Shown here: in pieces, positions 1-64,000 of the stretch | Layout: each line of letters begins with the position of its first letter | Position numbering within the stretch: the stretch's first letter is position 1 | DNA from: Novosphingobium sp. | GTDB lineage: Bacteria > Pseudomonadota > Alphaproteobacteria > Sphingomonadales > Sphingomonadaceae | Assembly: GCA_031422595.1 (NCBI GenBank) | Contig: JANPMA010000299.1 | Location: 3,003-67,002, forward strand | DNA: 64,000 nucleotides | Direction: 5' to 3' | Made by a program: the position numbers and the translations under genes | The notes under the pieces: generated by a model | Told to the model about the DNA's origin: nothing | What the model saw: only the letters and a program-made list of their open reading frames with translations | The model's database searches: none

Positions 1-1
1 G

Positions 2-853
2 GTGCTGAGCCGCCCGATCAACGCCCATTTCAAGCAGCGCCGTGGCACCGCGCTGGGCCTGATGGCGGTCGGGATCTCGATCCTGGCGATCTTCGCTCCG
101 CCGCTGATCAACCTGGTGATGGAGCTGTGGAGTTGGCGCGGCGCTTTTATCGGCATGGCACTGGTTTCGGTCTTTGGCGGAATTCCGGCAGTCTTGCTGC
201 TGGTACCCGATGGCGGCCGGGCCGGCAGCGGGATCGGCGCGCCCGGTGCCTCGCCCGCGCCCGGTGATCGCCAATTCCTGCGGACCCGCGATTTCTGGTT
301 GCTGGCACTGGCGCTCATCACGATGAGCCTGGCCACGGCCGGGGCTGCCAGCCAGCTGGCACCGATGGTCCAGGATACCGGCCTTGATGCGACCACCGCC
401 GCGCTGGCGCTGTCGTTCTTTTCGGCCGGGACCTTTATCGGCCGGCTGGGCGGCGGCTGGCTGCTTGACCGGATCGAACCGCGTCTCGCCGCATTCCTGC
501 TGACCCTGCTGCCCGCACTTGGCTTTGTCGCCCTGCTGACCGCTGGCAATGTGACCCCGGCGATCATGCTGGCGGTGACGATCATCGGTATCCAGCAAGG
601 GGCAGAGATCGATATCTTCGCCTATCTCGTGGCGCGCCGGTTCGAACTGGCGCGATACGGCGCGATCTATGGTGCGCTGGTCGGGTTGGGCTGGATCGGC
701 AATGTCGGCGGGCTGTTGGGGATGGGCAAGAGCCACGACTGGTTCGGCAGCTATGCCCCGGCCCAGATGGCGGCAATCGGTTTCCTCGCGATTTCGGCGC
801 TGCTGCTGCTGGCGATCAGGCTCCCTCCATTGCAAAAGGACCAGGCTGCGTGA
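2..853 (+). CDS. MFS transporter, C-terminal part (5' end lies outside the window)
   Basis: The open frame enters from the window edge. It is a multi-TM hydrophobic protein. It shares motifs RPINAHF(K/R)..RG.ALGL, DIDIFAY..ARRF and GSYAPAQ with the next ORF, so the two are tandem paralogs. Confidence 0.8.
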   Translation: MLSRPINAHFKQRRGTALGLMAVGISILAIFAPPLINLVMELWSWRGAFIGMALVSVFGGIPAVLLLVPDGGRAGSGIGAPGASPAPGDRQFLRTRDFWLLALALITMSLATAGAASQLAPMVQDTGLDATTAALALSFFSAGTFIGRLGGGWLLDRIEPRLAAFLLTLLPALGFVALLTAGNVTPAIMLAVTIIGIQQGAEIDIFAYLVARRFELARYGAIYGALVGLGWIGNVGGLLGMGKSHDWFGSYAPAQMAAIGFLAISALLLLAIRLPPLQKDQAA

Positions 854-2076
854 GCTTGATTCCAAAGAGCGGAGAATGGACCGTCGGCTGGCGGATCGTG
901 CTGGCCTGCGCGGTTGCCAACGGCACCGGCATCTCGCTGTTGTTCTATGTCTTCTCGATGTTCCTGCTGCCGATGTCGGCGGAGCTGGGGTTGACCCGGA
1001 CCGAGACCGGGATCGTCCAGTCGCTGGTTGTCACCGCCGCACTGGGCGCGCCGCTGATCGGGCGGCTGACCGATACCCTGGGCTTTCGCCCGGTGTTCGT
1101 TTTCTGCTCGCTAGTGCTGGGGTTGACCGGGATCGTCCAGGGCACTTTGATCGATAGCGCGCTCTTGCTGGGGCTTAGCGTGGCGGCGGCGGCCTTTTTC
1201 GGGGCCGGCAATTCGTCGATCACGCTGACCCGCCCGATCAACGCGCATTTCCGCAAGCACCGCGGGCTAGCGCTGGGGCTGGTCGGGATCGGGGTTTCGA
1301 TCACCGCGATCCTGTTTCCGCCGCTGCTGCACACGATTATCGAGGACCATGGCTGGCGCGCCGGTTTCCTGACCCTGAGCGCGATCGGCCTGGGGATCGG
1401 CCTGCCGCTGACCCTGCTGCTGCTGCCGCGTACTGCCGCCAGCGCGCCGATCGAGCGGCACCTGGCCATGGCCGGGGTCGACTGGTCATTCCTCAGGAGC
1501 CGGGATTTCCTGCTGCTGGCGGGGGCCAACATGCTGATCAATGTCGCGACCAGCGGGGCGATCAGCCAGATGTCGCCGATGATCCAGGAACGCGGGATCG
1601 GTGCGGGGATCGCCGCGCTGGCGCTCTCGGCATTCGCAGCGGGGCAGTTCGTGGGCAAGCTGGCGGGCGGCTGGCTGCTCGACCGGTTCGAACCACGCCT
1701 GGTCGCCCCGCTGATGATTGTGGTCCCGGCCAGCGGCTTCCTGCTCTTGCTGCTGGGCGGGCAAATGGCCTGGGTCGCGGTGCTGGCGGCCGGACTGATC
1801 GGTCTGCTGCAAGGGGCCGACATCGATATCTTCGCCTATATGACCGCGCGGCGTTTCGGGCTCGACAATTACGGGACGATTTTCGGCTCGCTGCACACCG
1901 TCGGCTGGATCGGCACGGTCAGCGGAATCCTGATCTTCTCGTCCAGTTTCGACCGGCTGGGCAGCTATGCCCCGGCCCAGGTTCTGGCGCTGGTCATCCT
2001 CGTGCTGGGATCGGCGCTGTTCTGGCCGCTCAGGCTCGCCCCAGAGGCTAAGACGAGCGAAGCCGATCCGCACTAG
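850..2076 (+). CDS. MFS transporter, paralog of the upstream gene
   Basis: 408-aa ORF whose GTG start overlaps the upstream stop (GTGA). Hydrophobicity shows a 6+6 TM pattern. The loop motif GRLTDTLGFRP is typical of the MFS TM2-TM3 loop. Confidence 0.85.
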   Translation: MSLIPKSGEWTVGWRIVLACAVANGTGISLLFYVFSMFLLPMSAELGLTRTETGIVQSLVVTAALGAPLIGRLTDTLGFRPVFVFCSLVLGLTGIVQGTLIDSALLLGLSVAAAAFFGAGNSSITLTRPINAHFRKHRGLALGLVGIGVSITAILFPPLLHTIIEDHGWRAGFLTLSAIGLGIGLPLTLLLLPRTAASAPIERHLAMAGVDWSFLRSRDFLLLAGANMLINVATSGAISQMSPMIQERGIGAGIAALALSAFAAGQFVGKLAGGWLLDRFEPRLVAPLMIVVPASGFLLLLLGGQMAWVAVLAAGLIGLLQGADIDIFAYMTARRFGLDNYGTIFGSLHTVGWIGTVSGILIFSSSFDRLGSYAPAQVLALVILVLGSALFWPLRLAPEAKTSEADPH

Positions 2077-2680
2077 CCGCGGCCACCCGATGGGCGCGCA
2101 TTTCGTCCACCCCCAGCCCGCATAGCCCCAGCACCAGCATGTCCTGCAGCCGCCGGGCCGCATCCTCGCGGTCGGGCCGGCGCTCGATCACGTTGAGCAT
2201 CGCCACGTGGCACAGCCCCAGCCAGAACCGCACCCCGCTGCCTGCCGCTTCGCTCCGGGCCAGGCCCGCTGCGGCCAGGGCCTGGATATCGGCACGGATC
2301 CCGCGGTTGAGCTCGTGGTCGATCCCGGTCGCCTCTTGCAGTCCGCGCAGCATGATGACCGCGCGTAGGCGGTCCTCCAGCGCGAATTCGATGGCCACCC
2401 GCATGCCCCCGGCCAGCCGCATCACCGGATCGTCAACCCCGGCATTGGCCGTGCCAACCCGCGCTTCAAGCGCGGAACGGACGTGCTGCGCCACGGCCAT
2501 GGCAAAGCCGGGCTTGTCATCGAAATGGTTGAAGAAGCTGCCCTTGGCCACGCGCGCGCGGGCGACCAGCTCGTCGATCGAAATCGCGTCGATCGGCCGG
2601 GCCGCCAGCAGCTCAAGCCCGGCGGCCAAGAGGGCGCTGCGGGTGCGTGCGGCGCGGGGGTGCAGGGCGGCGGTTGCCAC
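2048..2680 (-). CDS. TetR/AcrR family transcriptional regulator
   Basis: N-terminal HTH signature SIDELVARARVAKGSFFNHFDDKPGF. I chose the GTG at 2680 because AGAGGAG lies 8 nt upstream; the ORF-track TTG start at 2710 falls inside the operator palindrome. The gene is divergent from the dioxygenase operon. Confidence 0.85.
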   Translation of the reverse strand: MATAALHPRAARTRSALLAAGLELLAARPIDAISIDELVARARVAKGSFFNHFDDKPGFAMAVAQHVRSALEARVGTANAGVDDPVMRLAGGMRVAIEFALEDRLRAVIMLRGLQEATGIDHELNRGIRADIQALAAAGLARSEAAGSGVRFWLGLCHVAMLNVIERRPDREDAARRLQDMLVLGLCGLGVDEMRAHRVAAASADRLRSS

Positions 2681-2694
2681 GGGCGGAACTCCTC

Positions 2695-2736
2695 TTGACT
2701 GTTTGGTCAACTACACGTATTTGACCAAACAGTCAA
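2695..2736. promoter_or_regulatory. Putative TetR operator: perfect 16-bp inverted repeat separated by 10 bp
   Basis: ttgactgtttggtcaa (2695-2710) and ttgaccaaacagtcaa (2721-2736) are exact reverse complements. Each arm is itself TTGAC-N6-GTCAA. The site lies in the divergent intergenic region between the TetR gene and the dioxygenase gene. Confidence 0.6.
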
Positions 2737-2777
2737 CTGCGAATCGCAGGCAGATTGCCGATCAGGGAGAAGCGCCA

Positions 2778-3797
2778 GTGAGCACGATCCGCGTCGAAGA
2801 TATTGCCCATGTCCGTTATTCCGCGCCCGATCTGGGGGTGATGCGCGCCTTTCTGGATGACTTCGGGATGACCTGCTTTGAGGCTGGCGGGCGGCTCTAT
2901 GCCAAAGGCAGCGATGGCCGCGCCTTCCTGCATGTGACCGAGCCGGGCGAGGCGAAGTTCCTCGCGGTGGGGTTTCGGGCCGAAACGCTCGAAGACCTCG
3001 AAAGGCTCGCCGCCGCAGAAGGGCTGCAGGTGGAAGACAGCACCGAACCCGGCGGCGGCAAGGTGGTGCGGCTGACCGATCCCGACGGTTACGCGGTTGA
3101 GATTGTCGCGGGCCAGGCCAAGGGCCAGACCGAGCCGCTGCTGGCCGACCAGCCGTTCAACAGCGCTGCTGCCAAGCCGCGTTTCCGCCAGACCGTGCGG
3201 CTTGACCCCGCCCCGGCACACGTCAAGCGGATCGGCCACGCGGTGCTCAAGGTCCGCGACTTTCGCAGATCCGAAAAGTGGTACAAGGACCGCTTCGGCT
3301 TCCTCACCTCGGATGAGGTTGAAGCCGCCAAAAATGTGCCCTTGGGCGCCTTCATGCGCTGCGACCGGGGTGACAAGCCGGCCGATCACCACAGCCTGTT
3401 CCTCGCGCAGCTTCCCGGTGAGCTCGGCATCCTCCATGCCGCTTTCGAAGTGTCGAACCTCGACGATCTGATGCTGGGCCACCAGCACCTCAAGGCCAGG
3501 AAGCGCGAGCCCGCCTGGGGCGTGGGCCGCCACATCATGGGCAGCCAGGTGTTCGATTACTGGAAAGACCCGTTCGGCAACGAGCTGGAGCATTGGACCG
3601 ACGGTGATCTGTTCACCGCCAAGGACCCGCCGCAGAAACAGCCGATGAGCGCGCTGCTGGCGGTGCAATGGGGCAGCCCGCACCCGATGCTTGCCGGAAA
3701 AATGCCGCCCCCGCCCGGCCTGATCGCATTCGTCACCGCTCTCAACCTGCGCATCAAGCGCCTGTTCCGTCGCAATCCCGAGGAGTCCGCCGCATGA
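2778..3797 (+). CDS. Two-domain VOC-superfamily extradiol ring-cleavage dioxygenase-like protein
   Basis: GTG at 2778 is preceded by AGGGAGA. There are two glyoxalase/dioxygenase modules (IAHVRYSAPDLGVMRAFLDDFGM and IGHAVLKVRDFRRSEKWYKDRFGF). The longer 552-aa ORF extension is antisense to the TetR gene and is rejected. Confidence 0.75.
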   Translation: MSTIRVEDIAHVRYSAPDLGVMRAFLDDFGMTCFEAGGRLYAKGSDGRAFLHVTEPGEAKFLAVGFRAETLEDLERLAAAEGLQVEDSTEPGGGKVVRLTDPDGYAVEIVAGQAKGQTEPLLADQPFNSAAAKPRFRQTVRLDPAPAHVKRIGHAVLKVRDFRRSEKWYKDRFGFLTSDEVEAAKNVPLGAFMRCDRGDKPADHHSLFLAQLPGELGILHAAFEVSNLDDLMLGHQHLKARKREPAWGVGRHIMGSQVFDYWKDPFGNELEHWTDGDLFTAKDPPQKQPMSALLAVQWGSPHPMLAGKMPPPPGLIAFVTALNLRIKRLFRRNPEESAA

Positions 3798-4633
3798 AAC
3801 TCTGCACCTATACCGCCCAGGGCCAGGCCCGCACCGGCATCGTCGTTGGCGATGCGGTGATCGATAGTGGCGTGCCCGGCACGATGATCGACCTGATCCG
3901 CCAGTGGGAAGAACTCAAGCCGCAGCTTGAGGCCATGGCGGCGGCGGGCGGCGGGATGCCGCTCAGTTCGGTCAAACTCGAATCCCCGGTCCAGCGCCCC
4001 GGCAAGGTGTTCGCGATCGGGCTCAACTACGCCGATCATATCGAGGAATCGAAGATGGGCACGCCCGAGCGCCAGGTCTGGTTCACCAAGGCCCAGACCA
4101 GCGTCAATGGTCCCTATGATGAGATCGAAATCGCCAAAGGCACGATGACTACCGACTACGAAGTCGAGCTGGTCGCGGTGATCGGCAAGGGCGGCAAGCA
4201 TGTCTCCGCCGCCGACGCCCCTACCGCGGTGTTTGGCTACTGTGTCGGCAACGACGTGACCGAGCGGATGTGGCAGCACGCCACCCCGCAGTGGTCGCTG
4301 GGCAAGAGCTTTGACACCCACGCCCCGATGGGCCCGTGGATCGTCACCGCCGACGAACTGGGCGACCCGCACGGGCGCGGGATCCGCTGCTATGTGAATG
4401 GCGAGAAGCGGCAGGATTCCAATACCAGCAAGCTGGTCTTCAACCTGTGGCAACAGGTCGAGCATCTCTCGACCGGAATGACGCTTGAGCCGGGCGACTG
4501 CCTGTTTACCGGCACCCCCGGCGGGATCGGCGCGGCAATGGACCCGCGCCAGTTCCTGAAAGCGGGCGATGTGGTGCGCTGCGAGATCGACGGCCTCGGC
4601 CACATCGAAGGCACCATGGTAGCGGAGGACTGA
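3794..4633 (+). CDS. Fumarylacetoacetate hydrolase (FAH) family protein
   Basis: ATG overlaps the upstream stop (ATGA). Motifs present: KVFAIGLNYADH, DYEVELVAVIGK and FTGTPGGIG. Confidence 0.85.
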   Translation: MKLCTYTAQGQARTGIVVGDAVIDSGVPGTMIDLIRQWEELKPQLEAMAAAGGGMPLSSVKLESPVQRPGKVFAIGLNYADHIEESKMGTPERQVWFTKAQTSVNGPYDEIEIAKGTMTTDYEVELVAVIGKGGKHVSAADAPTAVFGYCVGNDVTERMWQHATPQWSLGKSFDTHAPMGPWIVTADELGDPHGRGIRCYVNGEKRQDSNTSKLVFNLWQQVEHLSTGMTLEPGDCLFTGTPGGIGAAMDPRQFLKAGDVVRCEIDGLGHIEGTMVAED

Positions 4634-4637
4634 GCCG

Positions 4638-6077
4638 GTGGATTACGACTGCGACGTGCTGATTGCCGGCGGCGGGCCGGCGGGCGTGACCCTGGCGGTG
4701 CTGCTCGCGCGGCGCGGGGTGCGGGTGATCGTGGCCGAGAAGGAGGCCGAGATCTATCCGCTGCCGCGCGCCGCGCATATTGATCACGAAGGGATGAGGA
4801 TCCTGCAGGAAGCCGGGGTTGCCGATGCGGTGATGGCCACCAGCCGCCGCGCCAGCCGCTATGACTTCCTGAGCGCCAAAGGCGAGGTGCTGCTGCGCTT
4901 CGAAGGATCGGACCGGATTGGCCCGGGCGGCTGGCCCGGTGCCAACATGATCCACCAGCCCAGCGTTGAGGCCGAGCTGCGCAAGGTGCTGGCGGGCTTG
5001 CCTGGAGCCGAACTGCACAGTGGCTGGGAGCTGACTTCGTTCGAGGACGATGGAGCTGGCGTGACAGCCCGGATCGCGACGCCCGAAGGCGAAAAAACCC
5101 TGCGCGCGCGCTACCTGGTCGGCGCCGACGGCGCGCGCAGCCCGGTGCGCGAGGCAGCGGGAATTGTCTTCGACGACCTCAATTTCGAGGAACCCTGGCT
5201 GGTGGTCGACGTACTGGTCGACGACTATGCGAAGCTGCCGACCGAGAACCTCCAGATCTGCGATCCAGCGCGCCCGACCACTTGCGTGCTGATGGGCGAA
5301 GGGCGGCACCGCTGGGAGTTCATGATCCTGCCCGGCGAGAGCGCTGAACAGGTCAGCCAGGACGCCTTCATCGAAAAGCTGCTTGCGCCATGGAATGTCA
5401 AAGGCGCGGTGCGGATCGAGCGCAAGGCGGTCTACACCTTCCGCGCCCGGATCGCGGCTGAGTGGCGCAAGGGCCGGGTGCTGCTGGCCGGCGACGCCGC
5501 GCATCAGACCCCGCCGTTTGCCGGACAGGGGATGTGCTCGGGCCTGCGCGATGCGGCCAACCTCGCCTGGAAGCTGGCCGCGGTGATCCAGGGCAATGCA
5601 CCCGACAGCCTGCTCGACAGCTACCAGCTGGAGCGCGAACCCAACCTGCGCGCGACGATCCAGATGGCGATCATGATGGGCCAGACCGTCTGCATCACCG
5701 ATCCTGAGGCCGCCGCAGCGCGCGACGCACAGATGCTGGCGGCGCGCGCGGCTGGTCATTCGCCTGACGGCAATATCGAATACCCGCCGATCATGGCCGG
5801 GGCGATCCTGGTGGGCAGCGCCAGCGCGGGATCCTATTTCCCGCAGCCGGTCGCAGCCGACGGGGCGCGGCTCGATGACGTACTGGGACTGGGCCACTGG
5901 TTGATTGAGCGGGCCGACCTCGGCACTGCACGCCTGGCTCCTTCCGCGGACCAGATTGCGGGCTGGCTTGGCAAGTTCACGGCTGAGGCAGTGTTGGTCC
6001 GGGCCGACCGCTATGTGTTCGGGACCGCAAGCGCGGCGGAGCTGGAGAGCGCATGGGCAGCCCTTCGCGCCGCCTAG
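4638..6077 (+). CDS. FAD-dependent aromatic monooxygenase (MhpA / 3-hydroxyphenylpropionate hydroxylase-like)
   Basis: GXGXXG motif in DVLIAGGGPAGVTLAVLLARRG, followed by VGADGARSPVR and GDAAHQTPPFAGQGMCSGLRDA, which are group A flavin monooxygenase fingerprints. Confidence 0.85.
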   Translation: MDYDCDVLIAGGGPAGVTLAVLLARRGVRVIVAEKEAEIYPLPRAAHIDHEGMRILQEAGVADAVMATSRRASRYDFLSAKGEVLLRFEGSDRIGPGGWPGANMIHQPSVEAELRKVLAGLPGAELHSGWELTSFEDDGAGVTARIATPEGEKTLRARYLVGADGARSPVREAAGIVFDDLNFEEPWLVVDVLVDDYAKLPTENLQICDPARPTTCVLMGEGRHRWEFMILPGESAEQVSQDAFIEKLLAPWNVKGAVRIERKAVYTFRARIAAEWRKGRVLLAGDAAHQTPPFAGQGMCSGLRDAANLAWKLAAVIQGNAPDSLLDSYQLEREPNLRATIQMAIMMGQTVCITDPEAAAARDAQMLAARAAGHSPDGNIEYPPIMAGAILVGSASAGSYFPQPVAADGARLDDVLGLGHWLIERADLGTARLAPSADQIAGWLGKFTAEAVLVRADRYVFGTASAAELESAWAALRAA

Positions 6078-6109
6078 CCACCGTCGCCTTGGACGGCTAG
6101 GCTGGGGTC

Positions 6110-7255
6110 ATGACCGGCCAACCGCCCAGGACCACCATTTTCGAATACATGTCGGGCCTCGCGCGCGCGCTTGGCGCGATCAACCTGGGCCAGGGTTTTC
6201 CCGAAATGGAGGAGCCGCCCGAGCTGATCGCGGCGGCGCAGCGCGCGCTGGCGGATCGGTCCAACCAGTATCCACCGATGCGCGGGCTGCCCGAATTGCG
6301 CGGCGCGATCCGCGACTACTACGCGCGCACCCAGCAGCTCGAGCTGCCCGATCAAAGCGTGGTCGTGACCTCGGGCGGAACCGAGGCGCTGGCCGCCAGC
6401 CTGTTCGCGCTGGTCCGGCCGGGCGACGAGGTGGTGCTGGTCCAGCCGCTTTACGATGCCTACCTGCCGCTGGTCGAATGGGCCGGCGGAACGGCGAAAT
6501 TCATCAGCCTGTCCCCGCCCGACTGGGCCTTTCCGCTCGATGCCCTGAAGGCAGCGATCGGGCCGAAGACGCGCGGAATCGTGCTCAACACTCCCAACAA
6601 TCCGGTCGGCACCATGCTCGACCGGGCCACGCTGGAAGCGATCGGTGATCTGGCCCAGCGGCATGACTTGTGGGTGCTGTGCGACGAGGTCTGGGAAGGC
6701 ATGGTCTTCGATGGCACGCCCCACTTCTCGCCGCTGGCGGTGCCTTCGCTGGCCGAGCGGTCAATCAAGGTCGGCTCGGCCGGCAAGATCTTCTCGATGA
6801 CCGGCTGGAAAGTCGGCTGGGCGGTGGCCGCGCCCGCGCTGGCCGCGCGGATTGCCGCGCGCCACCAGTTTCTGACCTTCACTACCGCCACCCCGCTGCA
6901 ATGGGCCGTGGCCGAGGCTTTCGGCCTGCCCGATGGCTGGCACGCCGCGCACCGCGCCCGCTATGCCGCGGCCAAGGCGCGGTTGGTCGGCGGACTGGAA
7001 TCAGCCGGCTTTGCAGTGCTCCCGGCCAGCGGAACCTGGTTCGTCACCATCGATCTCGCCGCCTCGGGCTTGCCGGCCGACGATGTCGCGGTCAGCGAAA
7101 GGCTGGTCCGCGAAGCCGGCGTGGCCTCGATCCCGGTTTCGGCCTTCTACGCCGAGGCCCCCGAACGCGGATACCTGAGGCTGTGCTTCACCAAGCAAAC
7201 AGGGGTGCTCGATCAAGCGCTTGAACGGCTGGCCCAATACCGCGCTGTCAGTTGA
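6110..7255 (+). CDS. PLP-dependent aminotransferase, class I/II (YbdL / kynurenine aminotransferase-like)
   Basis: 381 aa. Contains NLGQGFPE, NTPNNPVG and the PLP-lysine region SAGKIFSMTGWKVGW. Confidence 0.85.
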   Translation: MTGQPPRTTIFEYMSGLARALGAINLGQGFPEMEEPPELIAAAQRALADRSNQYPPMRGLPELRGAIRDYYARTQQLELPDQSVVVTSGGTEALAASLFALVRPGDEVVLVQPLYDAYLPLVEWAGGTAKFISLSPPDWAFPLDALKAAIGPKTRGIVLNTPNNPVGTMLDRATLEAIGDLAQRHDLWVLCDEVWEGMVFDGTPHFSPLAVPSLAERSIKVGSAGKIFSMTGWKVGWAVAAPALAARIAARHQFLTFTTATPLQWAVAEAFGLPDGWHAAHRARYAAAKARLVGGLESAGFAVLPASGTWFVTIDLAASGLPADDVAVSERLVREAGVASIPVSAFYAEAPERGYLRLCFTKQTGVLDQALERLAQYRAVS

Positions 7256-7329
7256 TTGCTTGCATTTGTGTCTGCGGCAAGGAATGATCGCTGCCGGGGC
7301 GCAAAGCGAAGACAGCAACGGGGGAAGCA

Positions 7330-8256
7330 ATGAACAACAGCACCGGCAAACCAGCCGCGCGCATTCCCAATTCGGTCTGGATCATTGTACTGGTGCTGAT
7401 CGCCGGGGTGTTTTACGCCGGGATCGCAAGCGGCGGATTCAACTATCCGATCCAACGCATGCCCTGGTCGATTCTCGTACCAGCGATGGCGGCGTTCTGC
7501 TTTGTCCATTCGGTAGTGATGCTGGGGCTCAAACGCGCCGTACTGCTGTTGGTGCTGTGTTCGGGGCTGGCCTTCGCATCGGAATATATCGGCGAGAGCA
7601 CCGGCGCGATCTTTGGGCCCTATTTCTATACCGACGTGCTGGGCACGAAGATTCTGGGGCGGATCCCTGTGCTGATCCCGTTTGCCTGGTACATGATGTT
7701 CTACCCCAGCTATGTCGTGACCAACCTGCTGGCCGAAGGTCACCCGGTTGCGCAAGGCAAGGGTACGGCGTGGATCGTGTGGATCAGCGCGCTCAGCGCA
7801 CTGGTGATGACCGCATGGGACCTGACCATGGACCCGATCATGAGCTTCAACCCGTGCGCCACCGGCACGACAGGCTGTCTTCCCCCGGTTCTCGATGAGG
7901 CAGTGGTGGGTCACCCGGCCTGGGTCTGGACCACCGGCGGAGCCTATTTCGGCGTGCCCTACAGCAACTATCGCGGCTGGCTGTTGACCGCCTTCGTGGT
8001 GTTCCTGCTCTATCGGCTGCTCGAACGGCGCCTGATCCACGCGCCCTGGCCGGGCGGGCTGTCCAAGGTGCTCGTGGTGCTGCCGGTGCTGGCCTACGGA
8101 TCGATGGCCTTTATCGATGCCTGGCTGGGCAATCCCAAGGTCGAGAACGTCCACCTGATCGCGCCGTTCGCAATGGGCATTCCGTTCCTGTTCGCGGCCT
8201 TCACGCTGTTCGCCCGCAGCCCCGGCCTCCCTTTCTGGCCACATCGCGAAACATAG
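7330..8256 (+). CDS. Polytopic membrane protein, carotenoid biosynthesis protein family (DUF422 / CruF-like)
   Basis: 308 aa with about 7 TM helices. The motif SEYIGESTGAIFGPYFYTDVLG resembles the E..G..TG.PFG.Y.Y signature as I recall it for this family. Confidence 0.6.
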   Translation: MNNSTGKPAARIPNSVWIIVLVLIAGVFYAGIASGGFNYPIQRMPWSILVPAMAAFCFVHSVVMLGLKRAVLLLVLCSGLAFASEYIGESTGAIFGPYFYTDVLGTKILGRIPVLIPFAWYMMFYPSYVVTNLLAEGHPVAQGKGTAWIVWISALSALVMTAWDLTMDPIMSFNPCATGTTGCLPPVLDEAVVGHPAWVWTTGGAYFGVPYSNYRGWLLTAFVVFLLYRLLERRLIHAPWPGGLSKVLVVLPVLAYGSMAFIDAWLGNPKVENVHLIAPFAMGIPFLFAAFTLFARSPGLPFWPHRET

Positions 8257-8323
8257 CATCGCAAGTGGCCATTTGTTGACGTGTGGGGTCGCAACCACGG
8301 GTTCTAAAGTGAAGGAAGCGGCT

Positions 8324-11300
8324 GTGACCAAGACCAGGGTAGCTATTCTGGGCGGAGGGCTTTCGGGGCTGGTTACGGCCTTCAACCTTTCCGCGCCCGA
8401 GCAGAACCAGCAATACGACATCACCATCTATCAATTGGGTTGGCGACTGGGCGGCAAATGCGCCACCGGGCGCAATCCCGATCTGCACCAGCGCATCCAG
8501 GAGCACGGGCTGCACGTGTTCATGGGCCAGTACGACAACGCCTTTTCGATGGTTCAGGCGCTCTATGCCGAGGCCGCCAACCTGCCGTTCCCCGATTGGC
8601 GGGCGGGCTATACCCAGGTTCCCGCGATGAGCCTGATGGAGGAAGTGGACGGCCAGTGGATTCCCTGGGTGATCGAACTGCCGGTCTTCCCGGGCACCCC
8701 GGGGATCGATCCGCCGCCCAGCCTGTTCACACGGATGTTCCAGTTCCTCGCCTGGATCCTTGGCCAGCTTGAAGGGCCGCACGCCGCGCATTTCCGGCCC
8801 GGCGCGGGCGCGGACAAGAGCTGGTGGCAGCGCCTGATCGATTGGCTGATGTCAGTGCTGGGCAGCGCAGTGGAGCACGCCGCGCTGGCCCTGCTGCGCG
8901 AAGCGATGGCACTGGTGAACGCGCTCGATCCCGATCCGATCACCCACAGCCCGGCCGATCACAACCGCCTGGCCGATCTGCTCCACCGGATCCGCACCGC
9001 GATTGCCAGCGCGATCGGGCACCTGCTGGCGGGCAATACCGCGCTGCGGCGGCTGTGGATCATGTTCGACCTTGGCCTGTCCAGCCTGATCGGGGGGCTG
9101 CGCGATGGCCTGCTGCTCGATCCCGATCAAAACCTCGCGAAGGTCAACCGGCTTGACTTCAAGCACTGGCTGGCGGCGCATGGAGCCGATCCGCTGACCT
9201 TCAATTCGGCCCTGGTCCGCGCGCTCTACGATCTGATCTTCGCCTATCCCGAAGGCGATTGGCAGGGGCCGGGCAATTGCGAAGCGGGCACCCTGTTCCT
9301 CAGCCTGATGAACACCGCGACTTACCAGGGCTCGATCATCTGGAAGTTCAACACCGCCACCGGCGACCTGGTGGTCGAACCGCTGTACCAGGTGCTCACG
9401 AGCCGCGGGGTGAAGTTCGAGTTCTTCCACCGGGTCGACGAGCTGGTGCCCAATGGCGATGGCACCGCGATCGATATGGTCACGATCGGACGGCAGGTCG
9501 AACTCAAGGACGGCAGCTACGATCCGCTCTACCCGCTCGCCAGCGGCCAACTGGTCTGGCCCGACCGGCCGCTCTACGACCAGATCCTCCACGGCGACAC
9601 ACTGCGCGAGAGCGGCGCCGAACTGGAATCGAAATGGACCACCTGGCCCGATGCACTGCCCCCGCTAGCGCTCAAGGCCGGGCAGGACTTCGACCTGCTG
9701 GTCCTGGCCATCCCGCCGGGCGCGCACCGCGATATCTGCGCGACCCTGATCCAGCAGAAGCCGGCCTGGCACCAATTCATCGATCGGATCCAGACGGTCG
9801 CAACACACAGCCTGCAGACCTGGACCACCTTTGACGAAGCGGGTCTGGGCTGGAGCGACCCGGCGATGATCGGCGGCTACGACAAGTCGAACCTCAACAG
9901 CTGGGCGGACATTTCCGAAGTGCTGGCGACCGAGGAATGGCCGGCTTCAAGCGGTGTCGTTGCCGAGCAGATCGCCTGCGGGCCGATGCCCTGCCCGGTC
10001 TATCCTCCGCCCAAGAGCGAGACCGGCTATCCCGCCGCTGCCCAGGCCCAGATCGATGCCTTGGCCCAGACCTATCTCGATGACGATGTCGCGGTGTTCT
10101 GGCCCAAGCGGTTCGGCAATGACGGACCCCAACCCGGCACGCTGGCCAGCACTTACAACCGCGCGAATATCGATCCGGGTGAGCGTTACACGCTCAGCGT
10201 CGCGGGTTCGAGCCGGGCGCGGATGCGCACCTGCGATTCGGGCTATGGCAACCTCACCCTGACGGGCGATTGGATCCAAAACAGCCAGAACCTCGGTTCG
10301 TTCGAGGCAACCACGGTTTCGGGCATGCTCGCCAGCCGGTCGATCTCGGGCTTCCCGCATACAATCAGCCGGGTCGATGCGGCACGCTACAGCGATCCGG
10401 GCCAGCGGCCCGCCGTGCTGCCAAGATTCGTCGACTATCCCGGCGCGGCCACATTTCCCGGCCCGATCACACTGGACCAAACCCGGATGTGGGCCTTCCT
10501 GCTGCAAGGCGACTACGCCAAGATGACCGCATGGTGCCAGGCCATGTTCGATAGCCCCAGCAGCGGCGCGGTCCAGGTGCTGCCGCTGTCCTCACTGATG
10601 ATGATGAGCGTGGTCGATATCGGCCTCGGCCGGTTCAGCGATGCACCGCAAATGGGTTGGTCGAGCGAGCGCGAGCTGACCTTCTGGCTCCCGGTGGTGC
10701 GCGTCGAGGATCGCGGCGGACGCAAGGTTGCCACCCATTTCAACATGGCGATGCCCTACCTGGTGCTCGACAATCCGGTGGCGATCGCCTCGGGCCGCGA
10801 GATCTTCGGCTACTTCAAGCAGGCCGGCCGGGTCACTTGTCCGGGCGATCCCGGCAATCCGTCGAACCTGATGGTCGATCTTTTCGCGACCAGAACTTTC
10901 GGAGCCGAAAGCGAGGAAGCCTATCACCGGATATTGACCATGACCCCGACCCAGAGCGGGGGCGCCATGCTGGGCGAAGCAGTGCGCAGCTTCGAAGGTG
11001 GAGCCAGGGCGCTGTGGTCGCAGCTGAAGGCCGATGGCGCGCAATGGAGCCCCAGCCTTGAACTGGGCGAAGAGCTGCTGGTCGACGTGCTCGAACGAAG
11101 GATCCCGCAGCTGTTCCTCAAGCAGTTCCGCGACGTCGCCGACGGCACGCGCGCCTGTTACCAGGCGATCAACGAGGTAATGGCGCAGGTAACCAGGTTC
11201 GACTCGCTCCCGCAACTGACCCTCTTCGACATGGTCCTGAAACCGCTCGATTCCTCCCCCGTTGCCGCCCAATTCGGAATCGCACCACGGCAGACGGTAC

Positions 11301-11362
11301 TGGGAGTAGAGTTCGTCTACGATATGACGATCAAGCCCGGGACCGTTCTGTGGCGGGCATGA
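8324..11362 (+). CDS. Fusion protein: PDS/ZDS/HpnE-type FAD amine-oxidase/desaturase domain plus C-terminal acetoacetate-decarboxylase-like (ADC) domain
   Basis: GTG at 8324 follows GAAGGAAG. The N-terminus has VAILGGGLSGL and RLGGK...EHGLHVFMGQYDNAF, which resembles the plant-type desaturase motif E.GLH.FFGAY.N. The C-terminus has SERELTFWLPV...YLVLDNPVAIASGREIFGYFK, an ADC-family GRE..G.PK-like motif. Confidence 0.65.
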   Translation: MTKTRVAILGGGLSGLVTAFNLSAPEQNQQYDITIYQLGWRLGGKCATGRNPDLHQRIQEHGLHVFMGQYDNAFSMVQALYAEAANLPFPDWRAGYTQVPAMSLMEEVDGQWIPWVIELPVFPGTPGIDPPPSLFTRMFQFLAWILGQLEGPHAAHFRPGAGADKSWWQRLIDWLMSVLGSAVEHAALALLREAMALVNALDPDPITHSPADHNRLADLLHRIRTAIASAIGHLLAGNTALRRLWIMFDLGLSSLIGGLRDGLLLDPDQNLAKVNRLDFKHWLAAHGADPLTFNSALVRALYDLIFAYPEGDWQGPGNCEAGTLFLSLMNTATYQGSIIWKFNTATGDLVVEPLYQVLTSRGVKFEFFHRVDELVPNGDGTAIDMVTIGRQVELKDGSYDPLYPLASGQLVWPDRPLYDQILHGDTLRESGAELESKWTTWPDALPPLALKAGQDFDLLVLAIPPGAHRDICATLIQQKPAWHQFIDRIQTVATHSLQTWTTFDEAGLGWSDPAMIGGYDKSNLNSWADISEVLATEEWPASSGVVAEQIACGPMPCPVYPPPKSETGYPAAAQAQIDALAQTYLDDDVAVFWPKRFGNDGPQPGTLASTYNRANIDPGERYTLSVAGSSRARMRTCDSGYGNLTLTGDWIQNSQNLGSFEATTVSGMLASRSISGFPHTISRVDAARYSDPGQRPAVLPRFVDYPGAATFPGPITLDQTRMWAFLLQGDYAKMTAWCQAMFDSPSSGAVQVLPLSSLMMMSVVDIGLGRFSDAPQMGWSSERELTFWLPVVRVEDRGGRKVATHFNMAMPYLVLDNPVAIASGREIFGYFKQAGRVTCPGDPGNPSNLMVDLFATRTFGAESEEAYHRILTMTPTQSGGAMLGEAVRSFEGGARALWSQLKADGAQWSPSLELGEELLVDVLERRIPQLFLKQFRDVADGTRACYQAINEVMAQVTRFDSLPQLTLFDMVLKPLDSSPVAAQFGIAPRQTVLGVEFVYDMTIKPGTVLWRA

Positions 11363-11383
11363 GGTTGGTTTTGCGCTGCCTGG

Positions 11384-11406
11384 AGGGCTGGAGGTGAAGG
11401 GAACCG
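11384..11406. repeat. Partial copy of the tRNA-Gly 3' end region (candidate distal att site)
   Basis: agggctggag+gtgaagggaa+ccg matches 38761-38786 (agggctggag cgg gtgaagggaa tcg). That is two exact 10-mers in the same orientation with a 3-nt gap. Confidence 0.55.
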
Positions 11407-11504
11407 CGAAATAGGGCAAAATCGTCTAACTTAAGCCATTTATTGAAGAGCAAATTTTTGACATACCCCCAATTGTACCCCCACGCTCTGTTTCATGATC
11501 CTCT

Positions 11505-12072
11505 CAAGCCTTGCTATGGATCATCGCGGGCAGCTTCGCTTGAACCTCATCAAACACGACAAGCGCAGCGGTAAAATCGAACGGTTCCACGGCTAATGCC
11601 AATCCGTCGGGACGCGCCGCACCAGCTTTGAAATTCGCTGTGAGGCGATCAAGCAATGCAGCCTTGGATTTTGTGTCTTCGTTTCCTGCCAGGTGCTCGC
11701 CCTTGGTTTCCAGCGCGACGATCCGCTCGCGGCTGGCCTCGTCGCGGGTCGCGGCAAGAAGGAAGTCGGGATAGACGTTGCCTCGCCGCCAGCTGCGCAG
11801 GCCATAGCTGCCCCGTGAAGCGCCGTTGCGGTGCCACTGGCTTCCACGGTCAAGACCTTGGGCAGGGCAATCGCCGTTGTGCTGAAAGTGTCGCGCCGCC
11901 GGATCGTTTGCACGCCACCCGTCTCGCCCAGGCCTATGGCTGTGCCTGGAAATAGAGCGTCGCCGTCAGCGCGCAGGTGGTCCTCACGTAGTTCGCGGAC
12001 CCAACCGGCGACTATTGCCAACGCCTGATCGGTTACCGGCATGAAATAGGTCCGGAAGGTCTTGGCAAACTT
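11505..12072 (-). pseudogene. Remnant of a PD-(D/E)xK nuclease / restriction-helicase C-terminal region (frameshifted, no credible start)
   Basis: The minus-strand reading is split over two frames. The upstream frame gives ...FAKTFRTYFMPVTDQALAIVAGWVRELRED. After a shift near 11830 it reads SYGLRSWRRGNVYPDFLLAATRDEASRERIVALETKGEHLAGNEDTKSKAALLDRL...DEVQAKLPAMIHSKA* (Y.PDF ... E.KG nuclease motif). It lies in an 870-bp region with no intact coding sequence. Confidence 0.4.
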
Positions 12073-12235
12073 GGTGGCGACGGTTTACCCGGCGCGAGGG
12101 CATGACCGTGCCCGCCGGATCAAGGGCTATGCAAGGGCTCAACATAAGCATAGCCTGACCGGCGGGAGCGAGGACGCGACGCGGAACCGGAGGTTGAAGC
12201 ACAGTTCATCAAGCGCGCGTACCGGGAGAAATCCG

Positions 12236-13591
12236 ATGGCCGTTTCAGATCATGTCAATTTCGCTGACTTCATGGCGGGGGTCAAACGCCGCAACCCGCA
12301 TCAGGATGAATTCGTTCAGGCCGTGCAGGAAGTTGCCGAAGACATTTTCGACTTCATCGCGGACAAGGAAGACTATCACCGCCAGCAGATCCTGCGCCGC
12401 ATGACCGAACCAGACCGGGTCGTATCGTTCCGCGTGTGCTGGGAAGACGATTCCGGCAATGTCCGCGTGCAGCGCGGTTGGCGGGTGCAGAACAACAATG
12501 CGATCGGCCCCTACAAGGGCGGGATCCGGTTCCATCCCAGCGTCAACGAGAGCGTCCTCAAATTTCTCGCCTTCGAACAAACCTTCAAGAACGCGCTGAC
12601 CGGCCTGCCGATGGGCGGCGGCAAGGGCGGTTCGAATTTCAATCCCAAGGGCAAGAGCGTGCGGGAGATCATGCGCTTCTGCCAAAGCTTCATGACCGAG
12701 CTCTATCGCCATATCGGCGCGGACATCGACGTACCTGCAGGCGATATCGGCGTCGGCGGGCGCGAGATCGGCTTCATGTTCGGTCAGTACAAACGCATCA
12801 CCGGCGAGTTTACCGGGGTACTCACCGGCAAGGGACTTGAATGGGGCGGCTCGCTGATCCGCACCGAAGCGACCGGGTACGGCGCGGTCTATTTCCTCGC
12901 CTCCATGCTCGCCACCAAGGGACAGGATCTGACCGGCAAGACGGCGGTGATTTCGGGCTCGGGCAATGTCGCGACGCATGCTGCCGAGAAAATCGTCCAG
13001 CTTGGCGGCAAGGTGCTGACCCTATCGGACTCGGGCGGCTATATCCATGATCCGGACGGAATTGGTCAGGCGAAGATCGACTGGGTCAAGGCGCACAAAA
13101 CGCATCGGCGCGGCCGGATCGAAGACTATTGCAGCGAGTTCAAGGGGGCCAGTTTCGTCGCAGGAAAGACCCCGTGGCACGTCCCGTGCGATGTCGCGCT
13201 GCCTTGCGCCACGCAAAACGAGCTGCTCGGCGAAGATGCCAAAGCGCTGGTCGCAAATGGCTGCATGGCAGTCGCCGAAGGGGCAAACATGCCAACCGAT
13301 CTTGCCGGGGTGCACGTGTTCAAGGCGGCCAAACTGCTGTTCGCGCCGGGCAAGGCCGCCAATGCCGGCGGGGTTGCCGTATCTGGGCTGGAAATGAGCC
13401 AGAATTCAGGGCGCCGGGCGTGGAAGGAGGACGAACTCCAGCAAATGCTCAAGGACATCATGGCTGGCATCCACACCAGCTGCCAGAACTACGGCGATCT
13501 GGGCGGCGGTCATATTGACTATGTCAGGGGCGCAAACATCGCCGGGTTCAAGAAAGTAGCAGATGCGATGCTGGCGTTCGGGGTTGTCTGA
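12236..13591 (+). CDS. gdhA: NADP-specific glutamate dehydrogenase
   Basis: Starts MAVSDHVNFADFMAGVKRRNPHQDEF. Contains KGGIRFHPSVN and GLPMGGGKGGSNFNPKG, and is 451 aa. The N-terminal extension of the 509-aa ORF is rejected. Confidence 0.95.
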   Translation: MAVSDHVNFADFMAGVKRRNPHQDEFVQAVQEVAEDIFDFIADKEDYHRQQILRRMTEPDRVVSFRVCWEDDSGNVRVQRGWRVQNNNAIGPYKGGIRFHPSVNESVLKFLAFEQTFKNALTGLPMGGGKGGSNFNPKGKSVREIMRFCQSFMTELYRHIGADIDVPAGDIGVGGREIGFMFGQYKRITGEFTGVLTGKGLEWGGSLIRTEATGYGAVYFLASMLATKGQDLTGKTAVISGSGNVATHAAEKIVQLGGKVLTLSDSGGYIHDPDGIGQAKIDWVKAHKTHRRGRIEDYCSEFKGASFVAGKTPWHVPCDVALPCATQNELLGEDAKALVANGCMAVAEGANMPTDLAGVHVFKAAKLLFAPGKAANAGGVAVSGLEMSQNSGRRAWKEDELQQMLKDIMAGIHTSCQNYGDLGGGHIDYVRGANIAGFKKVADAMLAFGVV

Positions 13592-13595
13592 ACCA

Positions 13596-14129
13596 ATGAC
13601 CCAAGGGCCACCCAAATTGTCAGTTCAGGCGGTCCACCTGGTCCGCACCGCGACGCAGACCAACCTTACGCTCAGCCAGATGGCCGACCAGAAAGCGAGC
13701 ATCCTGATGGGTGCGACCTTCGTGGTATTTACAATTGCGGTAGGTCAGGCGCGTACCGGCGCGGTGCCCTTGACGCTACTCGTCCTGGCGGGATTCGCCT
13801 TTCTTTCGGCAATGTGCGCGGTGGCGGCGATTCTGCCTTCCGTCTCCACCAAATCCAACCGCGACACGCAGCCCAACTTGTTGTTCTTTGGCACTTTCAC
13901 CCAGTTCAGCGAAGACGAATTTGCCGACCGCGTGCTCGCCGAACTCGGCGACGATGAACGTATCTACCGCGTGATGCTGCGCGATATCCATCAGAACGGC
14001 ATGGTGCTGCAGAACAAGAAGTATCGGCTGCTGCGGGCGGCATACCTGCTGTTCCTCGCCGGGCTGGTGGGCTCGTTCGCCATCTTTCTGTTCGAGAGCC
14101 GCGCCCTGTTCGGCGCAATCCGCTTCTGA
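13596..14129 (+). CDS. Small membrane protein, DUF5706 / PycTM-like (Pycsar-effector-type TM domain) without a sensor domain
   Basis: 177 aa. Contains QMADQKASILMG, two central TMs, PNLLFFGTF and a terminal TM after QNKKYRLLRAAY. The pattern matches my recollection of the family. Confidence 0.5.
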   Translation: MTQGPPKLSVQAVHLVRTATQTNLTLSQMADQKASILMGATFVVFTIAVGQARTGAVPLTLLVLAGFAFLSAMCAVAAILPSVSTKSNRDTQPNLLFFGTFTQFSEDEFADRVLAELGDDERIYRVMLRDIHQNGMVLQNKKYRLLRAAYLLFLAGLVGSFAIFLFESRALFGAIRF

Positions 14130-14130
14130 A

Positions 14131-15051
14131 CTAGCGAACGCCCAGTGCCGCCGCTTGCTCGCGCAGCTCGTTCGCCTTTCCAGGATTTGCGGCCACTGCC
14201 GACATCAGCGCCTTGCGGGCCAAGTCGGGCTGGCCGAGCGTCATACGGCTGCGGATGAGCATGACCCAGCCGTCCACATTGGTCGGATCGGTCTTGAGCC
14301 TGGCTTCGAGCCGGGCGACCATGCCTTCGGCCATTGTGCGTTGTTCAGACGGACGCAGCGCTGACGCGCGGTTGATGTCTTCGGCGCTCGGCCCGGCCAG
14401 GGCGGGCGCGGGCACCGGAAGCTGAGCGGCAGGTTGCTGGACCGCCGCGAGCTGTTTGGCTACGGCGATATGGTTGATCTTGGCCGCCTGCACAATTGTG
14501 CGGCGCAGGTCTGCTTCCCAGGCAGCACCCGGCGGCGTGTCGGCGAGCAACGCCAGCCAGCTGTCGATCGCGCCTTGGTGATCGCCGCTGAGGTCTTGTT
14601 TCACCGCCAGAAAATAGCGCGCGCGCGGGTCTTTGGGATCGAGCGCCACCGCGCGTTCGAAGTCGGTGGCGGCAGCGGCGGGCATCGGATCGCGCGCGCT
14701 GGCCATGACCCGCGCCTCGCCGCGCCCCGACCAGAACGAGGCTTGCTGCGGGGCCAGCTTCACTGCCGCGTCAAAGGCGGCCACGGCCTCATCGAAGCGG
14801 CCTGATTCGAAATAGGCCCCGGCAAGGGCCGACCAGGCCCTGCCGTCCTGAGGATTGTCGCGGGCTCGTGCCTCCAGCGCTGCCAGCGGATCGCCAGTTT
14901 CACCGGTCGACGCAACGGCTTGGCTGGACTCGACGCCGGGAACGCCGGAATGACGCCTGAGCGAAATGCCGATGGAGAAGCCGGCCAAAAGGATTGCCAC
15001 CAGCAAGATCCAGGTGCTGACGCGCCAACGGCCGGTCTGTCCTTCTGGCAT
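14131..15051 (-). CDS. TPR protein, cytochrome c maturation factor CcmI/CycH-like
   Basis: N-terminal TM, then TPR-like repeats (AWSALAGAYFESGRFDEAVAAFDAAVKL). The C-terminal part MAEGMVARLEARLKTDPTNVDGWVMLIRSRMTLGQPDLA resembles the CycH C-terminus. Confidence 0.6.
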   Translation of the reverse strand: MPEGQTGRWRVSTWILLVAILLAGFSIGISLRRHSGVPGVESSQAVASTGETGDPLAALEARARDNPQDGRAWSALAGAYFESGRFDEAVAAFDAAVKLAPQQASFWSGRGEARVMASARDPMPAAAATDFERAVALDPKDPRARYFLAVKQDLSGDHQGAIDSWLALLADTPPGAAWEADLRRTIVQAAKINHIAVAKQLAAVQQPAAQLPVPAPALAGPSAEDINRASALRPSEQRTMAEGMVARLEARLKTDPTNVDGWVMLIRSRMTLGQPDLARKALMSAVAANPGKANELREQAAALGVR

Positions 15052-15192
15052 AGGTTCGCCCGCCCTCCCTCAATTGCAGTCGCTGGCTTGCCGTCATCGG
15101 CGAAATCGTTCGGCTCCGGTGTGGATTAGCCGCTTCGATTATGCAACACTTGAGCCGCAGACGGGGACTGCGGGATTTCCCGGGGAGAGCCA

Positions 15193-17637
15193 GTGCCAGA
15201 TCGGGTGCGCATCGCCATCGTCGGGTCAGGGCCGGCAGGGCTGAGTGCAGCAGCGCGCGCGGCTCAGCTTGGGCTGACCCACGTGCTCCTCGAGAAGACC
15301 AAGCACCTCTCCGACACGATCTTCAAATACCAGAAGGGCAAGCATGTCATGGCGACGCCCGCCGCGCTGGTGCTGCGCTCGGACCTGCCGTTCGATGCCG
15401 GCCGGCGCGAGATGATACTGGGCGGCTGGGAAGAGCAGTCTGCAGCGCACGGGGTCAACGTGCAATACGATGCCGAAGTGCAGAGCATCGCTGGCGAAGC
15501 AGGCAATTTTGCCATCACGCTCAAGAGCGGCGCGGAAGTGCTGGCCGAGACTGTGATCCTGGCCATCGGCACCCAGGGCAATCCCAATCTCGTCCGCTGC
15601 CCGGTAGGGGAAGACTCGGTGGTCCAGTACCAGCTCGACGATCCCGCCGAATACAACGACGAGCACATTTTCGTGATCGGCGGCGGCGATGCCGGGATTG
15701 AAAATGCACTGGGGCTTGCCGCCGACCCGGCGCAGGGCAACGTGGTCAGCCTGGTAAATCGCTCGGCCGACTTCGCCACCGCGAAAGACGCCAACGTCAA
15801 GGCGCTGATGGCCGCCCGCGATGCCGGACGGATCACGCTCTACGTCGAGACCACGACCGCGCGGATCGATCAGGGCGAAGTTGCACTCGATACCCGCGAC
15901 GGTGAGGTTATCGTGCGCTGCGACCGGGTGATCGCGCGGATGGGTTCGGCCCCGCCACGCGCTTTTGTCGAAGCTTGCGGGATTGCATTTACCGGACCCG
16001 ACCGGCTGGCGCTGCCAGCGCTTTCGCCCTCGTTCGAGACCTCGGTGCCCGGGATTCATGTGATCGGCGCGCTGGCCGGCTATCCGCTGATCAAGCATTG
16101 CATGAACCAGGGCTACGATGTGGTCGAGTTCATCAACGGCAACCGCGACCTGAAGCCCGCCGACGAGCCGATCCTTGCCGCGAAATTCGCTGCGCTTCCC
16201 GGTCAGCGCTCGGTCGATGAGTGGCTGAACCTGTTCGGCAGTCAGATCGAAGTGTTCCGCGAGGTCTCACCGCTCCAGCTGCGCGAGTTGATGCTCGATA
16301 GCACCGCGCGCTGTTTCGCTCCGGGCGAGGCGCTGTTCGTGCGCAATGATACCGGATCGTCGCTCTTCGCCTTGGCCGAGGGTTCAGTGCTGGTCGAGGT
16401 CGACAAAGACGATCCCGCCAAGGTCGTCCCGATCGCCCAAGGTGAAATCGTTGGCGAGGTCGGGCTGATCTCCGGGCGCCGGCGCGGGGCGACTGTGCGC
16501 GCCGACGGGCCAGTAGTCGCGGTCGAGCTGTCACGGACCGCAGCGCTCAAGCTGATCGCCACCGTGCCGGCGGCCGGGCGAGCCATTATGCGCGTGTCGA
16601 TCGAGCGCCAGCTTCTCCAGTTGTTCGGCTCGGGCCTTACGCGCGAGGATGTCGCAGAAGTGGTCGAACTGGCCGAAGTGCAAACCATCAAGGCTGGCGA
16701 GGTTGTCCTCACCGAAGGCGAAACCGGGACCGACATCTACGTCATCCGGCGCGGCTCGATGATCGTTGAAAAGAGCATCGGCGGCAAACAAGTGTTCCTC
16801 AATTACCTGCCCGCCGGGAGTTACGTCGGTGAAATGGCGCTGCTTGACGGTACCCCGCGGGTTGCAACGGTTAAGGCAGCGGTCCGGTCCGAGGTGATCC
16901 GCCTGCCCGGTGAGGCCTTTGCTCGGCTACTGACGCGCAAACCCGAATTGCGCCGCAAGGCGCTGGCCGACATGGCGACACGGCGCGACATCAATGCCTT
17001 TATCGAAGGCCGCAAGGACCAGTTTTCCGGCTCGGTCGATATGTACTCCGAAACCGCCCAGTTCCTGGTCGACAATGGTCTGGGCGAAGCGACCGATGTG
17101 CTGCTGATCGACGAAACCCTGTGCATCGGCTGCGACAATTGCGAAAAGGCCTGCGCCGACAGCCATGATGGACTGACCCGGCTCGACCGCGAAGCCGGGC
17201 GGACATACGCCCATCTCCACGTGCCGACCTCGTGCCGTCACTGTGAACACCCGCACTGCATGGCCGACTGTCCGCCCAACGCGATCAAGCGCGGCCCCGA
17301 TGGTGAGGTGGTGATCGATGACACCTGCATCGGTTGCGGCAATTGCCAGCGCAACTGCCCTTACGGTGTAATCCGGATGGACAGCGTCCCGCCGCCCAAG
17401 CCGCCGCTGCTCAGTTGGTTGCTGTTCGGGGCCGGTCCGGGGCCGGGCGAGCCGAGCTATGCGTGGCGCAAGAAGAACGCGCAGGGCACCGAGCAGCCCA
17501 AGAAGGCGATCAAGTGCGACATGTGCTCGGGGATTGAAGGTGGCCCGGCCTGCGTGCGCGCCTGCCCGACCGGCGCGGCGATCCGCGTCGCGCCCGAGGC
17601 CTTCCTTTCGGTCGCCCGGTTGGCGAAGGACGATTGA
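15193..17637 (+). CDS. Fusion oxidoreductase: TrxR-like NAD(P)H flavoprotein + 2 cyclic-nucleotide-binding domains + DmsB/NrfC-type four-cluster [4Fe-4S] module
   Basis: Dinucleotide motifs IVGSGPAG and VIGGGDAG are present, but I saw no CxxC redox disulfide in the flavoprotein part. The cNMP phosphate-binding cassettes are GEVGLISGRRRGATVRA and GEMALLDGTPRVATVKA. The Cys motifs are CIGCDNCEKAC, CRHCEHPHCMADCP, CIGCGNCQRNCP and CDMCSG..ACVRACP. Confidence 0.85.
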   Translation: MPDRVRIAIVGSGPAGLSAAARAAQLGLTHVLLEKTKHLSDTIFKYQKGKHVMATPAALVLRSDLPFDAGRREMILGGWEEQSAAHGVNVQYDAEVQSIAGEAGNFAITLKSGAEVLAETVILAIGTQGNPNLVRCPVGEDSVVQYQLDDPAEYNDEHIFVIGGGDAGIENALGLAADPAQGNVVSLVNRSADFATAKDANVKALMAARDAGRITLYVETTTARIDQGEVALDTRDGEVIVRCDRVIARMGSAPPRAFVEACGIAFTGPDRLALPALSPSFETSVPGIHVIGALAGYPLIKHCMNQGYDVVEFINGNRDLKPADEPILAAKFAALPGQRSVDEWLNLFGSQIEVFREVSPLQLRELMLDSTARCFAPGEALFVRNDTGSSLFALAEGSVLVEVDKDDPAKVVPIAQGEIVGEVGLISGRRRGATVRADGPVVAVELSRTAALKLIATVPAAGRAIMRVSIERQLLQLFGSGLTREDVAEVVELAEVQTIKAGEVVLTEGETGTDIYVIRRGSMIVEKSIGGKQVFLNYLPAGSYVGEMALLDGTPRVATVKAAVRSEVIRLPGEAFARLLTRKPELRRKALADMATRRDINAFIEGRKDQFSGSVDMYSETAQFLVDNGLGEATDVLLIDETLCIGCDNCEKACADSHDGLTRLDREAGRTYAHLHVPTSCRHCEHPHCMADCPPNAIKRGPDGEVVIDDTCIGCGNCQRNCPYGVIRMDSVPPPKPPLLSWLLFGAGPGPGEPSYAWRKKNAQGTEQPKKAIKCDMCSGIEGGPACVRACPTGAAIRVAPEAFLSVARLAKDD

Positions 17638-18513
17638 ATGGCCAGCGCCCCGCGCCCGTCCCGACAAACTGCGCGCCAGCTTACGGCCGATCACGAGGGC
17701 TTCCTGCGTCACCGCAATTTCCGTTGGCTCAAGCACGCGGGCGCACTGTGCGTTGTCGCCATCCTTGCCTACACGCTGATCGATGTGTCGCCCCGCCCGA
17801 ACGGCGGGACCTGGCTGGGGTACACGCTCGGCACCGTCGGGCTCGTGCTGATCGTCTGGCTCTCGCTGCTGGGCGTGCGCAAACGGACAATGACGCGCGG
17901 TGCCTGGTCGCTCAAGGCCTGGACCTCGGCCCACGTCTATCTTGGTCTCGCGCTGATCGTGATTGCCACGCTGCATACCGGCTTTGAATTCGGCTGGAAC
18001 GTCCACACCCTGGGCTATGCGCTGATGCTGTTGGTGATCGCATCGGGCCTGTTCGGGGTCGTGGTCTATTCCGTGCTGCCCGCGGCGCTCAGCAATAATC
18101 GCGAGCAGATGACCCAGCCGCAGATGGTCGAAGCACTCAGCGCGGTCGACCGCCAGCTACAAAGCGCCGCGCAGCCGCTCGATCCGCACTGGGCCGGGCA
18201 GGTCCTCGCCGCGCTTGGGGAGGGAGCTTTTGCCGGCGGCCTGTGGAGCCGGCTTGCCGGAGGCAAGCACGGCAGTGCGACCCAGCAGGCGATCGCCGCG
18301 TTCGACCTTGCCAGCACAGAAGAAGCCGCCGATCCGGCACTGGTCCGGGTCGAAGCGCTGCTCCAGCGCCGTGCCGCGCAGCTCGCCCGGATGCGGCGGC
18401 ACATGCGCCTCAAAGCGCTGCTTGAGGTTTGGCTCTACGTCCATGTCCCTGCAACCTTCGCTCTGATCGCCGCCTTAACCGCGCATGTGATCAGCGTGTT
18501 CTACTATTGGTAG
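17638..18513 (+). CDS. Polytopic inner-membrane protein, possible b-type cytochrome / electron-transfer subunit
   Basis: The ATG directly follows the upstream stop (TGAATG). There are about 5 TM helices. His residues inside helices (SAHVYLGL..ATLHTGFEFGWNVH; YVHVPATF..LTAHVISV) make haem-b ligation plausible but unproven. Confidence 0.55.
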   Translation: MASAPRPSRQTARQLTADHEGFLRHRNFRWLKHAGALCVVAILAYTLIDVSPRPNGGTWLGYTLGTVGLVLIVWLSLLGVRKRTMTRGAWSLKAWTSAHVYLGLALIVIATLHTGFEFGWNVHTLGYALMLLVIASGLFGVVVYSVLPAALSNNREQMTQPQMVEALSAVDRQLQSAAQPLDPHWAGQVLAALGEGAFAGGLWSRLAGGKHGSATQQAIAAFDLASTEEAADPALVRVEALLQRRAAQLARMRRHMRLKALLEVWLYVHVPATFALIAALTAHVISVFYYW

Positions 18514-18528
18514 GGGCGGGGCAGGGGC

Positions 18529-20226
18529 ATGATCTTTCGGCTCAGAACCGTCGAGACCACCGCCCAGGGCCGCGAAATCGTGCGCGACCGCGACGTTACA
18601 GCGGAGCGGATCACCCTTGGCCGTTCGGCGGACAACACGCTGCACCTGCCCGATCTCGCGCTCGATCCGTACCACGCGGCAATCACGGCGAGCGGCGGCA
18701 GGATCGCCATCGAGGCCCTCGGGTCGCCGGACTTCACTCTCGATGGCCGGCAGGTCAGCGAGGGTACGATCGATCCGCAAGCCGGCGGCGAGCTGCGCTT
18801 TGGCAGCTATCGCATTGCAGTTTCCGAGGCCGAGGATGCAGCGGTTCTGCTCACGATCGGTCAGATCGCCGAGGCATCAGGCACTTCGGAGGAAAAGTCC
18901 GGTTTCTCGCTTGCCGGACGAATGCCGGGCAAGCGGGCAATGTCGTGGCTGCTTGCGCTGGCGATCCTCGCCGCCTTTCTTGTCCTGCCGATCGTCAGCC
19001 AGATGGCCCGCGATCCCGCCGCCAAACAGGGCGTGCTGGGCGACGCGGCGTGGAGTTCGGGTCCGCTTAGCCAGGCGCACCATCAGCTCGAAGGCAAATG
19101 CGAGGCCTGTCACGTCAAGCCGTTTGAAGCGGTGCGCGATACCGCTTGCCTGACCTGCCACAAGGATGTCCACGAGCATGCTGCGCCCACCCGACTGGCC
19201 AATGCCCGCGGGCCTGACGGCTTGGGCGATCGGTTGCAGTGGCAGATCGCGCATTTGTTTGGCAAACCCGGCCCCGGGGCCTGTTCGGATTGTCATTCCG
19301 AACACCAAGGCGCCGGGCGCATGCCGCCGCCGCAGCAAGCCTTTTGCGCCGACTGCCACGGCTCGCTCAAGGATCGCCTGCCCGACACCGCACTTGGCAA
19401 CGCCGCCGATTTCGGCAAGGTGCATCCCGAATTCCGCCCCGCGCTGGCGCTGACTGCGGGCAGCGACAGGTTGACCCGGGTCTCGCTCGCCGAACATCCG
19501 CGCGAGGCGAACGGGCTGACCTTCACCCATGACCAGCACCTCGATCCGCGCGGCGGGGTGGCCCAGATGGCGCTGCGGCTTGGCATGGGGAGCGGCGGAC
19601 TGGGCTGCGCCGCCTGTCACCACCCAACCGCCGACGGGGTCCGCTTCCTGCCGATCGACATGGAGCGTGACTGCGAGGGATGCCACAGCCTGGCCTATGA
19701 CAAGGTCGGCGGTACCTTCCGGCGTCTGAAACACGGCGATACCGACCAGATGATCGCAGATCTCTCGGTCGCGCCGCGCGCGTCCAGTCCAATCGTGACC
19801 GGACGGCGGCGGCCCGGCGACTATGCCAATGGCGGAACCTATTTCGCCCGCTTCACGCCGCCGGGCGGGGGGATCGGATCGGTCGCGCAGGCCCTGTCGC
19901 GCGACGGAATCTGCGGCGAATGCCACACCCCGCGATTGGCCGGCGGGCGTTTCTCGGTGGTGCCGGTGACCCAGACCACGCGTTATTTCAATCACGGCTG
20001 GTTCAACCATGCGGCGCACAAGGAGGAAAAGTGCACCAGTTGCCACGCCGCGGATCGTTCCAACTTGGCGACCGACCTGCTGCTCCCCGATCTCAAATCG
20101 TGCCGCAGCTGTCATTTGGGCGAGGAAGCCCCGCGCGCCAAGGTTCCCTCGACCTGCGCAATGTGTCACGATTATCATCTCAAGCCGCTGGCTCCGCGCG
20201 GGGTCGAACCGCGACGAAAGCGATGA
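18529..20226 (+). CDS. FHA-domain / single-TM / decahaem c-type cytochrome
   Basis: N-terminal FHA-like region (ITLGRSADNTLHLPDLALDPYHAAI). One TM (WLLALAILAAFLVLPIV). Ten CxxCH motifs follow: CEACH, CLTCH, CSDCH, CADCH, CAACH, CEGCH, CGECH, CTSCH, CRSCH and CAMCH. Confidence 0.85.
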   Translation: MIFRLRTVETTAQGREIVRDRDVTAERITLGRSADNTLHLPDLALDPYHAAITASGGRIAIEALGSPDFTLDGRQVSEGTIDPQAGGELRFGSYRIAVSEAEDAAVLLTIGQIAEASGTSEEKSGFSLAGRMPGKRAMSWLLALAILAAFLVLPIVSQMARDPAAKQGVLGDAAWSSGPLSQAHHQLEGKCEACHVKPFEAVRDTACLTCHKDVHEHAAPTRLANARGPDGLGDRLQWQIAHLFGKPGPGACSDCHSEHQGAGRMPPPQQAFCADCHGSLKDRLPDTALGNAADFGKVHPEFRPALALTAGSDRLTRVSLAEHPREANGLTFTHDQHLDPRGGVAQMALRLGMGSGGLGCAACHHPTADGVRFLPIDMERDCEGCHSLAYDKVGGTFRRLKHGDTDQMIADLSVAPRASSPIVTGRRRPGDYANGGTYFARFTPPGGGIGSVAQALSRDGICGECHTPRLAGGRFSVVPVTQTTRYFNHGWFNHAAHKEEKCTSCHAADRSNLATDLLLPDLKSCRSCHLGEEAPRAKVPSTCAMCHDYHLKPLAPRGVEPRRKR

Positions 20227-20242
20227 CAGAGGGGCTGTGCCG

Positions 20243-21100
20243 ATGCTGATCGCCCAGATTACCGATTGCCATATCGGCTTTTTCCGCAGCGACGTCGGCG
20301 GAGCCAATACGCGGCGATTGCGCGCCGCGCTCGACCGGCTGCGCGATGGCCCCAATCGCCCCGATCTGCTCCTGCTCTCGGGCGATCTCACCGAATTCGG
20401 CGATGCGGCGAGTTACGCACGGCTGGCGGCAATGCTGGCCGACCTGCCCTTCCCGGTTCACCTGATGGTCGGCAACCACGATGACCGCGATGCCCTGCGC
20501 GCGACCTTTCCGGGGACGCCATTGGACCGGGGCTTCGTGCAATATGTTCTGCCCCTGCTCGGTTTGCGCCTGATCGCGCTGGATACGCTCGAGCCGGGGC
20601 GCCACGGCGGCGCCTTCTGTGCTGAGCGGGCCAAGTGGCTGAACGACCAGTTTGATGCTGACCCGGCGACTCCGGTGGTGATCGCAATGCATCATCCGCC
20701 GCTCGCCTCCGGGCTCGACTGGCTCGACGGAGCTGAGGACGCGCCATGGATCGCCCGCTTCACCGAGGCAATCGCCGGACGCCCGCAAGTGCGCGCGATC
20801 CTTGCCGGACACCTGCACCGCACAATCCACGCCAGCGTTGCGGGCGTACCGCTGACGGTCTGCCCCTCAACCGCGCCGACTGTCGCGCTCAACCTGAACC
20901 CGATCGACCCCGAGCGGCCCGATGGCCGGGCGATGATCGTCGATGAACCCGCGGCATTTGGCTTGCACCGCTGGAACGGCGAACGGCTGATATCGCATTT
21001 CGAGAGCCTGTCCGCCGGGCATCCCTGGGCCGTGCTCGCCAGCTACGATGCGGGGATGCAGGAACTGGTGCGCCAGAACGTCCGCGAGCAGCGCGACTGA
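20243..21100 (+). CDS. Class III cyclic-nucleotide phosphodiesterase (CpdA/Icc-type metallophosphoesterase)
   Basis: Ordered motifs ITDCH, LSGDL, VGNHDD, AMHHPP and AGHLH correspond to D-x-H / GD / GNHD / H / GHxH. The gene comes last in the plus-strand operon. GTG at 20237 is an alternative start. Confidence 0.8.
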   Translation: MLIAQITDCHIGFFRSDVGGANTRRLRAALDRLRDGPNRPDLLLLSGDLTEFGDAASYARLAAMLADLPFPVHLMVGNHDDRDALRATFPGTPLDRGFVQYVLPLLGLRLIALDTLEPGRHGGAFCAERAKWLNDQFDADPATPVVIAMHHPPLASGLDWLDGAEDAPWIARFTEAIAGRPQVRAILAGHLHRTIHASVAGVPLTVCPSTAPTVALNLNPIDPERPDGRAMIVDEPAAFGLHRWNGERLISHFESLSAGHPWAVLASYDAGMQELVRQNVREQRD

Positions 21101-21110
21101 TCTGCGATCC

Positions 21111-24100
21111 TCATCGCCCCGCGCGCCAGGCGCTCATTTCCCCATTGTCGTTGACTCTGTAGAGCAAGCCGCTCCGGTTCAGGAACAACCGCTCCATCTC
21201 GGGCCGGGTGAAGGGGCGGGAGCCAAGCCGGCCGAACACCGCGATCTGCCCGCCGGTTTCATCCACCGCGCGGTCGCGGTCGAGGCCCTTTGACATGGCA
21301 ATGGCCGGAGAAGGGGTCTTCGCCCAAGCGATCAACTCGGGCATCGGCGCGGGCGAAAAGCCGTAGAAGTTGCGCTGGCTTTCCGGCGAGGTCAGCTGCA
21401 GCACTTTCATCCCGTTGCGGCCGTCGGCGACGTAAGCGATCAGCGAGGCATTGGTCGAGGCGACCACCACGTCCTCGGCATCGTTTAGCTGCCCGTCGAA
21501 AGTCACCTTCTGGTAGATTCGTGGGCTACGTGGACGCGTAACATCGACGATCACCAAGCCATCCGCCTTGGCCGCGACATAGGCATAAGTCCGTGCAACA
21601 TAGACCCGCCGCGCATCGGCAAGCGGCACCGTCGCCTCGGGCACCGCCAGCGGTTTTCGCAAGTCAGTCACGTCGAACAACTTGAGCCCGTCGCGGTCGG
21701 TGACCCACAGGTAACGGAATTGCAGCGCAGAGGCGCGCGCGTCGACCAGTTCGCGCACCGCAGCGAGCCGGGGTTTGAGCGGATCGGACAGATCGACGAC
21801 GACCAGACCCTTGGTGGCGGTGATGTAGGCCACCTCACCCGCCAGCACGATATGCCGCGCCCCGTTCAGCACGCCGTCGGGGTTCCAGGTCACCGCGCGG
21901 TGCAGCTTGTTGTTGCGGAATTCACCGTCGGAGAAAGTGTCCACATCGACCAGGATCAACCCTTCGACGCTGTCGGTGATGGCCGCGTAGTTGTAGATCG
22001 GCAGGAACGGCTGCTCCTGGTTGACGTCGCGCATCATCTGGGTGTTGCGTTCAGGCGCGATCGGCTGGTTGGTCGGCAGCGCCATGCAGGTCGCGTCAGC
22101 GGTATCGACCTGGGCATCGCCGGCAAACGGGGCCGAGATGATCGGATCGGCAAAACCCTTGTTGGCAATTGCCGCGACGTCATAGACGTGGAAGCCGCCC
22201 TTACCCTGCGCGACAAACATGTATTCGCCGCGCAGTTGCAGGCACCCGACCTTGTCCGGCGTGCCTTGCACGACGTTGCGGAACTGTTCGACCGGATGAC
22301 TGTCCCCCCCGCCAAGCGAAGCGGTGGTCTTGCCGCGTGTCCAGTTCTTGAGCTCGCGGCTGTTCTGCTCAACGTGCATCCGATAATAATCGGGATAGGC
22401 GTAGCGTTGCAGGTAGGACCCGATCACCGCCTGCGGTTCGTCCCATTCGGTCACCCGCACCGCCTCGAGTCCGCCATCGAGCCCGGTCCAGGCATTGAGC
22501 CCGACGAAGTTGACGTAGTTGGTCCCGAGCAACAGCGTCTGTGCCATGATTGCATTGTTGTCCTCGTTCATGCTGACGTGGCAATCGCTGCAAGTCTTGG
22601 TCTCCTGCGTGCGGACAGTGTGCGCAAAATGCGGTGCGAAGGCCTGGCTTGAAAAGCCCGGCGAGCTGATTGGCGGTTGTTGGGCGTAGATGCGCTCGCG
22701 GCTGCTGTTGGTTGAAGACAGAATAAGCGCAGAAGACGATCTGACCGGCGACACCAGGCCGCCCTTGGTGGTCATGTGCTTGCCTAGTTGGAACATGTCG
22801 TCGCGCGCCACTTGCGGGTTGTAGGTCGCAAAATTGCGCGTTTCCTCCCCCTCGAAACGGTTCACCGAGCTTTTCCAGTTGGCCTCGATCGGCAAGTGGC
22901 ATCCGCCGCAACTGGTGGTCCAGGCAAGGTGACACGAGAAGCAGGCGATCTTGTCGTCCTGGTGCGCACGATCTGCTTTGGGCACACCGGGTCCGAAGCC
23001 GAAACTGCCATCATCCGCCCCCGACCGGCTCATCAGCTTGGCGCGCGCCGACTTGTGGTTGAAATAGGGCGATGCCGGATCGACGCTGTCCTTGGTCAGA
23101 TGCACCTGCCACGACAGGCCCGGATCGACGATCGAACGCTGGATCAGCACCCTTCGGCCAAACTCGTTGTTGACCCATTCAAACCGGCGCTGACCATCCG
23201 GGTTGCGGAGCAAGGCCAGATTGTTGCCTTTGGGCGGTGCGGCAGGCCCCGAGGTCAGCAGCTTGGGATAGGCTTCGGCGGTGCCGTGACAATCAGCGCA
23301 GCCGATCTCCACCGCATTTGCGACTTCGCCGTAGATCAGCCCGTTGCCATGGCTGTCCTGCGCAAAGTGGCAATCGGCGCATTGCATGCCCTTCTCGGCG
23401 TGGATGTCCATCAGGTGTACGGTCTTGCCCGGGTTGACCCCTGGTTGAACGAATTTCCCCTGCCCCTGGGTGCGCCATTTCTCGGGATCGTCGGGTGCGA
23501 CAATATGCGCCTTGTCGGTCCCCCAAGTTGCCATCGAGCCTCCCGCATCGAGCAGGTTTCCGGCCCGGTCGCGCTTGAACACGCCACGGAAATTCCAGCC
23601 GTGGCTGTGATAGTCGGCAAATTGGGTATCCTTGAGACCGGCATTGAGATCGTAAACGTTGCGCAGAAAATCGAGATCGCCCCACAGGCCGCTTGCGGCT
23701 GCACCTTCGGGGTTGCGTTCGTTGATCGAGCGGATCGTCGCAGCATCCGGATAGCGCTGATGCTTGTACAGGCGCTCATAATCCGCATCGCTCATCCCCG
23801 GCGGGCGCGGACTACGGTTTTCGGGGCCTGGCCACATCGAGGACGCGTCGGCCTCATAATCCCACATCGTATAGCCAAGGAACGAATTCACGAACACGTT
23901 GGGCTGATGCATATGGCAACTCATGCACTGTGCAGTCGGGATCGCGCGGGTGAAGACGTGGCCGAGCGGATGCCCGGATTCCTTGTCCGAGCCGGCATCC
24001 GACGATCCATGATCACCTTTGAGCCGGCCGTGATTACCGGTCTTGCTGGTGATGGTCGGATCGACGGTCACGCTCTGTCCGTCGCGCCCAAATTGCGCAT

Positions 24101-25157
24101 AGATCGAGCTGTGGCGCGGTTCACGGTCGTTGGCGTAGATCACATGGCAGCCCGAGCAGCCCGATCCGCGATAGTCGCCGGGCTGGTCGTTGGTCCCCAT
24201 GAACCACATGAAAGGATCGTTGAGCCTGGTCTTGTGGATGTTGAGCACCGGGATGGCGACCCTGAGGCCGGTCCCGGGACCGCGGTTCGATTGTTTGAGA
24301 TCCGGGCGTCCCGGTTCTTCCAGCCGCTGGATTGATCCAGTCGGATTGGGCAAGCCGACCTCGGCAAAGCCGGTGCCATTGTTGCGCCCCCCGTCCTCGA
24401 ACACCCGGAACACGTCACCCGGGGGCACTACATTCCAGCGCGGCAAGGGATAGAGCGCAGCCAGCGCCCCGCGCGCCGCCTGACGCTTGCTCAGCGTTCC
24501 AGGCGCAACCACCTTGGCCGGCTTGCCGTCGCGGGTATAGGCTTCGCCGAAGACGTAGTTCTTGAGCGGGACGATCCCGTTGTTATAGGCCGCGCCGCCC
24601 CACAGCATCGCCCCGCTCGACATCAGCGAGCGCTCGGCCGCTTCGATTGTCGGTAAATGACACGCACCGCAAGCTTCGCGGGCGACTCGGTAATCGCCCG
24701 GATTGACGAACCGGATAAACTCCGGCGCCTCGCGATTGAGCAGTGAATAGCTGCGTTGCGGGTTGGCGGATGAAGGGAAATGCCAAGCCCCGGGATATTG
24801 CGGCAGCACATGCGCGCGGTCACGCATCGCGGTGTAGGTGGAGTCATCGCGCGGCAGCGAGGGATTTCCGAGAATGCTTGCATCGCCGCCATGGCAGTCG
24901 GTGCAGCCCAGTCGCACCGCGGGCGATACGTGCATGGTCGGGGCTTCGGTCTTGACGTGGCACGACTGGCAGCCATCGGTCTTGGCAGCTGCCTGCTGTT
25001 CGGTTTGCTTTGCCGGGGCCGGTGGAGCCGTCACCAGCGCGTAGTTACGGACAATCTGCTTCTCACCCTCACTGGCCCGGATGCCGGAGGAATGGAGCAA
25101 GACGGCCATGGCGCAGGTCAATGTGGCAAGAGCCAGCAGGGCGCGCTGTATCGGCAT
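21111..25157 (-). CDS. Secreted decahaem c-type cytochrome fused to a C-terminal LVIVD-repeat beta-propeller
   Basis: 1348 aa with a signal peptide (LALATLTCAMAVLL). Ten CxxCH motifs: CQSCH, CTDCH, CGACH, CSGCH, CMSCH, CADCH x2, CFSCH, CGGCH and CSDCH. The last ~450 aa carry about six LVIVD-type repeats (GLILVDVD, GLVVVDLSDP, GLKLFDVTDL, GLVIVDVTRP, GMKVLQLTSP). Confidence 0.85.
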   Translation of the reverse strand: MPIQRALLALATLTCAMAVLLHSSGIRASEGEKQIVRNYALVTAPPAPAKQTEQQAAAKTDGCQSCHVKTEAPTMHVSPAVRLGCTDCHGGDASILGNPSLPRDDSTYTAMRDRAHVLPQYPGAWHFPSSANPQRSYSLLNREAPEFIRFVNPGDYRVAREACGACHLPTIEAAERSLMSSGAMLWGGAAYNNGIVPLKNYVFGEAYTRDGKPAKVVAPGTLSKRQAARGALAALYPLPRWNVVPPGDVFRVFEDGGRNNGTGFAEVGLPNPTGSIQRLEEPGRPDLKQSNRGPGTGLRVAIPVLNIHKTRLNDPFMWFMGTNDQPGDYRGSGCSGCHVIYANDREPRHSSIYAQFGRDGQSVTVDPTITSKTGNHGRLKGDHGSSDAGSDKESGHPLGHVFTRAIPTAQCMSCHMHQPNVFVNSFLGYTMWDYEADASSMWPGPENRSPRPPGMSDADYERLYKHQRYPDAATIRSINERNPEGAAASGLWGDLDFLRNVYDLNAGLKDTQFADYHSHGWNFRGVFKRDRAGNLLDAGGSMATWGTDKAHIVAPDDPEKWRTQGQGKFVQPGVNPGKTVHLMDIHAEKGMQCADCHFAQDSHGNGLIYGEVANAVEIGCADCHGTAEAYPKLLTSGPAAPPKGNNLALLRNPDGQRRFEWVNNEFGRRVLIQRSIVDPGLSWQVHLTKDSVDPASPYFNHKSARAKLMSRSGADDGSFGFGPGVPKADRAHQDDKIACFSCHLAWTTSCGGCHLPIEANWKSSVNRFEGEETRNFATYNPQVARDDMFQLGKHMTTKGGLVSPVRSSSALILSSTNSSRERIYAQQPPISSPGFSSQAFAPHFAHTVRTQETKTCSDCHVSMNEDNNAIMAQTLLLGTNYVNFVGLNAWTGLDGGLEAVRVTEWDEPQAVIGSYLQRYAYPDYYRMHVEQNSRELKNWTRGKTTASLGGGDSHPVEQFRNVVQGTPDKVGCLQLRGEYMFVAQGKGGFHVYDVAAIANKGFADPIISAPFAGDAQVDTADATCMALPTNQPIAPERNTQMMRDVNQEQPFLPIYNYAAITDSVEGLILVDVDTFSDGEFRNNKLHRAVTWNPDGVLNGARHIVLAGEVAYITATKGLVVVDLSDPLKPRLAAVRELVDARASALQFRYLWVTDRDGLKLFDVTDLRKPLAVPEATVPLADARRVYVARTYAYVAAKADGLVIVDVTRPRSPRIYQKVTFDGQLNDAEDVVVASTNASLIAYVADGRNGMKVLQLTSPESQRNFYGFSPAPMPELIAWAKTPSPAIAMSKGLDRDRAVDETGGQIAVFGRLGSRPFTRPEMERLFLNRSGLLYRVNDNGEMSAWRAGR

Positions 25158-27046
25158 CAGAAGGAGAATACCGTGTTGAGCAGCACTGAATAGTACCTGT
25201 TGTGGCGCTGCGCATTGTCGAACAGATCCTGAAACCCGCTGCCGGGGAGCAGCGCCGCAGCTGAGAGTCGCACGACGATGTTCTGCGTCGCTTTGGGCCG
25301 CCAGATCGTCGAGAGCGACAGGTCCCAGCCGATATCTCTTGGAATGCTGCCCTCATTCCGCAGATCCTGCAGCGTTGCGGTGTTGGCGAACCAAAGATGA
25401 TTTGCATTGACCGAGAGACGATAGGTCGGCCTCAGGTCGAAATCGCCGCCCAGCCCGACCAGCACCGTTCCGGGACTGTTGAAATTCGACTGGCCCTGTT
25501 CTTTGGACGAGCGCAGCGAATTGAGCACGCCATTGCGCCCGTTAAGCGCGACCGCCCGGCCGCCGCCGGCAAAGGGAATTGTCTGGCGAATCCAGTAAGA
25601 GGTGTCCGCCCCGGCAAAAACCGGGTTCTCGAACACTGCGTCGAAACCGCCTTCGGTGTTGTCACGCGGGCTACCGTCACCGCTGGCATAGAGTGCCGAG
25701 AGGCGGAAGCGTTTCCAGTCCTTGTCGTACGACAGCTCGCCTGCTGCAAACCCTGCCTGGATCTTGGCCCGGCTGCCGGTGAAGAAGCTGTTCCGATCCT
25801 GCCCCAGCGCGAGATAGGTCGATCCGGTAAAGCCGAAGCGGCCAATCCGGCCGTCGGTGTTGTAGCCGAGATAGACCACATCGTAATCGCGTCCGCGCAG
25901 CGTGCCCAGCAATGCGGGCCGCACCGGGAACCCGTTGTCGTCGACCTTGATCCGGCCACCTTCGCGATTGCGGTTGTAAATCACGGTCAGCTGGCTGGTC
26001 AGCGCGGGAAGCGGAAAATCCTGGCGATAGAGATTGGCAACGAACACCCAGTCATTGCGCGGGCGCTCGGTCACGTTGTTGAGCCCCGAATTGGTGTCCT
26101 TCTCCAGCCGCCAGAAAGCAGCGAGGTTGTATTGCCAGCGGTTGCCGTCGCGGTTGCCGAAGAAGCGCACACCAAGTTGATTATCGTTGAACAGAAAGCC
26201 GCGAAAATCGGACTGGAATGGCTGAATTCCAACCCGCACCGAATCGAAATCATAGCGCACCGAGACGTTGCGCAGGTGGTAGTCGACGAACAATTCCTGG
26301 AGGCCGACGAAGTGGTCGGCGCGGTGGCTCGGTTTCGAGGGATCGACCGACAGCACCCTCCGCTCAGGCACGTCGACGTAGTTGAAATTGAACCCCAGCG
26401 CGATCCGGTATTCGATTTCGGGCGGCTTGAATGCGGTGTTGCCCTTGGTCAGCGAAGCCCCGACCAGGAAAGTCTGCGAAAAGACATAGCTCGCACCCTT
26501 GCCGAACACATCGAGGCTACCGGGTCGCTCGGTGGTCTGGACGCCGACCGGGATCGGGAACGTGCGCGGCTCGAGCACCGTGTCCGAGACCAGACTAAGC
26601 GTCAGAAACCAGTCATCCCCCTTCAGAAATCCGGGCCGCTTGCCCTCGGACAAAGGCAGATCGCCCTTGAGCAGGTTCTGGTGAAAGGGATCACGCTTCG
26701 AATGGCAGACCTGACGCAGATTTGGATAGAGCCTGAGCAGCGACTGGTCGGCCCCCTTGGCCGGGCACAAGCCGGTCATGATCCGCCAACGATCGGGCAC
26801 GGGAATCTGATCTGTCGGGAAAGCCTCGGGTGGAGGCGCTCGCACCGCGCCGGGGTTATCCTGCGAAACCGGCTCGGGCAAGCTGCGCTCGAAGCCCGGT
26901 CGGCGGCGGCCTTCGATCACCTGAGGGTCGACTTCCGGCGGACTTGCAACGTCGGAATCGGCGACAGGTGGCGACGGTGGAGGGGGCGGTCCCGGATTCG
27001 CCGCCTGGGCCAGCAGCAGCGGCAGCAAAAGCGCGCCCGCCCCCAT
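25157..27046 (-). CDS. Outer-membrane beta-barrel protein with a Pro-rich N-terminal linker (candidate porin partner of the cytochromes)
   Basis: 629 aa. A signal peptide is followed by NPGPPPPPSPP... The body is rich in G/Y/N/D/F/R and has an alternating-strand character. It ends ...LLNTVFSF, a C-terminal Phe OMP signature. Its start and stop codons overlap both neighbours by 1 nt. Confidence 0.65.
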   Translation of the reverse strand: MGAGALLLPLLLAQAANPGPPPPPSPPVADSDVASPPEVDPQVIEGRRRPGFERSLPEPVSQDNPGAVRAPPPEAFPTDQIPVPDRWRIMTGLCPAKGADQSLLRLYPNLRQVCHSKRDPFHQNLLKGDLPLSEGKRPGFLKGDDWFLTLSLVSDTVLEPRTFPIPVGVQTTERPGSLDVFGKGASYVFSQTFLVGASLTKGNTAFKPPEIEYRIALGFNFNYVDVPERRVLSVDPSKPSHRADHFVGLQELFVDYHLRNVSVRYDFDSVRVGIQPFQSDFRGFLFNDNQLGVRFFGNRDGNRWQYNLAAFWRLEKDTNSGLNNVTERPRNDWVFVANLYRQDFPLPALTSQLTVIYNRNREGGRIKVDDNGFPVRPALLGTLRGRDYDVVYLGYNTDGRIGRFGFTGSTYLALGQDRNSFFTGSRAKIQAGFAAGELSYDKDWKRFRLSALYASGDGSPRDNTEGGFDAVFENPVFAGADTSYWIRQTIPFAGGGRAVALNGRNGVLNSLRSSKEQGQSNFNSPGTVLVGLGGDFDLRPTYRLSVNANHLWFANTATLQDLRNEGSIPRDIGWDLSLSTIWRPKATQNIVVRLSAAALLPGSGFQDLFDNAQRHNRYYSVLLNTVFSF

Positions 27047-29028
27047 TACAAGCCTTGGCAGACATTCTGCGCGTCGCTGCCGATAAACGGCGCGAAGGGA
27101 CAGCTGACATAGCGCAGCCGCGCCGACGCGCCGCCACCAAGGTCGAAGACAAGCGTATCGGCGCGAACCGCTGCAGGCGCATTGCCGAGCGTGCCCAATG
27201 CGGTGGCAGCGTTGTTCAGCCCCAGGAACGCAATCATGTCATCCTGATCGATACCGTCTCCCGAAACCCCAATCGCCCCGATCAGCTTGTTCCCTCGATA
27301 GACTGGCACTCCGCCGGCAAAGATCTGTATTCCGTTCTGCAAGCGATTTTGGCCGGGCGTTGCATCGGGAATGAAGCTGCACCGTGCCGGGGTATCGATG
27401 CCGCTCGCACCGGCGACATAGTTCAGGTGCTGGCCCAGGTTGGACAGCACCAGCGCGGATTGCAGCCCGGTCGAGAACGGGCTCCACTTCGCAATCGGGC
27501 GCGACAGGGGTCCGTTGGGACGCGCGACCTCGCCATCGGGAAAATACGGCCGTGACAGGTTACCCATCGCGCGGGCAGACAGCGCCAACTGCCCGGTAAG
27601 CGCGGCCGGATCGGCGAAGAAGCTGCGCATCGCAGGAACGAAGCTGCGCACATCGGGGCTGGGATCGGCCAGCAGCTGCGCGGCGGCGTTGGGATTGGTG
27701 AAGAAGGCCGCCGTGCGCGCCTTCTGCAACGACACGTCGATTCCAAACACGGGTGCATCGGGTGAGCGGACCAGCCCCAATGGCACACCGCGTGTGTCGA
27801 CGAGCGCAATGGTCACTTGCGCCCGGCTGTCGAGCGGCTGCCGGATCTGGGCTCGGGCATGGGCCATCGTGCTGAATGCCTGCTCGAGAATGCGTTGCGA
27901 TTCGAGTGCACTGATCGGCGTGCCGACTTCGGCGCCGTCACTGCCCGCGCGCAGCGGAAAGCGGTTGATGCCCGAGCCGTCGCTCAGGACGAACGCATCG
28001 CCGGTGGTAAACTCGGCAGCGGTCGCCGGGCGCACCCCGGATGCTTCGCTGCCATATGCTGCGCCAGACAGGACCGCCGCGACAGGGTAATAGCCGGTCA
28101 CCGGGGTCAACCCACCCAATGCCGGAACGGTAGCGGCATAGGTCGCCCCGGCCAGATTGGTCAGGTTGGCATAATCGGTGTCGGTATAACGCAGCAAAGT
28201 GCCGTCGACCGAAATCCGGTTCGCGCGCACATCGACTGGCGCTTCAAACCCGACGGTGCCGGCCAGACCACTGCGCTCGTCGGTGTCGCTGTCGACATCG
28301 AGCACATTCGGGTCAAAGCCATAAACTCCATCGCCCGAAACGCCGACCCCGCCGACGACCACCCCGTTCTTGTACAGCGGGAAGCCGCCTGGATCGGCCG
28401 AAAGCCCCAGCGGCGAGCGCTTTGGTCCGATCATGTTGGCCGGACCGGGTGCCAGCCTCGCGGCGAGGTCGGAACAGGGCAATTGGCTGAATTGTACCCC
28501 GAACAACGGGCCGCTCTCCAGCCCGACGGTCGAGGGTGCAGGCGGAAAGCGCTGCTGCACGATCATGCTTGCGGTGCGCGTGGAAAAAGCGTTGCCGCTG
28601 CTCGAAAGGTAAGCCCCGGTGATCGCCTTGGCGATCGCGGCGGCTTCGGCCGGCACGTTCAGGCCCTGGATGTCCTGCTGTGAACCATCCATCGCTTTCG
28701 GTATCGCGGCGAGAGCAGGAGCACCCGTCATACGCAGCATGGCGAGCACATTGCCGACCCGGTCAGTTACCGCGATCACTGCCGGACGGTTGTCCGCATG
28801 CGCCTGCGCAGCGGCCTCAGCCAAGACCTTTTGCACGTCCGCAACCGAAAGCGATTCCGCAGCCGGAGCGGTATAGAATGATCCCGCCGTCGGGGGCGGA
28901 GATGGAGAAGGAGTCGGGGTAACACCGCCGCCCCCGCCCGAGCCGCCGCTGGCCCCTCCACCGCCGCCACAAGCAGCAAGGTTGAGCAAGGCAATCCAGC
29001 CCAGAATCTGCGCCGCAAGCTTCTTCAT
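27046..29028 (-). CDS. Lipoprotein with two GlcG/HbpS-type (DUF336) putative haem/corrinoid-binding domains
   Basis: Lipobox LNLAAC is followed by a Gly/Ser/Pro linker. Domain 1 is around PAVIAVTDRVGNVLAM. Domain 2 is IALVDTRGVPLGLV...FAGGVPVYRGNKLIGAIGVSGDGIDQDDMIA, the canonical DUF336 C-terminal motif. Confidence 0.75.
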   Translation of the reverse strand: MKKLAAQILGWIALLNLAACGGGGGASGGSGGGGGVTPTPSPSPPPTAGSFYTAPAAESLSVADVQKVLAEAAAQAHADNRPAVIAVTDRVGNVLAMLRMTGAPALAAIPKAMDGSQQDIQGLNVPAEAAAIAKAITGAYLSSSGNAFSTRTASMIVQQRFPPAPSTVGLESGPLFGVQFSQLPCSDLAARLAPGPANMIGPKRSPLGLSADPGGFPLYKNGVVVGGVGVSGDGVYGFDPNVLDVDSDTDERSGLAGTVGFEAPVDVRANRISVDGTLLRYTDTDYANLTNLAGATYAATVPALGGLTPVTGYYPVAAVLSGAAYGSEASGVRPATAAEFTTGDAFVLSDGSGINRFPLRAGSDGAEVGTPISALESQRILEQAFSTMAHARAQIRQPLDSRAQVTIALVDTRGVPLGLVRSPDAPVFGIDVSLQKARTAAFFTNPNAAAQLLADPSPDVRSFVPAMRSFFADPAALTGQLALSARAMGNLSRPYFPDGEVARPNGPLSRPIAKWSPFSTGLQSALVLSNLGQHLNYVAGASGIDTPARCSFIPDATPGQNRLQNGIQIFAGGVPVYRGNKLIGAIGVSGDGIDQDDMIAFLGLNNAATALGTLGNAPAAVRADTLVFDLGGGASARLRYVSCPFAPFIGSDAQNVCQGL

Positions 29029-30380
29029 CGCAGCGCACCGATCGCATTGACAGCTTGCCGCAGCGCTGCCCGAAAAGCACCCGGATCATATTCTGCAGGA
29101 CTCGCTACGGCGGCGTAGGCACGGTTGATGCTGGCGCGAATCCCGGCTGCGGCGCCGACCGTGACCCGGCCCTCGCGGACCAGCAGGTTGAGCAGCGTAT
29201 CAACTGCCATCACCGACTGGGCCGACCCGGCGTAGTCGGTGAAGCGAACCGAGATTGCCCGCCCCCCGATCGCTGCGATGACCTGGAAAGCAGTATCGCT
29301 ACCGCCCGGCCCGCGCGCAACCGCGTCTCCGAGCGCACTTGCCGCTGCAACCAGCCGGCCCGCTGCAGCCACCGCCTCCGGGCGCCCTTTTTCCATCGCG
29401 GCGTGGAAATTGCGGGCGGCTGCATCGAACTGCGCGGCTTCGCGCGGCGCCAGAACCTGGGCCACGGCCGAGAGCATGATGATGTTCTCATCGTTGAAAG
29501 GCGGTTGACCGAATGGGATCGGCCGAGCCGGATTTGTCTCAAACGTCCGCGCCCGCTGCGGATTGTCGTCGATCCCGCGATGGCAGCTGTGGCAATCGTA
29601 AAAGGTGAATTCCGGGAATATCCCGTTGCTGGCCAGGTCTGACTGCCGAAACAAGCTGAGCGAGCGCTGTACTGCCTCGGCCTGTCCCACCGCCCACAGC
29701 CGGACGCTGTCGTTCGAGGGCTTACGCGCGGTGTAGTCGGCGTCCACGTCCCAATGCTGTTGCAGCGAGGAGAACAGGTCGAGTTCGAACGAAAGCCGGG
29801 GATGTCCCGCTGCCATCATCGCATGCGTTACGAACTGGCCAGGCTTGCCGCTGCCCAAATGGCAATCGAGACAAACCGCAGCGCGCACCTTGGGGTTGTC
29901 GAGCGCGCTCATGCCGCCAGCCACGTTGCCAGCATGGCTCGCCCCAACCGCATAGTGACTGGCAATCCAGCCCGATGCCGGGCCGTGGCAGCCTTCGCAG
30001 CCCACCCCGTCGGAAATCAGGAAGCGGTCGCCGCGCGCGCCTGCCGGGGTGGCATGGCAACCGAGGCAAGCCGCCGCCGAGCCGGCCCGGCCAAGCCCCA
30101 GAGTGCTTGCGATCCGTTCACCGCGCAGCGATACAAGCGCCGCGTAGGTACGGCTGTGTGCGCCGCCCCGCGACGCGGGTTCCTGCCACAACCTGAGTTC
30201 ATCCTGGCGGACAACCTTGCCATCACCATCAGCACGGCCGTGGCAGGTCGAACCGGCGCAGTTGGCGACGCCTTCATAGCGGCCGGAAGCGAGGGCTGCT
30301 CCAGTTGCCGCGCCGGCAAGCGCAGCCATGCCAAGCAGCGCAGCCAGCCTGCGACGAACGGCAGTTCCGAAAGTCGGCAT
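29025..30380 (-). CDS. Secreted multihaem c-type cytochrome (c554 / multihaem family-like)
   Basis: I chose the ATG at 30380 because GGAGGG lies 4 nt upstream. Signal peptide is LAALLGMAALAGAATGAALA. Motifs are CLGCH, CEGCH, CLDCH and CHSCH plus a CAGSTCH (Cx4CH) site. The stop overlaps the next start (ATGA). Confidence 0.8.
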   Translation of the reverse strand: MPTFGTAVRRRLAALLGMAALAGAATGAALASGRYEGVANCAGSTCHGRADGDGKVVRQDELRLWQEPASRGGAHSRTYAALVSLRGERIASTLGLGRAGSAAACLGCHATPAGARGDRFLISDGVGCEGCHGPASGWIASHYAVGASHAGNVAGGMSALDNPKVRAAVCLDCHLGSGKPGQFVTHAMMAAGHPRLSFELDLFSSLQQHWDVDADYTARKPSNDSVRLWAVGQAEAVQRSLSLFRQSDLASNGIFPEFTFYDCHSCHRGIDDNPQRARTFETNPARPIPFGQPPFNDENIIMLSAVAQVLAPREAAQFDAAARNFHAAMEKGRPEAVAAAGRLVAAASALGDAVARGPGGSDTAFQVIAAIGGRAISVRFTDYAGSAQSVMAVDTLLNLLVREGRVTVGAAAGIRASINRAYAAVASPAEYDPGAFRAALRQAVNAIGALR

Positions 30381-30491
30381 GTTGCCCTCCAACCGGTCGC
30401 CAGTCTGGCATGCCGGGCCGGTCGGAGCAAGCATGTCGTCGCGGCTTTGCCCCGTTGCCACCCTGCCCGGTGCAGCCCATAGTCACTTGCG

Positions 30492-32348
30492 ATGGGCACA
30501 GGTTTGCGAATGATGATACGCCGCCTGCCGGGCGGGCGCTGGCTAGCGCTGGCAGCCGTATTTGCACTGCTGGCATTCGCCGATTACGGCAGGATCGATG
30601 CGACCCGGATCATCGACCAGCGCGGTGGAGATCTGCTGCTGGCACTTAACGCGCAGCGCAGGCCGCAGTCCGACCAGGTCGTGATCGTCGATATCGATCA
30701 GAAATCGCTCGAAGACATGAATGACGATGCCGGTTCCTGGCCCTGGCCGCGCTCGGTTCATGGCGAATTGATCGAGCACATTGCAGCGCAAAAACCGCAG
30801 GCCATCGTGTTCGATATATTGTTCAACGAACCTGACGTGTTCCGGCCCGAACACGATGCCGCGTTCGCCGCTGCGGTGGCGCAGCATCCCAACGTCTGGC
30901 TGGCGATGACGCTCAATTCAAACGGTACTGGCGCGGTGGTTAGCGATCTGCCGCCGGCGGTCGGGGCTCGGCCGATTGGAAATCCGAGACCCGGTACCCG
31001 GTTACCGATCATGCTGCCGCTGGTGGTTGCGCAATATCCCGAAGCGATGCGCGGCGGGCTGATCAATTTTACCCCTGACAGCGATGGAACCGCGCGGCAC
31101 CATCAGCTCCAAACCGATCGCGACGGCTGGCGCTTTCCCTCGCTGGCTGCACGCGTGACCGCTGATGCTGGACGCTCGCTGCCCGATACCAGCCAGGTCA
31201 TGCTCAACTGGCGCAGCGGGTGGCGGCACTTGTCCTACTCAAACGTCTACCTCGACAGTCTGCGGCGCCAATCGCAGCGACCAATGGACGAGTTCAAAGG
31301 CAAGATCGTGGTGATCGGCACCGCCGCACCAGGCCTGACCGATTTTCGCGTGGCCCCGCTCGGAAGCACTTACCCGGGGGTCGAGATCCTCGCCACTGCG
31401 CTTGACAACCTAGCCCGAGGCGACTGGCTGCGCGAGGTACGGCGGCCAGGCATGCTGCCCCTGGCCCTTGGGTTGATCGGCTTGTTGGCGCTGGGCTTTA
31501 CCCGCAACGTCAGCCCGCAACGCCTGTTGTTGGCGATGATCGCGATAACACTTGCTGCCATCGCAACGACCTGGCTGATCCTTGTTAGTGGCACGTTCGT
31601 GCCAGTATTTGGCGCTTTGGCATTTGGCTGGGTCTATTACCTGGTCGCAAGCGGTCTTGCCTACCTCGACGAGCGCGCCCGACGGCTCCGGACCGCCAGC
31701 CTGTTTACCCGCTTCCTCGATGCGCGCGTGGTTGCCGAGTTGATCGACAAGGGTGAGATCGACTTCCGGCAGCAGGCCCAGTCCCGCGAGATTTCGGTGC
31801 TGTTCTCGGACATCCGAGGGTTCACCGCATTGTCCGAAGTGTCCGCGCCGGAAGCCGTAGTTGCGATGCTCAATGACTATTTCTCACGGCAGGTGGGGGT
31901 GATCTTCGCGCATGGCGGGACGCTCGACAAATTCATCGGCGATGCGATCATGGCGTTCTGGGGCGCGCCTGCTGCGCAAGAAGATCACGCCGCCCGGGCA
32001 ATTGCCGCCGCGCTGGAAATGTCGGAGACGCTGGAAGGGCTGCGCGCACAGCTTGGCGGCATCGGTGCCGATCTCGAAATCGGCATCGGAATCCACTCGG
32101 GCGGCGCAGTTGTCGGGCTGATCGGATCGAAGGACCGGCTCGACTACACCGCAATCGGCGACACGGTAAACCTCGCCAGCCGGGTCGAGAGTACGACCAA
32201 GGGAATCGCCCGGGTACTGATTACCGAAGCGACCCGCGCTGCGGCCGGCGATATGTTCGAATACCGCGACTGCGGCGTACACCGGGTCAAGGGCCGCGCG
32301 GAAGGCGTTCGCCTATTTGAACCCTTCCGCAAAGCTGTTACGCTCTGA
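30492..32348 (+). CDS. CHASE2-sensor class III adenylate/guanylate cyclase (cyclase 1)
   Basis: An N-terminal TM is followed by a periplasmic CHASE2-like region (VVIVDIDQKSL...WPWPRS), about 3 further TMs and the catalytic domain (VLFSDIRGFT, DKFIGDAIMAFWGAP, DYTAIGDTVNLASRVES). The start could instead be the ATG at 30510. Confidence 0.85.
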   Translation: MGTGLRMMIRRLPGGRWLALAAVFALLAFADYGRIDATRIIDQRGGDLLLALNAQRRPQSDQVVIVDIDQKSLEDMNDDAGSWPWPRSVHGELIEHIAAQKPQAIVFDILFNEPDVFRPEHDAAFAAAVAQHPNVWLAMTLNSNGTGAVVSDLPPAVGARPIGNPRPGTRLPIMLPLVVAQYPEAMRGGLINFTPDSDGTARHHQLQTDRDGWRFPSLAARVTADAGRSLPDTSQVMLNWRSGWRHLSYSNVYLDSLRRQSQRPMDEFKGKIVVIGTAAPGLTDFRVAPLGSTYPGVEILATALDNLARGDWLREVRRPGMLPLALGLIGLLALGFTRNVSPQRLLLAMIAITLAAIATTWLILVSGTFVPVFGALAFGWVYYLVASGLAYLDERARRLRTASLFTRFLDARVVAELIDKGEIDFRQQAQSREISVLFSDIRGFTALSEVSAPEAVVAMLNDYFSRQVGVIFAHGGTLDKFIGDAIMAFWGAPAAQEDHAARAIAAALEMSETLEGLRAQLGGIGADLEIGIGIHSGGAVVGLIGSKDRLDYTAIGDTVNLASRVESTTKGIARVLITEATRAAAGDMFEYRDCGVHRVKGRAEGVRLFEPFRKAVTL

Positions 32349-32362
32349 CCACAGATCGGAGT

Positions 32363-32860
32363 GTGGAGGTTATGCGAAGCACACGCGTCATCCTCATCGC
32401 CGCGATTGCCCTGCTGTCCTGGACTGCGGCCCGGGCCAACGAACGCGGCGTGGTGATCCGTGCAGGCGATCTGTTTGCCGAACCCTTCGTCGATGCAGCC
32501 AAGATCGGTCCGCTCGCCAGCAATCAACCGGTGACGATTATCGAGCGCAAAGGGGGCTGGCTGGCGGTCGAAGTCGCTGGTCGGCGCGGTTGGGTGCGGA
32601 TGCTCAATGTCCGACTGGAAGCGCCGGCAAGACCGGCAGCCAACACAGCTGCGCTGCGCACCGGTAGCACAGGGCGCACGGTAGCGACCGGGGTAAAGGG
32701 TCTTGACGAAATCGACATTCGCAATGCCTCGGTCGATCGTGACCAGCTGGCGCAGCTTGGCCAGCTGGCTGTAAGCAGCGACGACGCGCGCCGTCGCGCC
32801 GTTCTGGACAACCTCAAGGAAGCCAAGGTCGACTATCTGAAACCGGGGAAGGTCAAGTGA
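32363..32860 (+). CDS. Periplasmic bacterial SH3-domain protein
   Basis: A signal peptide is followed by an SH3_3-like segment (VIRAGDLFAEP...VTIIERKGGWLAVEVAGRRGWVRMLNV). The stop overlaps the next start. Confidence 0.6.
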   Translation: MEVMRSTRVILIAAIALLSWTAARANERGVVIRAGDLFAEPFVDAAKIGPLASNQPVTIIERKGGWLAVEVAGRRGWVRMLNVRLEAPARPAANTAALRTGSTGRTVATGVKGLDEIDIRNASVDRDQLAQLGQLAVSSDDARRRAVLDNLKEAKVDYLKPGKVK

Positions 32861-33771
32861 TGCGCGCGCCCCACCCACTTTGGACCTTGGCGGTCATCTG
32901 CGCCTTGGTATCGACTTCGGCTTCGGCCCAGTTCGGTCCGCTGGGCAGCATTCTGGGCAAAGCTCGGTCGGCTCAGAAAATCGGCGAAGGACTGCGTAAC
33001 ATCAACGAACAGGAAGAGATCAAGATCGGCGGCGATCTGGCCGGAATGCTGCTTGGGGCCGCGCCGTTGCTCAAAGATCCGGCCAAGCAGCACTATCTCA
33101 ACACGCTCGGCGGATGGCTGGCGCAGCACAGCGAGCGGCCCGGATTGCCATGGAAGTTCGGCATCGTCGACAGCAATGATTTCAATGCATTTTCAACCCC
33201 GGGTGGCCACATCCTGATCACCCGCGGACTGTTCGATCGCATGCGCAACGAGAGCGAGCTGGCCGGAGTTCTGGCGCATGAGATCGCGCATGTCGTGCGC
33301 AAGCACCACCTCCAGGCGCTCCAGAAAGGTTTGCGCGAACAGTCGCTGAACGAAATGCGAAATTATTTCTCCGTTTCGACTGGAAGCGGGCTTGGCGACC
33401 GGTTCGCGAGCGCCATGCTTAGCGCCGGCAAGGATATGTATATCCGCGGCCTCGACCGGGACGATGAATACGAAGCCGACCGGATGGGCGTGGTGATCGC
33501 AGCCCGGTCGGGCTTTTCGCCTTACGGGCTGGTCGGCGTGCTCCAGACCCTGACCGCGACCACCGACGAGAAGGGCTATGGACTGCACAACCGGACCCAT
33601 CCGCTGCCGCTCGACCGGCTGGCGCATCTGGATGCGGCAATGGGTACGCGGTTTGACAGCATGCAAGGTCTGGTCGACGATGTGCCGAGCTTCGTAACCC
33701 TGCGCAATCCGCCGCCGATCGCGGCCCCGCCGGCACGAACGGCCAAGCCGAAGCGGCCCAAGCGTCCATGA
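32857..33771 (+). CDS. M48-family zinc metallopeptidase (periplasmic)
   Basis: Signal peptide, then FNAFSTPGGHILITRGL followed by HEIAHVVRKHH (HExxH). Both start and stop overlap the neighbouring genes. Confidence 0.8.
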   Translation: MMRAPHPLWTLAVICALVSTSASAQFGPLGSILGKARSAQKIGEGLRNINEQEEIKIGGDLAGMLLGAAPLLKDPAKQHYLNTLGGWLAQHSERPGLPWKFGIVDSNDFNAFSTPGGHILITRGLFDRMRNESELAGVLAHEIAHVVRKHHLQALQKGLREQSLNEMRNYFSVSTGSGLGDRFASAMLSAGKDMYIRGLDRDDEYEADRMGVVIAARSGFSPYGLVGVLQTLTATTDEKGYGLHNRTHPLPLDRLAHLDAAMGTRFDSMQGLVDDVPSFVTLRNPPPIAAPPARTAKPKRPKRP

Positions 33772-36008
33772 TAAAATGGGGCAGGAAACGCCTAGATAGC
33801 CGAGCGCCGGTGCTTGCCGGGGTTGTGCTGGTCGTTCTGGTGGCGGCGCTGCACTTTCTTGGCCTGACCACGCTCGATCGGATCGGGTTGCTGCTGTTCG
33901 ATAGCTATCAACGGGCCGCGCCGCGCGCCTATGAGGATGCCCCAGTAGCCGTTGTCGATATTGACGACGAAAGCATTCGCCGGCTCGGCCAATGGCCCTG
34001 GCCGCGCTCGGACATCGCCAAGCTGACCGATCGGTTGGGGCAAGCCGGGGCTTCGGTGGTGGCTTTCGACGTCGTGTTCTCAGAGCCTGACCGTACCTCT
34101 CCAGCGCGCATCGCCGATCAGGTGGCGCGCGGCGGTGCCGACAGCGCAACGCTCGCTGCGCTGCGCCGCTTGCCCGATCATGACGCCGAACTGGCCCGCA
34201 GCATCGCTGCCACTCCGGTCGTGCTGGGCTATTTTCTGGTCAACGACCGGGCCGGGCCGCAAGTCACCGCCAAGGCGGGATTTGCGATCGGCGGATCGCC
34301 TCCCGGCGAAGTGGTGCCAACGTTCCGCAGCGGAATCCAGTCGCTGCCGGTGCTGAGCGCGGACGCTGCGGGCAGCGGGTCGGTCAGCCTTGCCGCAGAC
34401 AGCGACGGTATCCTCAGGACTGTGCCGTTGCTCGCGCGACAGGGCGACCAGCTGTTGCCCTCGCTAGCGCTCGAAGCGCTGCGGGTAGCGCAGGGAGCGG
34501 GGTCGATCATGGTCAGGACCAGCGATGGCAGCGGCGAGATCGGCGGCACGCCCGGCCGGATCGTGGCGATCAAGGTCGGCCAGTTCGAAATTCCCACGTC
34601 TGATGCGGGCGGGCTGTGGCTGCATTATACCCCGCCGGTGCCGTCCCGGACCATCCCGGCGTGGCAGGTCCTCGACGGTACGCTTCCACCTGCGGAGCTT
34701 GAGACAGCGGTTGCAGGGAAGATCGTCTTTGTCGGAGCCGGGGCGATCGGTCTGCGCGATCTGATCTCGACCCCGCTGCGCGATCACGAGCTTGGCGTCA
34801 TGGCGCATGCCCAGGCCGCCGAGCAGGTAATCCTCGGGCAATTCCTGCAACGGCCCGACTGGGCGCTCGGCCTCGAACGGGTATTGATTCTGGTACTGGG
34901 ACTGGGGCTGGCGCTAATTTTGCCCCGGCTTGGCGCGGCTCGCGGGGCGCTGGTGGTCTTCGGGGCGGTCGGGCTGGTCGGTGCCGGAAGCTGGCTGGCC
35001 TTTACCCAGCGGGGCTTTCTCCTCGATCCGACTTATCCGGTGCTTGGCCTGGTGCTGGTCTACAGCGCCCAGACCGTGCTGGTGTTCTACCGCGAAGAGC
35101 GCCGCCGCGCCTATATCCACAGTGCGTTCGATCGTTTTCTCTCGCCCGAAATGGTCCGGCGGATCGCCGCCGATCCCGACAGGCTCGAATTGGGCGGCGA
35201 AGAGCGCGAGATGACGGTCTTGTTCTGTGATGTGCGCAACTTCTCGGGAATCTCCGAGCATTTAGCCCCCAAGCAGGTGATCGGCTTCCTGATCGCGCTG
35301 CTGACCCCGCTGTGCGACGTCCTGCTGGCGCGCAAGGCAACGATCGACAAGTTCATCGGCGATGCGATCGTGGCGTTCTGGAACGCCCCGCTCGACGACC
35401 CCGACCAGCACCGCAACGCCGCCCGCGCGGCCTTGGAAATGGTGCGCAAACTCGGTGCGCTCAATGCCGGGGAAGGACGCGATCCCGACGCGGCCTGGCC
35501 CGGGCCGGTGCGGATCGGGATCGGGCTCAATTGCGGACTATGCTGCGTGGGCAACATGGGCTCGGCGCAGCGCCTGTCCTATTCGCTGATCGGCGACACG
35601 GTCAATCTCAGCTCGCGGATCGAAGGCCTGACAAAATTTTACGGGGTATCGATCGCGATCGGCAAAGCGCTGCACGATAACCTGGCGGGATTTGCGACCC
35701 TTGAAATGGACCTGGTCCGCGTGGTCGGTCGCGACGCTCCCGAGCGGGTCTTCGTTTTGCTTGGCGAGGAAGAATTGGCTGATTCGCCCGAGTTCGCCGA
35801 TTTGCGCGAGCGGCACAATACAATGCTGGCGGCCTATCGGGCTTCCCAATGGGATGATGCGCGCGCCCAACTGTCCTTTCTCACTGACCACGCCGGGCAA
35901 TTCGGGCTCAGCCAGCTCTACTCGCTGTACGAAACAAGAATCGCGGCGCTGATCGCCGAACCTCCGCCGGCCGGTTGGGATGGAATCTACGAAGCGCGCG
36001 AAAAGTAG
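33768..36008 (+). CDS. CHASE2-sensor class III adenylate/guanylate cyclase (cyclase 2)
   Basis: TM plus CHASE2-like region (VAVVDIDDESIRRLGQWPWPRS), then TM helices and the catalytic domain (VLFCDVRNFS, DKFIGDAIVAFWNAP, SYSLIGDTVNLSSRIEG). It is a paralog of cyclase 1. Confidence 0.85.
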   Translation: MIKWGRKRLDSRAPVLAGVVLVVLVAALHFLGLTTLDRIGLLLFDSYQRAAPRAYEDAPVAVVDIDDESIRRLGQWPWPRSDIAKLTDRLGQAGASVVAFDVVFSEPDRTSPARIADQVARGGADSATLAALRRLPDHDAELARSIAATPVVLGYFLVNDRAGPQVTAKAGFAIGGSPPGEVVPTFRSGIQSLPVLSADAAGSGSVSLAADSDGILRTVPLLARQGDQLLPSLALEALRVAQGAGSIMVRTSDGSGEIGGTPGRIVAIKVGQFEIPTSDAGGLWLHYTPPVPSRTIPAWQVLDGTLPPAELETAVAGKIVFVGAGAIGLRDLISTPLRDHELGVMAHAQAAEQVILGQFLQRPDWALGLERVLILVLGLGLALILPRLGAARGALVVFGAVGLVGAGSWLAFTQRGFLLDPTYPVLGLVLVYSAQTVLVFYREERRRAYIHSAFDRFLSPEMVRRIAADPDRLELGGEEREMTVLFCDVRNFSGISEHLAPKQVIGFLIALLTPLCDVLLARKATIDKFIGDAIVAFWNAPLDDPDQHRNAARAALEMVRKLGALNAGEGRDPDAAWPGPVRIGIGLNCGLCCVGNMGSAQRLSYSLIGDTVNLSSRIEGLTKFYGVSIAIGKALHDNLAGFATLEMDLVRVVGRDAPERVFVLLGEEELADSPEFADLRERHNTMLAAYRASQWDDARAQLSFLTDHAGQFGLSQLYSLYETRIAALIAEPPPAGWDGIYEAREK

Positions 36009-36017
36009 GCCGCAGCC

Positions 36018-36920
36018 CTATGGCTTGACCGGCACTCCGGGCTGATCATTGGGTCCGGGCGCGCTGCCGCCGGTGTTTCTCTTGCCCTTGCCGTTGATTA
36101 CTCCGGGCAATACCCTCAGCGCCCCGCCCAACAACGCCTTACCCAGACCACCGCCGCCTTGATCAGGGAAAACCTGATCATGAAGACCCGATAGGCCACC
36201 CGGCGAAATGCGAAACGGACCTATCGGCGCGGCCCCTGCCCGGGGCACATAGACGGCCTGCATCGGTTCGGTCAGTTCAACAGTGACCCCGCCCGAAGTG
36301 ACCGAGGCAGACCCAATTTCAGCCCCGGGCTCAGTTCCCGGACCCGGTCCGCGCAAGACCACCAGAGTCGCGGTTTTCTTATCAGCATCTGCCTCGCGGA
36401 CTGCTCTATTTTCGTTTTTCGCAATATCGCGAGCGCCCTCCCCGACCACTCCTTCAAGGATCGTTCCGCGGATTCCGATTGTTGCAATTGGCGAGGATAT
36501 CGTTGCGCTATTGCCGCGATTGGGCTGCCCGGACATGAAGCGGAATGAACCGCGCAGCACAGACGCGCCCGAAGTCCGCCCGCGCGACGGATCATAGACG
36601 AAGCGGTCAATCCGCAGCACGGAGTTGGGGCCGATCGTGAAAGTCGATCGATCGAGTAGCAACACTTGCAGTCGGCCGTTCTTGCCGGTTTGAATCAGGT
36701 CAGCCAAGGCGATTCGTTGGCGGACTGAAATGGCTTTGGGCTTGGGCGATTGGGCGTTGCTCAGCTTGACTTGACCAACCACCGCAGCAGCAATGCCGAT
36801 TTGCGCCGCACTGCTTTGAGCATTGGCGATGCCCCAGCTCAACATTGTCGACGCAGCGCCAAGAGCAAGCAAGCCCCGCTTCAAATATCGGGTGCTGGTC
36901 TTTTTTTCCGGCATTTTCAT
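36018..36920 (-). CDS. Secreted FecR-domain protein
   Basis: ATG at 36920 is preceded by GAGGAA. It has a signal peptide (LLALGAASTMLSWGIANA) and a FecR-like beta-rich segment (IQTGKNGRLQVLLLDRSTFTIGPNSVLRIDRF). It converges on cyclase 2. Confidence 0.6.
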   Translation of the reverse strand: MKMPEKKTSTRYLKRGLLALGAASTMLSWGIANAQSSAAQIGIAAAVVGQVKLSNAQSPKPKAISVRQRIALADLIQTGKNGRLQVLLLDRSTFTIGPNSVLRIDRFVYDPSRGRTSGASVLRGSFRFMSGQPNRGNSATISSPIATIGIRGTILEGVVGEGARDIAKNENRAVREADADKKTATLVVLRGPGPGTEPGAEIGSASVTSGGVTVELTEPMQAVYVPRAGAAPIGPFRISPGGLSGLHDQVFPDQGGGGLGKALLGGALRVLPGVINGKGKRNTGGSAPGPNDQPGVPVKP

Positions 36921-37318
36921 TTTGTGGTTCCTCGCGGCGACGCTGCGGGTGCCGCACACACAGCTCGCGCGGCAGCCCATTCCGGCTTTTTGAAATCCTT
37001 GGACTTCAACCTGCCGAATTCGGCAGCCGCACCTTCCTGATCGTCGATCCGGCACAGGATGCTGGCATGGAGCAATTGGGCCGGTTTGTTAGCGGGATCG
37101 GTGAGCAGAACGCGTTCGAGAGTTGCCAGTGCATCGAGCAACGCACCCGATCCCGCTTGCGATCGGGCGAGCGCCAGTCCGTCTGCGGGCTTGGCGCTGG
37201 CCAACACCAATTGATCAAGCGCTTCCAAGGACTGTGCGACGGCGGGTTGCAGCAGGACCGTCGATACCGCCATGAATCCGAATACCGCTGAAACCACCCT
37301 GAATGCATTGCTTGTCAT
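36917..37318 (-). CDS. Small secreted helical (TPR-like) protein
   Basis: 133 aa with a signal peptide (FGFMAVSTVLLQPAVA) and an Ala/Leu-rich helical sequence. The stop overlaps the FecR-domain gene start (ATGA). Confidence 0.5.
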   Translation of the reverse strand: MTSNAFRVVSAVFGFMAVSTVLLQPAVAQSLEALDQLVLASAKPADGLALARSQAGSGALLDALATLERVLLTDPANKPAQLLHASILCRIDDQEGAAAEFGRLKSKDFKKPEWAAARAVCAAPAASPRGTTK

Positions 37319-37575
37319 GATCCCGGCATCCTCTCGCTGACCATATTGAGCACTGAATACATACCACTTGGAGAGTCATCCAGCAATCGAACTCACCACT
37401 GCGGACGAAAGACAAATTGGGCCGTGGCTGGCGCTCTGGTCATCGACGCCACAAAGCTGGGTCTGCTCCTGCTTCGCTTATTGACCGGTCGCAACACCGC
37501 GTATGTTGCCGTGTCCGGACAGGCAGGTTTTGGAGTGAAAGCCTGCTTAGCTGCCACTCAATCTACCCAGGTGCC

Positions 37576-38108
37576 CTAGTCAGCTGCGCCTTTTAGGGGC
37601 CAGTTAAGAATGTCAGCCCCCTTCCGCCGCTGATCGAGACAGTCCGACCACCATTGCGCCATTTCGACGCGCTCTTTCCAATGCGCGCCCCCGGGTGATA
37701 AGCCGCGCGCACTTTGTCAGTGTCGCCATGGGCAAGGGCGCGTTCTATTGCGTCCGGATTCCACTTGCCACTTTCGTTGAGCAGCGTCGACGCCATTGCA
37801 CAGAAGCCGTGGGCGGTCATTTCGTCGGTCGCATGGCCCAGGCGGCGCAGCCCCGCGTTGATCGTGTTGTTGCTCATGGGGCGTCGGCGGGTGCGGACGG
37901 AGGGGAAGACATAACCGCTCGGACCGGTCAGCGGCTGCACGCTCTTTAGGATCACAATGGCCTGGCGCGAGAGCGGAACGAGGTGTTCCTTGCGCATCTT
38001 GGTCTTGGTCGCCGGGATCGTCCACAGCGCCCCAGCCAGATCTATTTCGGACCATTCCGCGTGCCGCAGTTCACCGGGCCGGACGAACACAGGTAGGGCG
38101 AGCTGCAT
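37576..38108 (-). pseudogene. P4-type tyrosine integrase remnant: C-terminal catalytic half only, frameshifted near its 3' end
   Basis: Contains RPGELRHAEWSEIDL, HLVPLSRQA and HGFCAMASTLLNESGKWNPDAIERALAH..VRAAYH. The frame then breaks in the C5G3 run at about 37688-37695. The alternative frame continues ...HWKERVEMAQWWSDCLDQRRKG to a stop at 37576. About 200 N-terminal residues are absent. Confidence 0.75.
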
Positions 38109-38133
38109 CGTGAATTTGGTGATTGGTTGTCCA

Positions 38134-38427
38134 TCACCGCACTACTCGATGAATCGTGCGCCGATAACTATGCGCAACAGTGATCAGCACACCGTCCTCT
38201 GAGGTGATCAGGTAAGCACTTCGTAGTCTTTCGCATGCCTTGAAAATCGCGAGCCCATGATCACTACGAATGTCGGCCAAGGCGTTCTTGGTGAAAATCA
38301 GGCTGTCGATACCGCGATGGGAAGTGCGCCGTTCGCCGCAATGGAACAGCGCCATAACCACGGTCTCGTCAAGACCTCGCTGCTGGATTCTTTGATTGAA
38401 ATGCTTGGTGCGGATTGTGCCATTCAT
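38134..38427 (-). CDS. Small protein, DUF4258-like toxin fold suspected; no partner gene present
   Basis: 97 aa with a strong SD (AAGGAGG) 7 nt upstream. RTKHFNQRIQQRGLDETVVMALF resembles the H..QRM..RGI motif. It lies in a stretch of visibly lower G+C between the integrase remnant and the tRNA. Confidence 0.45.
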   Translation of the reverse strand: MNGTIRTKHFNQRIQQRGLDETVVMALFHCGERRTSHRGIDSLIFTKNALADIRSDHGLAIFKACERLRSAYLITSEDGVLITVAHSYRRTIHRVVR

Positions 38428-38760
38428 GGGGATGACCTCCTTGATGGCTCCCCATGGTAGTCACAAAAAACATTAGGTCAAAAGCACTCGATGCCACCTG
38501 AACAGAGCAGAAGAACCGTCTTCGGCGGAAACGGTCAGGTTGCCTGACCGCTGCGAGAGACCAGGTCGATCGTGGCAGCTGATACAGTTCATCAAGCCGT
38601 TGTTCCCCACCTTTGTAGCCCACTGTCGAGGACGATTTCCCGAACGATTTGAAAGCGTTGTTAGGTCACTGACTGAGCAATCGTGACCCGCTTCTGTGCC
38701 CCAAACGGGCGAATCCACTTGGCTTGTCGCAGATTCTTCTGGCTTTTCTGGGTGTTGGGA

Positions 38761-38786
38761 AGGGCTGGAGCGGGTGAAGGGAATCG
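38761..38786. repeat. tRNA-proximal copy of the direct repeat (candidate att site, includes the tRNA 3' end)
   Basis: agggctggag cgg gtgaagggaa tcg. Positions 38766 onward form the 3' acceptor and T-arm of tRNA-Gly. The repeat partner is at 11384-11406. Confidence 0.55.
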
Positions 38787-38839
38787 AACCCTCGTATTCA
38801 GCTTGGGAAGCTGCTGCTCTACCATTGAGCTACACCCGC
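38766..38839 (-). tRNA. tRNA-Gly (anticodon CCC)
   Basis: The minus strand reads GCGGGTGTAGCTCAATGGTAGAGCAGCAGCTTCCCAAGCTGAATACGAGGGTTCGATTCCCTTCACCCGCTCCA. It has a 7-bp acceptor stem, GCTC/GAGC D-stem, anticodon loop TTCCCAA, GGTTCGATTCC T-arm and an encoded CCA. Confidence 0.9.
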
Positions 38840-38945
38840 TCGGGCGGCTGCGCCCTTGCCATGGGCGCGGCTGGCGGTCAACTGAGTCGGCGAAGGGAGA
38901 ACCCGGGTCGCGTCCTTTGGGAAGCGCGTGCCTAATTGGCGCCTG

Positions 38946-39734
38946 CTAGAGCCGCACCCGCGCGCTTTGGCCGTCGTCGATCCGGATCGTTGCGCCGGTG
39001 ACGCATTCGCTGGCCGGGGCGACCAGGTAGAGCAGGGTCGAATCCATCTGTTCGGGCACCGGCACGCGCTTGCGGGGCAAGTGCGGGGCAGGATCGCCGC
39101 CCATCCGCGCGAACATCCCGTCGGTCATTTCCGAGACGAACATGCCCGGCGCGATCGCGTTGACGTTGATCCCGTAGTGCGCCCACTCGACGCTGAGCGC
39201 CTCGGTCATCCGGGCGATCGCGGTCTTGGTAACGGCATAGAGCGCCGCCCCGCCGCCATCATAGCGGAAATGCGCGACCGAGCTGATGTTGACGATCCGC
39301 CCGGGTTTGCCCGCTGCGATCAGCCGCCGCGCAACTTCGCAGGCGAGGATCCACGGGCCCCGCAGGTTGACCCCCAGCACCTGGTCGATCAGTTCGGTGC
39401 TCATCTTGTGGGCGCGCTGGGCGTCGGGCATCCCGGCGTTGTTGACCAGGACATCGATCGTGCCGAAGGCCTGCTCGCCGGCCTCGACCGCAGCGACCAG
39501 GCTGTCAGCATCGGTCGCGTCCATCTGCACCGCGACTGCCCGGCCGCCCTGCGCGCGGATCTTTTCGGCCAATGCCTCAAGCCGGTCGAGCCGCCGCGCA
39601 GCCAAGACCACCGAAGCACCCTGGCTGGCCAGCACTTCGGCGAACCGCGCGCCGAGCCCCGAGGAAGCGCCGGTGACCAGCGCGACCCGGCCGGTCAGGT
39701 CGGTCGAATTGTAAGGCAGGGGGTAGTCGCTCAT
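38946..39734 (-). CDS. SDR-family oxidoreductase
   Basis: Starts MSDYPLPYNSTDLTGRVALVTGASSGLG (TGxxxGxG). Contains NNAG and the YAVTK catalytic Y-x3-K. The start overlaps the upstream gene's stop. Confidence 0.85.
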   Translation of the reverse strand: MSDYPLPYNSTDLTGRVALVTGASSGLGARFAEVLASQGASVVLAARRLDRLEALAEKIRAQGGRAVAVQMDATDADSLVAAVEAGEQAFGTIDVLVNNAGMPDAQRAHKMSTELIDQVLGVNLRGPWILACEVARRLIAAGKPGRIVNISSVAHFRYDGGGAALYAVTKTAIARMTEALSVEWAHYGINVNAIAPGMFVSEMTDGMFARMGGDPAPHLPRKRVPVPEQMDSTLLYLVAPASECVTGATIRIDDGQSARVRL

Positions 39735-40333
39735 GGCATGTCTCCAGTTGCCGCCTCGACCACGTCGCGCAGGCGGTCCTTGCCGAACCACATCTGGTCG
39801 CCAAGGAAGAAGGCTGGAACTCCGAACGCCCCGCGCGCCACGGCATCTTCGGTGTTGGAAACCAGCTTGGCCTTGACCTCGGGGTCCTGCGCCGCTGCGC
39901 CCAGCGCCGCGGCATTGAGCCCGGCTGAGGCCACCGCTTCGGCCCAGACCTTGGGATCGTCGAGCTTCAACCCCTGCTCCCATAGGCCGACCATCATCGC
40001 TTCGATGTAGGCCTCGGCGCAGCCCTGCTGCTCGGCGGCGATCGCGCCGCGCATTGCCAGCAGGGTGTTGACCGGGAAATGCGGGTTCATCCTGAAATTA
40101 TTGATGTCATGCCGGGCCATGAACCGGCGCATCTCAAGCATATCGTAGTCGCGCTTGGCCGCGATGTGGCCATAGGCCTGCATCGGGCTCTGGTTGCCGG
40201 TGGCCTTGAAGATTCCGCCGAGCAGCACCGGGACATAGCGGGGTTCAACCTCGCCCATGTCTTCGAGCGCACGGTGCACCAGATAGGCGTTTGGGCTGCC
40301 GAAGTCGTATAGAAATTCGATCTCGCGGGCCAT
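39731..40333 (-). CDS. 2-hydroxychromene-2-carboxylate isomerase / DsbA-like thioredoxin-fold protein
   Basis: Contains IEFLYDFGSPNAY and ARGAFGVPAFFLGDQMWFGKDRL. The start is chosen as the ATG overlapping the upstream stop (TGATG); the ATG at 40339 is an alternative. Confidence 0.7.
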   Translation of the reverse strand: MAREIEFLYDFGSPNAYLVHRALEDMGEVEPRYVPVLLGGIFKATGNQSPMQAYGHIAAKRDYDMLEMRRFMARHDINNFRMNPHFPVNTLLAMRGAIAAEQQGCAEAYIEAMMVGLWEQGLKLDDPKVWAEAVASAGLNAAALGAAAQDPEVKAKLVSNTEDAVARGAFGVPAFFLGDQMWFGKDRLRDVVEAATGDMP

Positions 40334-41055
40334 CACCATGTCTCTCCGTATGGCCTGATCACCTGTTCGAAAGTCCAGGCGCTCTTGGGCTGGTTGTAGA
40401 GCGCCCAATAGGCCTCGGCCACGGCCTCGGGCGGCATCAAGAGGTCGGGCTGCATGGCCAGCGCCTCGGCCCCGATCCGTTCGGTCACCCGCGCGCGGAC
40501 CCATTCGGTATCGACCCCGGCGTCGATCACCAGATGCACGACGTGGATTCCCTTGGGCCACAGCTCGCGCGCGGCGCTTTCGGCGGTGAGGCGCAGGCCC
40601 GCTTTGGCGGCGGCAAAGGCGGCATAGCCCGGATTGCCGCGCAAGCCGGCGGTGGCGCCGGTGACAAAGATCTTGCCTGCCGCGCGCGGCAGCATCAGCC
40701 GGGCGGCTTCGCGCAGGGTGGTGAATCCGGCGAAGCAGGCCATTTCCCAGACCTTGCGGAACACCCGGTCGGTGGTTTCGAGCAGCGGGAACTGCACATT
40801 GGCGCCGACGTTGAACACCACCAGCGCGAGCGGGGCAATTGCCTCTGCTTCGGCCAGGAACGCGGCGACATCGTCGGGCTCGCGGGCATCGAGGCTGCGG
40901 CCGGTGACCTTGCCGCCCAGCAGCGCGGCCAGCTTGTCGCCATTGCGGCGCCCGGCGTGGACCGCAAAGCCCTCGGCTGCGAACTTGCGAACAATGCCTG
41001 CGCCAATGAAATCGCCCGCGCCCAGCACCGCGACTGATTGCACCGGCGCGGTCAC
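40333..41055 (-). CDS. SDR-family oxidoreductase
   Basis: Contains VAVLGAGDFIGAGIVRKF (Rossmann motif) and YAAFAAAK (Y-x3-K). 240 aa. Confidence 0.8.
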   Translation of the reverse strand: MTAPVQSVAVLGAGDFIGAGIVRKFAAEGFAVHAGRRNGDKLAALLGGKVTGRSLDAREPDDVAAFLAEAEAIAPLALVVFNVGANVQFPLLETTDRVFRKVWEMACFAGFTTLREAARLMLPRAAGKIFVTGATAGLRGNPGYAAFAAAKAGLRLTAESAARELWPKGIHVVHLVIDAGVDTEWVRARVTERIGAEALAMQPDLLMPPEAVAEAYWALYNQPKSAWTFEQVIRPYGETW

Positions 41056-41498
41056 TTGCGGTCCAGCGGGATCACCGCGACAGTAAGGCGCGAAATGCAG
41101 ACCAGCTTGTCGGCCCCGTCCTCGATCCGGATTGTCCAGACCTGGGTGGTACGGCCCAGCGATTCGGGCCGGGCGGTGGCATAGACGAAGCCATCATAGG
41201 CCGGGCGGATGTGGTTGGCGTTGATTTCCATTCCCACCGCGACATGCTGTTCGCGATCGATGCAGAAACTGGCGGCGACCGAGCCGATGGTTTCGGCGAG
41301 CGCCACAGAGGCCCCGCCGTGGAGCCGCTTGAACGGCTGCTGGGTGCGGTGATCGACCGGCATCCGCGCGCGGATCCAGTCATCGCCGCAATCGACGAAT
41401 TCGATCCCGAGATGGCCGGGCAGGGCATTTTCGCCCAGCGCGGTCATCGGTTCCAGAGGCGGGCGCTGGCCGCCCCACCAGATTGATGCGTTGCTCAT
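41052..41498 (-). CDS. PaaI/hotdog-fold thioesterase
   Basis: 148 aa. Contains QPFKRLHGGASVALAETIGS, the PaaI-type HGG motif. Confidence 0.75.
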   Translation of the reverse strand: MSNASIWWGGQRPPLEPMTALGENALPGHLGIEFVDCGDDWIRARMPVDHRTQQPFKRLHGGASVALAETIGSVAASFCIDREQHVAVGMEINANHIRPAYDGFVYATARPESLGRTTQVWTIRIEDGADKLVCISRLTVAVIPLDRK

Positions 41499-41541
41499 TG
41501 CAACGCAGACTGGCGCAGGCGGACGTCGGTGTAAACCGTTG

Positions 41542-43071
41542 CTAGGCCGGCTCCGCCACCTTCTTGCCGGCGCGGACCCCGTCGTAGAGGAATTCGCTGC
41601 CTTCCAGATCGGTCGCCGGGATCTGGTCGCGTTCGGCCCAGTAGTCCTGGTTGTGGCGCCATTCGGGCTTGTCGCCGCGCTGGGGCAGGTCCTTGAGCCC
41701 GCGCATCAGGTAGCTTGGATTGAAGTTGTCGTTTTCGATCCAGTCGCCCAGCGGCATGTTGTGATCCTCGTCGCGCAAGGCGACATCCACCCGCTTGGCA
41801 TGCTTTTGGTCCATGTGGTTGAGCAGGTTGCAGACGAAATCGCCAAGCATATCGACGCGCAGGGTCCAGCTCGCCCGGAAATAGCCCATCACCCAGACCA
41901 TATTGGGCACCCCGGTGAACATCATCCCGCGGTAGTTGACGGTTTGATGCCAATCGACCGGCTTGCCATCGACCTCGAACGGGATCCCGCCCATCATCAG
42001 CAGGTTGAAGCCCGTCGCGGCGACAATGATGTCGGCTTCGATTTCGGTCCCGTCCTTGGTCCGCACACCCGTTTGGGTGAAGGTATCGAGTTCGTCGGTC
42101 ACAACCGAGAGCTTACCCTCCACCGCCGCCTTGAAAATGTCGCCCTCGGGGCAGAAGGCCAGGCGCTGCTGCCACGGGCGGTACTTGGGGATGAAGTGCG
42201 GTTCGAACTGGAAATCCGGCTTGCCGGTAAAGGCGCGGACCAGCTCCTTGAGCTCTTCAAAGACCTGGTCGGGTTCTTCGATACAGCGCTTGGTCATGGC
42301 GTCCTGATCGAACATGATCTGAGCGCGGACCACGCGGTGGATGGTCGGCTCGTCGATTCCGCCGGCGCGCAGCTTGTCGGCCAGATCGTTCTTGTTCTCG
42401 GCGCAGAAGAAATAGGTCGGCGAACGCTGCAGCATGGTGACGTGCGCGGCCTTTTCGGCAAAGGCCGGGATCACCGTGGCGGCGGTCGCGCCCGAACCGA
42501 TCACCAGGATCTTCTTGCCGGCATAGTCGGTCTTGGGATCCCACAGCTGGGCGTGGACCAGCAGGCCCTTGTACTTATCCATCCCTGGCCAATCGGGCAT
42601 GTAGGGCTTTTCGTGATCGTAATAGCCCTGGCACATCCACAGGAAATTGCAGCTGAAGGTGTGCGAGGCGCCGTCCCTGGTGCTGGCTTCAACCGTCCAC
42701 AGGCTGGTCCTGCTGTCCCACGCCGCTTTGGTGATGCGGTGGCCATAATGGATGTGATCGCCGATCCCGCTCTCCGCGATCACTTCGCCCATATAGTCGA
42801 GGATCGCCTGTCCCGAAGCGATCGGGGTGCCGACCCACGGCTTGAAGCGGTAGCCGAACGTATAGAGATCGCTGTCCGAGCGGACACCGGGATATTTGTG
42901 GGTTTCCCAGGTGCCCCCAAAAGTGTCCTTCATTTCGAGGATCGCATAGCTTTTGCCCGGACACTGCTGCTGCAGATGCCAGGCCGAGCCGATCCCCGAA
43001 ATCCCTGCCCCGACGATCACCACATCGACATGGGTTACCCGATCCTTCGCTGCCAGAGCTGCGCTTGCCAT
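41542..43071 (-). CDS. Flavin-containing / Baeyer-Villiger-type monooxygenase (EthA-like)
   Basis: ATG at 43071 has GGAGG 6 nt upstream. Contains VVIVGAGISGIG, FGGTWETHKYPGVRSD and VIGSGATAA. Confidence 0.8.
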   Translation of the reverse strand: MASAALAAKDRVTHVDVVIVGAGISGIGSAWHLQQQCPGKSYAILEMKDTFGGTWETHKYPGVRSDSDLYTFGYRFKPWVGTPIASGQAILDYMGEVIAESGIGDHIHYGHRITKAAWDSRTSLWTVEASTRDGASHTFSCNFLWMCQGYYDHEKPYMPDWPGMDKYKGLLVHAQLWDPKTDYAGKKILVIGSGATAATVIPAFAEKAAHVTMLQRSPTYFFCAENKNDLADKLRAGGIDEPTIHRVVRAQIMFDQDAMTKRCIEEPDQVFEELKELVRAFTGKPDFQFEPHFIPKYRPWQQRLAFCPEGDIFKAAVEGKLSVVTDELDTFTQTGVRTKDGTEIEADIIVAATGFNLLMMGGIPFEVDGKPVDWHQTVNYRGMMFTGVPNMVWVMGYFRASWTLRVDMLGDFVCNLLNHMDQKHAKRVDVALRDEDHNMPLGDWIENDNFNPSYLMRGLKDLPQRGDKPEWRHNQDYWAERDQIPATDLEGSEFLYDGVRAGKKVAEPA

Positions 43072-43215
43072 TGTCATCCTCCGTCTGAATGCGCGCATGA
43101 ACGGCGCGGTCGCGGCCGGTTTCGACTCACAACGCGATCGGAGCATTGACCGGGATCAAGGGCAAGCACGAAATTAGGGTGATTGCCCTAAAGCTAGTTC
43201 CACTCACGTGGAAGC

Positions 43216-43295
43216 AACACCGGCCCGCTCCCCCTCCCGGCCACCCAACACTAGGTTACCCTATGGGTGGCCGGGAGGGGGAGCGGGCCGGTGTT
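43216..43295. repeat. 31-bp perfect inverted repeat with an 18-nt loop (REP-like palindrome / terminator)
   Basis: aacaccggcccgctccccctcccggccaccc (43216-43246) is the exact reverse complement of gggtggccgggagggggagcgggccggtgtt (43265-43295). It lies between two co-oriented minus-strand genes. Confidence 0.8.
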
Positions 43296-43323
43296 ACGCT
43301 GTTTCAGCTTGTCTGAAACAGAC

Positions 43324-43914
43324 CTAGATCATCACCGATTGCCATTCGCGGATCGCATCGATCGGCCAGACCAGCATCAGCACGTTGAGCGTCAGATTGT
43401 CGCGGATCATGACCAGGGTGAACAGCTCGAACATGATTGCCATGGCCACGCTGGCCTTCCACGGCAGGCGGCTGGCGATCCAGAAACCCAGCGCCATGAA
43501 ACCCAGGTCCGCCAGCGAGTTGATCACCGCATCGCCGCTGTAACCGAAGCTGGCGGTAACCGCGCGGTAGCGATCGATGATCAGCGGCGAGTTTTCGAGC
43601 AGTTCCCAGAAGCCTTCGAACGCCACCGCGATCGGCAAGGCCCAGATTGCGGGCTTGCCGCCGAACAGCTTCCATTTGCGCCACAGGATGTGTGCGAAAA
43701 AGTAGAACAGCAGCCCGTGGATCACATGACTGAAGGCGTACCAGTCAGCAATGTGCTGGCTGTTTTCGCTCGATTGCACCACCCCGTGCCACAGTTTGAC
43801 CGTGCCGCATGCGCAGATCGGCGCCCGGCCCATGCCGAGCAGGATCGCGCCGATCGCGGCGGCCATCGCCAGCGAGAGAATCAGGCCCCGGCGATCGGGC
43901 ATCAGGCTGGTCAT
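43324..43914 (-). CDS. UPF0314 / DUF2585 family membrane protein
   Basis: 196 aa. Contains ICACGTVKLWHG...SENSQHIADWYAFSHVIHG and EN.P.II.RYR-type motifs, which I recall for this alphaproteobacterial family. Confidence 0.7.
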   Translation of the reverse strand: MTSLMPDRRGLILSLAMAAAIGAILLGMGRAPICACGTVKLWHGVVQSSENSQHIADWYAFSHVIHGLLFYFFAHILWRKWKLFGGKPAIWALPIAVAFEGFWELLENSPLIIDRYRAVTASFGYSGDAVINSLADLGFMALGFWIASRLPWKASVAMAIMFELFTLVMIRDNLTLNVLMLVWPIDAIREWQSVMI

Positions 43915-44444
43915 TGCGGTTCCTCCCTTGGCGATGCTCCATCACCTTCGCCCAGCGCGCGCTGCATGTAAACGGTATCGAGCCAGCGCCCTTGCTTGCG
44001 CCCGATGGCGCGCATGGTTCCGGCGTGGGTAAAGCCGAGCGCGGCGTGGAGCGCGATCGAGGCTGGCCCGGCCCCGCCGATCACCGCGATCATCTGGCGA
44101 AAGCCGTAAGCCTCGCAGGCTTCGATCAGCCCGGTGAGCAGCGCCTTGCCCAGCCCCTGGCCATGCCGGTCATGGCGGATATAGATCGAATCCTCGCAAG
44201 TGAAGCGATAGGCCGCGCGGTCGCGGAACTGGCTGGCATAGGCATAGCCCAGCATCGCGCCGTCAGGCTCGCGCGCGATCAGCCAGGGCCAGCCTTGATC
44301 CATTACCTTGCCCATGCGCGCCGCCATTTCAGCGGCAAGCGGCGGCGCGGTTTCAAAGCTGGCCACGCCGTGCAGCACATGATGGGCATAGATTTCCGCT
44401 ACTTCGGCGGCATCGGCAGGCAGGGCCGGGGCAATCGCAACCAT
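43911..44444 (-). CDS. GNAT N-acetyltransferase (phosphinothricin acetyltransferase-like)
   Basis: 177-aa C-terminal part of the 342-aa ORF. Contains EIYAHHVLHGVASFE and RHDRHGQGLGKALL (Q/RxxGxG/A acetyl-CoA motif). Confidence 0.75.
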   Translation of the reverse strand: MVAIAPALPADAAEVAEIYAHHVLHGVASFETAPPLAAEMAARMGKVMDQGWPWLIAREPDGAMLGYAYASQFRDRAAYRFTCEDSIYIRHDRHGQGLGKALLTGLIEACEAYGFRQMIAVIGGAGPASIALHAALGFTHAGTMRAIGRKQGRWLDTVYMQRALGEGDGASPREEPQ

Positions 44445-44522
44445 GCGCACACCCTGCCGCATCGCAGGCCATTCGCCAAGGGGCGTTGCATGATCCACCG
44501 GCAAGCGTAAAACCGCGCAGCG

Positions 44523-46040
44523 ATGGTCACCTTGGGCAAGAATGCGGAGCGCGATCCCACCCGGCGCAGCGCCTGCGTGATCGGCGCCGGGCTGAGCGGG
44601 CTGGCCGCGGCGATCCGGCTTCAGGCCGGCGGGGTAGCGACCACGCTGATCGAAGCCCGCGCCGAGCCCGGCGGGTGCCTGCGGCGTTGGCGCAAGGACG
44701 GCTTCACCTTTGAAGAGGGCCCTTCGCTGCTCGCCGATCTGGCCCCCTTGCGCGAGCTGTGGAGCCTGACCGGCGAGGACCTGGGCGAAGCGATCGAGCT
44801 GGCCGAAGTCACCCCGGCCTGCCGGTTCAACTGGACCGACGGCGCTCAGTTCGACCTTGGCGTGAGCGAAGCCGAGCTGGCCCGCCAGATCGCCCGGCTG
44901 GCCCCGGGCGATATCGCCGGGTTCGAGGAGCTGCGCCACTGGTCAAACGCGGCGCGGATCGACGGCTGGCAGCGCCTCGGCGAAAGCGCGCTGGAAAGCC
45001 CTGCGGCCGCGCTGCGCGCCTTGCCTGCGCTGGTCCGCAGCCAGGGCTGGCGCAGCGCCTGGTCGCTGGTCAGCGCTTTCGTCAAGGACCGCCACTTGCG
45101 CGAGGCGCTCGCTTTCCCGGTGCTGCAAGCCGGGGCCAGTCCCTTCGCCGCCAGCGCGCTGCACCTGCTGGGCCAGCAATTGCCCGGCGCCCAGGGCGGC
45201 TGGTGGCCGCTGGGCGGGATGGTTTCGCTGGCCGAAACCATGGCCGCGCGGTTCGAGAAGCTGGGCGGCACTGTGCGGCTGCACGATCCGGTCGTGCGGC
45301 TGCATGCGGTCGGCAACCGGATCAACCAAGTCGAATGCCAGAGCGGCTGGCGCGGACATTTCGATGCCGTGGCTTCGGGCGCCGATGCCTATCACACCTA
45401 CCGCGATCTGTTGAAGGACCTGCCGCGCGGATCGCAGATGGCGGGCAAGCTGCAAAAACGGCGCTATTCGCCTTCGGCCTTTTCGGTCCATTTCGCGCTC
45501 GAAGGGACCTGGCCGGGAATCCCGCACCATAGCGTGCTGTTCGGCCCGCGCTTTGGCGAACTGATTGACGACCTGTTCGATCACGGGGTCCTGCCGCAGG
45601 ACTTCGTGCTGACTTTGCATCACCCCAGCGTGAGCGATCCGGCGCTCGCCCCGGCCGGCCAGAGTGTCTTTCGCGCGACGATCCCGGTGGCGCACCTGGG
45701 CAAGCTGCCGATCGATTGGGAAACTGTCGCGCCGCTGATCGAAAAACGGATCCTGAATGAAGTCGGGCGGCGGCTGATCCCTGATATCCACGACCGCGTG
45801 GTGACCAGCTTTGCCACCACCCCGCGCGACCTGGCGCTGGAGCTCAATTACCACCTGGGCAGCGCCTGGAGCCTGGAGGCGAGCGCACTGCAATCGGGAC
45901 CGCTGCGCCTGGCGCACAAGGACCCGCGGCTCGCCAACATGTACCTGGTCGGCGCAGCGACCCACCCCGGCGCGGGGGTTGCGGCGGTGCTGGCGGGTGC
46001 TAAGGCCGCCGCGGGACTGATGTTGAAGGAGCTGATGTGA
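44523..46040 (+). CDS. Phytoene desaturase family FAD oxidoreductase (CrtI/CrtD-like)
   Basis: Contains CVIGAGLSGLAAAIRL and EARAEPGGC. The C-terminal motif is NMYLVGAATHPGAGVAAVLAGAK. The exact start is uncertain. Confidence 0.75.
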   Translation: MVTLGKNAERDPTRRSACVIGAGLSGLAAAIRLQAGGVATTLIEARAEPGGCLRRWRKDGFTFEEGPSLLADLAPLRELWSLTGEDLGEAIELAEVTPACRFNWTDGAQFDLGVSEAELARQIARLAPGDIAGFEELRHWSNAARIDGWQRLGESALESPAAALRALPALVRSQGWRSAWSLVSAFVKDRHLREALAFPVLQAGASPFAASALHLLGQQLPGAQGGWWPLGGMVSLAETMAARFEKLGGTVRLHDPVVRLHAVGNRINQVECQSGWRGHFDAVASGADAYHTYRDLLKDLPRGSQMAGKLQKRRYSPSAFSVHFALEGTWPGIPHHSVLFGPRFGELIDDLFDHGVLPQDFVLTLHHPSVSDPALAPAGQSVFRATIPVAHLGKLPIDWETVAPLIEKRILNEVGRRLIPDIHDRVVTSFATTPRDLALELNYHLGSAWSLEASALQSGPLRLAHKDPRLANMYLVGAATHPGAGVAAVLAGAKAAAGLMLKELM

Positions 46041-46618
46041 AACGCCTTGCCGTCTATTGCGGGTCAGCGACCCCCGAAGATCCGCGCTATATCGAACTGG
46101 CCGGGGCGATTGGCGCCAGCCTGGCCGGGCGCGGGATCGCCGTGGTCTATGGTGGCGGGCGGCTGGGGCTGATGGGCGCGGTGGCCCAAGGCGCGCTGGG
46201 TGCCGGCGGCGAAGTGATCGGGGTGATCCCCGAAGCCTTGGTCTCGAGCGAGGTTGCCAACCACGATTGCACCGAACTGATCGTGGTGGCCGACATGCAT
46301 GAGCGCAAGGCTGCCTTCACCCGCCTGTCCGACGGGTTCCTGACCATTCCCGGCGGGGTCGGGACGATGGACGAGCTGTGGGAGGCGGTTTCGTGGGCGC
46401 AGCTGGGCTATCACGCCAAGCCGGTCGGGCTGCTCAATGCTTTCGGTTTTTTCGACCACCTGATTGCCTTCAATCACCACATGGCCGCGGTCGGCTTTAT
46501 CCGCCCAGCGCACCAGGGGATCATCATCGCCGAGGCCGAGCTTGACCTGCTGCTGACCCGAATGGCGGCGCATGAGCCGCACACCCCGATCTTCGCGATG
46601 AAATCAAGCGAACTTTGA
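46037..46618 (+). CDS. LOG-family nucleotide 5'-monophosphate nucleosidase (TIGR00730)
   Basis: Contains VYGGGRLGLMG and PGGVGTMDELWE. The start overlaps the upstream stop. Confidence 0.85.
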   Translation: MKRLAVYCGSATPEDPRYIELAGAIGASLAGRGIAVVYGGGRLGLMGAVAQGALGAGGEVIGVIPEALVSSEVANHDCTELIVVADMHERKAAFTRLSDGFLTIPGGVGTMDELWEAVSWAQLGYHAKPVGLLNAFGFFDHLIAFNHHMAAVGFIRPAHQGIIIAEAELDLLLTRMAAHEPHTPIFAMKSSEL

Positions 46619-46780
46619 ATAGGGTTGCAGCCTAAGATTAGTGCGCCAAAGCCACACTTGCGCTGGAATCGTTACACCGGGACGTCAGCAAGATTGACAC
46701 GGGATGAACGGGCAATAGCGATGCCCCACCGCAGAAATGCCGTTTCCGGCGTTGCGGACAACGAAAAAACGGAGAATCTT

Positions 46781-49438
46781 ATGCGAATTGACGCAAGCCG
46801 TACCATGAGGAAGGTCGCGCTCGCCGCTTCGGCCGCCAGTGTGGCGATCCTTTTTGCCAGCCCCACCTATGCCCAGGCCGCCCAAGGCGCCGAAGAGGAA
46901 GCCGCCGCGCCGTCTGAAGGCATCGTGGTCATCGGTACCCGCCGGGCCGACCGCACCGTCACTGACAGCGCTTCGCCGGTCGACGTGATCAGCAGCGACG
47001 ACCTGGCGACCCAGTCAGCTTCGAACATGCTCGACAGCGTCAAGAACATTATCCCCTCGTTCTATGTCGGCCAGAACACCATTTCCGACGCCTCGACGTT
47101 CGTGCGCGCGCCTTCGCTGCGCGGCCTGCCGAGCGACGAAATCCTCGTCATGCTGGGCGGCAAGCGTTTCAACCGTTCGGCGCTGGTCCAGGTTTACACC
47201 GGCGGCGATACCGCGCTGGCGTTCGGCTCGCACGGTTCGGACATTTCGGTGATCCCCTCGATCGGGATCAAGAGCCTGCAGGTTCTGCGTGATGGCGCGA
47301 CCGCCCAATACGGTTCGGACGCAATCGGCGGCGTGCTCAACTATGGCCTGCGCGACGATGCCGGGCTTGAACTCCAGGGCCGCTATGGCCAGACCTACCA
47401 GGGCGACGGCAAGAGCTGGCAGGTTGCCGGTAACGCCGGGATCAAGCTGGGCGAGCGCGGGTTCATCAATGTTTCGGCCGAATATTTTGACGATGGCCAG
47501 ACCAGCCGCGGCCAGACCCGTCCGGTTGCGATCGTTTTCGCCAATGCCAATCCGGGTCTCGTCAATCAGCTGCCGAACTATCCGGGGCCGGTGCAGATCT
47601 GGGGTTCCTCGCCGGTCAACGGCTACAAGGGCCTGCTCAATGCCGCCTACGAATTGACCGACACCGTCGAATTCTACCTGATCGGCAACCTGGCGCATTC
47701 GGAAGGCGACCAGAGCTTCAACTACCGCTCGCCGATCAGCGCGCCCAACCTGGTGGTCAACGACGGTTCGGGCAACACCACCCGCTCGCCAGGCCGCAAC
47801 TCGGCCTTTTCCCATCCGATCTATCTGACCCCGTGCCCGGCCGCGACGCCCAGCTGCCCGACCGGCGGATTTGTCTTCTCGAACCTCGCCAACACCCAGC
47901 AGACCTACAACTTCACCACGCTCTACCCGGCCGGCTTCACCCCGCGCTTCGTGGGTGTGGTCGATCAGGTCTTTGGCGTGGCGGGATTGAAGGGCAAGTC
48001 GGGCGGTCTGACCTATGACCTGTCGGCCTCGCTCAGCAAGGCGCAGCTTGACCTGTCGATGTACAACTCGCTGAGCCCGTCCTACGGTCCGACAACGCAG
48101 ACTTCGTTCCAGTTCGGCAAGCTGATCCAGACCGAATTCAATGCCACCCTCGACATGACCTACGAAATCGATGCCGGCATGGCCAGCCCGCTGACCCTGT
48201 CGTGGGGCGCTGAATACCGTAAGGAAGGCTATGAGCAGACCGCGGGCGATCCGCAGTCGTACGGCGCCGGGCCTTTCGCTTCGCAGAACCTCTACCGCGA
48301 AACCGCACCGGGGGTCTATGTCTTCAACTCGAACGTCGGCATGCCGACCGGGGCGAGCGGCTATGGCGGAACCAGCACCACTTTCGCCGGCAAGTTCAAC
48401 CAGGCGAGCTATGGTGCCTATGTCGGGCTCGAAGGCGATCTCAGCGATGCCTTCACGTTCGGCCTGGCCGGGCGTTGGGAGCACTATGATACTTTCGGCA
48501 ACACCGTCGTCGGCAAGGCCAACTTCATCGCGCATCTGACCGAAGTGGTGGCTGTGCGCGGCACTGTCGGGACCGGTTTTCACGCTCCCTCACCGGGGCA
48601 GAACAACGTCTCGATCCTGACCACCAACTTCGTGGCAGGCAACCAGGTCCAGACGGGTACCTATCCGGTGACCAGCTCGATCGCGCAGTATTTCGGCGGG
48701 GTTTCGCTCAAACCGGCCAAGGCCACCAACTTTGGCCTGGGCGTGGTGATCACTCCGGCTCCGTCGTTCACCCTGGCGATCGACGCCTATTCGGTGCGCG
48801 TGCGCGACCGGATCGGCATTTCGCAGAGCTTCAACGTGACGGCTGCCGACATCCTTGCGCTGCCGGCCTTGATTGCGGTGGGCGATGGCGGCGTGGTGAA
48901 CTACTTCACCAACTCGTTCAACACCACCACCGACGGCGTTGACGTGGTCGCCACCTACAAGACCGAATTCCTGGGTGGCCGAACCAACCTGACCATGGCT
49001 TACAACTACAATATGAGCCGGGTCACCAAGTTCAATCCGGCCCTGATCAGCGCTGCTCAAATCCAGGACATCCGTCACCTGGCGCCGAACCACCGCCTCA
49101 ACCTGTCGGCCAACTGGCAGAGCGGCAACTGGTCGGTTAACGTGGCCGAACGCCTGTTCGGTTCCTGGGGTAACGAGAACGACTATCCGGGGCAGACCTT
49201 CGGGACCAAGCTGACCACGGACTTGGACGTCAGCTATACCTTCATGGACAACTTCACGCTGACCCTGGGTGCGAACAACCTGTTCGACAAGTATCCGGAC
49301 AAGATCGCGGCTTCGCCTTCGAACCCGATCTATGCCCTGACCCAAAGCACTGCTGACGGCCAGGTCTATCCGCGTAACGGCGGTCCCTTCGGGATCAACG
49401 GCGGGTTCTGGTACGTCCGCCTCAAGGTCAAGTATTGA
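46781..49438 (+). CDS. TonB-dependent outer-membrane receptor
   Basis: ATG at 46781 follows ACGGAGA. It has a signal peptide ending YAQA, plug motifs (IVVIGTRR, LRGLPSDEILVMLGGKR, GSDAIGGVLNY) and a barrel ending FWYVRLKVKY. Confidence 0.9.
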   Translation: MRIDASRTMRKVALAASAASVAILFASPTYAQAAQGAEEEAAAPSEGIVVIGTRRADRTVTDSASPVDVISSDDLATQSASNMLDSVKNIIPSFYVGQNTISDASTFVRAPSLRGLPSDEILVMLGGKRFNRSALVQVYTGGDTALAFGSHGSDISVIPSIGIKSLQVLRDGATAQYGSDAIGGVLNYGLRDDAGLELQGRYGQTYQGDGKSWQVAGNAGIKLGERGFINVSAEYFDDGQTSRGQTRPVAIVFANANPGLVNQLPNYPGPVQIWGSSPVNGYKGLLNAAYELTDTVEFYLIGNLAHSEGDQSFNYRSPISAPNLVVNDGSGNTTRSPGRNSAFSHPIYLTPCPAATPSCPTGGFVFSNLANTQQTYNFTTLYPAGFTPRFVGVVDQVFGVAGLKGKSGGLTYDLSASLSKAQLDLSMYNSLSPSYGPTTQTSFQFGKLIQTEFNATLDMTYEIDAGMASPLTLSWGAEYRKEGYEQTAGDPQSYGAGPFASQNLYRETAPGVYVFNSNVGMPTGASGYGGTSTTFAGKFNQASYGAYVGLEGDLSDAFTFGLAGRWEHYDTFGNTVVGKANFIAHLTEVVAVRGTVGTGFHAPSPGQNNVSILTTNFVAGNQVQTGTYPVTSSIAQYFGGVSLKPAKATNFGLGVVITPAPSFTLAIDAYSVRVRDRIGISQSFNVTAADILALPALIAVGDGGVVNYFTNSFNTTTDGVDVVATYKTEFLGGRTNLTMAYNYNMSRVTKFNPALISAAQIQDIRHLAPNHRLNLSANWQSGNWSVNVAERLFGSWGNENDYPGQTFGTKLTTDLDVSYTFMDNFTLTLGANNLFDKYPDKIAASPSNPIYALTQSTADGQVYPRNGGPFGINGGFWYVRLKVKY

Positions 49439-49483
49439 TCTGACGGTCCCCCAGCGGGATCTGACGGCACTAACAATGCCAAT

Positions 49484-49521
49484 GGGGCGGGGAGGCTGCG
49501 GCTTCCCCGCCCCTTCCTTTT
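49484..49521 (+). terminator. Rho-independent terminator after the TonB-dependent receptor gene
   Basis: GGGGCGGGGA (49484-49493) pairs with TCCCCGCCCC (49504-49513), followed by ttccttttg. Confidence 0.7.
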
Positions 49522-49553
49522 GTGCCAACACTTGGGCTCACGGGAGGACAGGC

Positions 49554-51290
49554 ATGCGGATCTTGCGGGCAACGGTTTCACTGGCGGTATCGCTGGCCTT
49601 GGGCACCTCGCAGCTGGCTCAGGCCGCAGCCCCCGCGCCGGTCGCGGCCGAAAACGGCATGGTGGTCTCGGCCCACCACCTGGCCACCCAGGCCGGGATC
49701 GACGTGCTGAAAGGTGGCGGCAACGCGGTCGATGCCGCGGTCGCGGTGGCCTATGCCCTGGCGGTGACTTTTCCCGAGGCTGGCAACATCGGCGGCGGCG
49801 GGTTCATGACGATCCGGATGGCCGATGGCCGCACCAGCTTCATCGATTTCCGCGAGACCGCGCCGGGCAAGGCCACGGCGACGATGTATCAGGACAAGGC
49901 CGGCAATGTGATCCCCGGCCTGTCGACCCGCGGGCATCTGGCCGCCGGGATCCCCGGGACGGTCGCCGGGCTCGAGCTGGCCCGCACCAAATATGGCACA
50001 AAGGCGCGCGCCCCCCTGATGGCCCCCGCGATCGCGCTCGCCTCAAGGGGCTTCGTGCTCGACCAGGGCGATGCCGACATGCTCGCCGATGGCGCTGCCG
50101 ACTTTGCCAGGGACCCGGCCAGCGCGGCGATTTTCCTGAACCAGGGCAAGCCGTGGAAGAAGGGTCAACGCTGGGTCCAGGCCGACCTTGGCAAGACGCT
50201 GGCGGCGATTGCCCTGGGCGGCAACGCGGCGTTCTATCGCGGCCCGATCGCGGCGAAGATCGCGGCTTCCAGCCAGCGCCACGGCGGGATCATCACCGCG
50301 GCCGATTTCGCCGCCTACCGGGCGGTCGAGCGCAAACCGATCGAATGTGACTATCGCGGCTTTCGCGTGATCTCGGCCCCGCCGCCCAGCTCGGGCGGGG
50401 TGGTGCTGTGCGAGACGCTCAACATCATCGAAGGCTATCCGATGGGCGAGCTCGGGTTTCATTCGGCGCAAGGGGTCCACTACACCACCGAAGCCTTGCG
50501 CCGCGCCTTCCGCGATCGCAATATGGAACTGGGCGATCCCGATTTCGTGACAGCCGACGTGGCCCGGCTGACCAGCCAGGCCTATGCCGACAAGCTGCGC
50601 GCGGGGATCTCGCCCGACCAGGCGACGCCGTCCTCCAGCCTCCCCGGCCCGGGCGCGGGCAAGGAAGGGAAGAGCACCACCCACTTCTCGATTGTCGACA
50701 AAGCCGGCAACGCGGTCTCGCTGACCTATACGATCAACGACTGGTTCGGGGCCAGGGTTACCGCTGACGGCACCGGAATCCTGCTCAACAACGAGATGGA
50801 CGATTTCTCGGCCAAGCCGGGCTATCCCAACATGTATGGCCTCGTCGAAGGGGAAAACAACGCGATTGCCCCGGGTAAGCGACCGCTCTCTTCGATGACC
50901 CCGACGATCGTCACCCGGGGTAACGCTTTGGTGATGGTGGTGGGCACTCCGGGTGGCAGCCATATCCCCACCGGGGTGCTGCAAGTGATGGTCAATGTGA
51001 TCGATTACGACATGACCCTGACCGAAGCGGTCGATGCGCCCAGGATCCACGCCCAATGGCTGCCCGACGTGATCTACTACGAAAAGAACTCGCTCAGCGC
51101 CGATACAATGGCGGCATTGCAGGCCAAGGGTCACAAGCTTGAGCAGATGGACTACTGGAACCAGATCGCCGCGATCCTGGTCGGCGGCCCTTCGCTCAAG
51201 CTCAAGCCCAACCCTGCGACCGGCGACAAGGCGCGCTATTACGGCGCGATCGACCCGCGTCTGCCGGTGGGCAACGCCCGGGGCTACTGA
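49554..51290 (+). CDS. ggt: Gamma-glutamyltransferase
   Basis: ATG at 49554 follows GGGAGGA and lies downstream of the terminator. It has a signal peptide. The autoprocessing and catalytic region is GKSTTHFSIVDKAGNAVSLTYTIN, and PGGSHIP is present. Confidence 0.9.
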   Translation: MRILRATVSLAVSLALGTSQLAQAAAPAPVAAENGMVVSAHHLATQAGIDVLKGGGNAVDAAVAVAYALAVTFPEAGNIGGGGFMTIRMADGRTSFIDFRETAPGKATATMYQDKAGNVIPGLSTRGHLAAGIPGTVAGLELARTKYGTKARAPLMAPAIALASRGFVLDQGDADMLADGAADFARDPASAAIFLNQGKPWKKGQRWVQADLGKTLAAIALGGNAAFYRGPIAAKIAASSQRHGGIITAADFAAYRAVERKPIECDYRGFRVISAPPPSSGGVVLCETLNIIEGYPMGELGFHSAQGVHYTTEALRRAFRDRNMELGDPDFVTADVARLTSQAYADKLRAGISPDQATPSSSLPGPGAGKEGKSTTHFSIVDKAGNAVSLTYTINDWFGARVTADGTGILLNNEMDDFSAKPGYPNMYGLVEGENNAIAPGKRPLSSMTPTIVTRGNALVMVVGTPGGSHIPTGVLQVMVNVIDYDMTLTEAVDAPRIHAQWLPDVIYYEKNSLSADTMAALQAKGHKLEQMDYWNQIAAILVGGPSLKLKPNPATGDKARYYGAIDPRLPVGNARGY

Positions 51291-51291
51291 C

Positions 51292-51825
51292 GTGACGCTG
51301 ACCCACCGCCTTGCCACCGAAGCGGATCTGCCGCGCCTCAACGCGCTGATGACCCGTTCGATCGAGCAATTGCAGGACGGCTTCCTCACCCCCGAACAGG
51401 TCCGCGCCAGCCACAAGGTGATGGGGCTCGATACCCAGCTGGTCAAGGATCGCAGCTACTTCCTGGTCGAGGAGGACGGGCAGCTCGCGGGCTGCGGCGG
51501 CTGGTCGTTCCGCGCAACGCTCTATGGCGGCGACGACAGCGTGGTGGCGCGCGAACCGGCCCGGCTCGATCCGGCGTGCGACGCGGCCAAGGTTCGCGCG
51601 ATGTACACCGACCCGGCCTTCGCCCGGCGCGGGATCGGCCGCCTGGTGCTGGCCCTGTGCGAGGGGGCGGCGCGCGAGGCCGGCTTTGCGCGGGTCGAGC
51701 TGATGGGCACCCTGTCGGGCGTGCCGCTCTACACCGCCTGCGGCTATATCGGGGTCGAGCATGTGCTCTCGGCCCCGATCGCCGGGATCAGGGTGCCATT
51801 GCTGCGGATGGAAAAGGCGCTATAG
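51292..51825 (+). CDS. GNAT-family N-acetyltransferase
   Basis: The GTG lies 2 nt after the ggt stop. Contains FARRGIGRLVL, the acetyl-CoA binding motif. 177 aa. Confidence 0.7.
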   Translation: MTLTHRLATEADLPRLNALMTRSIEQLQDGFLTPEQVRASHKVMGLDTQLVKDRSYFLVEEDGQLAGCGGWSFRATLYGGDDSVVAREPARLDPACDAAKVRAMYTDPAFARRGIGRLVLALCEGAAREAGFARVELMGTLSGVPLYTACGYIGVEHVLSAPIAGIRVPLLRMEKAL

Positions 51826-51834
51826 CGCGCCGCG

Positions 51835-52728
51835 ATGCATTCTTACCCCGCCCCTGCGCTCGTCCGTGTCGAGCAAATGGTCGCCGCTGCGGCCCAGGAT
51901 CCAGCGCGCGCGATAGCGTTCCAGGGCGCGCCGGGGTGCAATGGCCATCGCGCCGCGCAGGAGTGCGATCCTCAGTGCCTGCCGCTGCCCTGCTTCAGCT
52001 TCGAAGACGCGCTTGAGGCGGTGAAAGACGGCCGCGCCGCCCGGGCGATCATCCCGATCGAAAATTCGCAGCACGGGCGGGTTGCCGATATCCATTTCCT
52101 GCTGCCCGAAAGCGGGCTTTCGATCGTGGGGGAGCATTTCATGGCGATCCATCACGATCTGATGGCGCTTGGCGAAGGCCCCTTCACCGCCGCCTATTCG
52201 CACCCCCAGGCGCTCGGCCAGTCGCGCCATTTCCTGCGGACCCGCGGGATCGTGCCGATGGCCTATGCCGACACCGCAGGCGCAGCAGCCTATGTCGCGG
52301 AAATGGGCGATCCCCAGGCCTGCGCGATCGCCCCGAAGATTGCCGCCGAGCTCTATGGCCTCAAGATCGTCGCCGAAAATGTCGAGGATGCGGCGGACAA
52401 CATGACCCGCTTCGTGGTGCTCTCGCGCCAGCCGCTTGATCCCGCCAGCCTTGGCACCCGGACCGCGATGACCACGTTCGTGTTCGAGGTGAAGAACGTC
52501 CCCGCCGCGCTCTACAAGGCGATGGGCGGGTTCGCCACCAACGGGGTCAACATGACCAAGCTGGAAAGCTACCAGAAGGGGGCGAGCTTTTCGGCGACCA
52601 CGTTCTATGCCGATATTGTCGGCGCGCCGGGCGATCCGGCGGTTGACCGCGCGCTGGAAGAACTGGCGTTCCATTGCAAGGAACTGACAGTGTTGGGAAG
52701 CTACCCGCAGGAACGGGCCCGCGGTTGA
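51835..52728 (+). CDS. pheA: Prephenate dehydratase
   Basis: Contains IAFQGAPGCNGH, PIENSQHGRV and TRFVVL, with a C-terminal ACT region (TFVFEVKNVPAALYKAMGGFA). The start could be the ATG at 51877. Confidence 0.85.
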   Translation: MHSYPAPALVRVEQMVAAAAQDPARAIAFQGAPGCNGHRAAQECDPQCLPLPCFSFEDALEAVKDGRAARAIIPIENSQHGRVADIHFLLPESGLSIVGEHFMAIHHDLMALGEGPFTAAYSHPQALGQSRHFLRTRGIVPMAYADTAGAAAYVAEMGDPQACAIAPKIAAELYGLKIVAENVEDAADNMTRFVVLSRQPLDPASLGTRTAMTTFVFEVKNVPAALYKAMGGFATNGVNMTKLESYQKGASFSATTFYADIVGAPGDPAVDRALEELAFHCKELTVLGSYPQERARG

Positions 52729-52752
52729 CCCTCTTTTCTTGGCGACACCTTC

Positions 52753-53451
52753 TTGCCGAGTGCACTCCGCCATGCCACCAGTAGCACTGTGAGCGCACCG
52801 GAACCGGCCATCAAGGGGGCACAAGTGGCACAGGACGCTGCGAGCGCGTGGCAGAAGGTGCACGCCGACCCCTCGATCCAGTTCGCGCCGATCGACCTCA
52901 ACACCAAGCCGCCCGAAATTCCCGGTTGGCTGCAGGCGCTGGGCAAGTTCCTGCGCGCGGTGTTCGAGCCGATCGGCCGCGCGTTGGGGGTGTCGTGGCC
53001 GGTGCTGCAATGGATCCTGCTGGCAGTGGTGGCCGCCTTCATCCTCTACGCCGCCTGGCGCTTTTCCGAGCCGCTGCGACTGGGCTGGAAGAAGAAGGAA
53101 CAGGCCGCAACCAAAAGCGAATGGCGGCCCGACGAGGCCGAGGCGCTGGCCTTGCTTGAAGATGCCGACCGGCTCGCCGCCGAGGGCAAGTTCGATGAGG
53201 CCACCCACCTGCTGCTGCGCCGCTCGGTCCAGCAGATCCAGGCCGCGCGGCCCGACTGGGTCCGCCGCGCCAGCACCGCGCGCGAGATCGCCGGGATCGC
53301 TGCCTTGCCCGACAAGGCCCGCGGCGCCTTTGCCACAATCACCGCGCGGGTCGAACGCAGCCTGTTCGCGCTGCGCAGCCTCGATGCGGCGGACTGGCAG
53401 GCGGCGCGCAATGCCTATGCCGAATTCGCGCTGGAGCGCCTGCCGTCGTGA
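52753..53451 (+). CDS. DUF4129-like membrane protein
   Basis: One TM (WILLAVVAAFILYAAW) precedes a helical C-terminal domain (EGKFDEATHLLLRRSV...TAREIA). It comes first in the MoxR cluster. Confidence 0.55.
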   Translation: MPSALRHATSSTVSAPEPAIKGAQVAQDAASAWQKVHADPSIQFAPIDLNTKPPEIPGWLQALGKFLRAVFEPIGRALGVSWPVLQWILLAVVAAFILYAAWRFSEPLRLGWKKKEQAATKSEWRPDEAEALALLEDADRLAAEGKFDEATHLLLRRSVQQIQAARPDWVRRASTAREIAGIAALPDKARGAFATITARVERSLFALRSLDAADWQAARNAYAEFALERLPS

Positions 53452-54902
53452 GTTCGCGGGCCGCCAGTCCTTTTTCGCCGCGCACCGCGCTGGCGCTGGT
53501 GCTGGTCGGCGCGCTGGCCTTTGTCGCGCTGCTCTGGACAATCGGCTCGGGCATGGCCGATGGCGAGCCCAAGGCCTTGGGCGGGCATGCAGGCGGCAAG
53601 GGGCTCAACGGCTATTCGGCGCTGTACCAGTACCTTGAGGCGCGCAATTTCACGGTCAGCAAGGTCCAGTCGCGCGGCGCACTGGGGCGCGGCGGGGTGC
53701 TGGTGCTGACCCCCAGCCACCAGACCACTATCAGCGAGATCAAGCAGGTCGTCGAAGCTCACCGCTTTATCGGGCCGACGATCCTGATCATGCCCAAATG
53801 GCTGGCGCTGCCACTGCCCAAGCGGCTGAACCCCAAGATCAAGGACGGCTTCGTCGCGCTGCTTGAGCCGCAAGTTCCCGACTGGAAGGGTTTTCATGAC
53901 GAGATCGGGCTCGACCTGGGCCCGCTCGGCCAGAATTCGGCGCCGAAGGAGTGGCGCGGATTTGGCCTCGCCGCGGCGATGCCCGATGCCAGGCAAGTGA
54001 TCTGGGCGCGCGGCGGGCGCTTGGTTCCGCTGATCGAGGCCGGACCGAAGGACCGGCTGCTGGCGGGTTATCTGGCCGACGGCGGCGACTACCCTGGCTT
54101 GCGCGAGGAAGCCCTGGCGGCCGAGCCCGAACCCCTCGTTGAAGAGGGCCCGGGTGCGGACTCTCCGGCCGAAGGCGAGGCGCCGGTCATGGATCCCGAT
54201 GCAATCGATGCCGGCGTCGAAGCCTTGCCGATCGAAGAACTGCAAGCCGCCGCGCCGGCACCGCTCCCGATCGATATCAAACCGACTGAGACCTATGAAG
54301 ATGCCTATCCGCTGATCCTGGTCTTCGATGCCGACCTGTTCAACAACTACGGCATGGCGCGCATGCCCAATGCCTTGATGGCCGAACGATTGATCAATGC
54401 GGCGCTCGACGGCGAGGACAGGCAGGTGGTCTTCGACCTCACGCTGGCGGGATATGCCCGCTCGGAAAACCTGCTCGAACTGGCTTTCACCCCGCCGTTC
54501 CTGGCTGCAACCCTGTGCCTGCTGCTGGCCGCCGCAGTGGCGCTGTGGCGGGCCTATTTCCGCTTCGGCCCGGCGCTGATTACCGGGCGCAGCCTGGCCT
54601 TCGGCAAGCGCGCGCTGGTTGCCAATGCCGCCGGGCTGCTGCGCCGGGCCAAGCGGTTGCACCTGGTCGGCGCGCCCTATGCCGATGCCGCGCGCGAGCG
54701 GATGGTGAGAGCGTTGGCGCTGCCCCACAGGCTCGATGCGGCGGCTGCCGAACTGGCGATCGACCGCGCGCTGGCGGCGCGTGATCCCGCCGCCGTGCCA
54801 TTTTCAGAGGCTGCCGGTGCCTTGCGCGCCGCCAAGGGCCCGCGCGACATGCTGCGCGCCGCCCAAGTGCTCCATTCGCTTGAAAGGATCCTGACGCGAT
54901 GA
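53448..54902 (+). CDS. DUF4350-like membrane-anchored protein
   Basis: N-terminal TM, then [16 protein letters not shown], and a C-terminal TM. The start overlaps the upstream stop. Confidence 0.5.
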
Positions 54903-55870
54903 CTGAAGCAACGATGACCCTGGCCGAGGTTGGCAACCTGGCCGTGCGGATCAGGGGCCAGGTGGCCAAGGGCGTGATTGGCCAGGCCGGGACGGTCGAT
55001 GCGCTGCTGATCGCGCTGCTGGCGCAAGGCCACGTGCTGCTCGAAGGCCCGCCGGGCACCGCCAAGACTTTCCTGGCGCAGTGCTTTGCCGCCAGCCTGG
55101 GGCTCGATTTCGGGCGGATCCAGTTCACCCCCGATCTGATGCCGGGCGATATCCTGGGCTCCAACCTGTTCAACTTCCAGACCAGCGCGTTCACCCTGAC
55201 CCGCGGGCCGATCTTCTGCGATCTGTTGCTGGCCGACGAAATCAACCGCACCCCGCCCAAGACCCAGGCCGCGCTCTTGGAAGCGATGCAGGAACGCCGC
55301 GTCACGCTCGATGGCACCGCGCATGCGCTGCCGCCCAGCTTCATGGTGGTGGCAACGCAGAACCCGATCGAAAGCCAGGGGGTCTATCCCTTGCCCGAAG
55401 CCCAGCTCGACCGGTTCCTGTTCAAGCTGCTGGTGCCCTATCCCAGCGCGGCCGAGGAAGCGAAGATCGTCAGCACCTTTGGCCTCCGCGCCGGCCCCTC
55501 GCGACCCGCTGACATGGGAGTCGAAGCCGTGGCCGACGCGGAAACGCTCGGCTCTGCCGCGCGCGCAGTAAAGGGGATCACCCTGGCTGACAGCGTGATC
55601 GACTATATCGTGCGGCTGATCCGCGCCACCCGTGAAAGCGCCGACCTTTCAGCCGGGGCAAGCCCGCGCGCTGCGGTGCTGCTGGCCAACGCCGCCCGCG
55701 CCCGCGCCGCGATCGAAGCGCGCGACTATGTCCTGCCCGACGACGTCAAGGCGCTCGCCGCCCCGGTGCTGCGCCACCGCCTGCTGCTGAGCCCGGCGGC
55801 GGAGATCGAAGGCAAGCAGGTCGAAGCGCTGGTCGCCGATCTGGTCGAAAGCACCGAGGCACCGCGCTGA
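54899..55870 (+). CDS. MoxR-family AAA+ ATPase
   Basis: Walker A is [13 protein letters not shown], Walker B is LLADEINR, and VVATQNP is present. Confidence 0.9.
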
Positions 55871-55874
55871 TCCC

Positions 55875-57215
55875 ATGACCGAGCGCGCCACCTTTGTCCC
55901 CACCCCCCGCGCCGCGCTGCTGGTCGCAGCGGCGGCGCCGGTGGCCTTGCTGCTGGCGGTGTTCGTGCCCGGCAGCTGGGCCGCTGCGCCGGCCCTGGGG
56001 ACCGCGGTGCTGGCCTTGGTGCTGCTCGACGCGCTGCTGGCGGGCCGGGCCGAGGATGTGCGGCTGACGATCATTCCCGATGTCGAAGTGGGCGAGGAAG
56101 GCTGGTTGCAGCTGTTCGCGCGCTTCACCCGCGGCTGGCGCAGCAAGGTTCACTGTGCGCTGGCCAGCGACGAACGGCTGCTGCCCGGCGGGCGCGCCGA
56201 ACATTCGCTGTTCCGGCTGGAAGACGGGGCCTGGCAAGTCGCGATCGGCTATCGCCCGACCCGCCGCGGAACCGGCGAGATCGAGGAAATGTGGCTGCGC
56301 TGGGCGGGTCCGCTGGGGCTGGGTGCGCGGCAGCTGAGGAAGCCGGTTGAACAGGAGGTGCGGGTCTGGCCCAATCTCGCCCCGGTCCGCTCACCCAGCT
56401 TGCAGGCCTTCCTGCGCAATGCCGAGTTCGGCCTGATCGCGCGACGGATCCGCGGCGAGGGGACGATGTTCGAGGCGCTGTCCGAATACCAGCCGGGGAT
56501 GGACCGGCGCCGGATCGACTGGAAGGCCAGCGCCCGCCACTCGCACCTCTACGTCAAGGAGTACGAGGCCGAGCGCAACAACCAGATCGTCTTCGCTTTC
56601 GATTGCGGGCAGGCGATGTGCGAGCCGGTCGGCGGCCAAAGCGACCCGATCCCCCGGATCGACCGCGCGGTCACTGCGGCGCTGACCACCGCCTATGTCG
56701 CGCTGAAAGGCGGCGACAAAGTCGCGCTGTTTGGCTTTGCTGCGCGGCCTGAATTGTTTACCCCGTTCGTCACCGATGCGCGCGATTTTCGCCGCTTGCA
56801 ACAGGCCGCCGCCGGGCTCGATTATCACGCCCAGGAACCCAATTTCACTTTGGCCCTGGCGACGCTGGCCGGGCGGCTGCAGCGCCGCAGTCTGGTGGTG
56901 GTGTTCTCCGATTTCACCGATCCAACCAGCGCCCAGCTGATGATCGAAAGCATCGGGCGGTTGACCAAGCGCCACCTGGTGCTGTTCGTCACCATGCTCG
57001 ACGAAGAGCTGGAAGGCATGGCGCAGGACGATCCGCAAGACCTGCAGCGCCTCGCCATGTCGGTTTCGGCAGATAGTCTACTGCGCCAGCGCGCGCTGGT
57101 GCTCTCGCAGCTGCGCCAGCTCGGCGTCGATGTAATCGAGGCCAGGCACGACCGGATCGGCACGCGACTGATCGATTCATACCTCGCGATCAAGCGCAAG
57201 GGCGCGATCGGGTGA
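55875..57215 (+). CDS. DUF58 (vWA-like) protein
   Basis: Contains RRIDWKASARHSHLYVKEYEAERN, the hallmark DUF58 motif, then a vWA-like region (IVFAFDCGQAM). Confidence 0.85.
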   Translation: MTERATFVPTPRAALLVAAAAPVALLLAVFVPGSWAAAPALGTAVLALVLLDALLAGRAEDVRLTIIPDVEVGEEGWLQLFARFTRGWRSKVHCALASDERLLPGGRAEHSLFRLEDGAWQVAIGYRPTRRGTGEIEEMWLRWAGPLGLGARQLRKPVEQEVRVWPNLAPVRSPSLQAFLRNAEFGLIARRIRGEGTMFEALSEYQPGMDRRRIDWKASARHSHLYVKEYEAERNNQIVFAFDCGQAMCEPVGGQSDPIPRIDRAVTAALTTAYVALKGGDKVALFGFAARPELFTPFVTDARDFRRLQQAAAGLDYHAQEPNFTLALATLAGRLQRRSLVVVFSDFTDPTSAQLMIESIGRLTKRHLVLFVTMLDEELEGMAQDDPQDLQRLAMSVSADSLLRQRALVLSQLRQLGVDVIEARHDRIGTRLIDSYLAIKRKGAIG

Positions 57216-57228
57216 CAAGGGAACGGTA

Positions 57229-58281
57229 ATGGCAATCTTTTCCCTCTCCAAGGAGGCCAAGAGCGAAGCCGCGATCGAGGCGGCGGCGCTGCGCAGTGAC
57301 CGCTTCCGGCAGGAACGCGAGCCGGACTGGAAGCGGCTTGAGGCAATCGTCACGCGGATGGAAAAGGGCCGCCTGCGCCGGATCAGCGATGCCGACGTGC
57401 TGGCTTTGCCGGTGCTTTACCGCACGGTTGCCTCCAGCCTGTCGGTGGCGCGCGAAACTTCACTCGATGCGGCAACGCTGGCCTACCTGGAAAGCCTGGT
57501 CCAGCGCGCCTGGTTCCTGGTCTATGGCCCGCGCACCACATTATGGTCGTGGCTGGGGCGCTTCTTCGGCGGTGAATGGAGCCGCGCGGTGCGCTCGATC
57601 TGGAAGGAAATGGCGGTTGCCCTGGCGCTGATGGTGGCCGGCACGGTGATCGGCTGGCAGCTCTGCGCGATGGATCCCGATTGGTACTATGCGCTGTTCC
57701 CCGCCGAAGGCGGCGATCCGCGCGTGCCTGGGGCCAGCGCCGAGGCGCTGAAAGAGGTGATGTTCGGCAAGGAGGGCAAGGACGGGCTGAGCGTGTTCGC
57801 AGCCAGCCTGTTCAGCCACAATGCCGGGGTGGCGATCCTGTGCTTTGCCTTGGGCTTTGCCTTCGGGATCCCGCCGCTGCTGCTGCTGATCCAGAACACC
57901 ACCCTGCTGGGGGCCCTGCTGTGGCTGCACGATGAACAGGGGCTGCTGATCGACATTGTCGGCTGGCTGTCGATCCATGGCACCACCGAACTGTTCGCGA
58001 TCCTGCTGGCCGGAGCAGCCGGGCTGCATGTCGGGCGCTCGATGGCCTTTCCCGGCGACCGTTCGGTGCTGGAGGCGGCCGCTGCCGCGGGCCAGCGCGC
58101 GGCGGTGGTGATGGCGGGTGTGGTCCTGATGCTGGTCTGCGCCGGGATGCTCGAAGGGCTGGGCCGCCAGCTGATCAACGATACCACCCAGCGGCTGGTG
58201 GTGGGCTATGCGATCCTGGCTTTCTGGCTGGCCTACTTCTTCCTGTTTCACCGCGTGCCCGCGACGAGCGACGCCGAATGA
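57229..58281 (+). CDS. SpoIIM-like (DUF95) integral membrane protein
   Basis: Contains SHNAGVAILCFALGFAFGIP and IHGTTELFAILLAGAAGL. Confidence 0.7.
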   Translation: MAIFSLSKEAKSEAAIEAAALRSDRFRQEREPDWKRLEAIVTRMEKGRLRRISDADVLALPVLYRTVASSLSVARETSLDAATLAYLESLVQRAWFLVYGPRTTLWSWLGRFFGGEWSRAVRSIWKEMAVALALMVAGTVIGWQLCAMDPDWYYALFPAEGGDPRVPGASAEALKEVMFGKEGKDGLSVFAASLFSHNAGVAILCFALGFAFGIPPLLLLIQNTTLLGALLWLHDEQGLLIDIVGWLSIHGTTELFAILLAGAAGLHVGRSMAFPGDRSVLEAAAAAGQRAAVVMAGVVLMLVCAGMLEGLGRQLINDTTQRLVVGYAILAFWLAYFFLFHRVPATSDAE

Positions 58282-59195
58282 GCACGGCGCAGCCCAAGCG
58301 ATCCGACCGACGGCGCACCTTGGTCACGCCCGAGGGAATCGCGCTGCCGCTGGTCTTGGCCAGCCGCGGAACCCGCTTTGGCGCGCTGCTGATCGACCTG
58401 GTGATCATCGTGCTGGCGGTGATTCTGATCACCGCCGCGGCGATCTATTCAGGGGTCGGGCTGCTGGGGATGGCGGGCAAGGAATTCGACAAGCTTGAAG
58501 GCTCGGTCAAATACAGCCTCGAATTCCTGGTGATCCTCTACATCGCGGTGATGTTCCTGTTCCGCCACGGCTATTTCCTGTTTTTCGAGCTGGGCGCACG
58601 CGGGGCGACGCCGGGCAAGCGGGCCACCGGGATCCGGGTCGCGGCGCGCGGCGGCGGGCGGCTTTCAACCGAGATGGTGCTGGCCCGCAACCTGTTGCGC
58701 GATGTCGAGCTGATCCTGCCGATCGCGGCGATCTTCAGCGTGCTGGACGGGGGCGGGGTCACTGCGTGGATAGCGCTGGCCTGGCTGGCAGTCTTCGCGC
58801 TGTTCCCGTTCTTCAACCACGACCGGCTGCGGGCGGGCGACCTGGTGGCCGGGACCTGGGTGGTCGAAGCCCCCAAGAGCAAGCTTGAGGTCGCGCTGAG
58901 CACCGGCGAGACCGCGGCGAGCGGGACCAGCCGGGCGACCGGCGCTTCGTACAGGTTCGGCGAGGAGGAGCTGGCGATCTATGGCGAGTACGAGCTGCAG
59001 ACACTCGAACGCGTGCTGCGCGAAAACCGGAGCGAAGCATTGGTCGCGGTGCACGAGGCGATCTGCCGCAAGATCGGCTGGAACCCCGGCACCGGCGACG
59101 AACGCGCCTTCCTCGAGGCCTATTACACCCAGCTGCGCGCGCGACTGGAATCGGGCATGCGGATGGGCCAGCGCAAGGCCGACAAGCATGCCTGA
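58278..59195 (+). CDS. RDD-family membrane protein
   Basis: Contains ASRGTRFGALLIDLVIIVL (RDD-type N-terminus) and ATPGKRATGIRV. Confidence 0.75.
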   Translation: MSTAQPKRSDRRRTLVTPEGIALPLVLASRGTRFGALLIDLVIIVLAVILITAAAIYSGVGLLGMAGKEFDKLEGSVKYSLEFLVILYIAVMFLFRHGYFLFFELGARGATPGKRATGIRVAARGGGRLSTEMVLARNLLRDVELILPIAAIFSVLDGGGVTAWIALAWLAVFALFPFFNHDRLRAGDLVAGTWVVEAPKSKLEVALSTGETAASGTSRATGASYRFGEEELAIYGEYELQTLERVLRENRSEALVAVHEAICRKIGWNPGTGDERAFLEAYYTQLRARLESGMRMGQRKADKHA

Positions 59196-59205
59196 AGGCA
59201 GGCCG

Positions 59206-59239
59206 AATCCATAGGCGGCAAAACTGCCGCCTATGGATT
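59206..59239. terminator. Bidirectional hairpin terminator between convergent genes
   Basis: aatccataggcggca (59206-59220) pairs with tgccgcctatggatt (59225-59239) around the loop aaac. The 15-bp stem is perfect. Confidence 0.6.
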
Positions 59240-59254
59240 GTCGCGGCTATCCCG

Positions 59255-59698
59255 TTACTTGAAGGTCAGCACTTGCCAGAGCTGCGAACCCAGCTGATGG
59301 CGATATTTCGCGCGATCGGCCGAGGCCGCTTCCAGCTGGACGTCGGTCTGCTTCATGTAGGCCCGCGCAGTGGCATCGCGCTTTTGCTGTTCGGCTGTAT
59401 CCGGCAGCGATTTGAAGCGCGTCACCAGGATAAGATCCGGCTCGCCGGGCCGCTTGTTGACATTGGCCAGCACTTCATAGCCGGTGATCCAGCCTTGCGA
59501 TTTGGCATATTCCTGCCGGGCCTTCCAGGTGCCCGCGAGGAAGTTGGCATAGTCGAGGTAGTGGCCGTCATCGATCGTGATCGAGCCGACCTCGACATAG
59601 TCGCCGGGCACCATCGGATCGTTCTGCGCGGCCACCGGCGCGGCAAATACCAACGCAAGCGAAGCGGCCAGAATGGCCGCACGACGTAGTGGTTTCAT
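59255..59698 (-). CDS. Secreted hypothetical protein
   Basis: 147 aa with a signal peptide (AAILAASLALVFAAPVAAQ). I did not recognise any family. Confidence 0.6.
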   Translation of the reverse strand: MKPLRRAAILAASLALVFAAPVAAQNDPMVPGDYVEVGSITIDDGHYLDYANFLAGTWKARQEYAKSQGWITGYEVLANVNKRPGEPDLILVTRFKSLPDTAEQQKRDATARAYMKQTDVQLEAASADRAKYRHQLGSQLWQVLTFK

Positions 59699-59876
59699 GG
59701 GTCTAGTCCTCCTGACAGGCAGGCCAGAACAACCATTTGTCTGGCGAGCCCTGCACCCGGGGACGGGCGACCCCCCCCAACAGGGACGCCTCCAAGTCCG
59801 GGAATGCTATTCCTCACTCTGGGCAGAGTCAAATCGCGCGCACTTGCCAGATTGCGCCGCATCAATAGAGACAGCG

Positions 59877-60344
59877 ATGATGACCAGCTACCGCATTGCC
59901 GAAGACGACCTGACCGGGCCTGAGATCGCCGCGCTGCTGACGCTGCACCTGACCGAGATGCACGCCTGGTCACCGCCCGAATCGGTCCACGCGCTGCCGA
60001 TCGAGCGGCTGCGCGCAGCCGATGTCACGTTTTACTCCGCCTGGCACGGCGAAGTTCTCGCAGCCTGCGGGGCGATCAAGGACCTGGGCGATGGGACCGG
60101 CGAGCTCAAATCGATGCGCGCCGATCCGGCCTGGCGCGGCAAAGGCGCGGGCAAGGCGGTGCTGGCGCACCTGCTCAGCGTCGCGCGGGCGCGAGACTAT
60201 TCGCGGGTAAGCCTCGAAACCGGGCGGCCCGAACCTTTCCTTCCTGCACGCAGGCTCTATGAAAGCCATGGCTTTGTGGAATGCCCGCCCTTCGCCCAGT
60301 ACCGCGAAGACCCGTTCTCGATCTGCATGACCCTGGAACTATGA
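59877..60344 (+). CDS. GNAT-family N-acetyltransferase
   Basis: Starts MMTSYRIAEDDL. Contains WRGKGAGKAVLAHLL, the acetyl-CoA motif. Confidence 0.75.
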   Translation: MMTSYRIAEDDLTGPEIAALLTLHLTEMHAWSPPESVHALPIERLRAADVTFYSAWHGEVLAACGAIKDLGDGTGELKSMRADPAWRGKGAGKAVLAHLLSVARARDYSRVSLETGRPEPFLPARRLYESHGFVECPPFAQYREDPFSICMTLEL

Positions 60345-60865
60345 CCCACCTGACCCTGCGCCCTGCCAATCCCGCCGATGTCCCCGCACTGTCGGCGCTG
60401 GCAATCGAGAGCTTCATCGCCAAGTTCGGCCCGCTCTACAATGCGCAGGACCTCGCGACTTTTCTGGCCGAGAACCTGGACGAAGGCCCGATTGCCGCCG
60501 AATTGGCCAAGAGCGGCCGCGTCTACCGGTTGGCCGAAGCCGATGGACGGCTGGTCGGCTTTTGCAAGATCGGCCTGACCTGCGGCTTTCCCGAACATGC
60601 CCGGGGCAACAAGGTGATGGAGCTCAAGCAGCTCTACACCGCCTCCGATGCCACCGGCATAGGGATCGGCGGCAAACTGATGAACTGGGCGATGGACCAA
60701 TTCGAAGCGCGCAGCGCGGACGAAGTGCAGATCTCTGTCTATGCCGGAAACGAGGGCGGGCACCGCTTCTACGAACGCTATGGCTTTGAGAAAGTGGCCG
60801 ACATCACCTTCAAGGTCGGCGAGCAGTATGATCCGGAGTTTCTGTTCGCCAAGCTGCTCTTTTAA
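60341..60865 (+). CDS. GNAT-family N-acetyltransferase
   Basis: The ATG overlaps the upstream stop (ATGA). Contains TGIGIGGKLMNWAM and RFYERYGFE. Confidence 0.75.
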   Translation: MTHLTLRPANPADVPALSALAIESFIAKFGPLYNAQDLATFLAENLDEGPIAAELAKSGRVYRLAEADGRLVGFCKIGLTCGFPEHARGNKVMELKQLYTASDATGIGIGGKLMNWAMDQFEARSADEVQISVYAGNEGGHRFYERYGFEKVADITFKVGEQYDPEFLFAKLLF

Positions 60866-60900
60866 CGCGATCTTAGCGCACAGCTGCCAACCTGCGCGGC

Positions 60901-62202
60901 ATGAGTGACCCTGCAGCCGAGCCCTTGAATCGCTATCTGCAAGCCGAAGCCGCGCTGACCGGAGATGATGGGCTTACGCCAATCGACCGGATCCTCGATG
61001 CCGTGCGCAGTCATCTCGGCATGGAAATCGCCTTTGCCTCGCGGATCCACGACGGGCTGCGCGAATTCACCCATATTCGCGCTGATTGCCCCGTTCCGGT
61101 TGCACCCGGGGTGGCCGAGCCGCTGGAACAGACCTTGTGCCAGGCCGTACTGGACGGTCGCTTGCCGGCGCTGATCCACGATGCCAGCCAGCATGAAGCG
61201 GCACTGCCACTGCCCATCACCCTGGCCTTGCCGGTCGGCTCACATCTGAACGTTCCGCTGACGCTAAGCGATGGGCAAATATACGGCACCTTCTGCTGTG
61301 TCAGCCGGACCCCCGATCTCAGCCTGACCGAGCGCGACATGGCAACATTGCGCGCTTTTGCGCAACTTGCTGCCCAGCAGATCGAAAGCGAGTTGAACAG
61401 CCAGCGCAGCCGGGCCAGCGTGACCGAACGGATTGCAGCGGTTATCGCTGCCGATACGCTCACCATCCTGCATCAGCCGATCCACGATCTGCGCAGTGGC
61501 CGTGCGGTGGGGGTTGAATGCCTGGCCCGGTTTGCCGATGCCGCAGAGCGAGGCCCCGATTGCTGGTTTGCCGAGGCTGCCGCGGTTGGCCTGGGTGCGG
61601 ATCTGGAACTGCTGGCGGTTCGCGCGGCCTTGAGCACGCTGCCCCACGTCCCAGCGGATTGCTACGTCGCGGTCAATGTCTCTCCTGAAACAGTCATCAG
61701 CGGATCGCTGCGTCCGCTGGTTGCCGGTGCAAGCCGTGACCGTCTGGTGATCGAGGTGACCGAGCATGATGCGGTAAGCGACTACGAAGCACTTGCCGCC
61801 GAACTGCAGTGGCTGCGCAGCCACGCCCGGATCGCGATTGACGACGTAGGCTCGGGCTATGCCGGACTGCGCCATATCGTCGATCTGCGGCCCGATATCC
61901 TCAAGCTTGATATGAGCCTGACGCGCCACATCGATAGCGATCCGGCCCGGCGCGCACTGGCGCATGCCCTGGTCTGCTTCGCGCGCGAGATTGGCTGCAA
62001 ACTGGTAGCAGAAGGCGTGGAGACCGAAGCCGAGCGCGCCACTCTTGCCCGGTTGGAGGTGGGACTGGCGCAAGGCTATCTGTTCAGCCGCCCAATGCCG
62101 GTTGTGGCAGCCCAGCAATTGCTGCTTGGCGAACAGGAGCCTGCCCCGCTGGTGCAGCTGGCGCAGGCCGCCCCGGCTCCGCAGCTGGCCCGCCGCGCCT
62201 GA
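60901..62202 (+). CDS. GAF-EAL domain protein (putative c-di-GMP phosphodiesterase)
   Basis: The N-terminal region is GAF-like. EAL-domain motifs present: [45 protein letters not shown] and [11 protein letters not shown]. Confidence 0.8.
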
Positions 62203-62263
62203 AGGAAGCGCCTGCATAACCTCTCCATTTGCCCGCGCGGCGGCGAGTGCCTATAGGCGCTGC

Positions 62264-63400
62264 ATGTCCATTCGTCCCTGGCGCGATATCGCGCGGCGCA
62301 GATCCCGGCAGATCATGGTCGGCAAGGTCCCGGTCGGCGGCTCTGCGCCGATTACCGTCCAGACCATGACCAACACACCGACCAGCGATGCCGCGGCTAC
62401 CATCGCCCAGATCAAGCGTTGCGAGGATGCCGGGGTGGACCTGATCCGCGTGTCCTGTCCCGATCAGGCCAGCACTGCTGCGCTGGCCCAGATCGTCCGC
62501 GCCGCCGAAGTGCCGATCATTGCCGACATCCATTTCCACTACAAGCGCGCGCTCGAAGCGGCTGACGCCGGCGCGGCCTGCCTGCGGATCAATCCCGGCA
62601 ATATCGGCTCGAGCGAGCGCGTTGCCGAAGTGGTCCGCGCGGCCAAGGCCAACGGCTGCGCGATCCGCATCGGGGTCAATGCCGGCAGCCTGGAAAAGGA
62701 CCTGCTCGAGAAGTACGGCGAACCCTGCCCCGAGGCGCTGGTCGAATCGGCGCTCGATCATATCAAGCTGCTGCAGGACCACGATTTCCACGAATACAAG
62801 GTGGCGGTGAAAGCCAGCGACGTGTTCCTGGCGGTGGCGGCCTACATGCAGCTCGCCGAAACGGTCGATTGCCCGCTGCACCTGGGGATCACCGAGGCCG
62901 GCGGGCTGATCGGCGGGACGGTCAAATCGAGCATCGGGATGGGCAACCTGCTGTGGGCCGGGATCGGCGATACGATCCGCGTCTCGCTTTCGGCCGAGCC
63001 CGAAGAGGAAGTGCGGGTCGGCTATGAGATCCTCAAGAGCCTCGGCCTGCGCACGCGCGGTGTGCGCGTCGTCTCGTGCCCGAGCTGCGCGCGGCAGGGC
63101 TTTGACGTGATCCGCACGGTCGAGAAACTGGAAGACGCGCTGCAGCACATCAAGACCCCGATGAGCCTGTCGGTGCTCGGCTGCGTGGTCAACGGCCCCG
63201 GCGAAGCGCGCGAGACCGACATCGGGATCACCGGCGGCGGCCAGGGCAAGCACATGGTCTACCTCTCAGGGGTGACCGACCACCACGTGGCCGACGCCGA
63301 CATGATCGCGCACATCGTCAAACTGGTCGAAGCCAAGGCGGCCGAGATCGAGGCCGGGCAATCGGTGAGCATGGATGTGACTCACGGGAAAGCGGCTTGA
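62264..63400 (+). CDS. ispG: 4-hydroxy-3-methylbut-2-en-1-yl diphosphate synthase
   Basis: Starts [38 protein letters not shown]. Contains RINPGNIG and CPSCARQ...[11 protein letters not shown] (FeS cysteines). Confidence 0.95.
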
Positions 63401-63705
63401 TGATTCTGGCGCTGTTGTTCCTGATTGCCGGTTCGACTGTCGAGATCGACAGCACGGCACCACACCCTATCGAAATCGAGGTTGCATCCGACAACCAACA
63501 GCAGTGCATTTTCAGGATCGAAGGGCGGACATTATCACAATCCGCGCTCAGGAAAATTCTCAAAGCAGAACGCGACAAGCAGCGCGAGATCCACATATCC
63601 AGCGCAAGCAATGCTCCGTGGCGCTGCATTGCCGGGGCAGTCTACGATGCTCAAAAATCCGGGTTCGAGACTGTTGGCTTCGTCACGACGCCGGTTTCCG
63701 AGTGA
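63397..63705 (+). CDS. Small hypothetical protein with an N-terminal TM (weak ExbD/TolR-like resemblance)
   Basis: 102 aa. The ATG overlaps the ispG stop (ATGA). Its G+C is visibly lower than that of its neighbours. The C-terminal part [33 protein letters not shown] is vaguely ExbD-like. Confidence 0.4.
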
Positions 63706-63790
63706 TCTGGTCGATCCGGCTGGACACGTTCGCAGGCTCAATTCCAGCCTAACCCTTCGGTAACCCCATACCGCTATCCTCACCCCCGCG

Positions 63791-64000
63791 ATGCAGCGGC
63801 TCTACGCCATCTTGCTCCTGGCCGTGGGCCTGATGAGCTTTGTCGCGGTGCTGTTCCAGCCTCCCGCGGATCAGGTGGCTGTGGCAGCCGAAAGCGCCGA
63901 GGCGCAGGGCGGCAAACCGATGGCCAGCCACGATGAAAGCGATGCGCTGCTGCTCAAACGCGATGACTCCGGCCAGTTCCACTTGAACGCCAGCGTCAAT
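63791..64000 (+). CDS. Membrane-anchored retropepsin-like aspartic protease (TIGR02281-like), N-terminal part; 3' end outside the window
   Basis: ATG at 63791 opens a frame that runs to the window end. It has a TM (LYAILLLAVGLMSFVAVLF), then LLLKRDDSGQFHLNASVN, resembling the ..dGHF.v.a.vNG motif. Confidence 0.5.
   Translation, partial: MQRLYAILLLAVGLMSFVAVLFQPPADQVAVAAESAEAQGGKPMASHDESDALLLKRDDSGQFHLNASVN

Follow-up and report, generated by a model that had tools for sequence, protein, structure and literature searches.

The fusion of an FHA domain to a multihaem cytochrome c is not new: it defines a widespread family that has been noticed in two preprints. The first (2024; bioRxiv 10.1101/2023.11.21.568154) described PtdE, PtdF and PtdG as products of a ptdABCDEFG operon, widespread across phyla, in which PtdE is a cNMP-binding protein with 4Fe-4S clusters and PtdF is ferric-reductase-like; the FHA domain is absent from that paper's description. 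The second, a 2026 preprint on Ferrigenium, described ‘NHC’, which lacks a signal peptide, as a cytosolic FHA domain joined by one transmembrane (TM) helix to a periplasmic multihaem domain; its immediate neighbours are a 5-TM protein without an InterPro match and a [4Fe-4S] protein. Both preprints class the family (PtdE/F/G, NHC) as being of unknown function, and published family accessions include SMF72608 and CTQ45791.

The locus described here lies within a 64,000-nucleotide stretch of Novosphingobium sp. DNA, which is referred to below as the window. The locus includes a gene with an ATG start (18529–20226, + strand), encoding a protein of 565 amino acids that comprises an FHA domain, one TM helix and a decahaem cytochrome c. 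The features that characterise PtdG and NHC (an FHA domain, one TM helix, 9–10 CxxCH motifs and, as neighbours, a 5-TM protein and a 4Fe-4S protein, of cNMP-binding type in ptd) are all found in this protein. Gene order is the same as in ptd (cNMP-binding 4Fe-4S protein, ferric-reductase-like TM protein, periplasmic decahaem cytochrome) and, on this match by architecture only, the window module appears to be the same as PtdE/F/G. Moreover, in a related locus from a Geminicoccaceae MAG (L088) the place directly upstream of the module is taken by a gene for a tetrahaem c554-like protein (PtdD), as in ptd. However, ptd has a separate oxidoreductase, PtdC, whereas the window protein that carries the cNMP and FeS domains includes the FAD/NAD(P)H domain as well, and ptdAB (pentahaem cytochrome and porin) were not recognisable in the window, where an LVIVD decahaem operon is found instead. 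Compared by its published description, NHC is like the window protein in domain plan and in its two neighbours, but it has nine haems rather than ten and belongs to a betaproteobacterial iron-oxidiser, and its authors reported no redox ligands in the 5-TM protein, whereas that of the window has two Hx13H pairs.

The family is large, with 718 clusters at 50% identity (E≤1e-30). Among the 150 best representatives, 131 combine an FHA domain, a TM helix at approximately residues 135–143 and ten CxxCH motifs, and three have nine haems instead of ten. Hosts of the window clade include Novosphingobium and Erythrobacter, and cluster members also come from a Geminicoccaceae MAG and from Sphingomonas sp. 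KC8. The search for related loci with the closer alignment returned only Sphingomonadales, and the best 120 matches listed from a profile search with a diverse alignment were also all from that order.

The periplasmic part of the protein (19006–20223, + strand) contains exactly ten CxxCH motifs, at residues 191, 207, 252, 273, 360, 382, 462, 502, 525 and 543; the first haem Cys is residue 191 and the last His residue 547. All 20 Cys of the protein fall within these motifs, and a scan of the protein for Cx3CH and Cx4CH returned zero matches. Across a 67-sequence alignment reaching down to 27% identity every one of these motifs is invariant, as are ten further, putatively distal His residues (184, 217, 259, 299, 334, 337, 402, 494, 497 and 550); as judged from this alignment, conservation of both is far above chance. 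Given the invariance of these additional His residues, bis-His ligation is probable for all ten haems. The haem region matches Cytochrom_c3_2, Cytochrome_C7 and Paired_CXXCH_1 in Pfam, and a Foldseek search with the haem domain found no structural relative.

Hydropathy and the AF2 model agree on a single TM helix at residues ~135–159 (18931–19005, + strand). There is one hydrophobic helix (Kyte-Doolittle maximum 2.57 at residues 138–156), modelled by AF2 at residues 135–159, which contains an invariant Pro154 and has a conserved Lys/Arg136 just before it; a hydrophobic segment at the N-terminus was found in 0/131 representatives. Across these 131 sequences the 15 residues before the helix contain on average 3.38 K+R, compared with 1.64 after it, and the number before exceeds that after in 116/131. 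Covalent haem attachment by the Ccm system needs the CxxCH part to be periplasmic. Taken together, charge bias and the site of haem attachment indicate an N-in, C-out protein, with the FHA domain cytoplasmic and the haems periplasmic. The first-pass annotation had read the open reading frame as an FHA domain, one TM helix and ten haem sites in that order, divided in this way between cytoplasm and periplasm, and the order, the count and the division are all borne out.

The N-terminal domain (residues 1–112; 18529–18864, + strand) is assigned to the FHA fold from Pfam, AF2, Foldseek and residue statistics. By itself the window protein is a borderline case, because its PF00498 score of 20.8 bits (residues 28–92) lies just over the cut-off of 20.7 bits. 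The FHA model was matched by 23/25 homologues (E≤0.01, best 1.2e-9), and a homologue with 27% identity (P0390) scored 34.3 bits. In the AF2 model, pLDDT is 94–97 over residues 1–110 and residues 2–112 form an 11-strand sandwich; when this was compared with the PDB by Foldseek, 37/37 matches at E≤1e-3 were FHA domains, including those of OdhI, GarA, EmbR, FhaA, ArnA and DgcB (target-normalised TM-scores 0.5–0.74). The FHA fold is real, as had been called from the sequence at first reading. The second-best Pfam match, present in 20/25 members and below threshold (18.5 bits, cut-off 33.2), is the cytoplasmic FHA domain of YscD (Yop-YscD_cpl), and NCBIfam also gives a match, again under the cut-off, to the N-terminus of GltG.

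In canonical FHA domains the main phosphate ligand is the Arg of a Gly-Arg pair in the β3–β4 loop; the Ser of an SxxH motif in the β4–β5 loop is also a phosphate ligand, the His being structural, and an Asn in the β6–β7 loop contacts the peptide backbone at pT+1. The Gly-Arg pair is all that is invariant in the cytoplasmic part of the 67-sequence alignment: Gly31 is present in 131/131 representatives and Arg32 in 129/131, Lys replacing it in the remaining two. His49, the His of SxxH, is kept in 112/131. The position of the Ser is occupied in the window protein by Asp46, so that ‘LDPYHA’ is aligned with ‘LSRSHA’ of the DgcB FHA domain (6hc1), and across the 131 representatives it is most often A (48), S (17), G (12), P (11) or L (8), with D/E in Sphingomonadales; one subgroup retains a canonical SxxH (‘DLAVSLRHA’). 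At the loop where ‘GSTNG’ would be expected, the window protein has ‘GSPDF’ and the family ‘GTLGF’, with A/L/S/Q/G at position 67 and G/P/D/T/A at position 68, and Asn is not among the common residues. On the evidence of these alignments, most of the residues required for phosphothreonine binding are missing from the domain.

This bears on the suggestion, made in the first-pass annotation, that phosphothreonine recognition recruits a cytoplasmic partner. Developed fully, it would make the FHA domain a true phosphothreonine reader, with a kinase and a phosphatase encoded elsewhere in the genome switching assembly or electron flow through a phosphorylated partner, for example the flavo-FeS protein or the 5-TM insert described below. 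Its pocket is there in part: the fold is genuine, Gly31-Arg32 and His49 are present, the Arg being the residue that canonically does most to hold phosphate, and the Ser survives in 17/131 representatives. However, the acidic side chain of Asp46 is unfavourable beside the phosphate site and the loop Asn is missing family-wide, which leaves Gly31, Arg32 and His49 as the only remnants of the canonical site; the suggestion does not stand as it was made, and a phosphothreonine reader now seems unlikely.

The distribution of kinase genes has to be weighed in the same balance. As noted at first reading, no Ser/Thr kinase gene is found in the window; nor is a PP2C gene, and neither kind lies beside the module in 89/90 related loci (about 1.5 Mb). 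For the subgroup with a canonical SxxH, the loci reached lay on short contigs only. The exception, L088, has genes for PP2C and Pkinase immediately upstream of the module and on its strand, which favours phosphothreonine reading. Against this, L088 also encodes a separate, canonical small FHA protein (GR, SRNH, STNGT), whereas its FHA-cytochrome lacks both the Ser and the His of SxxH; from these motifs the small FHA protein is more likely than the FHA-cytochrome to be the partner of the kinase. Glutamate dehydrogenase is an FHA client of GarA, and a nearby glutamate dehydrogenase gene was considered as a client here and rejected, being syntenic in close relatives only and having no other support.

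The FHA-decahaem gene is the third in a tightly packed four-gene operon and is separated from the gene upstream by a 15-nt gap containing a G-rich ribosome-binding region. The first gene (15193–17637, + strand) encodes a cytoplasmic flavo-FeS-cNMP fusion protein of 814 amino acids, combining a YpdA/TrxR-like FAD/NAD(P)H domain with two cNMP-binding domains and a ferredoxin domain for four [4Fe-4S] clusters. All 16 Cys of the ferredoxin domain are retained in 79/79 sequences, and conservation extends to the phosphate-binding cassettes of both cNMP domains and to two GxGxxG motifs. The TGA stop of this first gene is followed directly by the ATG of the second (17638–18513, + strand), whose product, the 5-TM protein (291 amino acids), is a predicted dihaem cytochrome b. 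The Hx13H pairs of this protein lie in TM3 (His99/His113) and TM5 (His269/His283); they are invariant in 87–88/88 orthologues and matched in membrane depth, and a cytoplasmic helical insert of ~110 amino acids separates TM4 from TM5. Pfam matches among its homologues are below cut-off but consistently point to three families of dihaem b-cytochromes (Ni_hydr_CYTB in 18/19, Ferric_reduct in 4/19, and DUF4405; best 1.1e-6), and sequence and profile searches of the PDB gave zero matches. The b-cytochrome assignment rests on His conservation and these sub-threshold matches because the AF2 model, built on a 16-sequence alignment, is poor (pLDDT 61.7, with no Foldseek match at E≤1e-3). The last gene (20243–21100, + strand) encodes a metallophosphoesterase like SpdA and CpdA, which are cyclic-nucleotide phosphodiesterases.

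Of 85 loci, 84 have the 5-TM gene adjacent, 80 the phosphodiesterase gene and 73 that for the flavo-FeS-cNMP protein, the missing partners being mostly contig-end cases, and the trio is retained where cytochrome identity is 32–34% (L003, L087 and L088). The FeS fusion protein, which had been put forward as a cytoplasmic partner of the FHA domain, can be placed in the same system. In the same loci its identity is 69–94%, compared with 46–91% for the cytochrome, and this better conservation, together with its translational coupling, argues that it is a core subunit. The reductase may be non-obligatory, though, because in one distant locus (L004) the genes for the 5-TM protein and the FHA-cytochrome have no flavo-FeS gene beside them.

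That locus also suits the hypothesis stated in the 2026 Ferrigenium preprint, under which the cytochrome, alone or with the 5-TM protein, would form a quinone-pool interface of the NapC/NirT/CymA/NrfH kind, exchanging electrons with quinone or quinol and tying periplasmic or outer-membrane redox partners such as Fe(II) oxidases to the respiratory chain, with the flavo-FeS protein as an accessory. The plan is similar, in that one TM helix is followed by periplasmic haems; a conserved motif just past the helix (D172, W175, G178, L180-S181 and H184) could set haem 1 near the membrane surface; and Ni_hydr_CYTB, which the 5-TM protein weakly resembles, is a quinone-reactive family. Nevertheless, the NapC/NirT/NrfH models of Pfam and NCBIfam are unmatched, the supposed accessory is both translationally coupled and better conserved than the cytochrome, and the hosts of the window clade, Novosphingobium and Erythrobacter, are aerobic heterotrophs. 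Neither genus is known to oxidise iron. A quinone-pool interface is, in our judgement, quite unlikely to be the function of the module.

Further genes for cytochrome maturation, haem proteins and nucleotide signalling surround the operon. Divergent from it is a gene for a TPR protein of CcmH/CycH type, apocytochrome c chaperone-like (14131–15051, − strand), which is syntenic in 63 loci; CcmF and CcmH adjoin the module in L087. A convergent four-gene operon (21111–30461, − strand), syntenic in 38–60 loci, encodes a c554-like protein with 4–5 haems (29025–30461), an HbpS-like lipoprotein (27046–29028), a 629-residue protein with no function assigned (25157–27046) and a ten-haem LVIVD-repeat protein of 1348 residues (21111–25157), and LVIVD or HbpS-like neighbours also occur in the distant loci L004, L088 and L090. 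On the + strand, genes for two CHASE2-domain class III nucleotide cyclases (30492–32348 and 33768–36008) flank one for an M48 peptidase (32857–33771); CHASE2 cyclases adjoin the module in the distant loci L004 and L087 too. A PycTM-like protein is among the cNMP signalling genes of the neighbourhood.

The density of cNMP genes (two CHASE2 cyclases, the phosphodiesterase, the tandem cNMP-binding domains and the PycTM-like protein), which recurs at distant loci, could point to a redox sensor, in which the haem domain would read the periplasmic redox state and, through the helix, alter the binding of a cNMP-signalling protein by the FHA domain; FHA domains are typically signalling adaptors. Yet ten conserved, probably bis-His haems with a predicted dihaem-b partner and a four-cluster ferredoxin would make a complete wire, exceeding the needs of sensing. 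A single TM helix, moreover, transmits redox-linked conformational change poorly, and the FHA domain has no fused output domain. We regard a sensor as very improbable.

The reading we prefer, to which we would give a probability of about 0.5, is that the locus encodes a transmembrane conduit for electrons that is linked to cNMP and in which the FHA domain serves for docking, largely independently of phosphorylation. The 2024 preprint's independent description of PtdF as ferric-reductase-like and of PtdE as a cNMP-binding 4Fe-4S protein agrees with this. The FHA-decahaem protein would be one of three subunits in a conserved redox module spanning the membrane, namely the one that faces the periplasm. 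Within this module, the cytoplasmic subunit 1 (15193–17637) would pass electrons from NAD(P)H to FAD and on to four [4Fe-4S] clusters, a step made responsive to cAMP or cGMP by the two cNMP-binding domains, with the CHASE2 cyclases nearby supplying the nucleotide and the phosphodiesterase of the operon removing it. Electrons would then cross the bilayer in subunit 2 (17638–18513), in which the two Hx13H pairs would hold one b haem near each membrane face, and subunit 3, the FHA-decahaem protein, would be a periplasmic wire of ten haems, all bis-His, leading to or from the neighbouring multihaem and LVIVD proteins. Because a single TM helix cannot conduct electrons, that of subunit 3 would serve to anchor the wire to the b-cytochrome. 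On the cytoplasmic face, the N-terminal FHA domain may hold or position either the reductase (subunit 1) or the insert between TM4 and TM5 of subunit 2, docking through the invariant Arg32 surface and most likely without phosphothreonine, although an invariant Arg32 would also fit a phospho-ligand held in a reduced pocket. The analysis shows the domain make-up, the topology, the conservation of cofactor ligands, the operon layout, the synteny and a degenerate phosphothreonine pocket; it is within this scheme that we infer cofactor occupancy in the b-cytochrome, the direction of electron flow, gating by cNMP and the ligand of the FHA domain.

A bolder form of the conduit, which we offer tentatively and consider doubtful, would be a new class of cNMP-gated electron path. 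An extracytoplasmic signal sensed through CHASE2 would raise cNMP and open a route from NAD(P)H through FAD, four [4Fe-4S] clusters, two b haems and ten c haems to periplasmic or outer-membrane acceptors, while the FHA domain would clamp the wire to the reductase by an Arg32-centred, non-canonical site for an acidic or phosphorylated surface; such a conduit would be set in many aerobic and microaerobic bacteria.

Were the conduit real, a large family would provide a signal-gated route by which cytoplasmic reducing power reaches the periplasm or cell surface, in organisms that include the common aerobic heterotrophs Novosphingobium, Sphingomonas, Sphingobium and Erythrobacter. It would bear on extracellular electron transfer and the redox cycling of metals and humic substances, and also on how Gallionellaceae oxidise iron, a process for which this same protein has been put forward as the periplasmic link that is still missing. 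The family would, in addition, clearly exemplify the reuse of an FHA domain to anchor a redox complex largely independently of phosphorylation. Targets for mutagenesis are Arg32, the partner residues His99, His113, His269 and His283, and the cNMP cassettes.

Several established systems invite comparison. Two families of multihaem cytochromes were considered and rejected: the NapC/NirT/NrfH/CymA family, for which there was no Cytochrom_NNT/NrfH match at E≤0.1 in Pfam or NCBIfam, and the MtrA/DmsE family, for which there was no NCBIfam match (TIGR03508 and relatives) and from which the protein departs in having a signal-anchor helix and an FHA domain rather than the signal peptide of a soluble periplasmic protein. 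The Tmc complex of sulfate reducers consists of a periplasmic cytochrome c3 (TmcA), a membrane cytochrome b (TmcC) and a cytoplasmic FeS protein (TmcB). The logic of Tmc and Hmc, from periplasmic multihaem c through membrane b-cytochrome to cytoplasmic FeS protein, is shared by the proposed conduit, and the C-terminal haem region has a sub-threshold NCBIfam match to TmcA (E 1.3e-5; 25 bits, cut-off 114). Homology between the membrane and cytoplasmic subunits of Tmc/Hmc and the window proteins is undetectable, however, and, unlike in Tmc/Hmc, the FeS protein of the window carries flavoprotein and cNMP domains and the cytochrome c is membrane-anchored, with an FHA domain.

A second likeness, in the proposed electron path, is to the NADPH oxidase and ferric reductase domain proteins NOX, FRE and MsrQ, which take electrons from NAD(P)H by way of flavin, relay them over two b haems that two His pairs ligate on two TM helices, and deliver them to an acceptor on the far side. 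In the window module the membrane protein has five helices instead of six, a four-cluster ferredoxin comes in between, the flavoprotein belongs to the TrxR/YpdA rather than the FNR type, and the acceptor would be a decahaem cytochrome c. For the FHA domain itself the closest parallels are YscD/EscD of type III secretion and GltG of gliding motility, which have the same topology and FHA position. YscD and GltG are single-pass inner-membrane proteins of trans-envelope machines, and the FHA domain of YscD, which is without phosphothreonine-binding residues, is a structural docking module. The periplasmic part consists of ring-building domains in the YscD/EscD/GltG group, compared with a haem wire here, and the invariance of the Arg of the Gly-Arg pair sets the FHA-decahaem family apart from YscD and GltG.

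The open reading frame at 18529–20226 (+), third in a compact operon, encodes a 565-aa product, here termed the FHA-cytochrome, with exactly ten CxxCH motifs (residues 191, 207, 252, 273, 360, 382, 462, 502, 525 and 543) that contain all 20 of its cysteines. There was one strongly hydrophobic segment (Kyte–Doolittle maximum 2.57, residues 138–156), modelled by AF2 as a helix at residues 135–159, so the single helix and ten canonical motifs of the first-pass annotation were recovered. Covalent attachment of haem by the Ccm system occurs solely in the periplasm. Among 131 family representatives, the 15 residues preceding the helix carried a mean of 3.38 K+R, compared with 1.64 in the 15 following (before exceeding after in 116/131), and an N-terminal signal-like segment was found in 0/131. 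The orientation is N-in, C-out, placing the FHA domain in the cytoplasm and the haem part in the periplasm, as originally proposed.

Judged on the window protein alone, the FHA call was borderline (Pfam FHA, residues 28–92, 20.8 bits, gathering score 20.7), but at family level it was firm: 23/25 full-length homologues matched Pfam FHA (best 1.2e-9) and 20/25 matched the model for the cytoplasmic FHA domain of YscD. AF2 modelling from a 67-sequence alignment gave 11 strands, with pLDDT 94–97 over residues 1–110, and every Foldseek PDB match of the model at E≤1e-3 was an FHA domain (37/37, including OdhI, GarA, EmbR, FhaA, ArnA and DgcB). Because family-level profiles, model and structural matches all identify FHA, the fold is real; together with the open reading frame and the ten haem sites, this bears out the fusion as first noticed, and that observation is correct.

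As an architecture, the fusion of FHA domain, TM helix and multihaem domain is also real, ancient and widespread. Word-indexed searching retrieved at least 968 full-length homologues at 56–87% identity, annotated in Novosphingobium and its relatives as ‘cytochrome c3 family protein’, and a profile run exhaustively against 1.84 billion cluster representatives returned 4708 clusters at E≤1e-3, 718 of them at E≤1e-30. The same rigid layout (FHA-like N-terminus, helix start at 132–144, exactly ten CxxCH) was present in 131 of the best 150, the rest being for the most part fragments. One UniRef family entry is already called ‘FHA domain-containing protein’. Rare variants include P0272 (496 aa), with the helix and ten haems and without the FHA domain, and P0253 (692 aa), in which a different N-terminal region of 240 aa, without a Pfam match, replaces it. 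The window is Novosphingobium DNA; the locus nearest to it was 91% identical, and recovered genome loci were from Sphingomonadales in 80/80 cases. In the 67-sequence alignment, with identity down to 27%, the invariant columns were Gly31, Arg32, the helix residue Pro154, all ten CxxCH motifs and ten extra His; as these ten His accompany the ten CxxCH, the alignment implies ten putative bis-His haems.

The original reading of the FHA domain was phosphothreonine-dependent, and here the sequence is less favourable. In a canonical FHA domain, three residues touch the phosphopeptide: the Arg that follows Gly in a Gly-Arg pair, the Ser that opens an SxxH motif, and one Asn of the β6–β7 loop. The His of SxxH is structural. 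The Gly-Arg pair was invariant in the family and His49 was kept in 112/131 representatives, but the Ser position was variable (A48, S17, G12, P11, L8) and, within the window's clade, acidic (Asp or Glu; the window protein has Asp46). No Asn was found in the β6–β7 loop, which reads ‘GSPDF’ in the window protein and ‘GTLGF’ in the family consensus. Two of the three contacts are thus lost and the Arg stands. No Ser/Thr kinase or PP2C was present among the Pfam-scanned window ORFs (likely coding, up to about 54.9 kb), and a kinase catalytic-loop motif had no match across the whole window, in agreement with the first-pass annotation. Only 1/90 related loci, a Geminicoccaceae MAG (L088, JAWKVO010000017.1), carried real kinase and PP2C homologues: PP2C and Hanks-kinase genes stand beside the module, and the same cluster encodes a separate small FHA protein that is fully canonical (GR, SRNH, STNGT; segments 2565–5244 and 20014–20550 of the locus), while the FHA-cytochrome of this locus has neither Ser nor His in its own FHA domain. 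True phosphothreonine-dependent regulation is weakened by the sequence and remains a rival. A purely structural role leaves the absolute conservation of Arg32 unexplained; this conservation points to some anionic ligand, perhaps an acidic patch, a weakly bound phospho-residue, or a lipid or nucleotide phosphate.

Upstream in the operon, 15193–17637 encodes an 814-aa protein with three kinds of part: a YpdA/thioredoxin-reductase-like flavoprotein part, in which GxGxxG occurs twice; a pair of cNMP-binding domains resembling PKA regulatory subunits, their phosphate-binding cassettes intact; and a ferredoxin domain of HycB/NrfC-like type, in which the 16 Cys of four cluster motifs were invariant in 79/79 sequences. 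The end of this gene directly adjoins the ATG of the next, at 17638–18513, which encodes a 291-aa protein with five TM segments, which had no curated family match and no PDB relative. In 88 orthologues of the latter, down to 42% identity, His99 and His113 (TM3) and His269 and His283 (TM5) were invariant, both pairs sharing Hx13H spacing; positive-inside topology places 99/269 near the cytoplasmic and 113/283 near the periplasmic face. Ni_hydr_CYTB was weakly matched by 18/19 members (best 1.1e-6), and some also matched Ferric_reduct and DUF4405, all dihaem-b families. The His pairs are the signature of a candidate dihaem b-type cytochrome, an assignment kept tentative because the AF2 fold was not confident (pLDDT 61.7). 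Downstream lies a SpdA/CpdA-like cyclic-nucleotide phosphodiesterase gene (20243–21100). Of 85 loci, 84 had the 5-TM gene adjacent, 80 the phosphodiesterase gene and 73 the gene for the 814-aa flavo-FeS protein, and the trio was retained where FHA-cytochrome identity fell to 32–34%.

From these parts a complete wire could be assembled, running from NAD(P)H/FAD through four FeS clusters and two b haems across the bilayer to ten periplasmic c haems. One helix cannot carry electrons, so that of the FHA-cytochrome is taken as an anchor that would keep the wire on the b-cytochrome. This arrangement still has a rival in an interface with the quinone pool, which has been proposed for Ferrigenium. Given its degenerate pocket, the FHA domain would most likely dock a cytoplasmic part of the complex. 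The cNMP-binding domains, operon phosphodiesterase and nearby cyclases hint at gating or tuning, by cNMP, of flux along the proposed wire; a redox-sensor role also remains as a rival. We infer which way electrons flow, which cofactors are occupied, the gating and the FHA ligand.

The wider neighbourhood is likewise rich in haem and cNMP genes. A CcmH-type TPR gene is divergent from the operon, and a convergent operon encodes a c554-like cytochrome, an HbpS-like lipoprotein, a 629-aa protein and a 1348-aa ten-haem LVIVD protein. The last (21111–25157 (−)) is secreted, with ten CxxCH and C-terminal LVIVD repeats (β-propeller), and weakly matched the selenite/tellurite-reduction cytochrome ExtM in NCBIfam (64 bits, cut-off 800); large convergent LVIVD proteins also occur in the distant loci L088 and L090. 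The 660-aa lipoprotein (27046–29028 (−)), whose signal ends in Cys followed by several Gly, contains HbpS-like domains of haem-degrading/binding type in repeated copies, with HbpS-like neighbours again in L088 and the distant locus L004; the 629-aa protein beside it (25157–27046 (−)) is secreted and belongs to no Pfam family. In the 30492–37055 region, an M48 peptidase gene lies between two genes for class III nucleotide cyclases with CHASE2 domains, and a FecR-domain gene follows (36018–37055, minus strand). Distant loci again carry CHASE2 cyclase, HbpS-like and LVIVD genes near the module, the cyclases adjoining it in L004 and L087. Beside the operon, 13563–14129 (+) encodes a 188-aa PycTM protein (Pfam PF18967, the Pycsar effector against phage; E 1.2e-25), with synteny across 40 related loci. 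No pyrimidine cyclase adjoins it and cNMP genes are plentiful around it; rather than a defence gene, this could be one for a membrane protein that responds to cNMP and was recruited to the module. A 171-aa ORF (37593–38108 (−)), whose match to Phage_integrase is confined to the catalytic C-terminal portion, is likely to be a remnant, and the multihaem/cNMP gene island may have its edge there. Unrelated to these findings, a 1029-aa ORF (8273–11362 (+)) has an N-terminal NAD(P)-binding Rossmann-like region and a weak acetoacetate-decarboxylase-like region.

The fusion is not a new kind of object, having been noticed twice before. A 2026 preprint on Ferrigenium describes a nine-haem ‘NHC’ protein with an FHA domain in the cytosol and a single TM helix, neighbouring a 5-TM protein and a [4Fe-4S] protein; its authors state that FHA with multihaem had not been reported previously, and assign no function. 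The 2024 ODZ paper (bioRxiv 10.1101/2023.11.21.568154) describes, also without a function, a ptdABCDEFG operon in Alpha- and Gammaproteobacteria, Nitrospinota, Planctomycetota, Acidobacteriota, Verrucomicrobiota and Gemmatimonadota, in which PtdE is a 4Fe-4S protein that binds cNMP, PtdF a TM protein resembling ferric reductases and PtdG a decahaem protein of the periplasm; it mentions no FHA domain. By its architecture, the window module appears to be that of both preprints. New with respect to both are the degenerate phosphothreonine pocket yet invariant Arg, the predicted bis-His ligation of all ten haems, the two invariant His pairs in a ‘featureless’ 5-TM neighbour, a reductase in which four cluster motifs are invariant and the cNMP cassettes intact, and the systematic company of cNMP-signalling genes. 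The window instance is one ordinary family member of a testable system, with a plausible and unusual mechanism. Its nearest functional analogues are Tmc/Hmc complexes and NOX/ferric-reductase systems, with no homology-based membership in either, while its layout of cytoplasmic FHA domain, single pass through the inner membrane and periplasmic working domain is that of YscD and GltG, whose models the FHA-cytochrome weakly matches.

Follow-up and report, generated by a model that had tools for sequence, protein, structure and literature searches.

Four minus-strand genes, here called A to D, occupy positions 21111–30380 of the window (the whole 64,000-nt stretch of DNA that was analysed), and each open reading frame was confirmed at the coordinates given in a first-pass annotation of this DNA. 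The boundaries drawn there around these four genes proved too narrow: a conserved block of genes for a TPR protein, N1, N2, N3 and N4 (window positions 14131–21100) belongs to the same system, and two cyclase genes lie beyond A. In order along the window, the features are:

14131–15051, minus strand: TPR protein, CcmH/CycH TPR-like (Pfam PF23914, 4.5e-17), divergent from N1
15193–17637, plus strand: N1, cytoplasmic FAD/NAD(P)H oxidoreductase of the pyridine-nucleotide-disulphide type (Pfam, NCBIfam)
17638–18513, plus strand: N2, membrane protein with five transmembrane segments and two H-x13-H pairs (His99/113 and His269/283)
18529–20226, plus strand: N3, cytoplasmic FHA domain, one transmembrane helix (134–162) and periplasmic decahaem domain (10 CXXCH)
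20240–21100, plus strand: N4, CpdA/SpdA-like metallophosphoesterase (Pfam Metallophos), convergent with D and 10 bp from the D stop codon
21111–25157, minus strand: D, exported decahaem cytochrome fused to an LVIVD beta-propeller
25157–27046, minus strand: C, outer-membrane beta-barrel, 629 aa
27046–29028, minus strand: B, 660-aa lipoprotein comprising a Gly/Ser/Pro tether and two HbpS/GlcG (DUF336) domains
29025–30380, minus strand: A, exported 451-aa cytochrome of c554-like type whose C-terminal half is helical and Ala-rich
30492–32348, plus strand: CHASE2 adenylate/guanylate cyclase (Pfam), divergent from A, a loosely linked candidate regulator
33768–36008, plus strand: second CHASE2 adenylate/guanylate cyclase (Pfam), likewise a loosely linked candidate regulator

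Stop and start codons overlap at all three junctions of the four-gene unit, as annotated: ATGA at A/B (4 nt), TAATG at B/C (1 nt) and TGATG at C/D (1 nt). These tight junctions are kept well above chance across loci, with a 1-nt C/D overlap in 92 of 153 loci and an A/B overlap of 1 or 4 nt in 84 of 119, when a random in-frame start would fall at one fixed position in ∼5% of cases. No terminator-like sites were found on the minus strand inside the unit. The claim that the overlaps imply stoichiometric co-production was too strong; they point to a tight operon and probable translational coupling. The four genes do travel together, and their A-B-C-D order is kept in ∼150 loci, which were retrieved with D and with C as independent anchors.

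Properties of the exported products

The first-pass annotation assigned export signals to all four products. The lipobox of B (LAAC, followed by a Gly-rich tether) was confirmed, and the N-termini of A, C, and D carry hydrophobic segments that are signal-like by inspection and a crude hydropathy scan. The composition of the unit was also said to be unlike that of Mtr, Pio, Mto, or Pcc systems, which is borne out by a DUF336 lipoprotein that is not a cytochrome and by the lack of MtrB_PioB, MtrA/DmsE, and MtrC matches.

Cytochrome A contains four CXXCH motifs and one CX4CH motif (CAGSTCH), and because C41, C46, and H47 of the latter are invariant in 12 homologues, its description as pentahaem, with five haem sites, is reasonable. 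It scores 35.8 bits against Pfam Cytochrome_C554 (PF13435; gathering score 20.8), and a profile of its family matches Nitrosomonas c554 (PDB 1BVB, E 6e-7), a known electron-shuttle fold, and weakly the PtdA-like c552 5ZE8 (E 0.0096). Membership of the decahaem MtrA/DmsE family (TIGR03508) was rejected, its score of 16.6 bits lying below the cut-off of 192 and its haem sites numbering five rather than ten.

The reading of B as a double-DUF336 lipoprotein held up. Four stretches match the HbpS-like family PF03928 (94.4 bits; gathering score 25), the two halves align with each other (E 3e-7) as two domain copies, each with a large insertion, and ∼112 of 120 homologous loci encode a product with a lipobox. 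Sequence matches in the PDB are EfgA (6BWS), 2A2L, and NahX; the sensor EfgA and the haem-binding HbpS family are among the relatives of DUF336. Some lineages do without B, which is absent at Nevskia L168 and L169.

Barrel C was modelled by AF2 with 18 strands (146–628) at modest confidence (pLDDT 60, pTM 0.64), preceded by a Pro-rich, disordered N-terminal stretch of ∼120 aa and including a conserved long loop (455–526) that is unmodelled in the prediction; the protein ends in Phe. Its family comprises 1447 representative clusters. C matches no Pfam or NCBIfam family, and the MtrB_PioB profile (PF11854) was absent even at E up to 10 and in 41 diverse relatives, so C was rejected as an MtrB/PioB-type 26-strand barrel; to our knowledge, a structure with a cytochrome inside the barrel exists only for MtrB (26 strands). 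Foldseek placed AlgE first (E 8e-15), followed by OccK/OprD, with target-normalised TM-scores of about 0.55–0.64 and 12–14% sequence identity, and the top 50 matches were AlgE and 16–18-strand porins, MtrB not among them. The likeness to AlgE is at the level of the fold: C has no Alginate_exp (PF13372) match, one of the 41 relatives matches weakly (E 0.0094), and domain annotation of the neighbourhood revealed no alginate or polysaccharide genes.

C itself contains no CXXCH, whereas its homologues in Acidobacteriota carry an N-terminal fused tetrahaem c3 domain (four CXXCH, Pfam Cytochrom_CIII), which ties the barrel to electron transfer. This fusion occurs in 120 protein clusters among the matches listed, the named ones being Acidobacteriota. 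The porin-cytochrome character proposed for the barrel therefore stands as an association with cytochromes, through the c3 fusion and the adjacency of C and D, and falls as an MtrB/PioB identity.

The annotation of D as ten haem motifs joined to an LVIVD propeller was upheld: a haem region (∼30–960) with ten CXXCH is followed by a propeller (∼960–1348) with at least six LVIVD-like blades by eye and a Pfam LVIVD match (PF08309; 56.4 bits, gathering score 20.2). All ten motifs are CXXCH, none is a candidate catalytic haem motif, invariant histidines suffice for bis-His ligation, and haem density is ∼1 per 90 residues. Identity is 62–90% across Sphingomonadales and Caulobacterales and 42–58% over ∼1300 residues in Gammaproteobacteria, Acidobacteriota, and two metagenome contigs. 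The haem domain gave no significant match when PDB sequences were searched by profile, and its structure prediction reached a pLDDT of 38. The haem region is distantly related to Geobacter ExtM and ExtN/O (64–86 bits; cut-offs 800 and 200): against NCBIfam ExtM (NF040943; equivalog cut-off 800), D reaches 64 bits and an acidobacterial homologue 86 bits.

The propeller had also been called surface-type, and here the LVIVD match is firm, with a surface location of D suggested by that match, by similarity to the NCBIfam choice-of-anchor B family (25 bits, below cut-off), and by different anchors in different lineages. Three (two full-length, one split) of the four acidobacterial homologues with a readable C-terminus finish with a linker followed by a hydrophobic helix and an Arg/Lys tail, and the homologue at L170 has a possible lipobox. 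In the window, D is not a lipoprotein, because the cysteine in its signal region is not conserved among homologues; lacking a conserved lipobox cysteine and a PF22113 match, it was rejected as an MtrC/OmcA surface decahaem lipoprotein. Neither type II secretion genes nor another export route for D were found in the window.

Several of these properties suit the main alternative, a somewhat unlikely one, in which D would work in the periplasm as a multihaem enzyme whose propeller binds the substrate or is catalytic, a soluble substrate would pass through C as an AlgE/OprD-like channel, A and N1–N3 would supply or remove electrons, and B would bind substrate or cofactor. The best structural matches of C are 18-strand solute or polymer channels, D combines a plain Sec-type signal lacking a lipobox with low haem density and enzyme-like conservation (62–90% within the order, 42–58% across phyla), and the nearest solved relatives of B (EfgA, NahX, and haem-binding proteins) bind small molecules. 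Against it, the tetrahaem c3 domain on the acidobacterial barrel is hard to explain for a mere solute channel, and the strict C-then-D adjacency with its conserved 1-nt overlap suggests a physical pair. The choice-of-anchor and LVIVD features of D are surface-type, its anchors vary, and its ten CXXCH motifs, with histidines enough for bis-His ligation, include no candidate catalytic site.

The distant kinship of D with ExtM/ExtN also favors an enzyme, as the Geobacter ext cluster holds both ExtI, a porin-like selenite uptake channel, and ExtKL (MccSep), a periplasmic pentahaem polysulfide reductase that is not part of a conduit (PMC13510729; PMC5877670). The two clusters share the combination of barrel, lipoprotein, and several multihaem cytochromes, but the window lacks a rhodanese and a selenoprotein, and the Ext scores lie far below the cut-offs of 800 and 200.

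The second conserved block and its distribution

In addition to its oxidoreductase domain, N1 carries two cNMP-binding domains and 4Fe-4S dicluster domains, and it is syntenic across loci. The four histidines of N2 are invariant across Alpha- and Gammaproteobacteria and Acidobacteriota, and N2 has no match to Pfam Ferric_reduct; from the histidine pattern, it is a candidate di-haem b transmembrane electron carrier. Its membrane domain is fused to the cNMP/4Fe-4S protein in Acidobacteriota. N3 is conserved beside the A-B-C-D unit and forms one operon with C-D at L168 and L169. The TPR protein, judged by its domain family, is a candidate cytochrome c maturation helper; its gene adjoins N1 in 38 loci, and most of the 28 loci without it end at most ∼2 kb past N1.

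C is directly followed by D in every lineage examined, namely Alphaproteobacteria, Nevskia (Gammaproteobacteria), Acidobacteriota, and two metagenome contigs. N1-N2-N3-C-D are contiguous and co-directional in Nevskia, and N3-C-D-A are joined by overlapping junctions at L169. All five acidobacterial loci that were read encode B, C, and D homologues with a cNMP/4Fe-4S protein, and the FHA/Pyr_redox gene is visible where the locus reaches far enough. Proteobacterial clusters encode A and have no c3 fusion on C, whereas acidobacterial clusters have the c3 fusion and other small cytochromes and no A. The hosts of D homologues are ordinary aerobic heterotrophs, including soil and freshwater Sphingomonadales.

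Signaling components surround the system. N4 scores 157 bits against NCBIfam SpdA and 71 bits against CpdA, both below cut-off, is syntenic in most loci, and is a candidate cyclic-nucleotide phosphodiesterase. A CHASE2 cyclase lies <10 kb away in many, not all, loci, homologues of the second one in the window (55–61%) lie near the cluster in several, and an FHA-GAF-cyclase and a Ser/Thr kinase are found near the cluster at L171.

Such a density of signaling parts (the two cNMP domains of N1, the FHA domain of N3, the CpdA/SpdA-like phosphodiesterase, and the nearby CHASE2 cyclases, with the FHA-GAF-cyclase and kinase at L171) would suit a system that is mainly a redox or small-molecule sensor, its haems and DUF336 domains passing an envelope signal to cyclic-nucleotide and Ser/Thr-phosphorylation signaling, as would the EfgA sensor and haem-binding HbpS proteins among DUF336 relatives. 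We regard this as very improbable: ∼25 c-haem sites together with predicted b-haems, Fe-S clusters, and flavin far exceed the needs of a sensor, linkage of the cyclases to the cluster is loose, and no transcription factor is conserved in the unit.

A possible NAD(P)H-fed electron-export chain

Our best reading, a tentative one, is an electron-export chain that is fed by NAD(P)H, gated by cyclic nucleotides, and completed by C-D; A-B-C-D would make up the outer half of this conserved system, which has about nine genes. If so, electrons taken from NAD(P)H in the cytoplasm could reach the envelope or the cell surface through a widespread, uncharacterized chain. The sequence of carriers, the direction in which electrons move, the cofactors of N2, the location of D, the role of B, and the acceptor are inferred from gene content, motifs, domain families, the barrel-like model, synteny, and gene fusions.

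Cytoplasmic NAD(P)H would reduce the N1 flavin, and electrons would then pass through the N1 4Fe-4S clusters, cross the inner membrane via two b-haems on the invariant N2 histidines (NOX/ferric-reductase-like), and reach the membrane-anchored decahaem N3. The c554-like pentahaem A would shuttle them from N3 to barrel C and its obligate partner D, which may act as terminal oxidoreductase seated at or on the barrel, probably its outer side, with the propeller binding a partner or substrate. B would be an accessory lipoprotein on a long tether, binding a small molecule or haem and not universally required. Cyclic nucleotides may gate the chain through the cNMP domains of N1 and the neighboring cyclase and phosphodiesterase, and phospho-threonine signaling via the N3 FHA domain probably gates activity as well.

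This export chain is favored by the conserved overlaps, the ∼150-locus synteny, the C-then-D adjacency, the N1-N2-N3-C-D linkage, and the complementarity between A in proteobacterial and the c3 fusion in acidobacterial clusters. Features read from the proteins suggest the same: the c3-barrel and 4Fe-4S-N2 fusions, the invariant N2 histidines, the transmembrane helix and 10 CXXCH of N3, and the c554-like character of A. Against it, C is predicted, at modest confidence, to have 18 strands, where MtrB has 26, and in its model most resembles the substrate channels AlgE and OprD, B is missing from some lineages, D has a plain signal peptide and no export route is seen in the window, and the haem density and very high conservation of D look enzyme-like, less like surface “wires”.

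Comparison with known systems

As in MtrCAB, PioAB, and MtoAB, one operon encodes a periplasmic multihaem cytochrome, an outer-membrane barrel, a large decahaem cytochrome, and a lipoprotein. The differences are that C has 18 predicted strands and no MtrB_PioB match, A is c554-like rather than MtrA/DmsE-like, D is no lipoprotein and has no MtrC-domain match, the lipoprotein B is no cytochrome, and electrons apparently come from a flavoprotein that uses NAD(P)H in the cytoplasm and not from a quinol dehydrogenase. AlgE and OccK/OprD share the 18-strand fold of the C model (AlgE E 8e-15), but at 12–14% identity, with no Alginate_exp match for C and no alginate genes nearby. N1 and N2 would, like NOX and ferric reductases, pass NAD(P)H electrons via flavin and two haems (H-x13-H twice); here, however, Ferric_reduct is unmatched, the flavoprotein is separate, of pyridine-nucleotide-disulphide type and equipped with Fe-S clusters, and the acceptor would be a multihaem cytochrome, not O2 or Fe(III) directly.

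Electrons might also flow inward, with D oxidizing a donor in the periplasm or outside the cell (Fe(II), Mn(II), reduced humics, or a nitrogen or sulphur compound) and passing electrons via A and N3 to the inner membrane, which we consider improbable. The c554-like nature of A fits such a direction, since c554-type cytochromes in nitrifiers take electrons from an oxidizing enzyme (HAO). At its inner end, however, the system has a flavoprotein of NAD(P)H type that carries 4Fe-4S clusters, and NAD(P)+ reduction by high-potential donors is uphill; moreover, the conserved block has no quinone- or oxidase-linked component, and the hosts are ordinary aerobic heterotrophs. A cytochrome-barrel fusion is, on the other hand, the known design of the Fe(II) oxidizer protein Cyc2 (cited in PMC9230427), and the acidobacterial C homologues similarly join an N-terminal c-type cytochrome domain to a mid-sized barrel. 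What they carry is a class III (c3) domain with four haems instead of one, the predicted strands number 18 rather than 16, C in the window has no haem motif, and no sequence relationship to Cyc2 was detected. The presence of ptd genes in nitrite oxidizers, noted by the authors of Ptd, would also suit inward flow (bioRxiv 10.1101/2023.11.21.568154).

The ptdABCDEFG cluster of marine Alphaproteobacteria and others is described in a 2024 preprint as an uncharacterized, putative porin-cytochrome complex (bioRxiv 10.1101/2023.11.21.568154). With the same inner components and a porin, and read independently, it would offer a precedent, by analogy, for the export chain. Compared by published description only, the N1-N2-N3 block corresponds to ptdC/E/F/G in domain content, the published FAD/NAD(P) oxidoreductase and cNMP-binding 2x4Fe-4S protein being matched by N1, the ferric-reductase-like membrane protein PtdF resembling N2 and the decahaem PtdG resembling N3, and both clusters hold a porin (PtdB there) and a pentahaem cytochrome. 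That description, however, is without the DUF336 lipoprotein (B) and the decahaem-propeller (D), and PtdA is a pentahaem-beta-sandwich, whereas A has a helical C-terminal half and its 5ZE8 match is weak (E 0.0096). PtdC and PtdE are two proteins there, whose counterparts form a single fused protein here, N3 includes an FHA domain, and the window cluster has no separate tetrahaem PtdD gene, with c3 tetrahaems in the acidobacterial versions. The hosts differ as well, being soil and freshwater Sphingomonadales here and taxa of saline environments there.

Organization and conservation of the cluster

The four minus-strand genes that the first-pass annotation had grouped as a unit (A-D) are convergent with a plus-strand block (N1-N4), and a TPR gene lies divergent from N1. 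The genes are:

14131-15051, minus strand: TPR protein resembling the CcmH/CycH TPR domain
15193-17637, plus strand: N1, FAD/NAD(P)H oxidoreductase of the pyridine-nucleotide-disulphide type with two cNMP-binding domains and 4Fe-4S dicluster domains
17638-18513, plus strand: N2, membrane protein with five TM helices
18529-20226, plus strand: N3, FHA domain, one TM helix and ten CXXCH motifs
20240-21100, plus strand: N4, metallophosphoesterase, like SpdA/CpdA cyclic-nucleotide phosphodiesterases at a level below cut-offs
21111-25157, minus strand: D, decahaem cytochrome with an LVIVD propeller, 1348 aa
25157-27046, minus strand: C, outer-membrane beta-barrel, 629 aa
27046-29028, minus strand: B, HbpS/DUF336 lipoprotein, 660 aa
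29025-30380, minus strand: A, c554-like cytochrome, 451 aa

The four-gene unit was confirmed, and its junctions had been read exactly (ATGA between A and B, TAATG between B and C, TGATG between C and D); no terminator-like site was found on the minus strand within A-B-C-D. Of 153 loci, 92 have a one-base overlap of C and D; of 119 loci, 84 have an A/B overlap of either one or four bases. A start codon at a fixed position has a chance of ∼5%. These conserved tight junctions point to an operon with probable translational coupling; the stoichiometric co-production also claimed for the unit does not follow from overlaps.

Pfam searches matched A to Cytochrome_C554, four stretches of B to HbpS-like/DUF336, and D to LVIVD repeats and generic c3/c7 models. 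D carries ten CXXCH motifs. A carries four plus a CAGSTCH whose Cys-x4-Cys-His is invariant among twelve homologues (50-72% identical to A), which makes five haem sites in A reasonable. The halves of B align to one another (E 3e-7), and ∼112 of 120 homologous loci share its lipobox (LAAC) and a tether rich in Gly, Ser, and Pro; an exact look-up of the B protein returned no record. Signal peptides of A, C, and D were assigned by visual inspection plus a rough hydropathy scan; the RRR n-region of A was rejected as a sign of a Tat substrate because c-type cytochromes mature after Sec export.

Scanning one genome per GTDB species yielded at least 222 relatives of D, the best 80 of which belong to Sphingomonadales and some Caulobacter, Brevundimonas, Phenylobacterium, and Rhizomicrobium. 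As anticipated, the genes travel together, on a single strand and in A-B-C-D order wherever the upstream DNA of a locus reaches far enough. The same order was found in 80 further loci by a metagenome contig scan with a diverse C alignment, independent of D, which matched close relatives only. More distant contexts are rearranged: a Nevskia genome (Gammaproteobacteria) has an A-like / N1-N2-N3-C-D order, all co-directional except A, with B absent; contig L169 has N3-C-D-A with overlapping junctions; and two other loci show C-D (L170) and B / C-D (L171). Across these contexts the invariant core is C directly followed by D. Identity to distant homologues is higher for D (42-58%) than for C (37-41%), A (∼35%), and N3 (∼27%).

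The barrel and the decahaem cytochrome

The family of C is large and has no curated name, comprising 7361 protein clusters; clustered at 50% identity, 1447 fall within E 1e-3 and 396 within E 1e-30. C itself matched no Pfam or NCBIfam family, permissive thresholds included, and among 41 diverse relatives Pfam gave one weak Alginate_exp match (E 0.0094) and four N-terminal CarboxypepD_reg domains. An AF2 model of modest quality (44 sequences; pLDDT 60, pTM 0.64) places 18 strands between residues 146 and 628 and leaves the Pro-rich N-terminal ∼120 residues disordered. Foldseek against the PDB ranked AlgE first (E 8e-15, TM-score ∼0.55-0.64 normalised to target), followed by 18-strand OccK/OprD channels, MOMP, and chitoporin, with MtrB absent from the top 50 matches. 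On this evidence C is not an Mtr-like barrel of the MtrB/PioB type. C resembles transport porins in fold (AlgE, OccK/OprD), which counts against the first-pass reading, but does not belong to their families. A role as an alginate or polysaccharide exporter was rejected, since no such genes lie nearby and D is the constant partner.

Conservation within the barrel family peaks in a long loop, FENPxFAGADTSYWIRQ ... SNFxNPG (residues 455-526, window ∼25470-25685), that AF2 left unplaced (pLDDT ∼30). This loop may be a plug or lining of the pore, or a binding site for D. In the N-terminal periplasmic region (residues 94-122, window 26680-26770), Cys94 and Cys114 form a C-x19-C pair that is at least 90% conserved among sphingomonad homologues, followed by a less conserved His; both cysteines are lost in distant relatives. 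Because their conservation is confined to the sphingomonad clade, they were rejected as a haem site, and a disulphide is more likely.

The AF2 model of the D haem domain (residues 29-960; 66 homologues, 75-89% identical to it) was unusable (pLDDT 38, pTM 0.27), and a Foldseek search with this low-confidence model returned nothing meaningful. Against PDB sequences, a D family profile had no significant match (best TvNiR octahaem nitrite reductase, E 2.4), and phmmer gave NrfA (E 0.45); neither match is significant, and neither was taken as evidence.

The LVIVD and choice-of-anchor-B similarity of D, together with anchors that vary by lineage, gives indirect hints of a location at the cell surface. 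D was rejected as a lipoprotein itself, as the Cys of its signal region is not conserved; a possible lipobox is present in one homologue, from a contig whose taxon is unknown. Of the four acidobacterial homologues with a readable C-terminus, three finish with a linker of low complexity, then a hydrophobic helix and a tail rich in Arg and Lys:

L161, 12341-16474: D homologue with linker, helix, and tail
L164, 12399-16748: D homologue with linker, helix, and tail
L163, 13973-16543: D homologue with linker, helix, and tail

These tails resemble exosortase-type C-terminal sorting signals but matched no NCBIfam sorting-signal model. In the same three proteins the third haem motif is CX4CH (CGTTECH), not CXXCH.

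Three features argue against an outer-membrane C-D conduit: 18 strands would make a small sheath for a cytochrome, the conservation and haem density of D resemble those of enzymes, and its signal peptide is plain in the window. The rival explanation, that D is a periplasmic enzyme and C its substrate porin, is on balance unlikely, though it carries real weight. D is also distantly related (64-86 bits) to the ExtM/N cytochromes of the Geobacter ext cluster, which was formerly listed among putative conduits; the ExtKL product is a periplasmic polysulfide reductase and ExtI a porin-like uptake channel (PMC13510729; PMC5877670). The ext cluster is a cautionary precedent for a conduit reading of D. 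Depending on its acceptor and on where D is located, the system would be either a new class of trans-envelope electron export, relevant to iron and manganese cycling, extracellular reactive oxygen, and humic reduction, or a new family of multihaem enzymes served by a porin of its own.

Acidobacterial relatives bear on this choice. Two distant representatives of the C family have an N-terminal extension with four CXXCH motifs, which is a class III (c3) tetrahaem domain. A search with one of them found the fused form in at least 120 protein clusters; the clusters whose source is named come from Acidobacteriota, chiefly Blastocatellia. All five acidobacterial loci that were read encode a divergent HbpS-like protein (39% identical to B), a c3-barrel fusion with 36% identity to C, a homologue of D (in fragments where it is split), and a cNMP-binding 4Fe-4S protein. 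The D homologue of L161 has 1377 aa and nine CXXCH motifs and is 44% identical over D residues 51-1326. All five also encode further small cytochromes: in four loci a tetrahaem c3 and two multihaem proteins (8 and 9 CXXCH in L161), and in L166 a c3 domain fused to the C-terminus of D. An FHA / cytochrome / 4Fe-4S / Pyr_redox protein is encoded in the four loci other than L165, which ends before the expected gene; its FHA part is not seen in L166. The c3-barrel fusion favours electron passage by way of the barrel over a simple channel for substrate. So does the complementary pattern of A, which occurs in loci lacking the fusion and is missing from those that have it.

Three of the five acidobacterial loci also contain a truncated haemoglobin (Bac_globin) gene (L163 6884-7366; L164 6626-7129; L165 1-383). 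In L163 and L164 it adjoins the gene for the HbpS-like protein, and in L165 it lies ∼7 kb away from that gene; its presence hints at O2 or NO chemistry. Two loci (L161 2917-9444 and L165 934-7491) have a caspase-like Peptidase_C14 and a CarboxypepD_reg/OMP_b-brl_4 outer-membrane protein beside the cluster.

The N1-N4 block and a candidate electron path

The N1-N4 block (with the TPR gene, window 14131-21100) accompanies A-B-C-D in most loci and across phyla, the TPR gene lying beside N1 in 38 loci. In Nevskia, N1-N2-N3 share one operon with C-D. N2 has two H-x13-H pairs (His99/113 and His269/283) that are invariant from Alphaproteobacteria to Acidobacteriota, and the acidobacterial cNMP/4Fe-4S protein carries the N2 domain as a C-terminal fusion.

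Gene content, motifs, domain families, synteny, fusions, and a barrel-like model with 18 strands are the observations; the electron path is inferred. In this path NAD(P)H would reduce the flavin and Fe-S clusters of N1, electrons would cross the inner membrane through two b-haems in N2, and decahaem N3 would pass them to the c554-like shuttle A and on to the C-D pair. The chain would be gated by cNMP binding to N1 and by the FHA domain of N3. Our tentative preference, held at somewhat less than an even chance, is for such a chain, fed by NAD(P)H and exporting electrons to a C-D module in the outer membrane. The electron source appears to be cytoplasmic NAD(P)H rather than the quinone pool; electron flow in the inward direction is improbable.

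Cyclic-nucleotide signalling parts surround the system, and a mainly sensory role is a slimmer prospect still, with what probability remains belonging to some other function. Two CHASE2 adenylate/guanylate cyclases lie on the other flank of A-B-C-D, loosely linked to the cluster. Between them (the pair spans window 30492-36008) lie genes for an SH3-domain protein (32363-32860) and an M48 peptidase (32857-33771). Many other loci have the cyclases close to the cluster, but the two intervening genes reappear in L081 alone, the closest relative. L171 (1-1798) encodes an FHA-GAF-guanylate-cyclase protein and a TPR Ser/Thr kinase ∼6-8 kb from its HbpS-like gene and ∼8 kb from its barrel gene, which echoes the theme of FHA and cNMP signalling.

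Related systems, hosts and other neighbours

The first-pass interpretation is supported in part: the cytochrome-barrel module is of unusual composition, but its barrel is not Mtr-like, and A-B-C-D is the outer half of a larger system. Judged by domain content, that larger system would already be known in outline as Ptd. A 2024 preprint named a ptdABCDEFG cluster in marine bacteria, with PtdA a pentahaem cytochrome with a beta-sandwich, PtdB a porin, PtdC an FAD/NAD(P) oxidoreductase, PtdD a tetrahaem cytochrome, PtdF a ferric-reductase-like membrane protein, and PtdG a decahaem cytochrome; its authors proposed a putative porin-cytochrome complex of 'completely unknown' function (10.1101/2023.11.21.568154). 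Compared by domain content alone, N1 corresponds to PtdC plus PtdE, N2 to PtdF, and N3 to PtdG, whereas B and D are missing from the ptd description. Searching a plasmid collection with N1 returned Sphingobium replicons only and no Ptd-type locus. No follow-up paper on ptd was found, and in literature searches on LVIVD/DUF336/HbpS with multihaem cytochromes and on Novosphingobium/Sphingomonadales porin-cytochromes, the cluster was undescribed apart from that preprint.

Hosts include common aerobic heterotrophs and soil Acidobacteriota, and the protein clusters number in the thousands. Mtr/Pio/Mto, Geobacter Pcc, and Cyc2, the known electron conduits of the outer membrane, belong to bacteria specialised in respiring or oxidising metals. 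It is conceivable, if doubtful, that ordinary aerobic heterotrophs of soil and water (Sphingomonadales, Caulobacterales, Nevskia, Blastocatellia) possess a third, unrelated trans-envelope electron architecture, in which a NOX-like, NAD(P)H-driven inner-membrane exporter would feed ∼25 c-haems and then an 18-stranded barrel with a surface decahaem-propeller under a cyclic-nucleotide switch. Were this true, it could be how non-respiratory, non-'electrogenic' bacteria use enzymes to reduce metals, humics, or O2 (to superoxide) outside the cell.

The system is very strongly conserved, yet its RefSeq names are generic only: in Sphingobium herbicidovorans, 'cytochrome c family protein', 'heme-binding protein', 'hypothetical protein', and 'multiheme c-type cytochrome'. 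Cultivable hosts such as S. herbicidovorans MH (genes B6S01_RS18410-18455), Novosphingobium colocasiae, and Tsuneonella rigui make it directly testable. The entire system lies on the 959-kb conjugative replicon pMSHV of a cultivable S. herbicidovorans strain (NZ_CP020539.1 801035-818464), which, with its genes under generic RefSeq names, is a convenient experimental host.

Elsewhere in the window, aromatic and amino-acid catabolism genes (850-7255: MFS transporter, glyoxalase-fold dioxygenase, FAA hydrolase, FAD monooxygenase, and aminotransferase) showed no linkage to the cluster in other genomes. Bat genes accompany the uet cytochrome cluster of Tenderiales; the Bat/MoxR-type row in the window (53448-58281: DUF4350, MoxR AAA+, DUF58, and SpoIIM-like) is probably coincidental, because it lies 17 kb away.

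Follow-up and report, generated by a model that had tools for sequence, protein, structure and literature searches.

The locus lies in a 64,000-nucleotide stretch of Novosphingobium sp. DNA (the window) and centers on g1348, a single ORF with an ATG start that encodes 1348 aa according to the ORF list and translation. The first-pass annotation had given this ORF at 21111-25157 without its strand, which is minus; both the length and the position are confirmed. It had left the gene context unseen, and we rank this context, a coupled four-gene operon beside an NAD(P)H/FeS/membrane/FHA-cytochrome operon that brings cyclic-nucleotide signaling genes of its own, as the most informative evidence. The genes and features are as follows.

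14131..15051, minus strand: g306, TPR protein of the CcmH/CycH type (Pfam TPR_CcmH_CycH, E = 4.5e-17)
15193..17637, plus strand: g814, cytoplasmic FAD/NAD(P)H oxidoreductase with two cNMP-binding domains and a 4x[4Fe-4S] ferredoxin domain (Pfam Pyr_redox_3, cNMP_binding twice, Fer4)
17638..18513, plus strand: g291, candidate transmembrane electron carrier of the dihaem b type, with about five hydropathy-predicted TM segments
18529..20226, plus strand: g565, cytoplasmic FHA domain, one TM helix and periplasmic decahaem cytochrome (Pfam FHA, c3/c7; ten CxxCH)
20009..21100, plus strand: g363, class III cyclic-nucleotide phosphodiesterase, CpdA/SpdA-like (Pfam Metallophos)
21111..25157, minus strand: g1348, signal peptide, decahaem c-type cytochrome domain and C-terminal LVIVD beta-propeller
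21357..22241, minus strand: six LVIVD units of g1348 forming the propeller core, aa 973-1267 (repeat HMM, AlphaFold2, Foldseek)
22578..24971, minus strand: ten-haem-motif stretch of g1348, aa 63-860 (motif search and conservation)
25157..27046, minus strand: g629, probable outer-membrane beta-barrel (signal peptide, Pro-rich linker, C-terminal VFSF)
27046..29028, minus strand: g660, lipoprotein (lipobox LAAC) with two HbpS/GlcG-like (DUF336) domains (Pfam HbpS-like, E = 7e-27, four stretches)
29025..30461, minus strand: g478, c554-like cytochrome, probably pentahaem (CX4CH plus four CxxCH; Pfam Cytochrome_C554, E = 2e-8)
30492..32348, plus strand, divergent from the operon: g618, CHASE2 sensor with class III nucleotidyl cyclase (Pfam CHASE2, E = 4.9e-50; Guanylate_cyc, E = 2.9e-28)
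33768..36008, plus strand: g746, second CHASE2-cyclase (Pfam matches)

The g1348 protein carries a Sec signal peptide, and a canonical lipobox was not found in it. Its CxxCH motifs start at residues 63, 85, 163, 334, 411, 593, 620, 739, 750, and 856, ten motifs against a chance expectation of 0.011 from its own amino-acid composition, and they account for 20 of its 23 Cys. They cover residues 63-860 (~800 residues), or roughly 80-88 aa per haem, so the earlier count of ten motifs over about 880 residues holds, the span lying inside the first ~880. Across 72 aligned sequences from several phyla, conservation reaches at least 93% for every one of the ten Cys pairs, for nine of the ten motif His (H67 of haem 1 falls short), and for 13 non-motif His, the latter being enough to six-coordinate all ten haems, which are probably all bis-His ligated. 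Haem 3 is bound by CX4CH instead of CxxCH in 45 of these 72 members, and the family is therefore uniformly decahaem. CxxCK is absent from g1348, and the sole CX11-17CH match in it consists of two adjoining CxxCH motifs. AlphaFold2 modeled the haem domain with moderate confidence only (pLDDT 65.8).

The C-terminal region matches Pfam LVIVD (PF08309) at 56.4 bits against a cut-off of 20.2 (E = 1.8e-15), in two stretches only. LVIVD units were counted with a repeat HMM built iteratively from the g1348 family, which finds six, four of them strong (1096-1134, 1136-1172, 1178-1218, and 1223-1267; E 1e-15 to 1e-22) and two weak (973-998, E = 0.85; 1055-1078, E = 0.003), bearing out the about six repeats reported earlier. 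For residues 700-1348, AlphaFold2 gave a pLDDT of 81 and a pTM of 0.89, with block-mean pLDDT of 94-98 across most of residues 1090-1250, and a Foldseek search with this model returned 902 PDB matches at E <= 0.001, the top-ranked of which are nearly all beta-propellers. The first-pass annotation had described a six-blade-like propeller as a possible binding or docking head and had named a failure of the repeats to fold in this way as evidence against it. The propeller fold stands by AlphaFold2 and Foldseek; the blade number is probably seven, since the grouping of DSSP strands in the model suggests a degenerate blade at the C-terminus besides the six of LVIVD type. Because no His or Cys of the propeller is conserved family-wide in the 72-sequence alignment, a cofactor or metal site is not evident in it. 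Many of its polar residues are invariant.

With more than 7600 homologues, g1348 belongs to a large, very widespread, and so far uncharacterized family, ranging over Alphaproteobacteria, Acidobacteriota, Planctomycetota, Rokubacteria, Calditrichota, KSB1, and Wallbacteria. Identity is 62-85% across alphaproteobacterial orders (median 69%, which makes it the most conserved protein of the cluster except g814) and 36-50% across phyla. A search for the cytochrome and propeller as separate genes, proposed earlier, found them fused in all 240 homologues among the matches listed and in 16 of 16 distant haem-keeping representatives, near-full-length or full-length, of at least 1171 aa, and the fusion is therefore obligate. 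One relative (P0134) has 28 CxxCH, 20 of them in an N-terminal extension before the aligned region.

No characterized cytochrome family claims g1348, as models of Mtr, DmsE, NrfA/ONR, HAO, MccA, and ExtM are far under their cut-offs or without match. Assignment as an MtrA/MtrC-type decahaem was rejected (PF22113, 11.9 bits against 30; TIGR03508, 14.6 against 192), which upholds the contrast with that type drawn in the first-pass annotation, and the ExtM model scores 64 against 800. Pfam and NCBIfam models of NrfA, HAO, MccA, and OTR are not found even at E <= 1, and Foldseek returned no match to the haem domain, enzyme folds included. The sole PDB sequence signals are marginal, to the octahaem nitrite reductase TvNiR (E = 0.006), collinear in two segments at two dihaem motifs, and to NrfA (E = 0.45). 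No homology by Pfam, NCBIfam, PDB, or Foldseek thus places the haem part in a characterized reductase family; such a placement had been named earlier as the other argument against a binding or docking head of an extracellular redox protein.

Translational coupling joins g1348 to g629, g660, and g478: the g629 stop and the g1348 start overlap by 1 nt (TGATG, read directly), and ORF coordinates give overlaps of 1 nt for g660/g629 and 4 nt for g478/g660. Among the alphaproteobacterial loci with enough upstream flank, 60 of 61 carry all four genes of the operon. In eight loci sampled from phyla outside Alphaproteobacteria, the HbpS-like gene, the barrel, and the LVIVD cytochrome always occur together, with the g629-type barrel gene directly upstream of the cytochrome (8/8). 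The g629 protein shares 35-41% identity with the six distant copies compared, and its terminal residue is F or Y in 10 of 10 aligned homologues. Its barrel core of ~530-550 aa gives a weak family hint to AlgE-type barrels only, with weak Alginate_exp matches in 2 of 11 family members, and the barrel may be too narrow to sheath the cytochrome, providing a substrate channel instead. Internally duplicated and with a counterpart in all eight distant loci, the putatively haem-binding g660 has EfgA, PduO-C, and a putative haem-binding protein as PDB relatives. The true start of g478 is probably Met28, near 30380, and its CX4CH is kept in three of the four distant homologues checked.

The inner-membrane set g814/g291/g565 usually, not always, adjoins this operon. 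The trio is found in 40 of 55 alphaproteobacterial loci with enough downstream flank, and a cNMP/Fer4 protein, a membrane protein of ~250-310 aa, and a multihaem cytochrome are found in 5/8 distant loci; it was not found within 10 kb at the remaining 15/55 and 3/8 loci, and the outer and inner-membrane modules are therefore separable. Both cNMP domains of g814 have a canonical phosphate-binding cassette, and its flavoprotein part contains no CxxC motif. In g291, two H-x13-H pairs (H99/H113 and H269/H283) lie in hydrophobic segments, and an alignment of 49 sequences, with three other phyla represented, shows 100% conservation of all four His. Six of the eight distant loci encode an NAD(P)H-linked flavoprotein, which is FNR-like (Pyr_redox), NuoE/F-like, or SthA, as though non-orthologous genes had taken over as the donor module. 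Locus L084 has cNMP and Fer4 domains fused to a g291-like membrane domain, a single protein with FHA, cytochrome, Fer4, and Pyr_redox parts, and a barrel with an N-terminal tetrahaem c3 domain. The likely role of g306 is that of a dedicated apocytochrome chaperone, and its synteny with the cluster holds in 43 of 80 fetched loci. A catalase gene adjoins the cluster in two acidobacterial contigs.

Signaling genes flank the redox genes. For g363, NCBIfam models SpdA (E = 1.7e-45) and CpdA (E = 1.5e-19) both score under their cut-offs, and its true start is probably near 20243. A g746-type CHASE2-cyclase adjoins the cluster at five loci (L004, L008, L019, L055, and L059), and a PycTM-like gene is also counted among the signaling parts. 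Inspection of the two promoter regions by eye showed nothing resembling a Fur box, and genes for a secretion system are absent from the vicinity of g1348.

These neighbors suggest a signal-gated chain leading from cytoplasmic NAD(P)H to the cell envelope in ordinary aerobic bacteria. That g1348 is the outer redox component of such a conserved, multi-protein, envelope-spanning electron-transfer chain is the reading we prefer, at about even chances. Cytoplasmic NAD(P)H would reduce the FAD of g814, and electrons would pass through its four [4Fe-4S] clusters, traverse the inner membrane via two b-type haems bound to the H-x13-H pairs of g291, enter the periplasmic decahaem g565 and then the c554-like pentahaem g478, and arrive at an outer-membrane assembly of g629, g660, and g1348. 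The ten haems of g1348 would then probably act as a wire or a reductase, and its propeller as a non-cofactor binding or docking domain that engages either the acceptor or the barrel and lipoprotein. Gating would be by cyclic nucleotide, made by the CHASE2 cyclases, sensed by the cNMP domains of g814, and removed by g363, with the FHA domain of g565 adding phospho-threonine signaling control. Such a chain would begin at NAD(P)H and bypass the quinone pool, so its purpose would probably be to deliver reducing power to the envelope or exterior, not to conserve energy. The chain might serve to reduce Fe(III)/Mn oxides for assimilation, to reduce humics or oxidants, or to turn O2 deliberately into superoxide. 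It draws support from the translational coupling, the synteny, the fusions in L084 and P0134, the invariant His of g291, the conservation and His supply of g1348, and the confidently modeled propeller. Against it stand the lack of a canonical lipobox and of a nearby secretion system, the small barrel core, the separability of the two modules, and the missing Fur-box-like element.

The very high conservation, low haem density, and many invariant polar propeller residues of g1348 fit a small-substrate enzyme at least as well as a mineral-binding wire. It could belong with periplasmic multihaem enzymes such as HAO, octahaem nitrite reductase, MccA, or OTR and convert a soluble small molecule, either an oxyanion (of N, S, or another kind) or an oxidant such as H2O2, with the propeller in the active site or in oligomerization, the barrel as substrate porin, and g478 and g565 as electron supply. 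Its residues per haem are closer to those of enzymes than of wires, the PDB signals point only to TvNiR and NrfA, the weak Alginate_exp match of the barrel is to a substrate or polymer channel, and catalase genes lie beside the cluster in the two acidobacterial contigs. However, CxxCK and any CX11-17CH other than two neighboring CxxCH are missing, the 13 conserved His could six-coordinate every haem, the enzyme-family models and Foldseek return nothing, and conserved ligands for a metal or cofactor are lacking in the propeller, which leaves the enzyme rather unlikely. A sensor is a more doubtful proposition, in which envelope cytochromes report the external redox state and FHA and cNMP domains convert it to a signal with no bulk electron flux. 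The signaling parts are unusually dense (two CHASE2 cyclases, a phosphodiesterase, two cNMP-binding domains, FHA, and the PycTM-like gene), and HbpS is a component of a redox-stress sensor in Streptomyces (PMC3754957). Against this, ~25 c-type haems, four FeS clusters, and a flavin would be a very costly device, the redox proteins have no fused transcription-factor or kinase output domain, and the recurrent NAD(P)H-linked flavoproteins suggest real electron flux.

The hosts are mostly obligate aerobes such as Sphingomonadales and Caulobacterales, and this argues against a classical Mtr/Pcc-type respiratory porin-cytochrome conduit, in which g1348 would be the surface terminal reductase for anaerobic Fe(III)/Mn(IV)/humics respiration from the quinol pool. 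The combination of a barrel gene and multihaem cytochromes in one operon, the count of ten haems, the barrel-tetrahaem fusion in L084, and the porin-cytochrome clusters recently described in Acidobacteriota (10.64898/2026.05.27.727921) speak for such a conduit. Yet the cluster has no quinol dehydrogenase (CymA/NapC, NrfD, or bc-type), its conserved partner being the NAD(P)H/FeS module, and g1348 falls outside the Mtr and DmsE families and lacks a lipoprotein signal, so that this conduit appears improbable. Electrons might also run inwards, with g1348 oxidizing a donor outside the cell or in the periplasm, such as Fe(II), Mn(II), reduced humics, or a mineral that acts like a cathode. Multihaem chains are in principle reversible, and an FHA-cytochrome, membrane protein, and 4Fe-4S protein trio in the Fe(II) oxidizer Ferrigenium has been proposed to connect outer-membrane Fe(II) oxidases with the inner membrane in this direction (10.64898/2026.01.22.701106). 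We regard inward flow as very improbable here, as electrons from these donors would have to go uphill to NAD(P)+ (about -320 mV) where an energy-coupling subunit is absent, the conserved partners are NAD(P)H-oxidizing flavoproteins and SthA, and the hosts are mostly heterotrophs.

The preferred outward chain resembles MtrCAB and Geobacter Pcc/Ext in co-encoding multihaem c-type cytochromes with an outer-membrane beta-barrel, and MtrA and MtrC in its ten haems and presumed envelope-crossing electron transfer. Unlike these systems, g1348 is under the cut-offs of PF22113, TIGR03508, and ExtM, has a fused C-terminal beta-propeller, sparse haems, and no lipobox, and its cluster, in mostly aerobic hosts, has an HbpS-like lipoprotein partner and an NAD(P)H/FeS/putative dihaem-b feed instead of a quinol dehydrogenase. 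Low haem density, large non-haem inserts, and the marginal collinear similarity to TvNiR recall the TvNiR/NrfA/HAO superfamily, from which g1348 differs in its ten haems and propeller and in having neither a catalytic-haem signature such as CxxCK nor a Pfam, NCBIfam, or Foldseek match. Cytochrome-propeller redox enzymes include cd1 nitrite reductase, quinohaemoprotein alcohol dehydrogenases, and hydrazine synthase alpha. These carry one or two haems, and conserved ligands of their propellers either bind a cofactor, haem d1 or PQQ with Ca, or shape an active site. They share with g1348 a c-type cytochrome domain covalently joined to a beta-propeller, in a redox protein that is periplasmic there and may be so here; in contrast, g1348 has ten haems and an LVIVD propeller without conserved His/Cys or a recognizable cofactor motif.

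In the ferric-reductase-domain family, NOX, FRE-FRO, and MsrQ pass electrons from NAD(P)H through flavin and two b haems on H-x13-H pairs to an outside acceptor. Although g291 has no Pfam match, its His spacing is exactly H-x13-H, and the likeness lies in this spacing and in the logic of the electron path; here, in contrast, flavin, FeS, and membrane parts are separate, the flavoprotein has cNMP domains, and ~25 c-type haems lie beyond. In extracellular electron-transfer gene islands of D. ferrophilus (DFE_0451/0452/0463), 6-/7-bladed propellers of unknown function are encoded beside large secreted multihaem cytochromes (PMC8322314). Likened by description, both systems consistently pair a beta-propeller with a large multihaem cytochrome, the propellers being separate genes there and fused in every full-length member of the g1348 family examined. 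While no LVIVD cytochrome, barrel, or HbpS-like partner is reported with it, the FHA-nonahaem cytochrome, 5-TM protein, and [4Fe-4S] protein of Ferrigenium straubiae, described in 2026 as novel and of unknown function (10.64898/2026.01.22.701106), have by description the same three-protein architecture as g565, g291, and g814.

The first-pass annotation had described a 1348-aa protein with ten CxxCH sites and LVIVD repeats, and this description is correct. The ORF (g1348) is real, and it lies in the window among the following features.

13563-14129, plus strand: 188-aa ORF matching Pfam PycTM (Pycsar effector protein; E = 1.2e-25)
14131-15051: g306, CcmH/CycH-type TPR gene neighbouring the cluster
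21111..25157, minus strand: g1348, ATG start, 1348 aa (ORF and translation)
29025-30461, minus strand: g478, c554-like cytochrome
30492-36008, plus strand: two CHASE2 + class III nucleotidyl cyclase genes with an M48 (BepA-like) peptidase gene between them
36018-37055, minus strand: FecR-domain gene, after the second cyclase

The N-terminus of g1348, MPIQRALLALATLTCAMAVLLHSSGIRA/SE, is readable as a Sec signal peptide. CxxCH occurs ten times, beginning at residues 63, 85, 163, 334, 411, 593, 620, 739, 750, and 856, compared with a chance expectation of 0.011 from composition, and these motifs contain 20 of the 23 Cys. In an alignment of 72 sequences from several phyla, each of the ten Cys pairs is at least 93% conserved, as is the motif His of every haem except haem 1 (H67). 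Thirteen His outside the motifs reach the same level of at least 93% in these sequences (H76, H116, H349, H396, H400, H417, H519, H581, H586, H603, H732, H846, and H928), so a second axial His is available to every haem; a catalytic haem with an open site is not indicated. The attachment site of haem 3 is CX4CH in 45 of the 72 members and CxxCH in the sphingomonad group.

The C-terminal repeats had been proposed to form a propeller, and they do fold as one in the predicted structure. Pfam LVIVD (PF08309) scores 56.4 bits on g1348 against a cut-off of 20.2 (E = 1.8e-15), and a repeat HMM iterated from the family resolves six units at residues 973-1267, four strong and two weak. The LVIVD family is defined by tandem units of ~40 aa predicted to form a propeller, which is the arrangement seen here. 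AlphaFold2, run on residues 700-1348 with the 72-sequence multiphylum alignment, gave a pLDDT of 81 and a pTM of 0.89, with block means of 94-98 across most of residues 1090-1250. In a Foldseek search of the PDB with the propeller model, 902 matches had E <= 0.001 and the top ranks were almost all beta-propellers, including BtuG (8bmx_D, 2e-8), AztD, WD40 domains, and BamB. DSSP strand groups in the model suggest seven blades. Many polar residues of the propeller are invariant, among them those of the motif GLDRDRAVDE(T/S)G(G/N)Q (1291-1304). A copper or other cofactor site in it was rejected, since no His or Cys in the propeller is conserved family-wide in the 72-sequence alignment.

The protein belongs to an apparently uncharacterised family that is very large and conserved over deep divergences. 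With g1348 alone as query, more than 7600 proteins matched at E <= 1e-5. The best 120 of these are all 1293-1398 aa long, all carry LVIVD, and belong to Novosphingobium, Sphingobium, Sphingomonas, Croceibacterium, and their relatives; their only names are "hypothetical," "LVIVD repeat-containing," or "multiheme c-type cytochrome." These best matches point to a Novosphingobium-like sphingomonad as the source of the window, which has 64.6% G+C. An exhaustive search of representatives at 50% identity found 666 clusters below 1e-30. Among representatives of at least 900 aa, 16 that are at least 1171 aa long and 36-55% identical to g1348 keep eight to ten canonical CxxCH motifs and align to about query residue 1326-1348, thus including the propeller. 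A profile search extended the family to Acidobacteriota, Rokubacteria, Planctomycetota, Calditrichota, KSB1, and Wallbacteria, and all 120 of its listed matches are 1176-1442 aa long with LVIVD. The first-pass annotation had raised the question of whether the two parts also occur as separate genes. They are fused in every full-length member examined, and no convincing split form appeared in the single-sequence, representative, or profile searches; cytochrome and propeller are therefore one fused unit. The shorter matches among the representatives resemble fragments cut off at contig ends. Two representatives depart from the usual form. One of 1648 aa (P0134) contains 28 CxxCH, of which 20 precede the aligned LVIVD decahaem unit in an N-terminal extension, and another of 1284 aa (P0206) matches three family segments, has only two CxxCH motifs, and may be a haem-loss derivative.

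None of the sequence-based tests that we ran places g1348 in a known multihaem cytochrome family. No curated Pfam or NCBIfam model claims the haem domain, and searches of Pfam, NCBIfam, and PDB sequences placed the N-terminal part in no characterised reductase family. The haems had been judged sparser than those of MtrA and MtrC, and they are: about 80-88 aa per haem in g1348 compared with ~30-35 in MtrA/DmsE. The corresponding models also score below their cut-offs, at 14.6 bits versus 192.2 for MtrA/DmsE (TIGR03508) and 11.9 versus 30 for domain II/IV of MtrC/MtrF (PF22113). MtrC and OmcA carry a lipoprotein signal, whereas no canonical lipobox was found in g1348, in which Cys15 stands in a ...TLTC context and is itself not conserved in the family consensus. 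The NrfH, HmcA, and TmcA models give trivial scores. The best named match, ExtM of a selenite/tellurite reduction operon (NCBIfam NF040943), reaches 64.1 bits versus 800, and its best-scoring stretch is residues 583-633 alone, a single dihaem motif.

Nitrite reductases of the NrfA and octahaem types have a catalytic CxxCK motif that was not found in g1348, and Pfam Cytochrom_C552 had no match. Against PDB sequences, phmmer with g1348 returned only NrfA, a marginal hit to a short dihaem motif (E = 0.45), and the family profile returned the octahaem enzyme TvNiR, again marginally, through two short collinear dihaem motifs (E = 0.006). The CX15CH motif of the octahaem sulfite reductase MccA was not found, the sole CX11-17CH match being the adjacent CxxCH pair at 739-754, and g1348 had no MccA match in Pfam, NCBIfam, or Foldseek. 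HAO-type families likewise gave no Pfam or NCBIfam match at E <= 1 and none in Foldseek. For the haem domain, AlphaFold2 gave a model of residues 29-960 with a pLDDT of 65.8 and a pTM of 0.73, and Foldseek against the PDB found no match below E = 6, including none to the OmcS, OmcE, and OmcZ nanowires; because this moderate-confidence model contains no haems, the search is uninformative rather than negative.

In the window, g1348 is the last of four minus-strand genes with overlapping stops and starts; the overlap with g629 (TGATG) was read directly in the sequence, and the other two were deduced from ORF coordinates. The c554-like cytochrome g478 has a conserved CX4CH (CAGSTCH, aa 68-74) ahead of four CxxCH, so it is probably a pentahaem protein, and its true start is probably Met28, near 30380, rather than the GTG at 30461. 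The same CX4CH spacing recurs at haem 3 of most LVIVD decahaem relatives. The next gene, g660, encodes a lipoprotein (LAAC-GGGG) consisting of two HbpS/GlcG/DUF336-like domains; known ligands in this family are haem or iron (HbpS, PduO-C) and formaldehyde (EfgA). We read g629 as a putative outer-membrane beta-barrel. The protein carries a signal peptide and a linker rich in Pro and ends in ...VFSF; a terminal F or Y is present in all ten aligned homologues. A Pfam search of g629 had no match and PDB sequence and profile searches with its family found nothing, while 2 of 11 family members had weak Alginate_exp matches. Relatives of g629, 35-41% identical in the six compared, immediately precede the cytochrome gene in each of the distant loci, with variable N-termini that include a CarboxypepD_reg domain or, in one case (L084), a tetrahaem c3 domain.

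Converging on g1348 are four plus-strand genes. The first, g814, combines an FNR/YpdA-like FAD-NAD(P)H domain with two cNMP-binding domains, both with canonical phosphate-binding cassettes, and four [4Fe-4S]-type Cys clusters. A thioredoxin- or disulfide-reductase was ruled out for g814, whose flavoprotein part has no CxxC. By hydropathy, g291 has about five transmembrane segments, and H99, H113, H269, and H283 are invariant in 49 sequences, three other phyla included, forming two H-x13-H pairs within hydrophobic segments. In NOX, FRE, and MsrQ-type proteins, two H-x13-H pairs hold two b haems across the membrane; g291 matches their His geometry, a likeness of spacing. An FHA domain, one transmembrane helix, and ten CxxCH make up g565, and g363 encodes a CpdA/SpdA-like phosphodiesterase. 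The longest g363 ORF begins at 20009 on the plus strand and overlaps the end of g565, but its Metallophos domain runs from Met79 (MLIAQITDCH...), and the true start is probably near 20243.

Several neighbouring genes were also noted. The CcmH/CycH-type gene g306 may encode a dedicated maturation factor. The PycTM-like ORF lies between the cytochrome cluster and a glutamate dehydrogenase gene, shows synteny in L003, L008, and L031, and is a further cyclic-nucleotide-related membrane protein beside the cyclases, phosphodiesterase, and cNMP-binding domains. A homologue of the second cyclase adjoins the cluster in several genomes (e.g., L004, L008, L019, L055, and L059). At 8273-11362 on the plus strand is a 1029-aa ORF with an N-terminal Rossmann-like NAD_binding_8 domain and a weak acetoacetate decarboxylase-like region, otherwise unannotated. 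Inspection by eye showed no AT-rich Fur-box-like element in either promoter region.

The module is conserved across wide phylogenetic distances. We compared 80 loci from GTDB species genomes of Sphingomonadales, Caulobacter, Brevundimonas, Phenylobacterium, and Rhizomicrobium; g478, g660, and g629 occur together in 60 of the 61 with sufficient upstream flank, and g565, g291, and g814 in 40 of the 55 with sufficient downstream flank. In eight loci from other phyla, the HbpS-like gene, barrel, and LVIVD cytochrome are always together, the c554-like cytochrome is present in six, and a cNMP/Fer4 protein, a membrane protein of ~250-310 aa, and a multihaem cytochrome occur in five, three of which have an FHA domain in or beside that cytochrome. 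Six of the eight also carry a flavoprotein linked to NAD(P)H, namely, a Pyr_redox domain of FNR-like type in L084 and L087, a NuoE/F-like set (2Fe-2S + Complex1_51K + NADH_4Fe-4S) in L088 and, 8.5 kb off, in L085, and SthA, complete in L081 (4109-5515; 577.7 bits versus a cut-off of 465), with a 5'-cut copy in L083 (1-1077) whose best match is SthA at 381.7 bits, below cut-off. This recurrence of different NAD(P)H-handling flavoproteins suggests NAD(P)H as the cytoplasmic partner, and the clearest case suggesting it is the NuoE/F-like gene adjoining the cNMP/Fer4 gene in L088. The sthA-like genes (soluble Si-specific NAD(P)+ transhydrogenase) stand beside the HbpS-like/barrel/LVIVD-cytochrome set in an acidobacterial (L081) and a planctomycete (L083) genome; in L081 and L082, the cytochrome is followed by a gene for a small secreted protein of the catalase family. 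One locus, L084 (contig_2533), joins parts that are separate in the window and is a case of Rosetta-stone fusion: the tetrahaem c3 domain is fused to the barrel (7612-9966), cNMP/Fer4 to the g291-like membrane domain (17097-19679), and FHA, cytochrome, Fer4, and Pyr_redox are combined in one 1091-aa protein (19686-22961).

The gene context favours a new form of electron transfer across the envelope, one that would be fed by NAD(P)H and gated by signals. From sequence, synteny, and domain fusions we infer a chain in which electrons would pass from NAD(P)H through FAD to the four [4Fe-4S] clusters of g814, under cNMP gating, then to two putative b haems of g291, the periplasmic decahaem g565 (FHA-modulated), the pentahaem g478, and an outer-membrane assembly of g629, g660, and g1348. 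There g1348, the largest protein of the cluster and the most conserved save g814, would act as the last wire or reductase, its propeller serving for binding or docking and holding no cofactor. Since quinones would be bypassed and no coupling site is obvious, the chain looks less like respiration than like a regulated way of exporting reducing power. Its acceptor may be Fe(III) or Mn oxides for assimilation, humics, oxidants, or O2, the last yielding superoxide.

The conservation and low haem density of g1348 agree with the main rival explanation, that it is a periplasmic multihaem enzyme for a small substrate; however, no catalytic signature backs such an enzyme, and we consider it unlikely. 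Within the trans-envelope reading, a bolder proposal likens the cluster to the NADPH oxidases and ferric reductases of eukaryotes and would make it their modular bacterial counterpart. Gated by a second messenger, it would move electrons across both membranes from NAD(P)H in the cytoplasm, with the LVIVD decahaem as terminal surface enzyme. We consider this quite doubtful. If true, it would mean regulated extracellular superoxide production or reductive dissolution of Fe(III)/Mn oxides in common aerobes, namely, soil and water Sphingomonadales, Caulobacterales, Acidobacteriota, and Planctomycetota, and it would point to an enzyme that may account for the extracellular, NAD(P)H-dependent superoxide production of heterotrophic bacteria, so far unexplained.

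To our knowledge, multihaem cytochrome conduits have been studied almost exclusively in anaerobic metal reducers and iron oxidisers. The LVIVD decahaem family has thousands of strongly conserved members in a fixed gene module, in abundant and mostly aerobic soil, freshwater, and marine heterotrophs. If the chain is real, delivering electrons to the periplasm or out of the cell would count among the mainstream traits of aerobes, with electron flux from NAD(P)H and not from quinol, and we know of no earlier multihaem electron chain under cyclic-nucleotide and FHA control. In that case its genes would also be candidates for roles in acquiring iron or manganese reductively and in making reactive oxygen outside the cell. 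Culturable, genetically tractable hosts include Novosphingobium, Sphingobium, Sphingopyxis, and Caulobacter, and it is the breadth in aerobic heterotrophs together with direct testability in culturable sphingomonads that makes the system of high interest.

Literature searches on LVIVD, propeller, or HbpS/DUF336 proteins together with multihaem cytochromes, and on multihaem cytochromes in sphingomonads, turned up no account of the LVIVD decahaem family or the complete module in the searchable library. Four porin-cytochrome clusters from Acidobacteriota and Verrucomicrobiota are the subject of a preprint on peat, in which a propeller, HbpS, and FHA go unmentioned, and they could not be matched to the cluster of g1348 (10.64898/2026.05.27.727921). 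Parts of the system have parallels. The inner-membrane trio of Ferrigenium straubiae, an FHA-nonahaem cytochrome, a 5-TM protein, and a [4Fe-4S] protein that we liken to g565, g291, and g814, was called novel and of unknown function in 2026, and its authors knew of no earlier report combining FHA with a multihaem cytochrome (10.64898/2026.01.22.701106). The extracellular cytochromes of D. ferrophilus come with propeller proteins whose genes are separate and whose function is unknown (PMC8322314). Cytochrome-propeller enzymes resemble g1348 in their domain pairing. In its logic, the cluster resembles NOX/FRE-type transmembrane reductases and, with g629 as the putative barrel, porin-cytochrome complexes.
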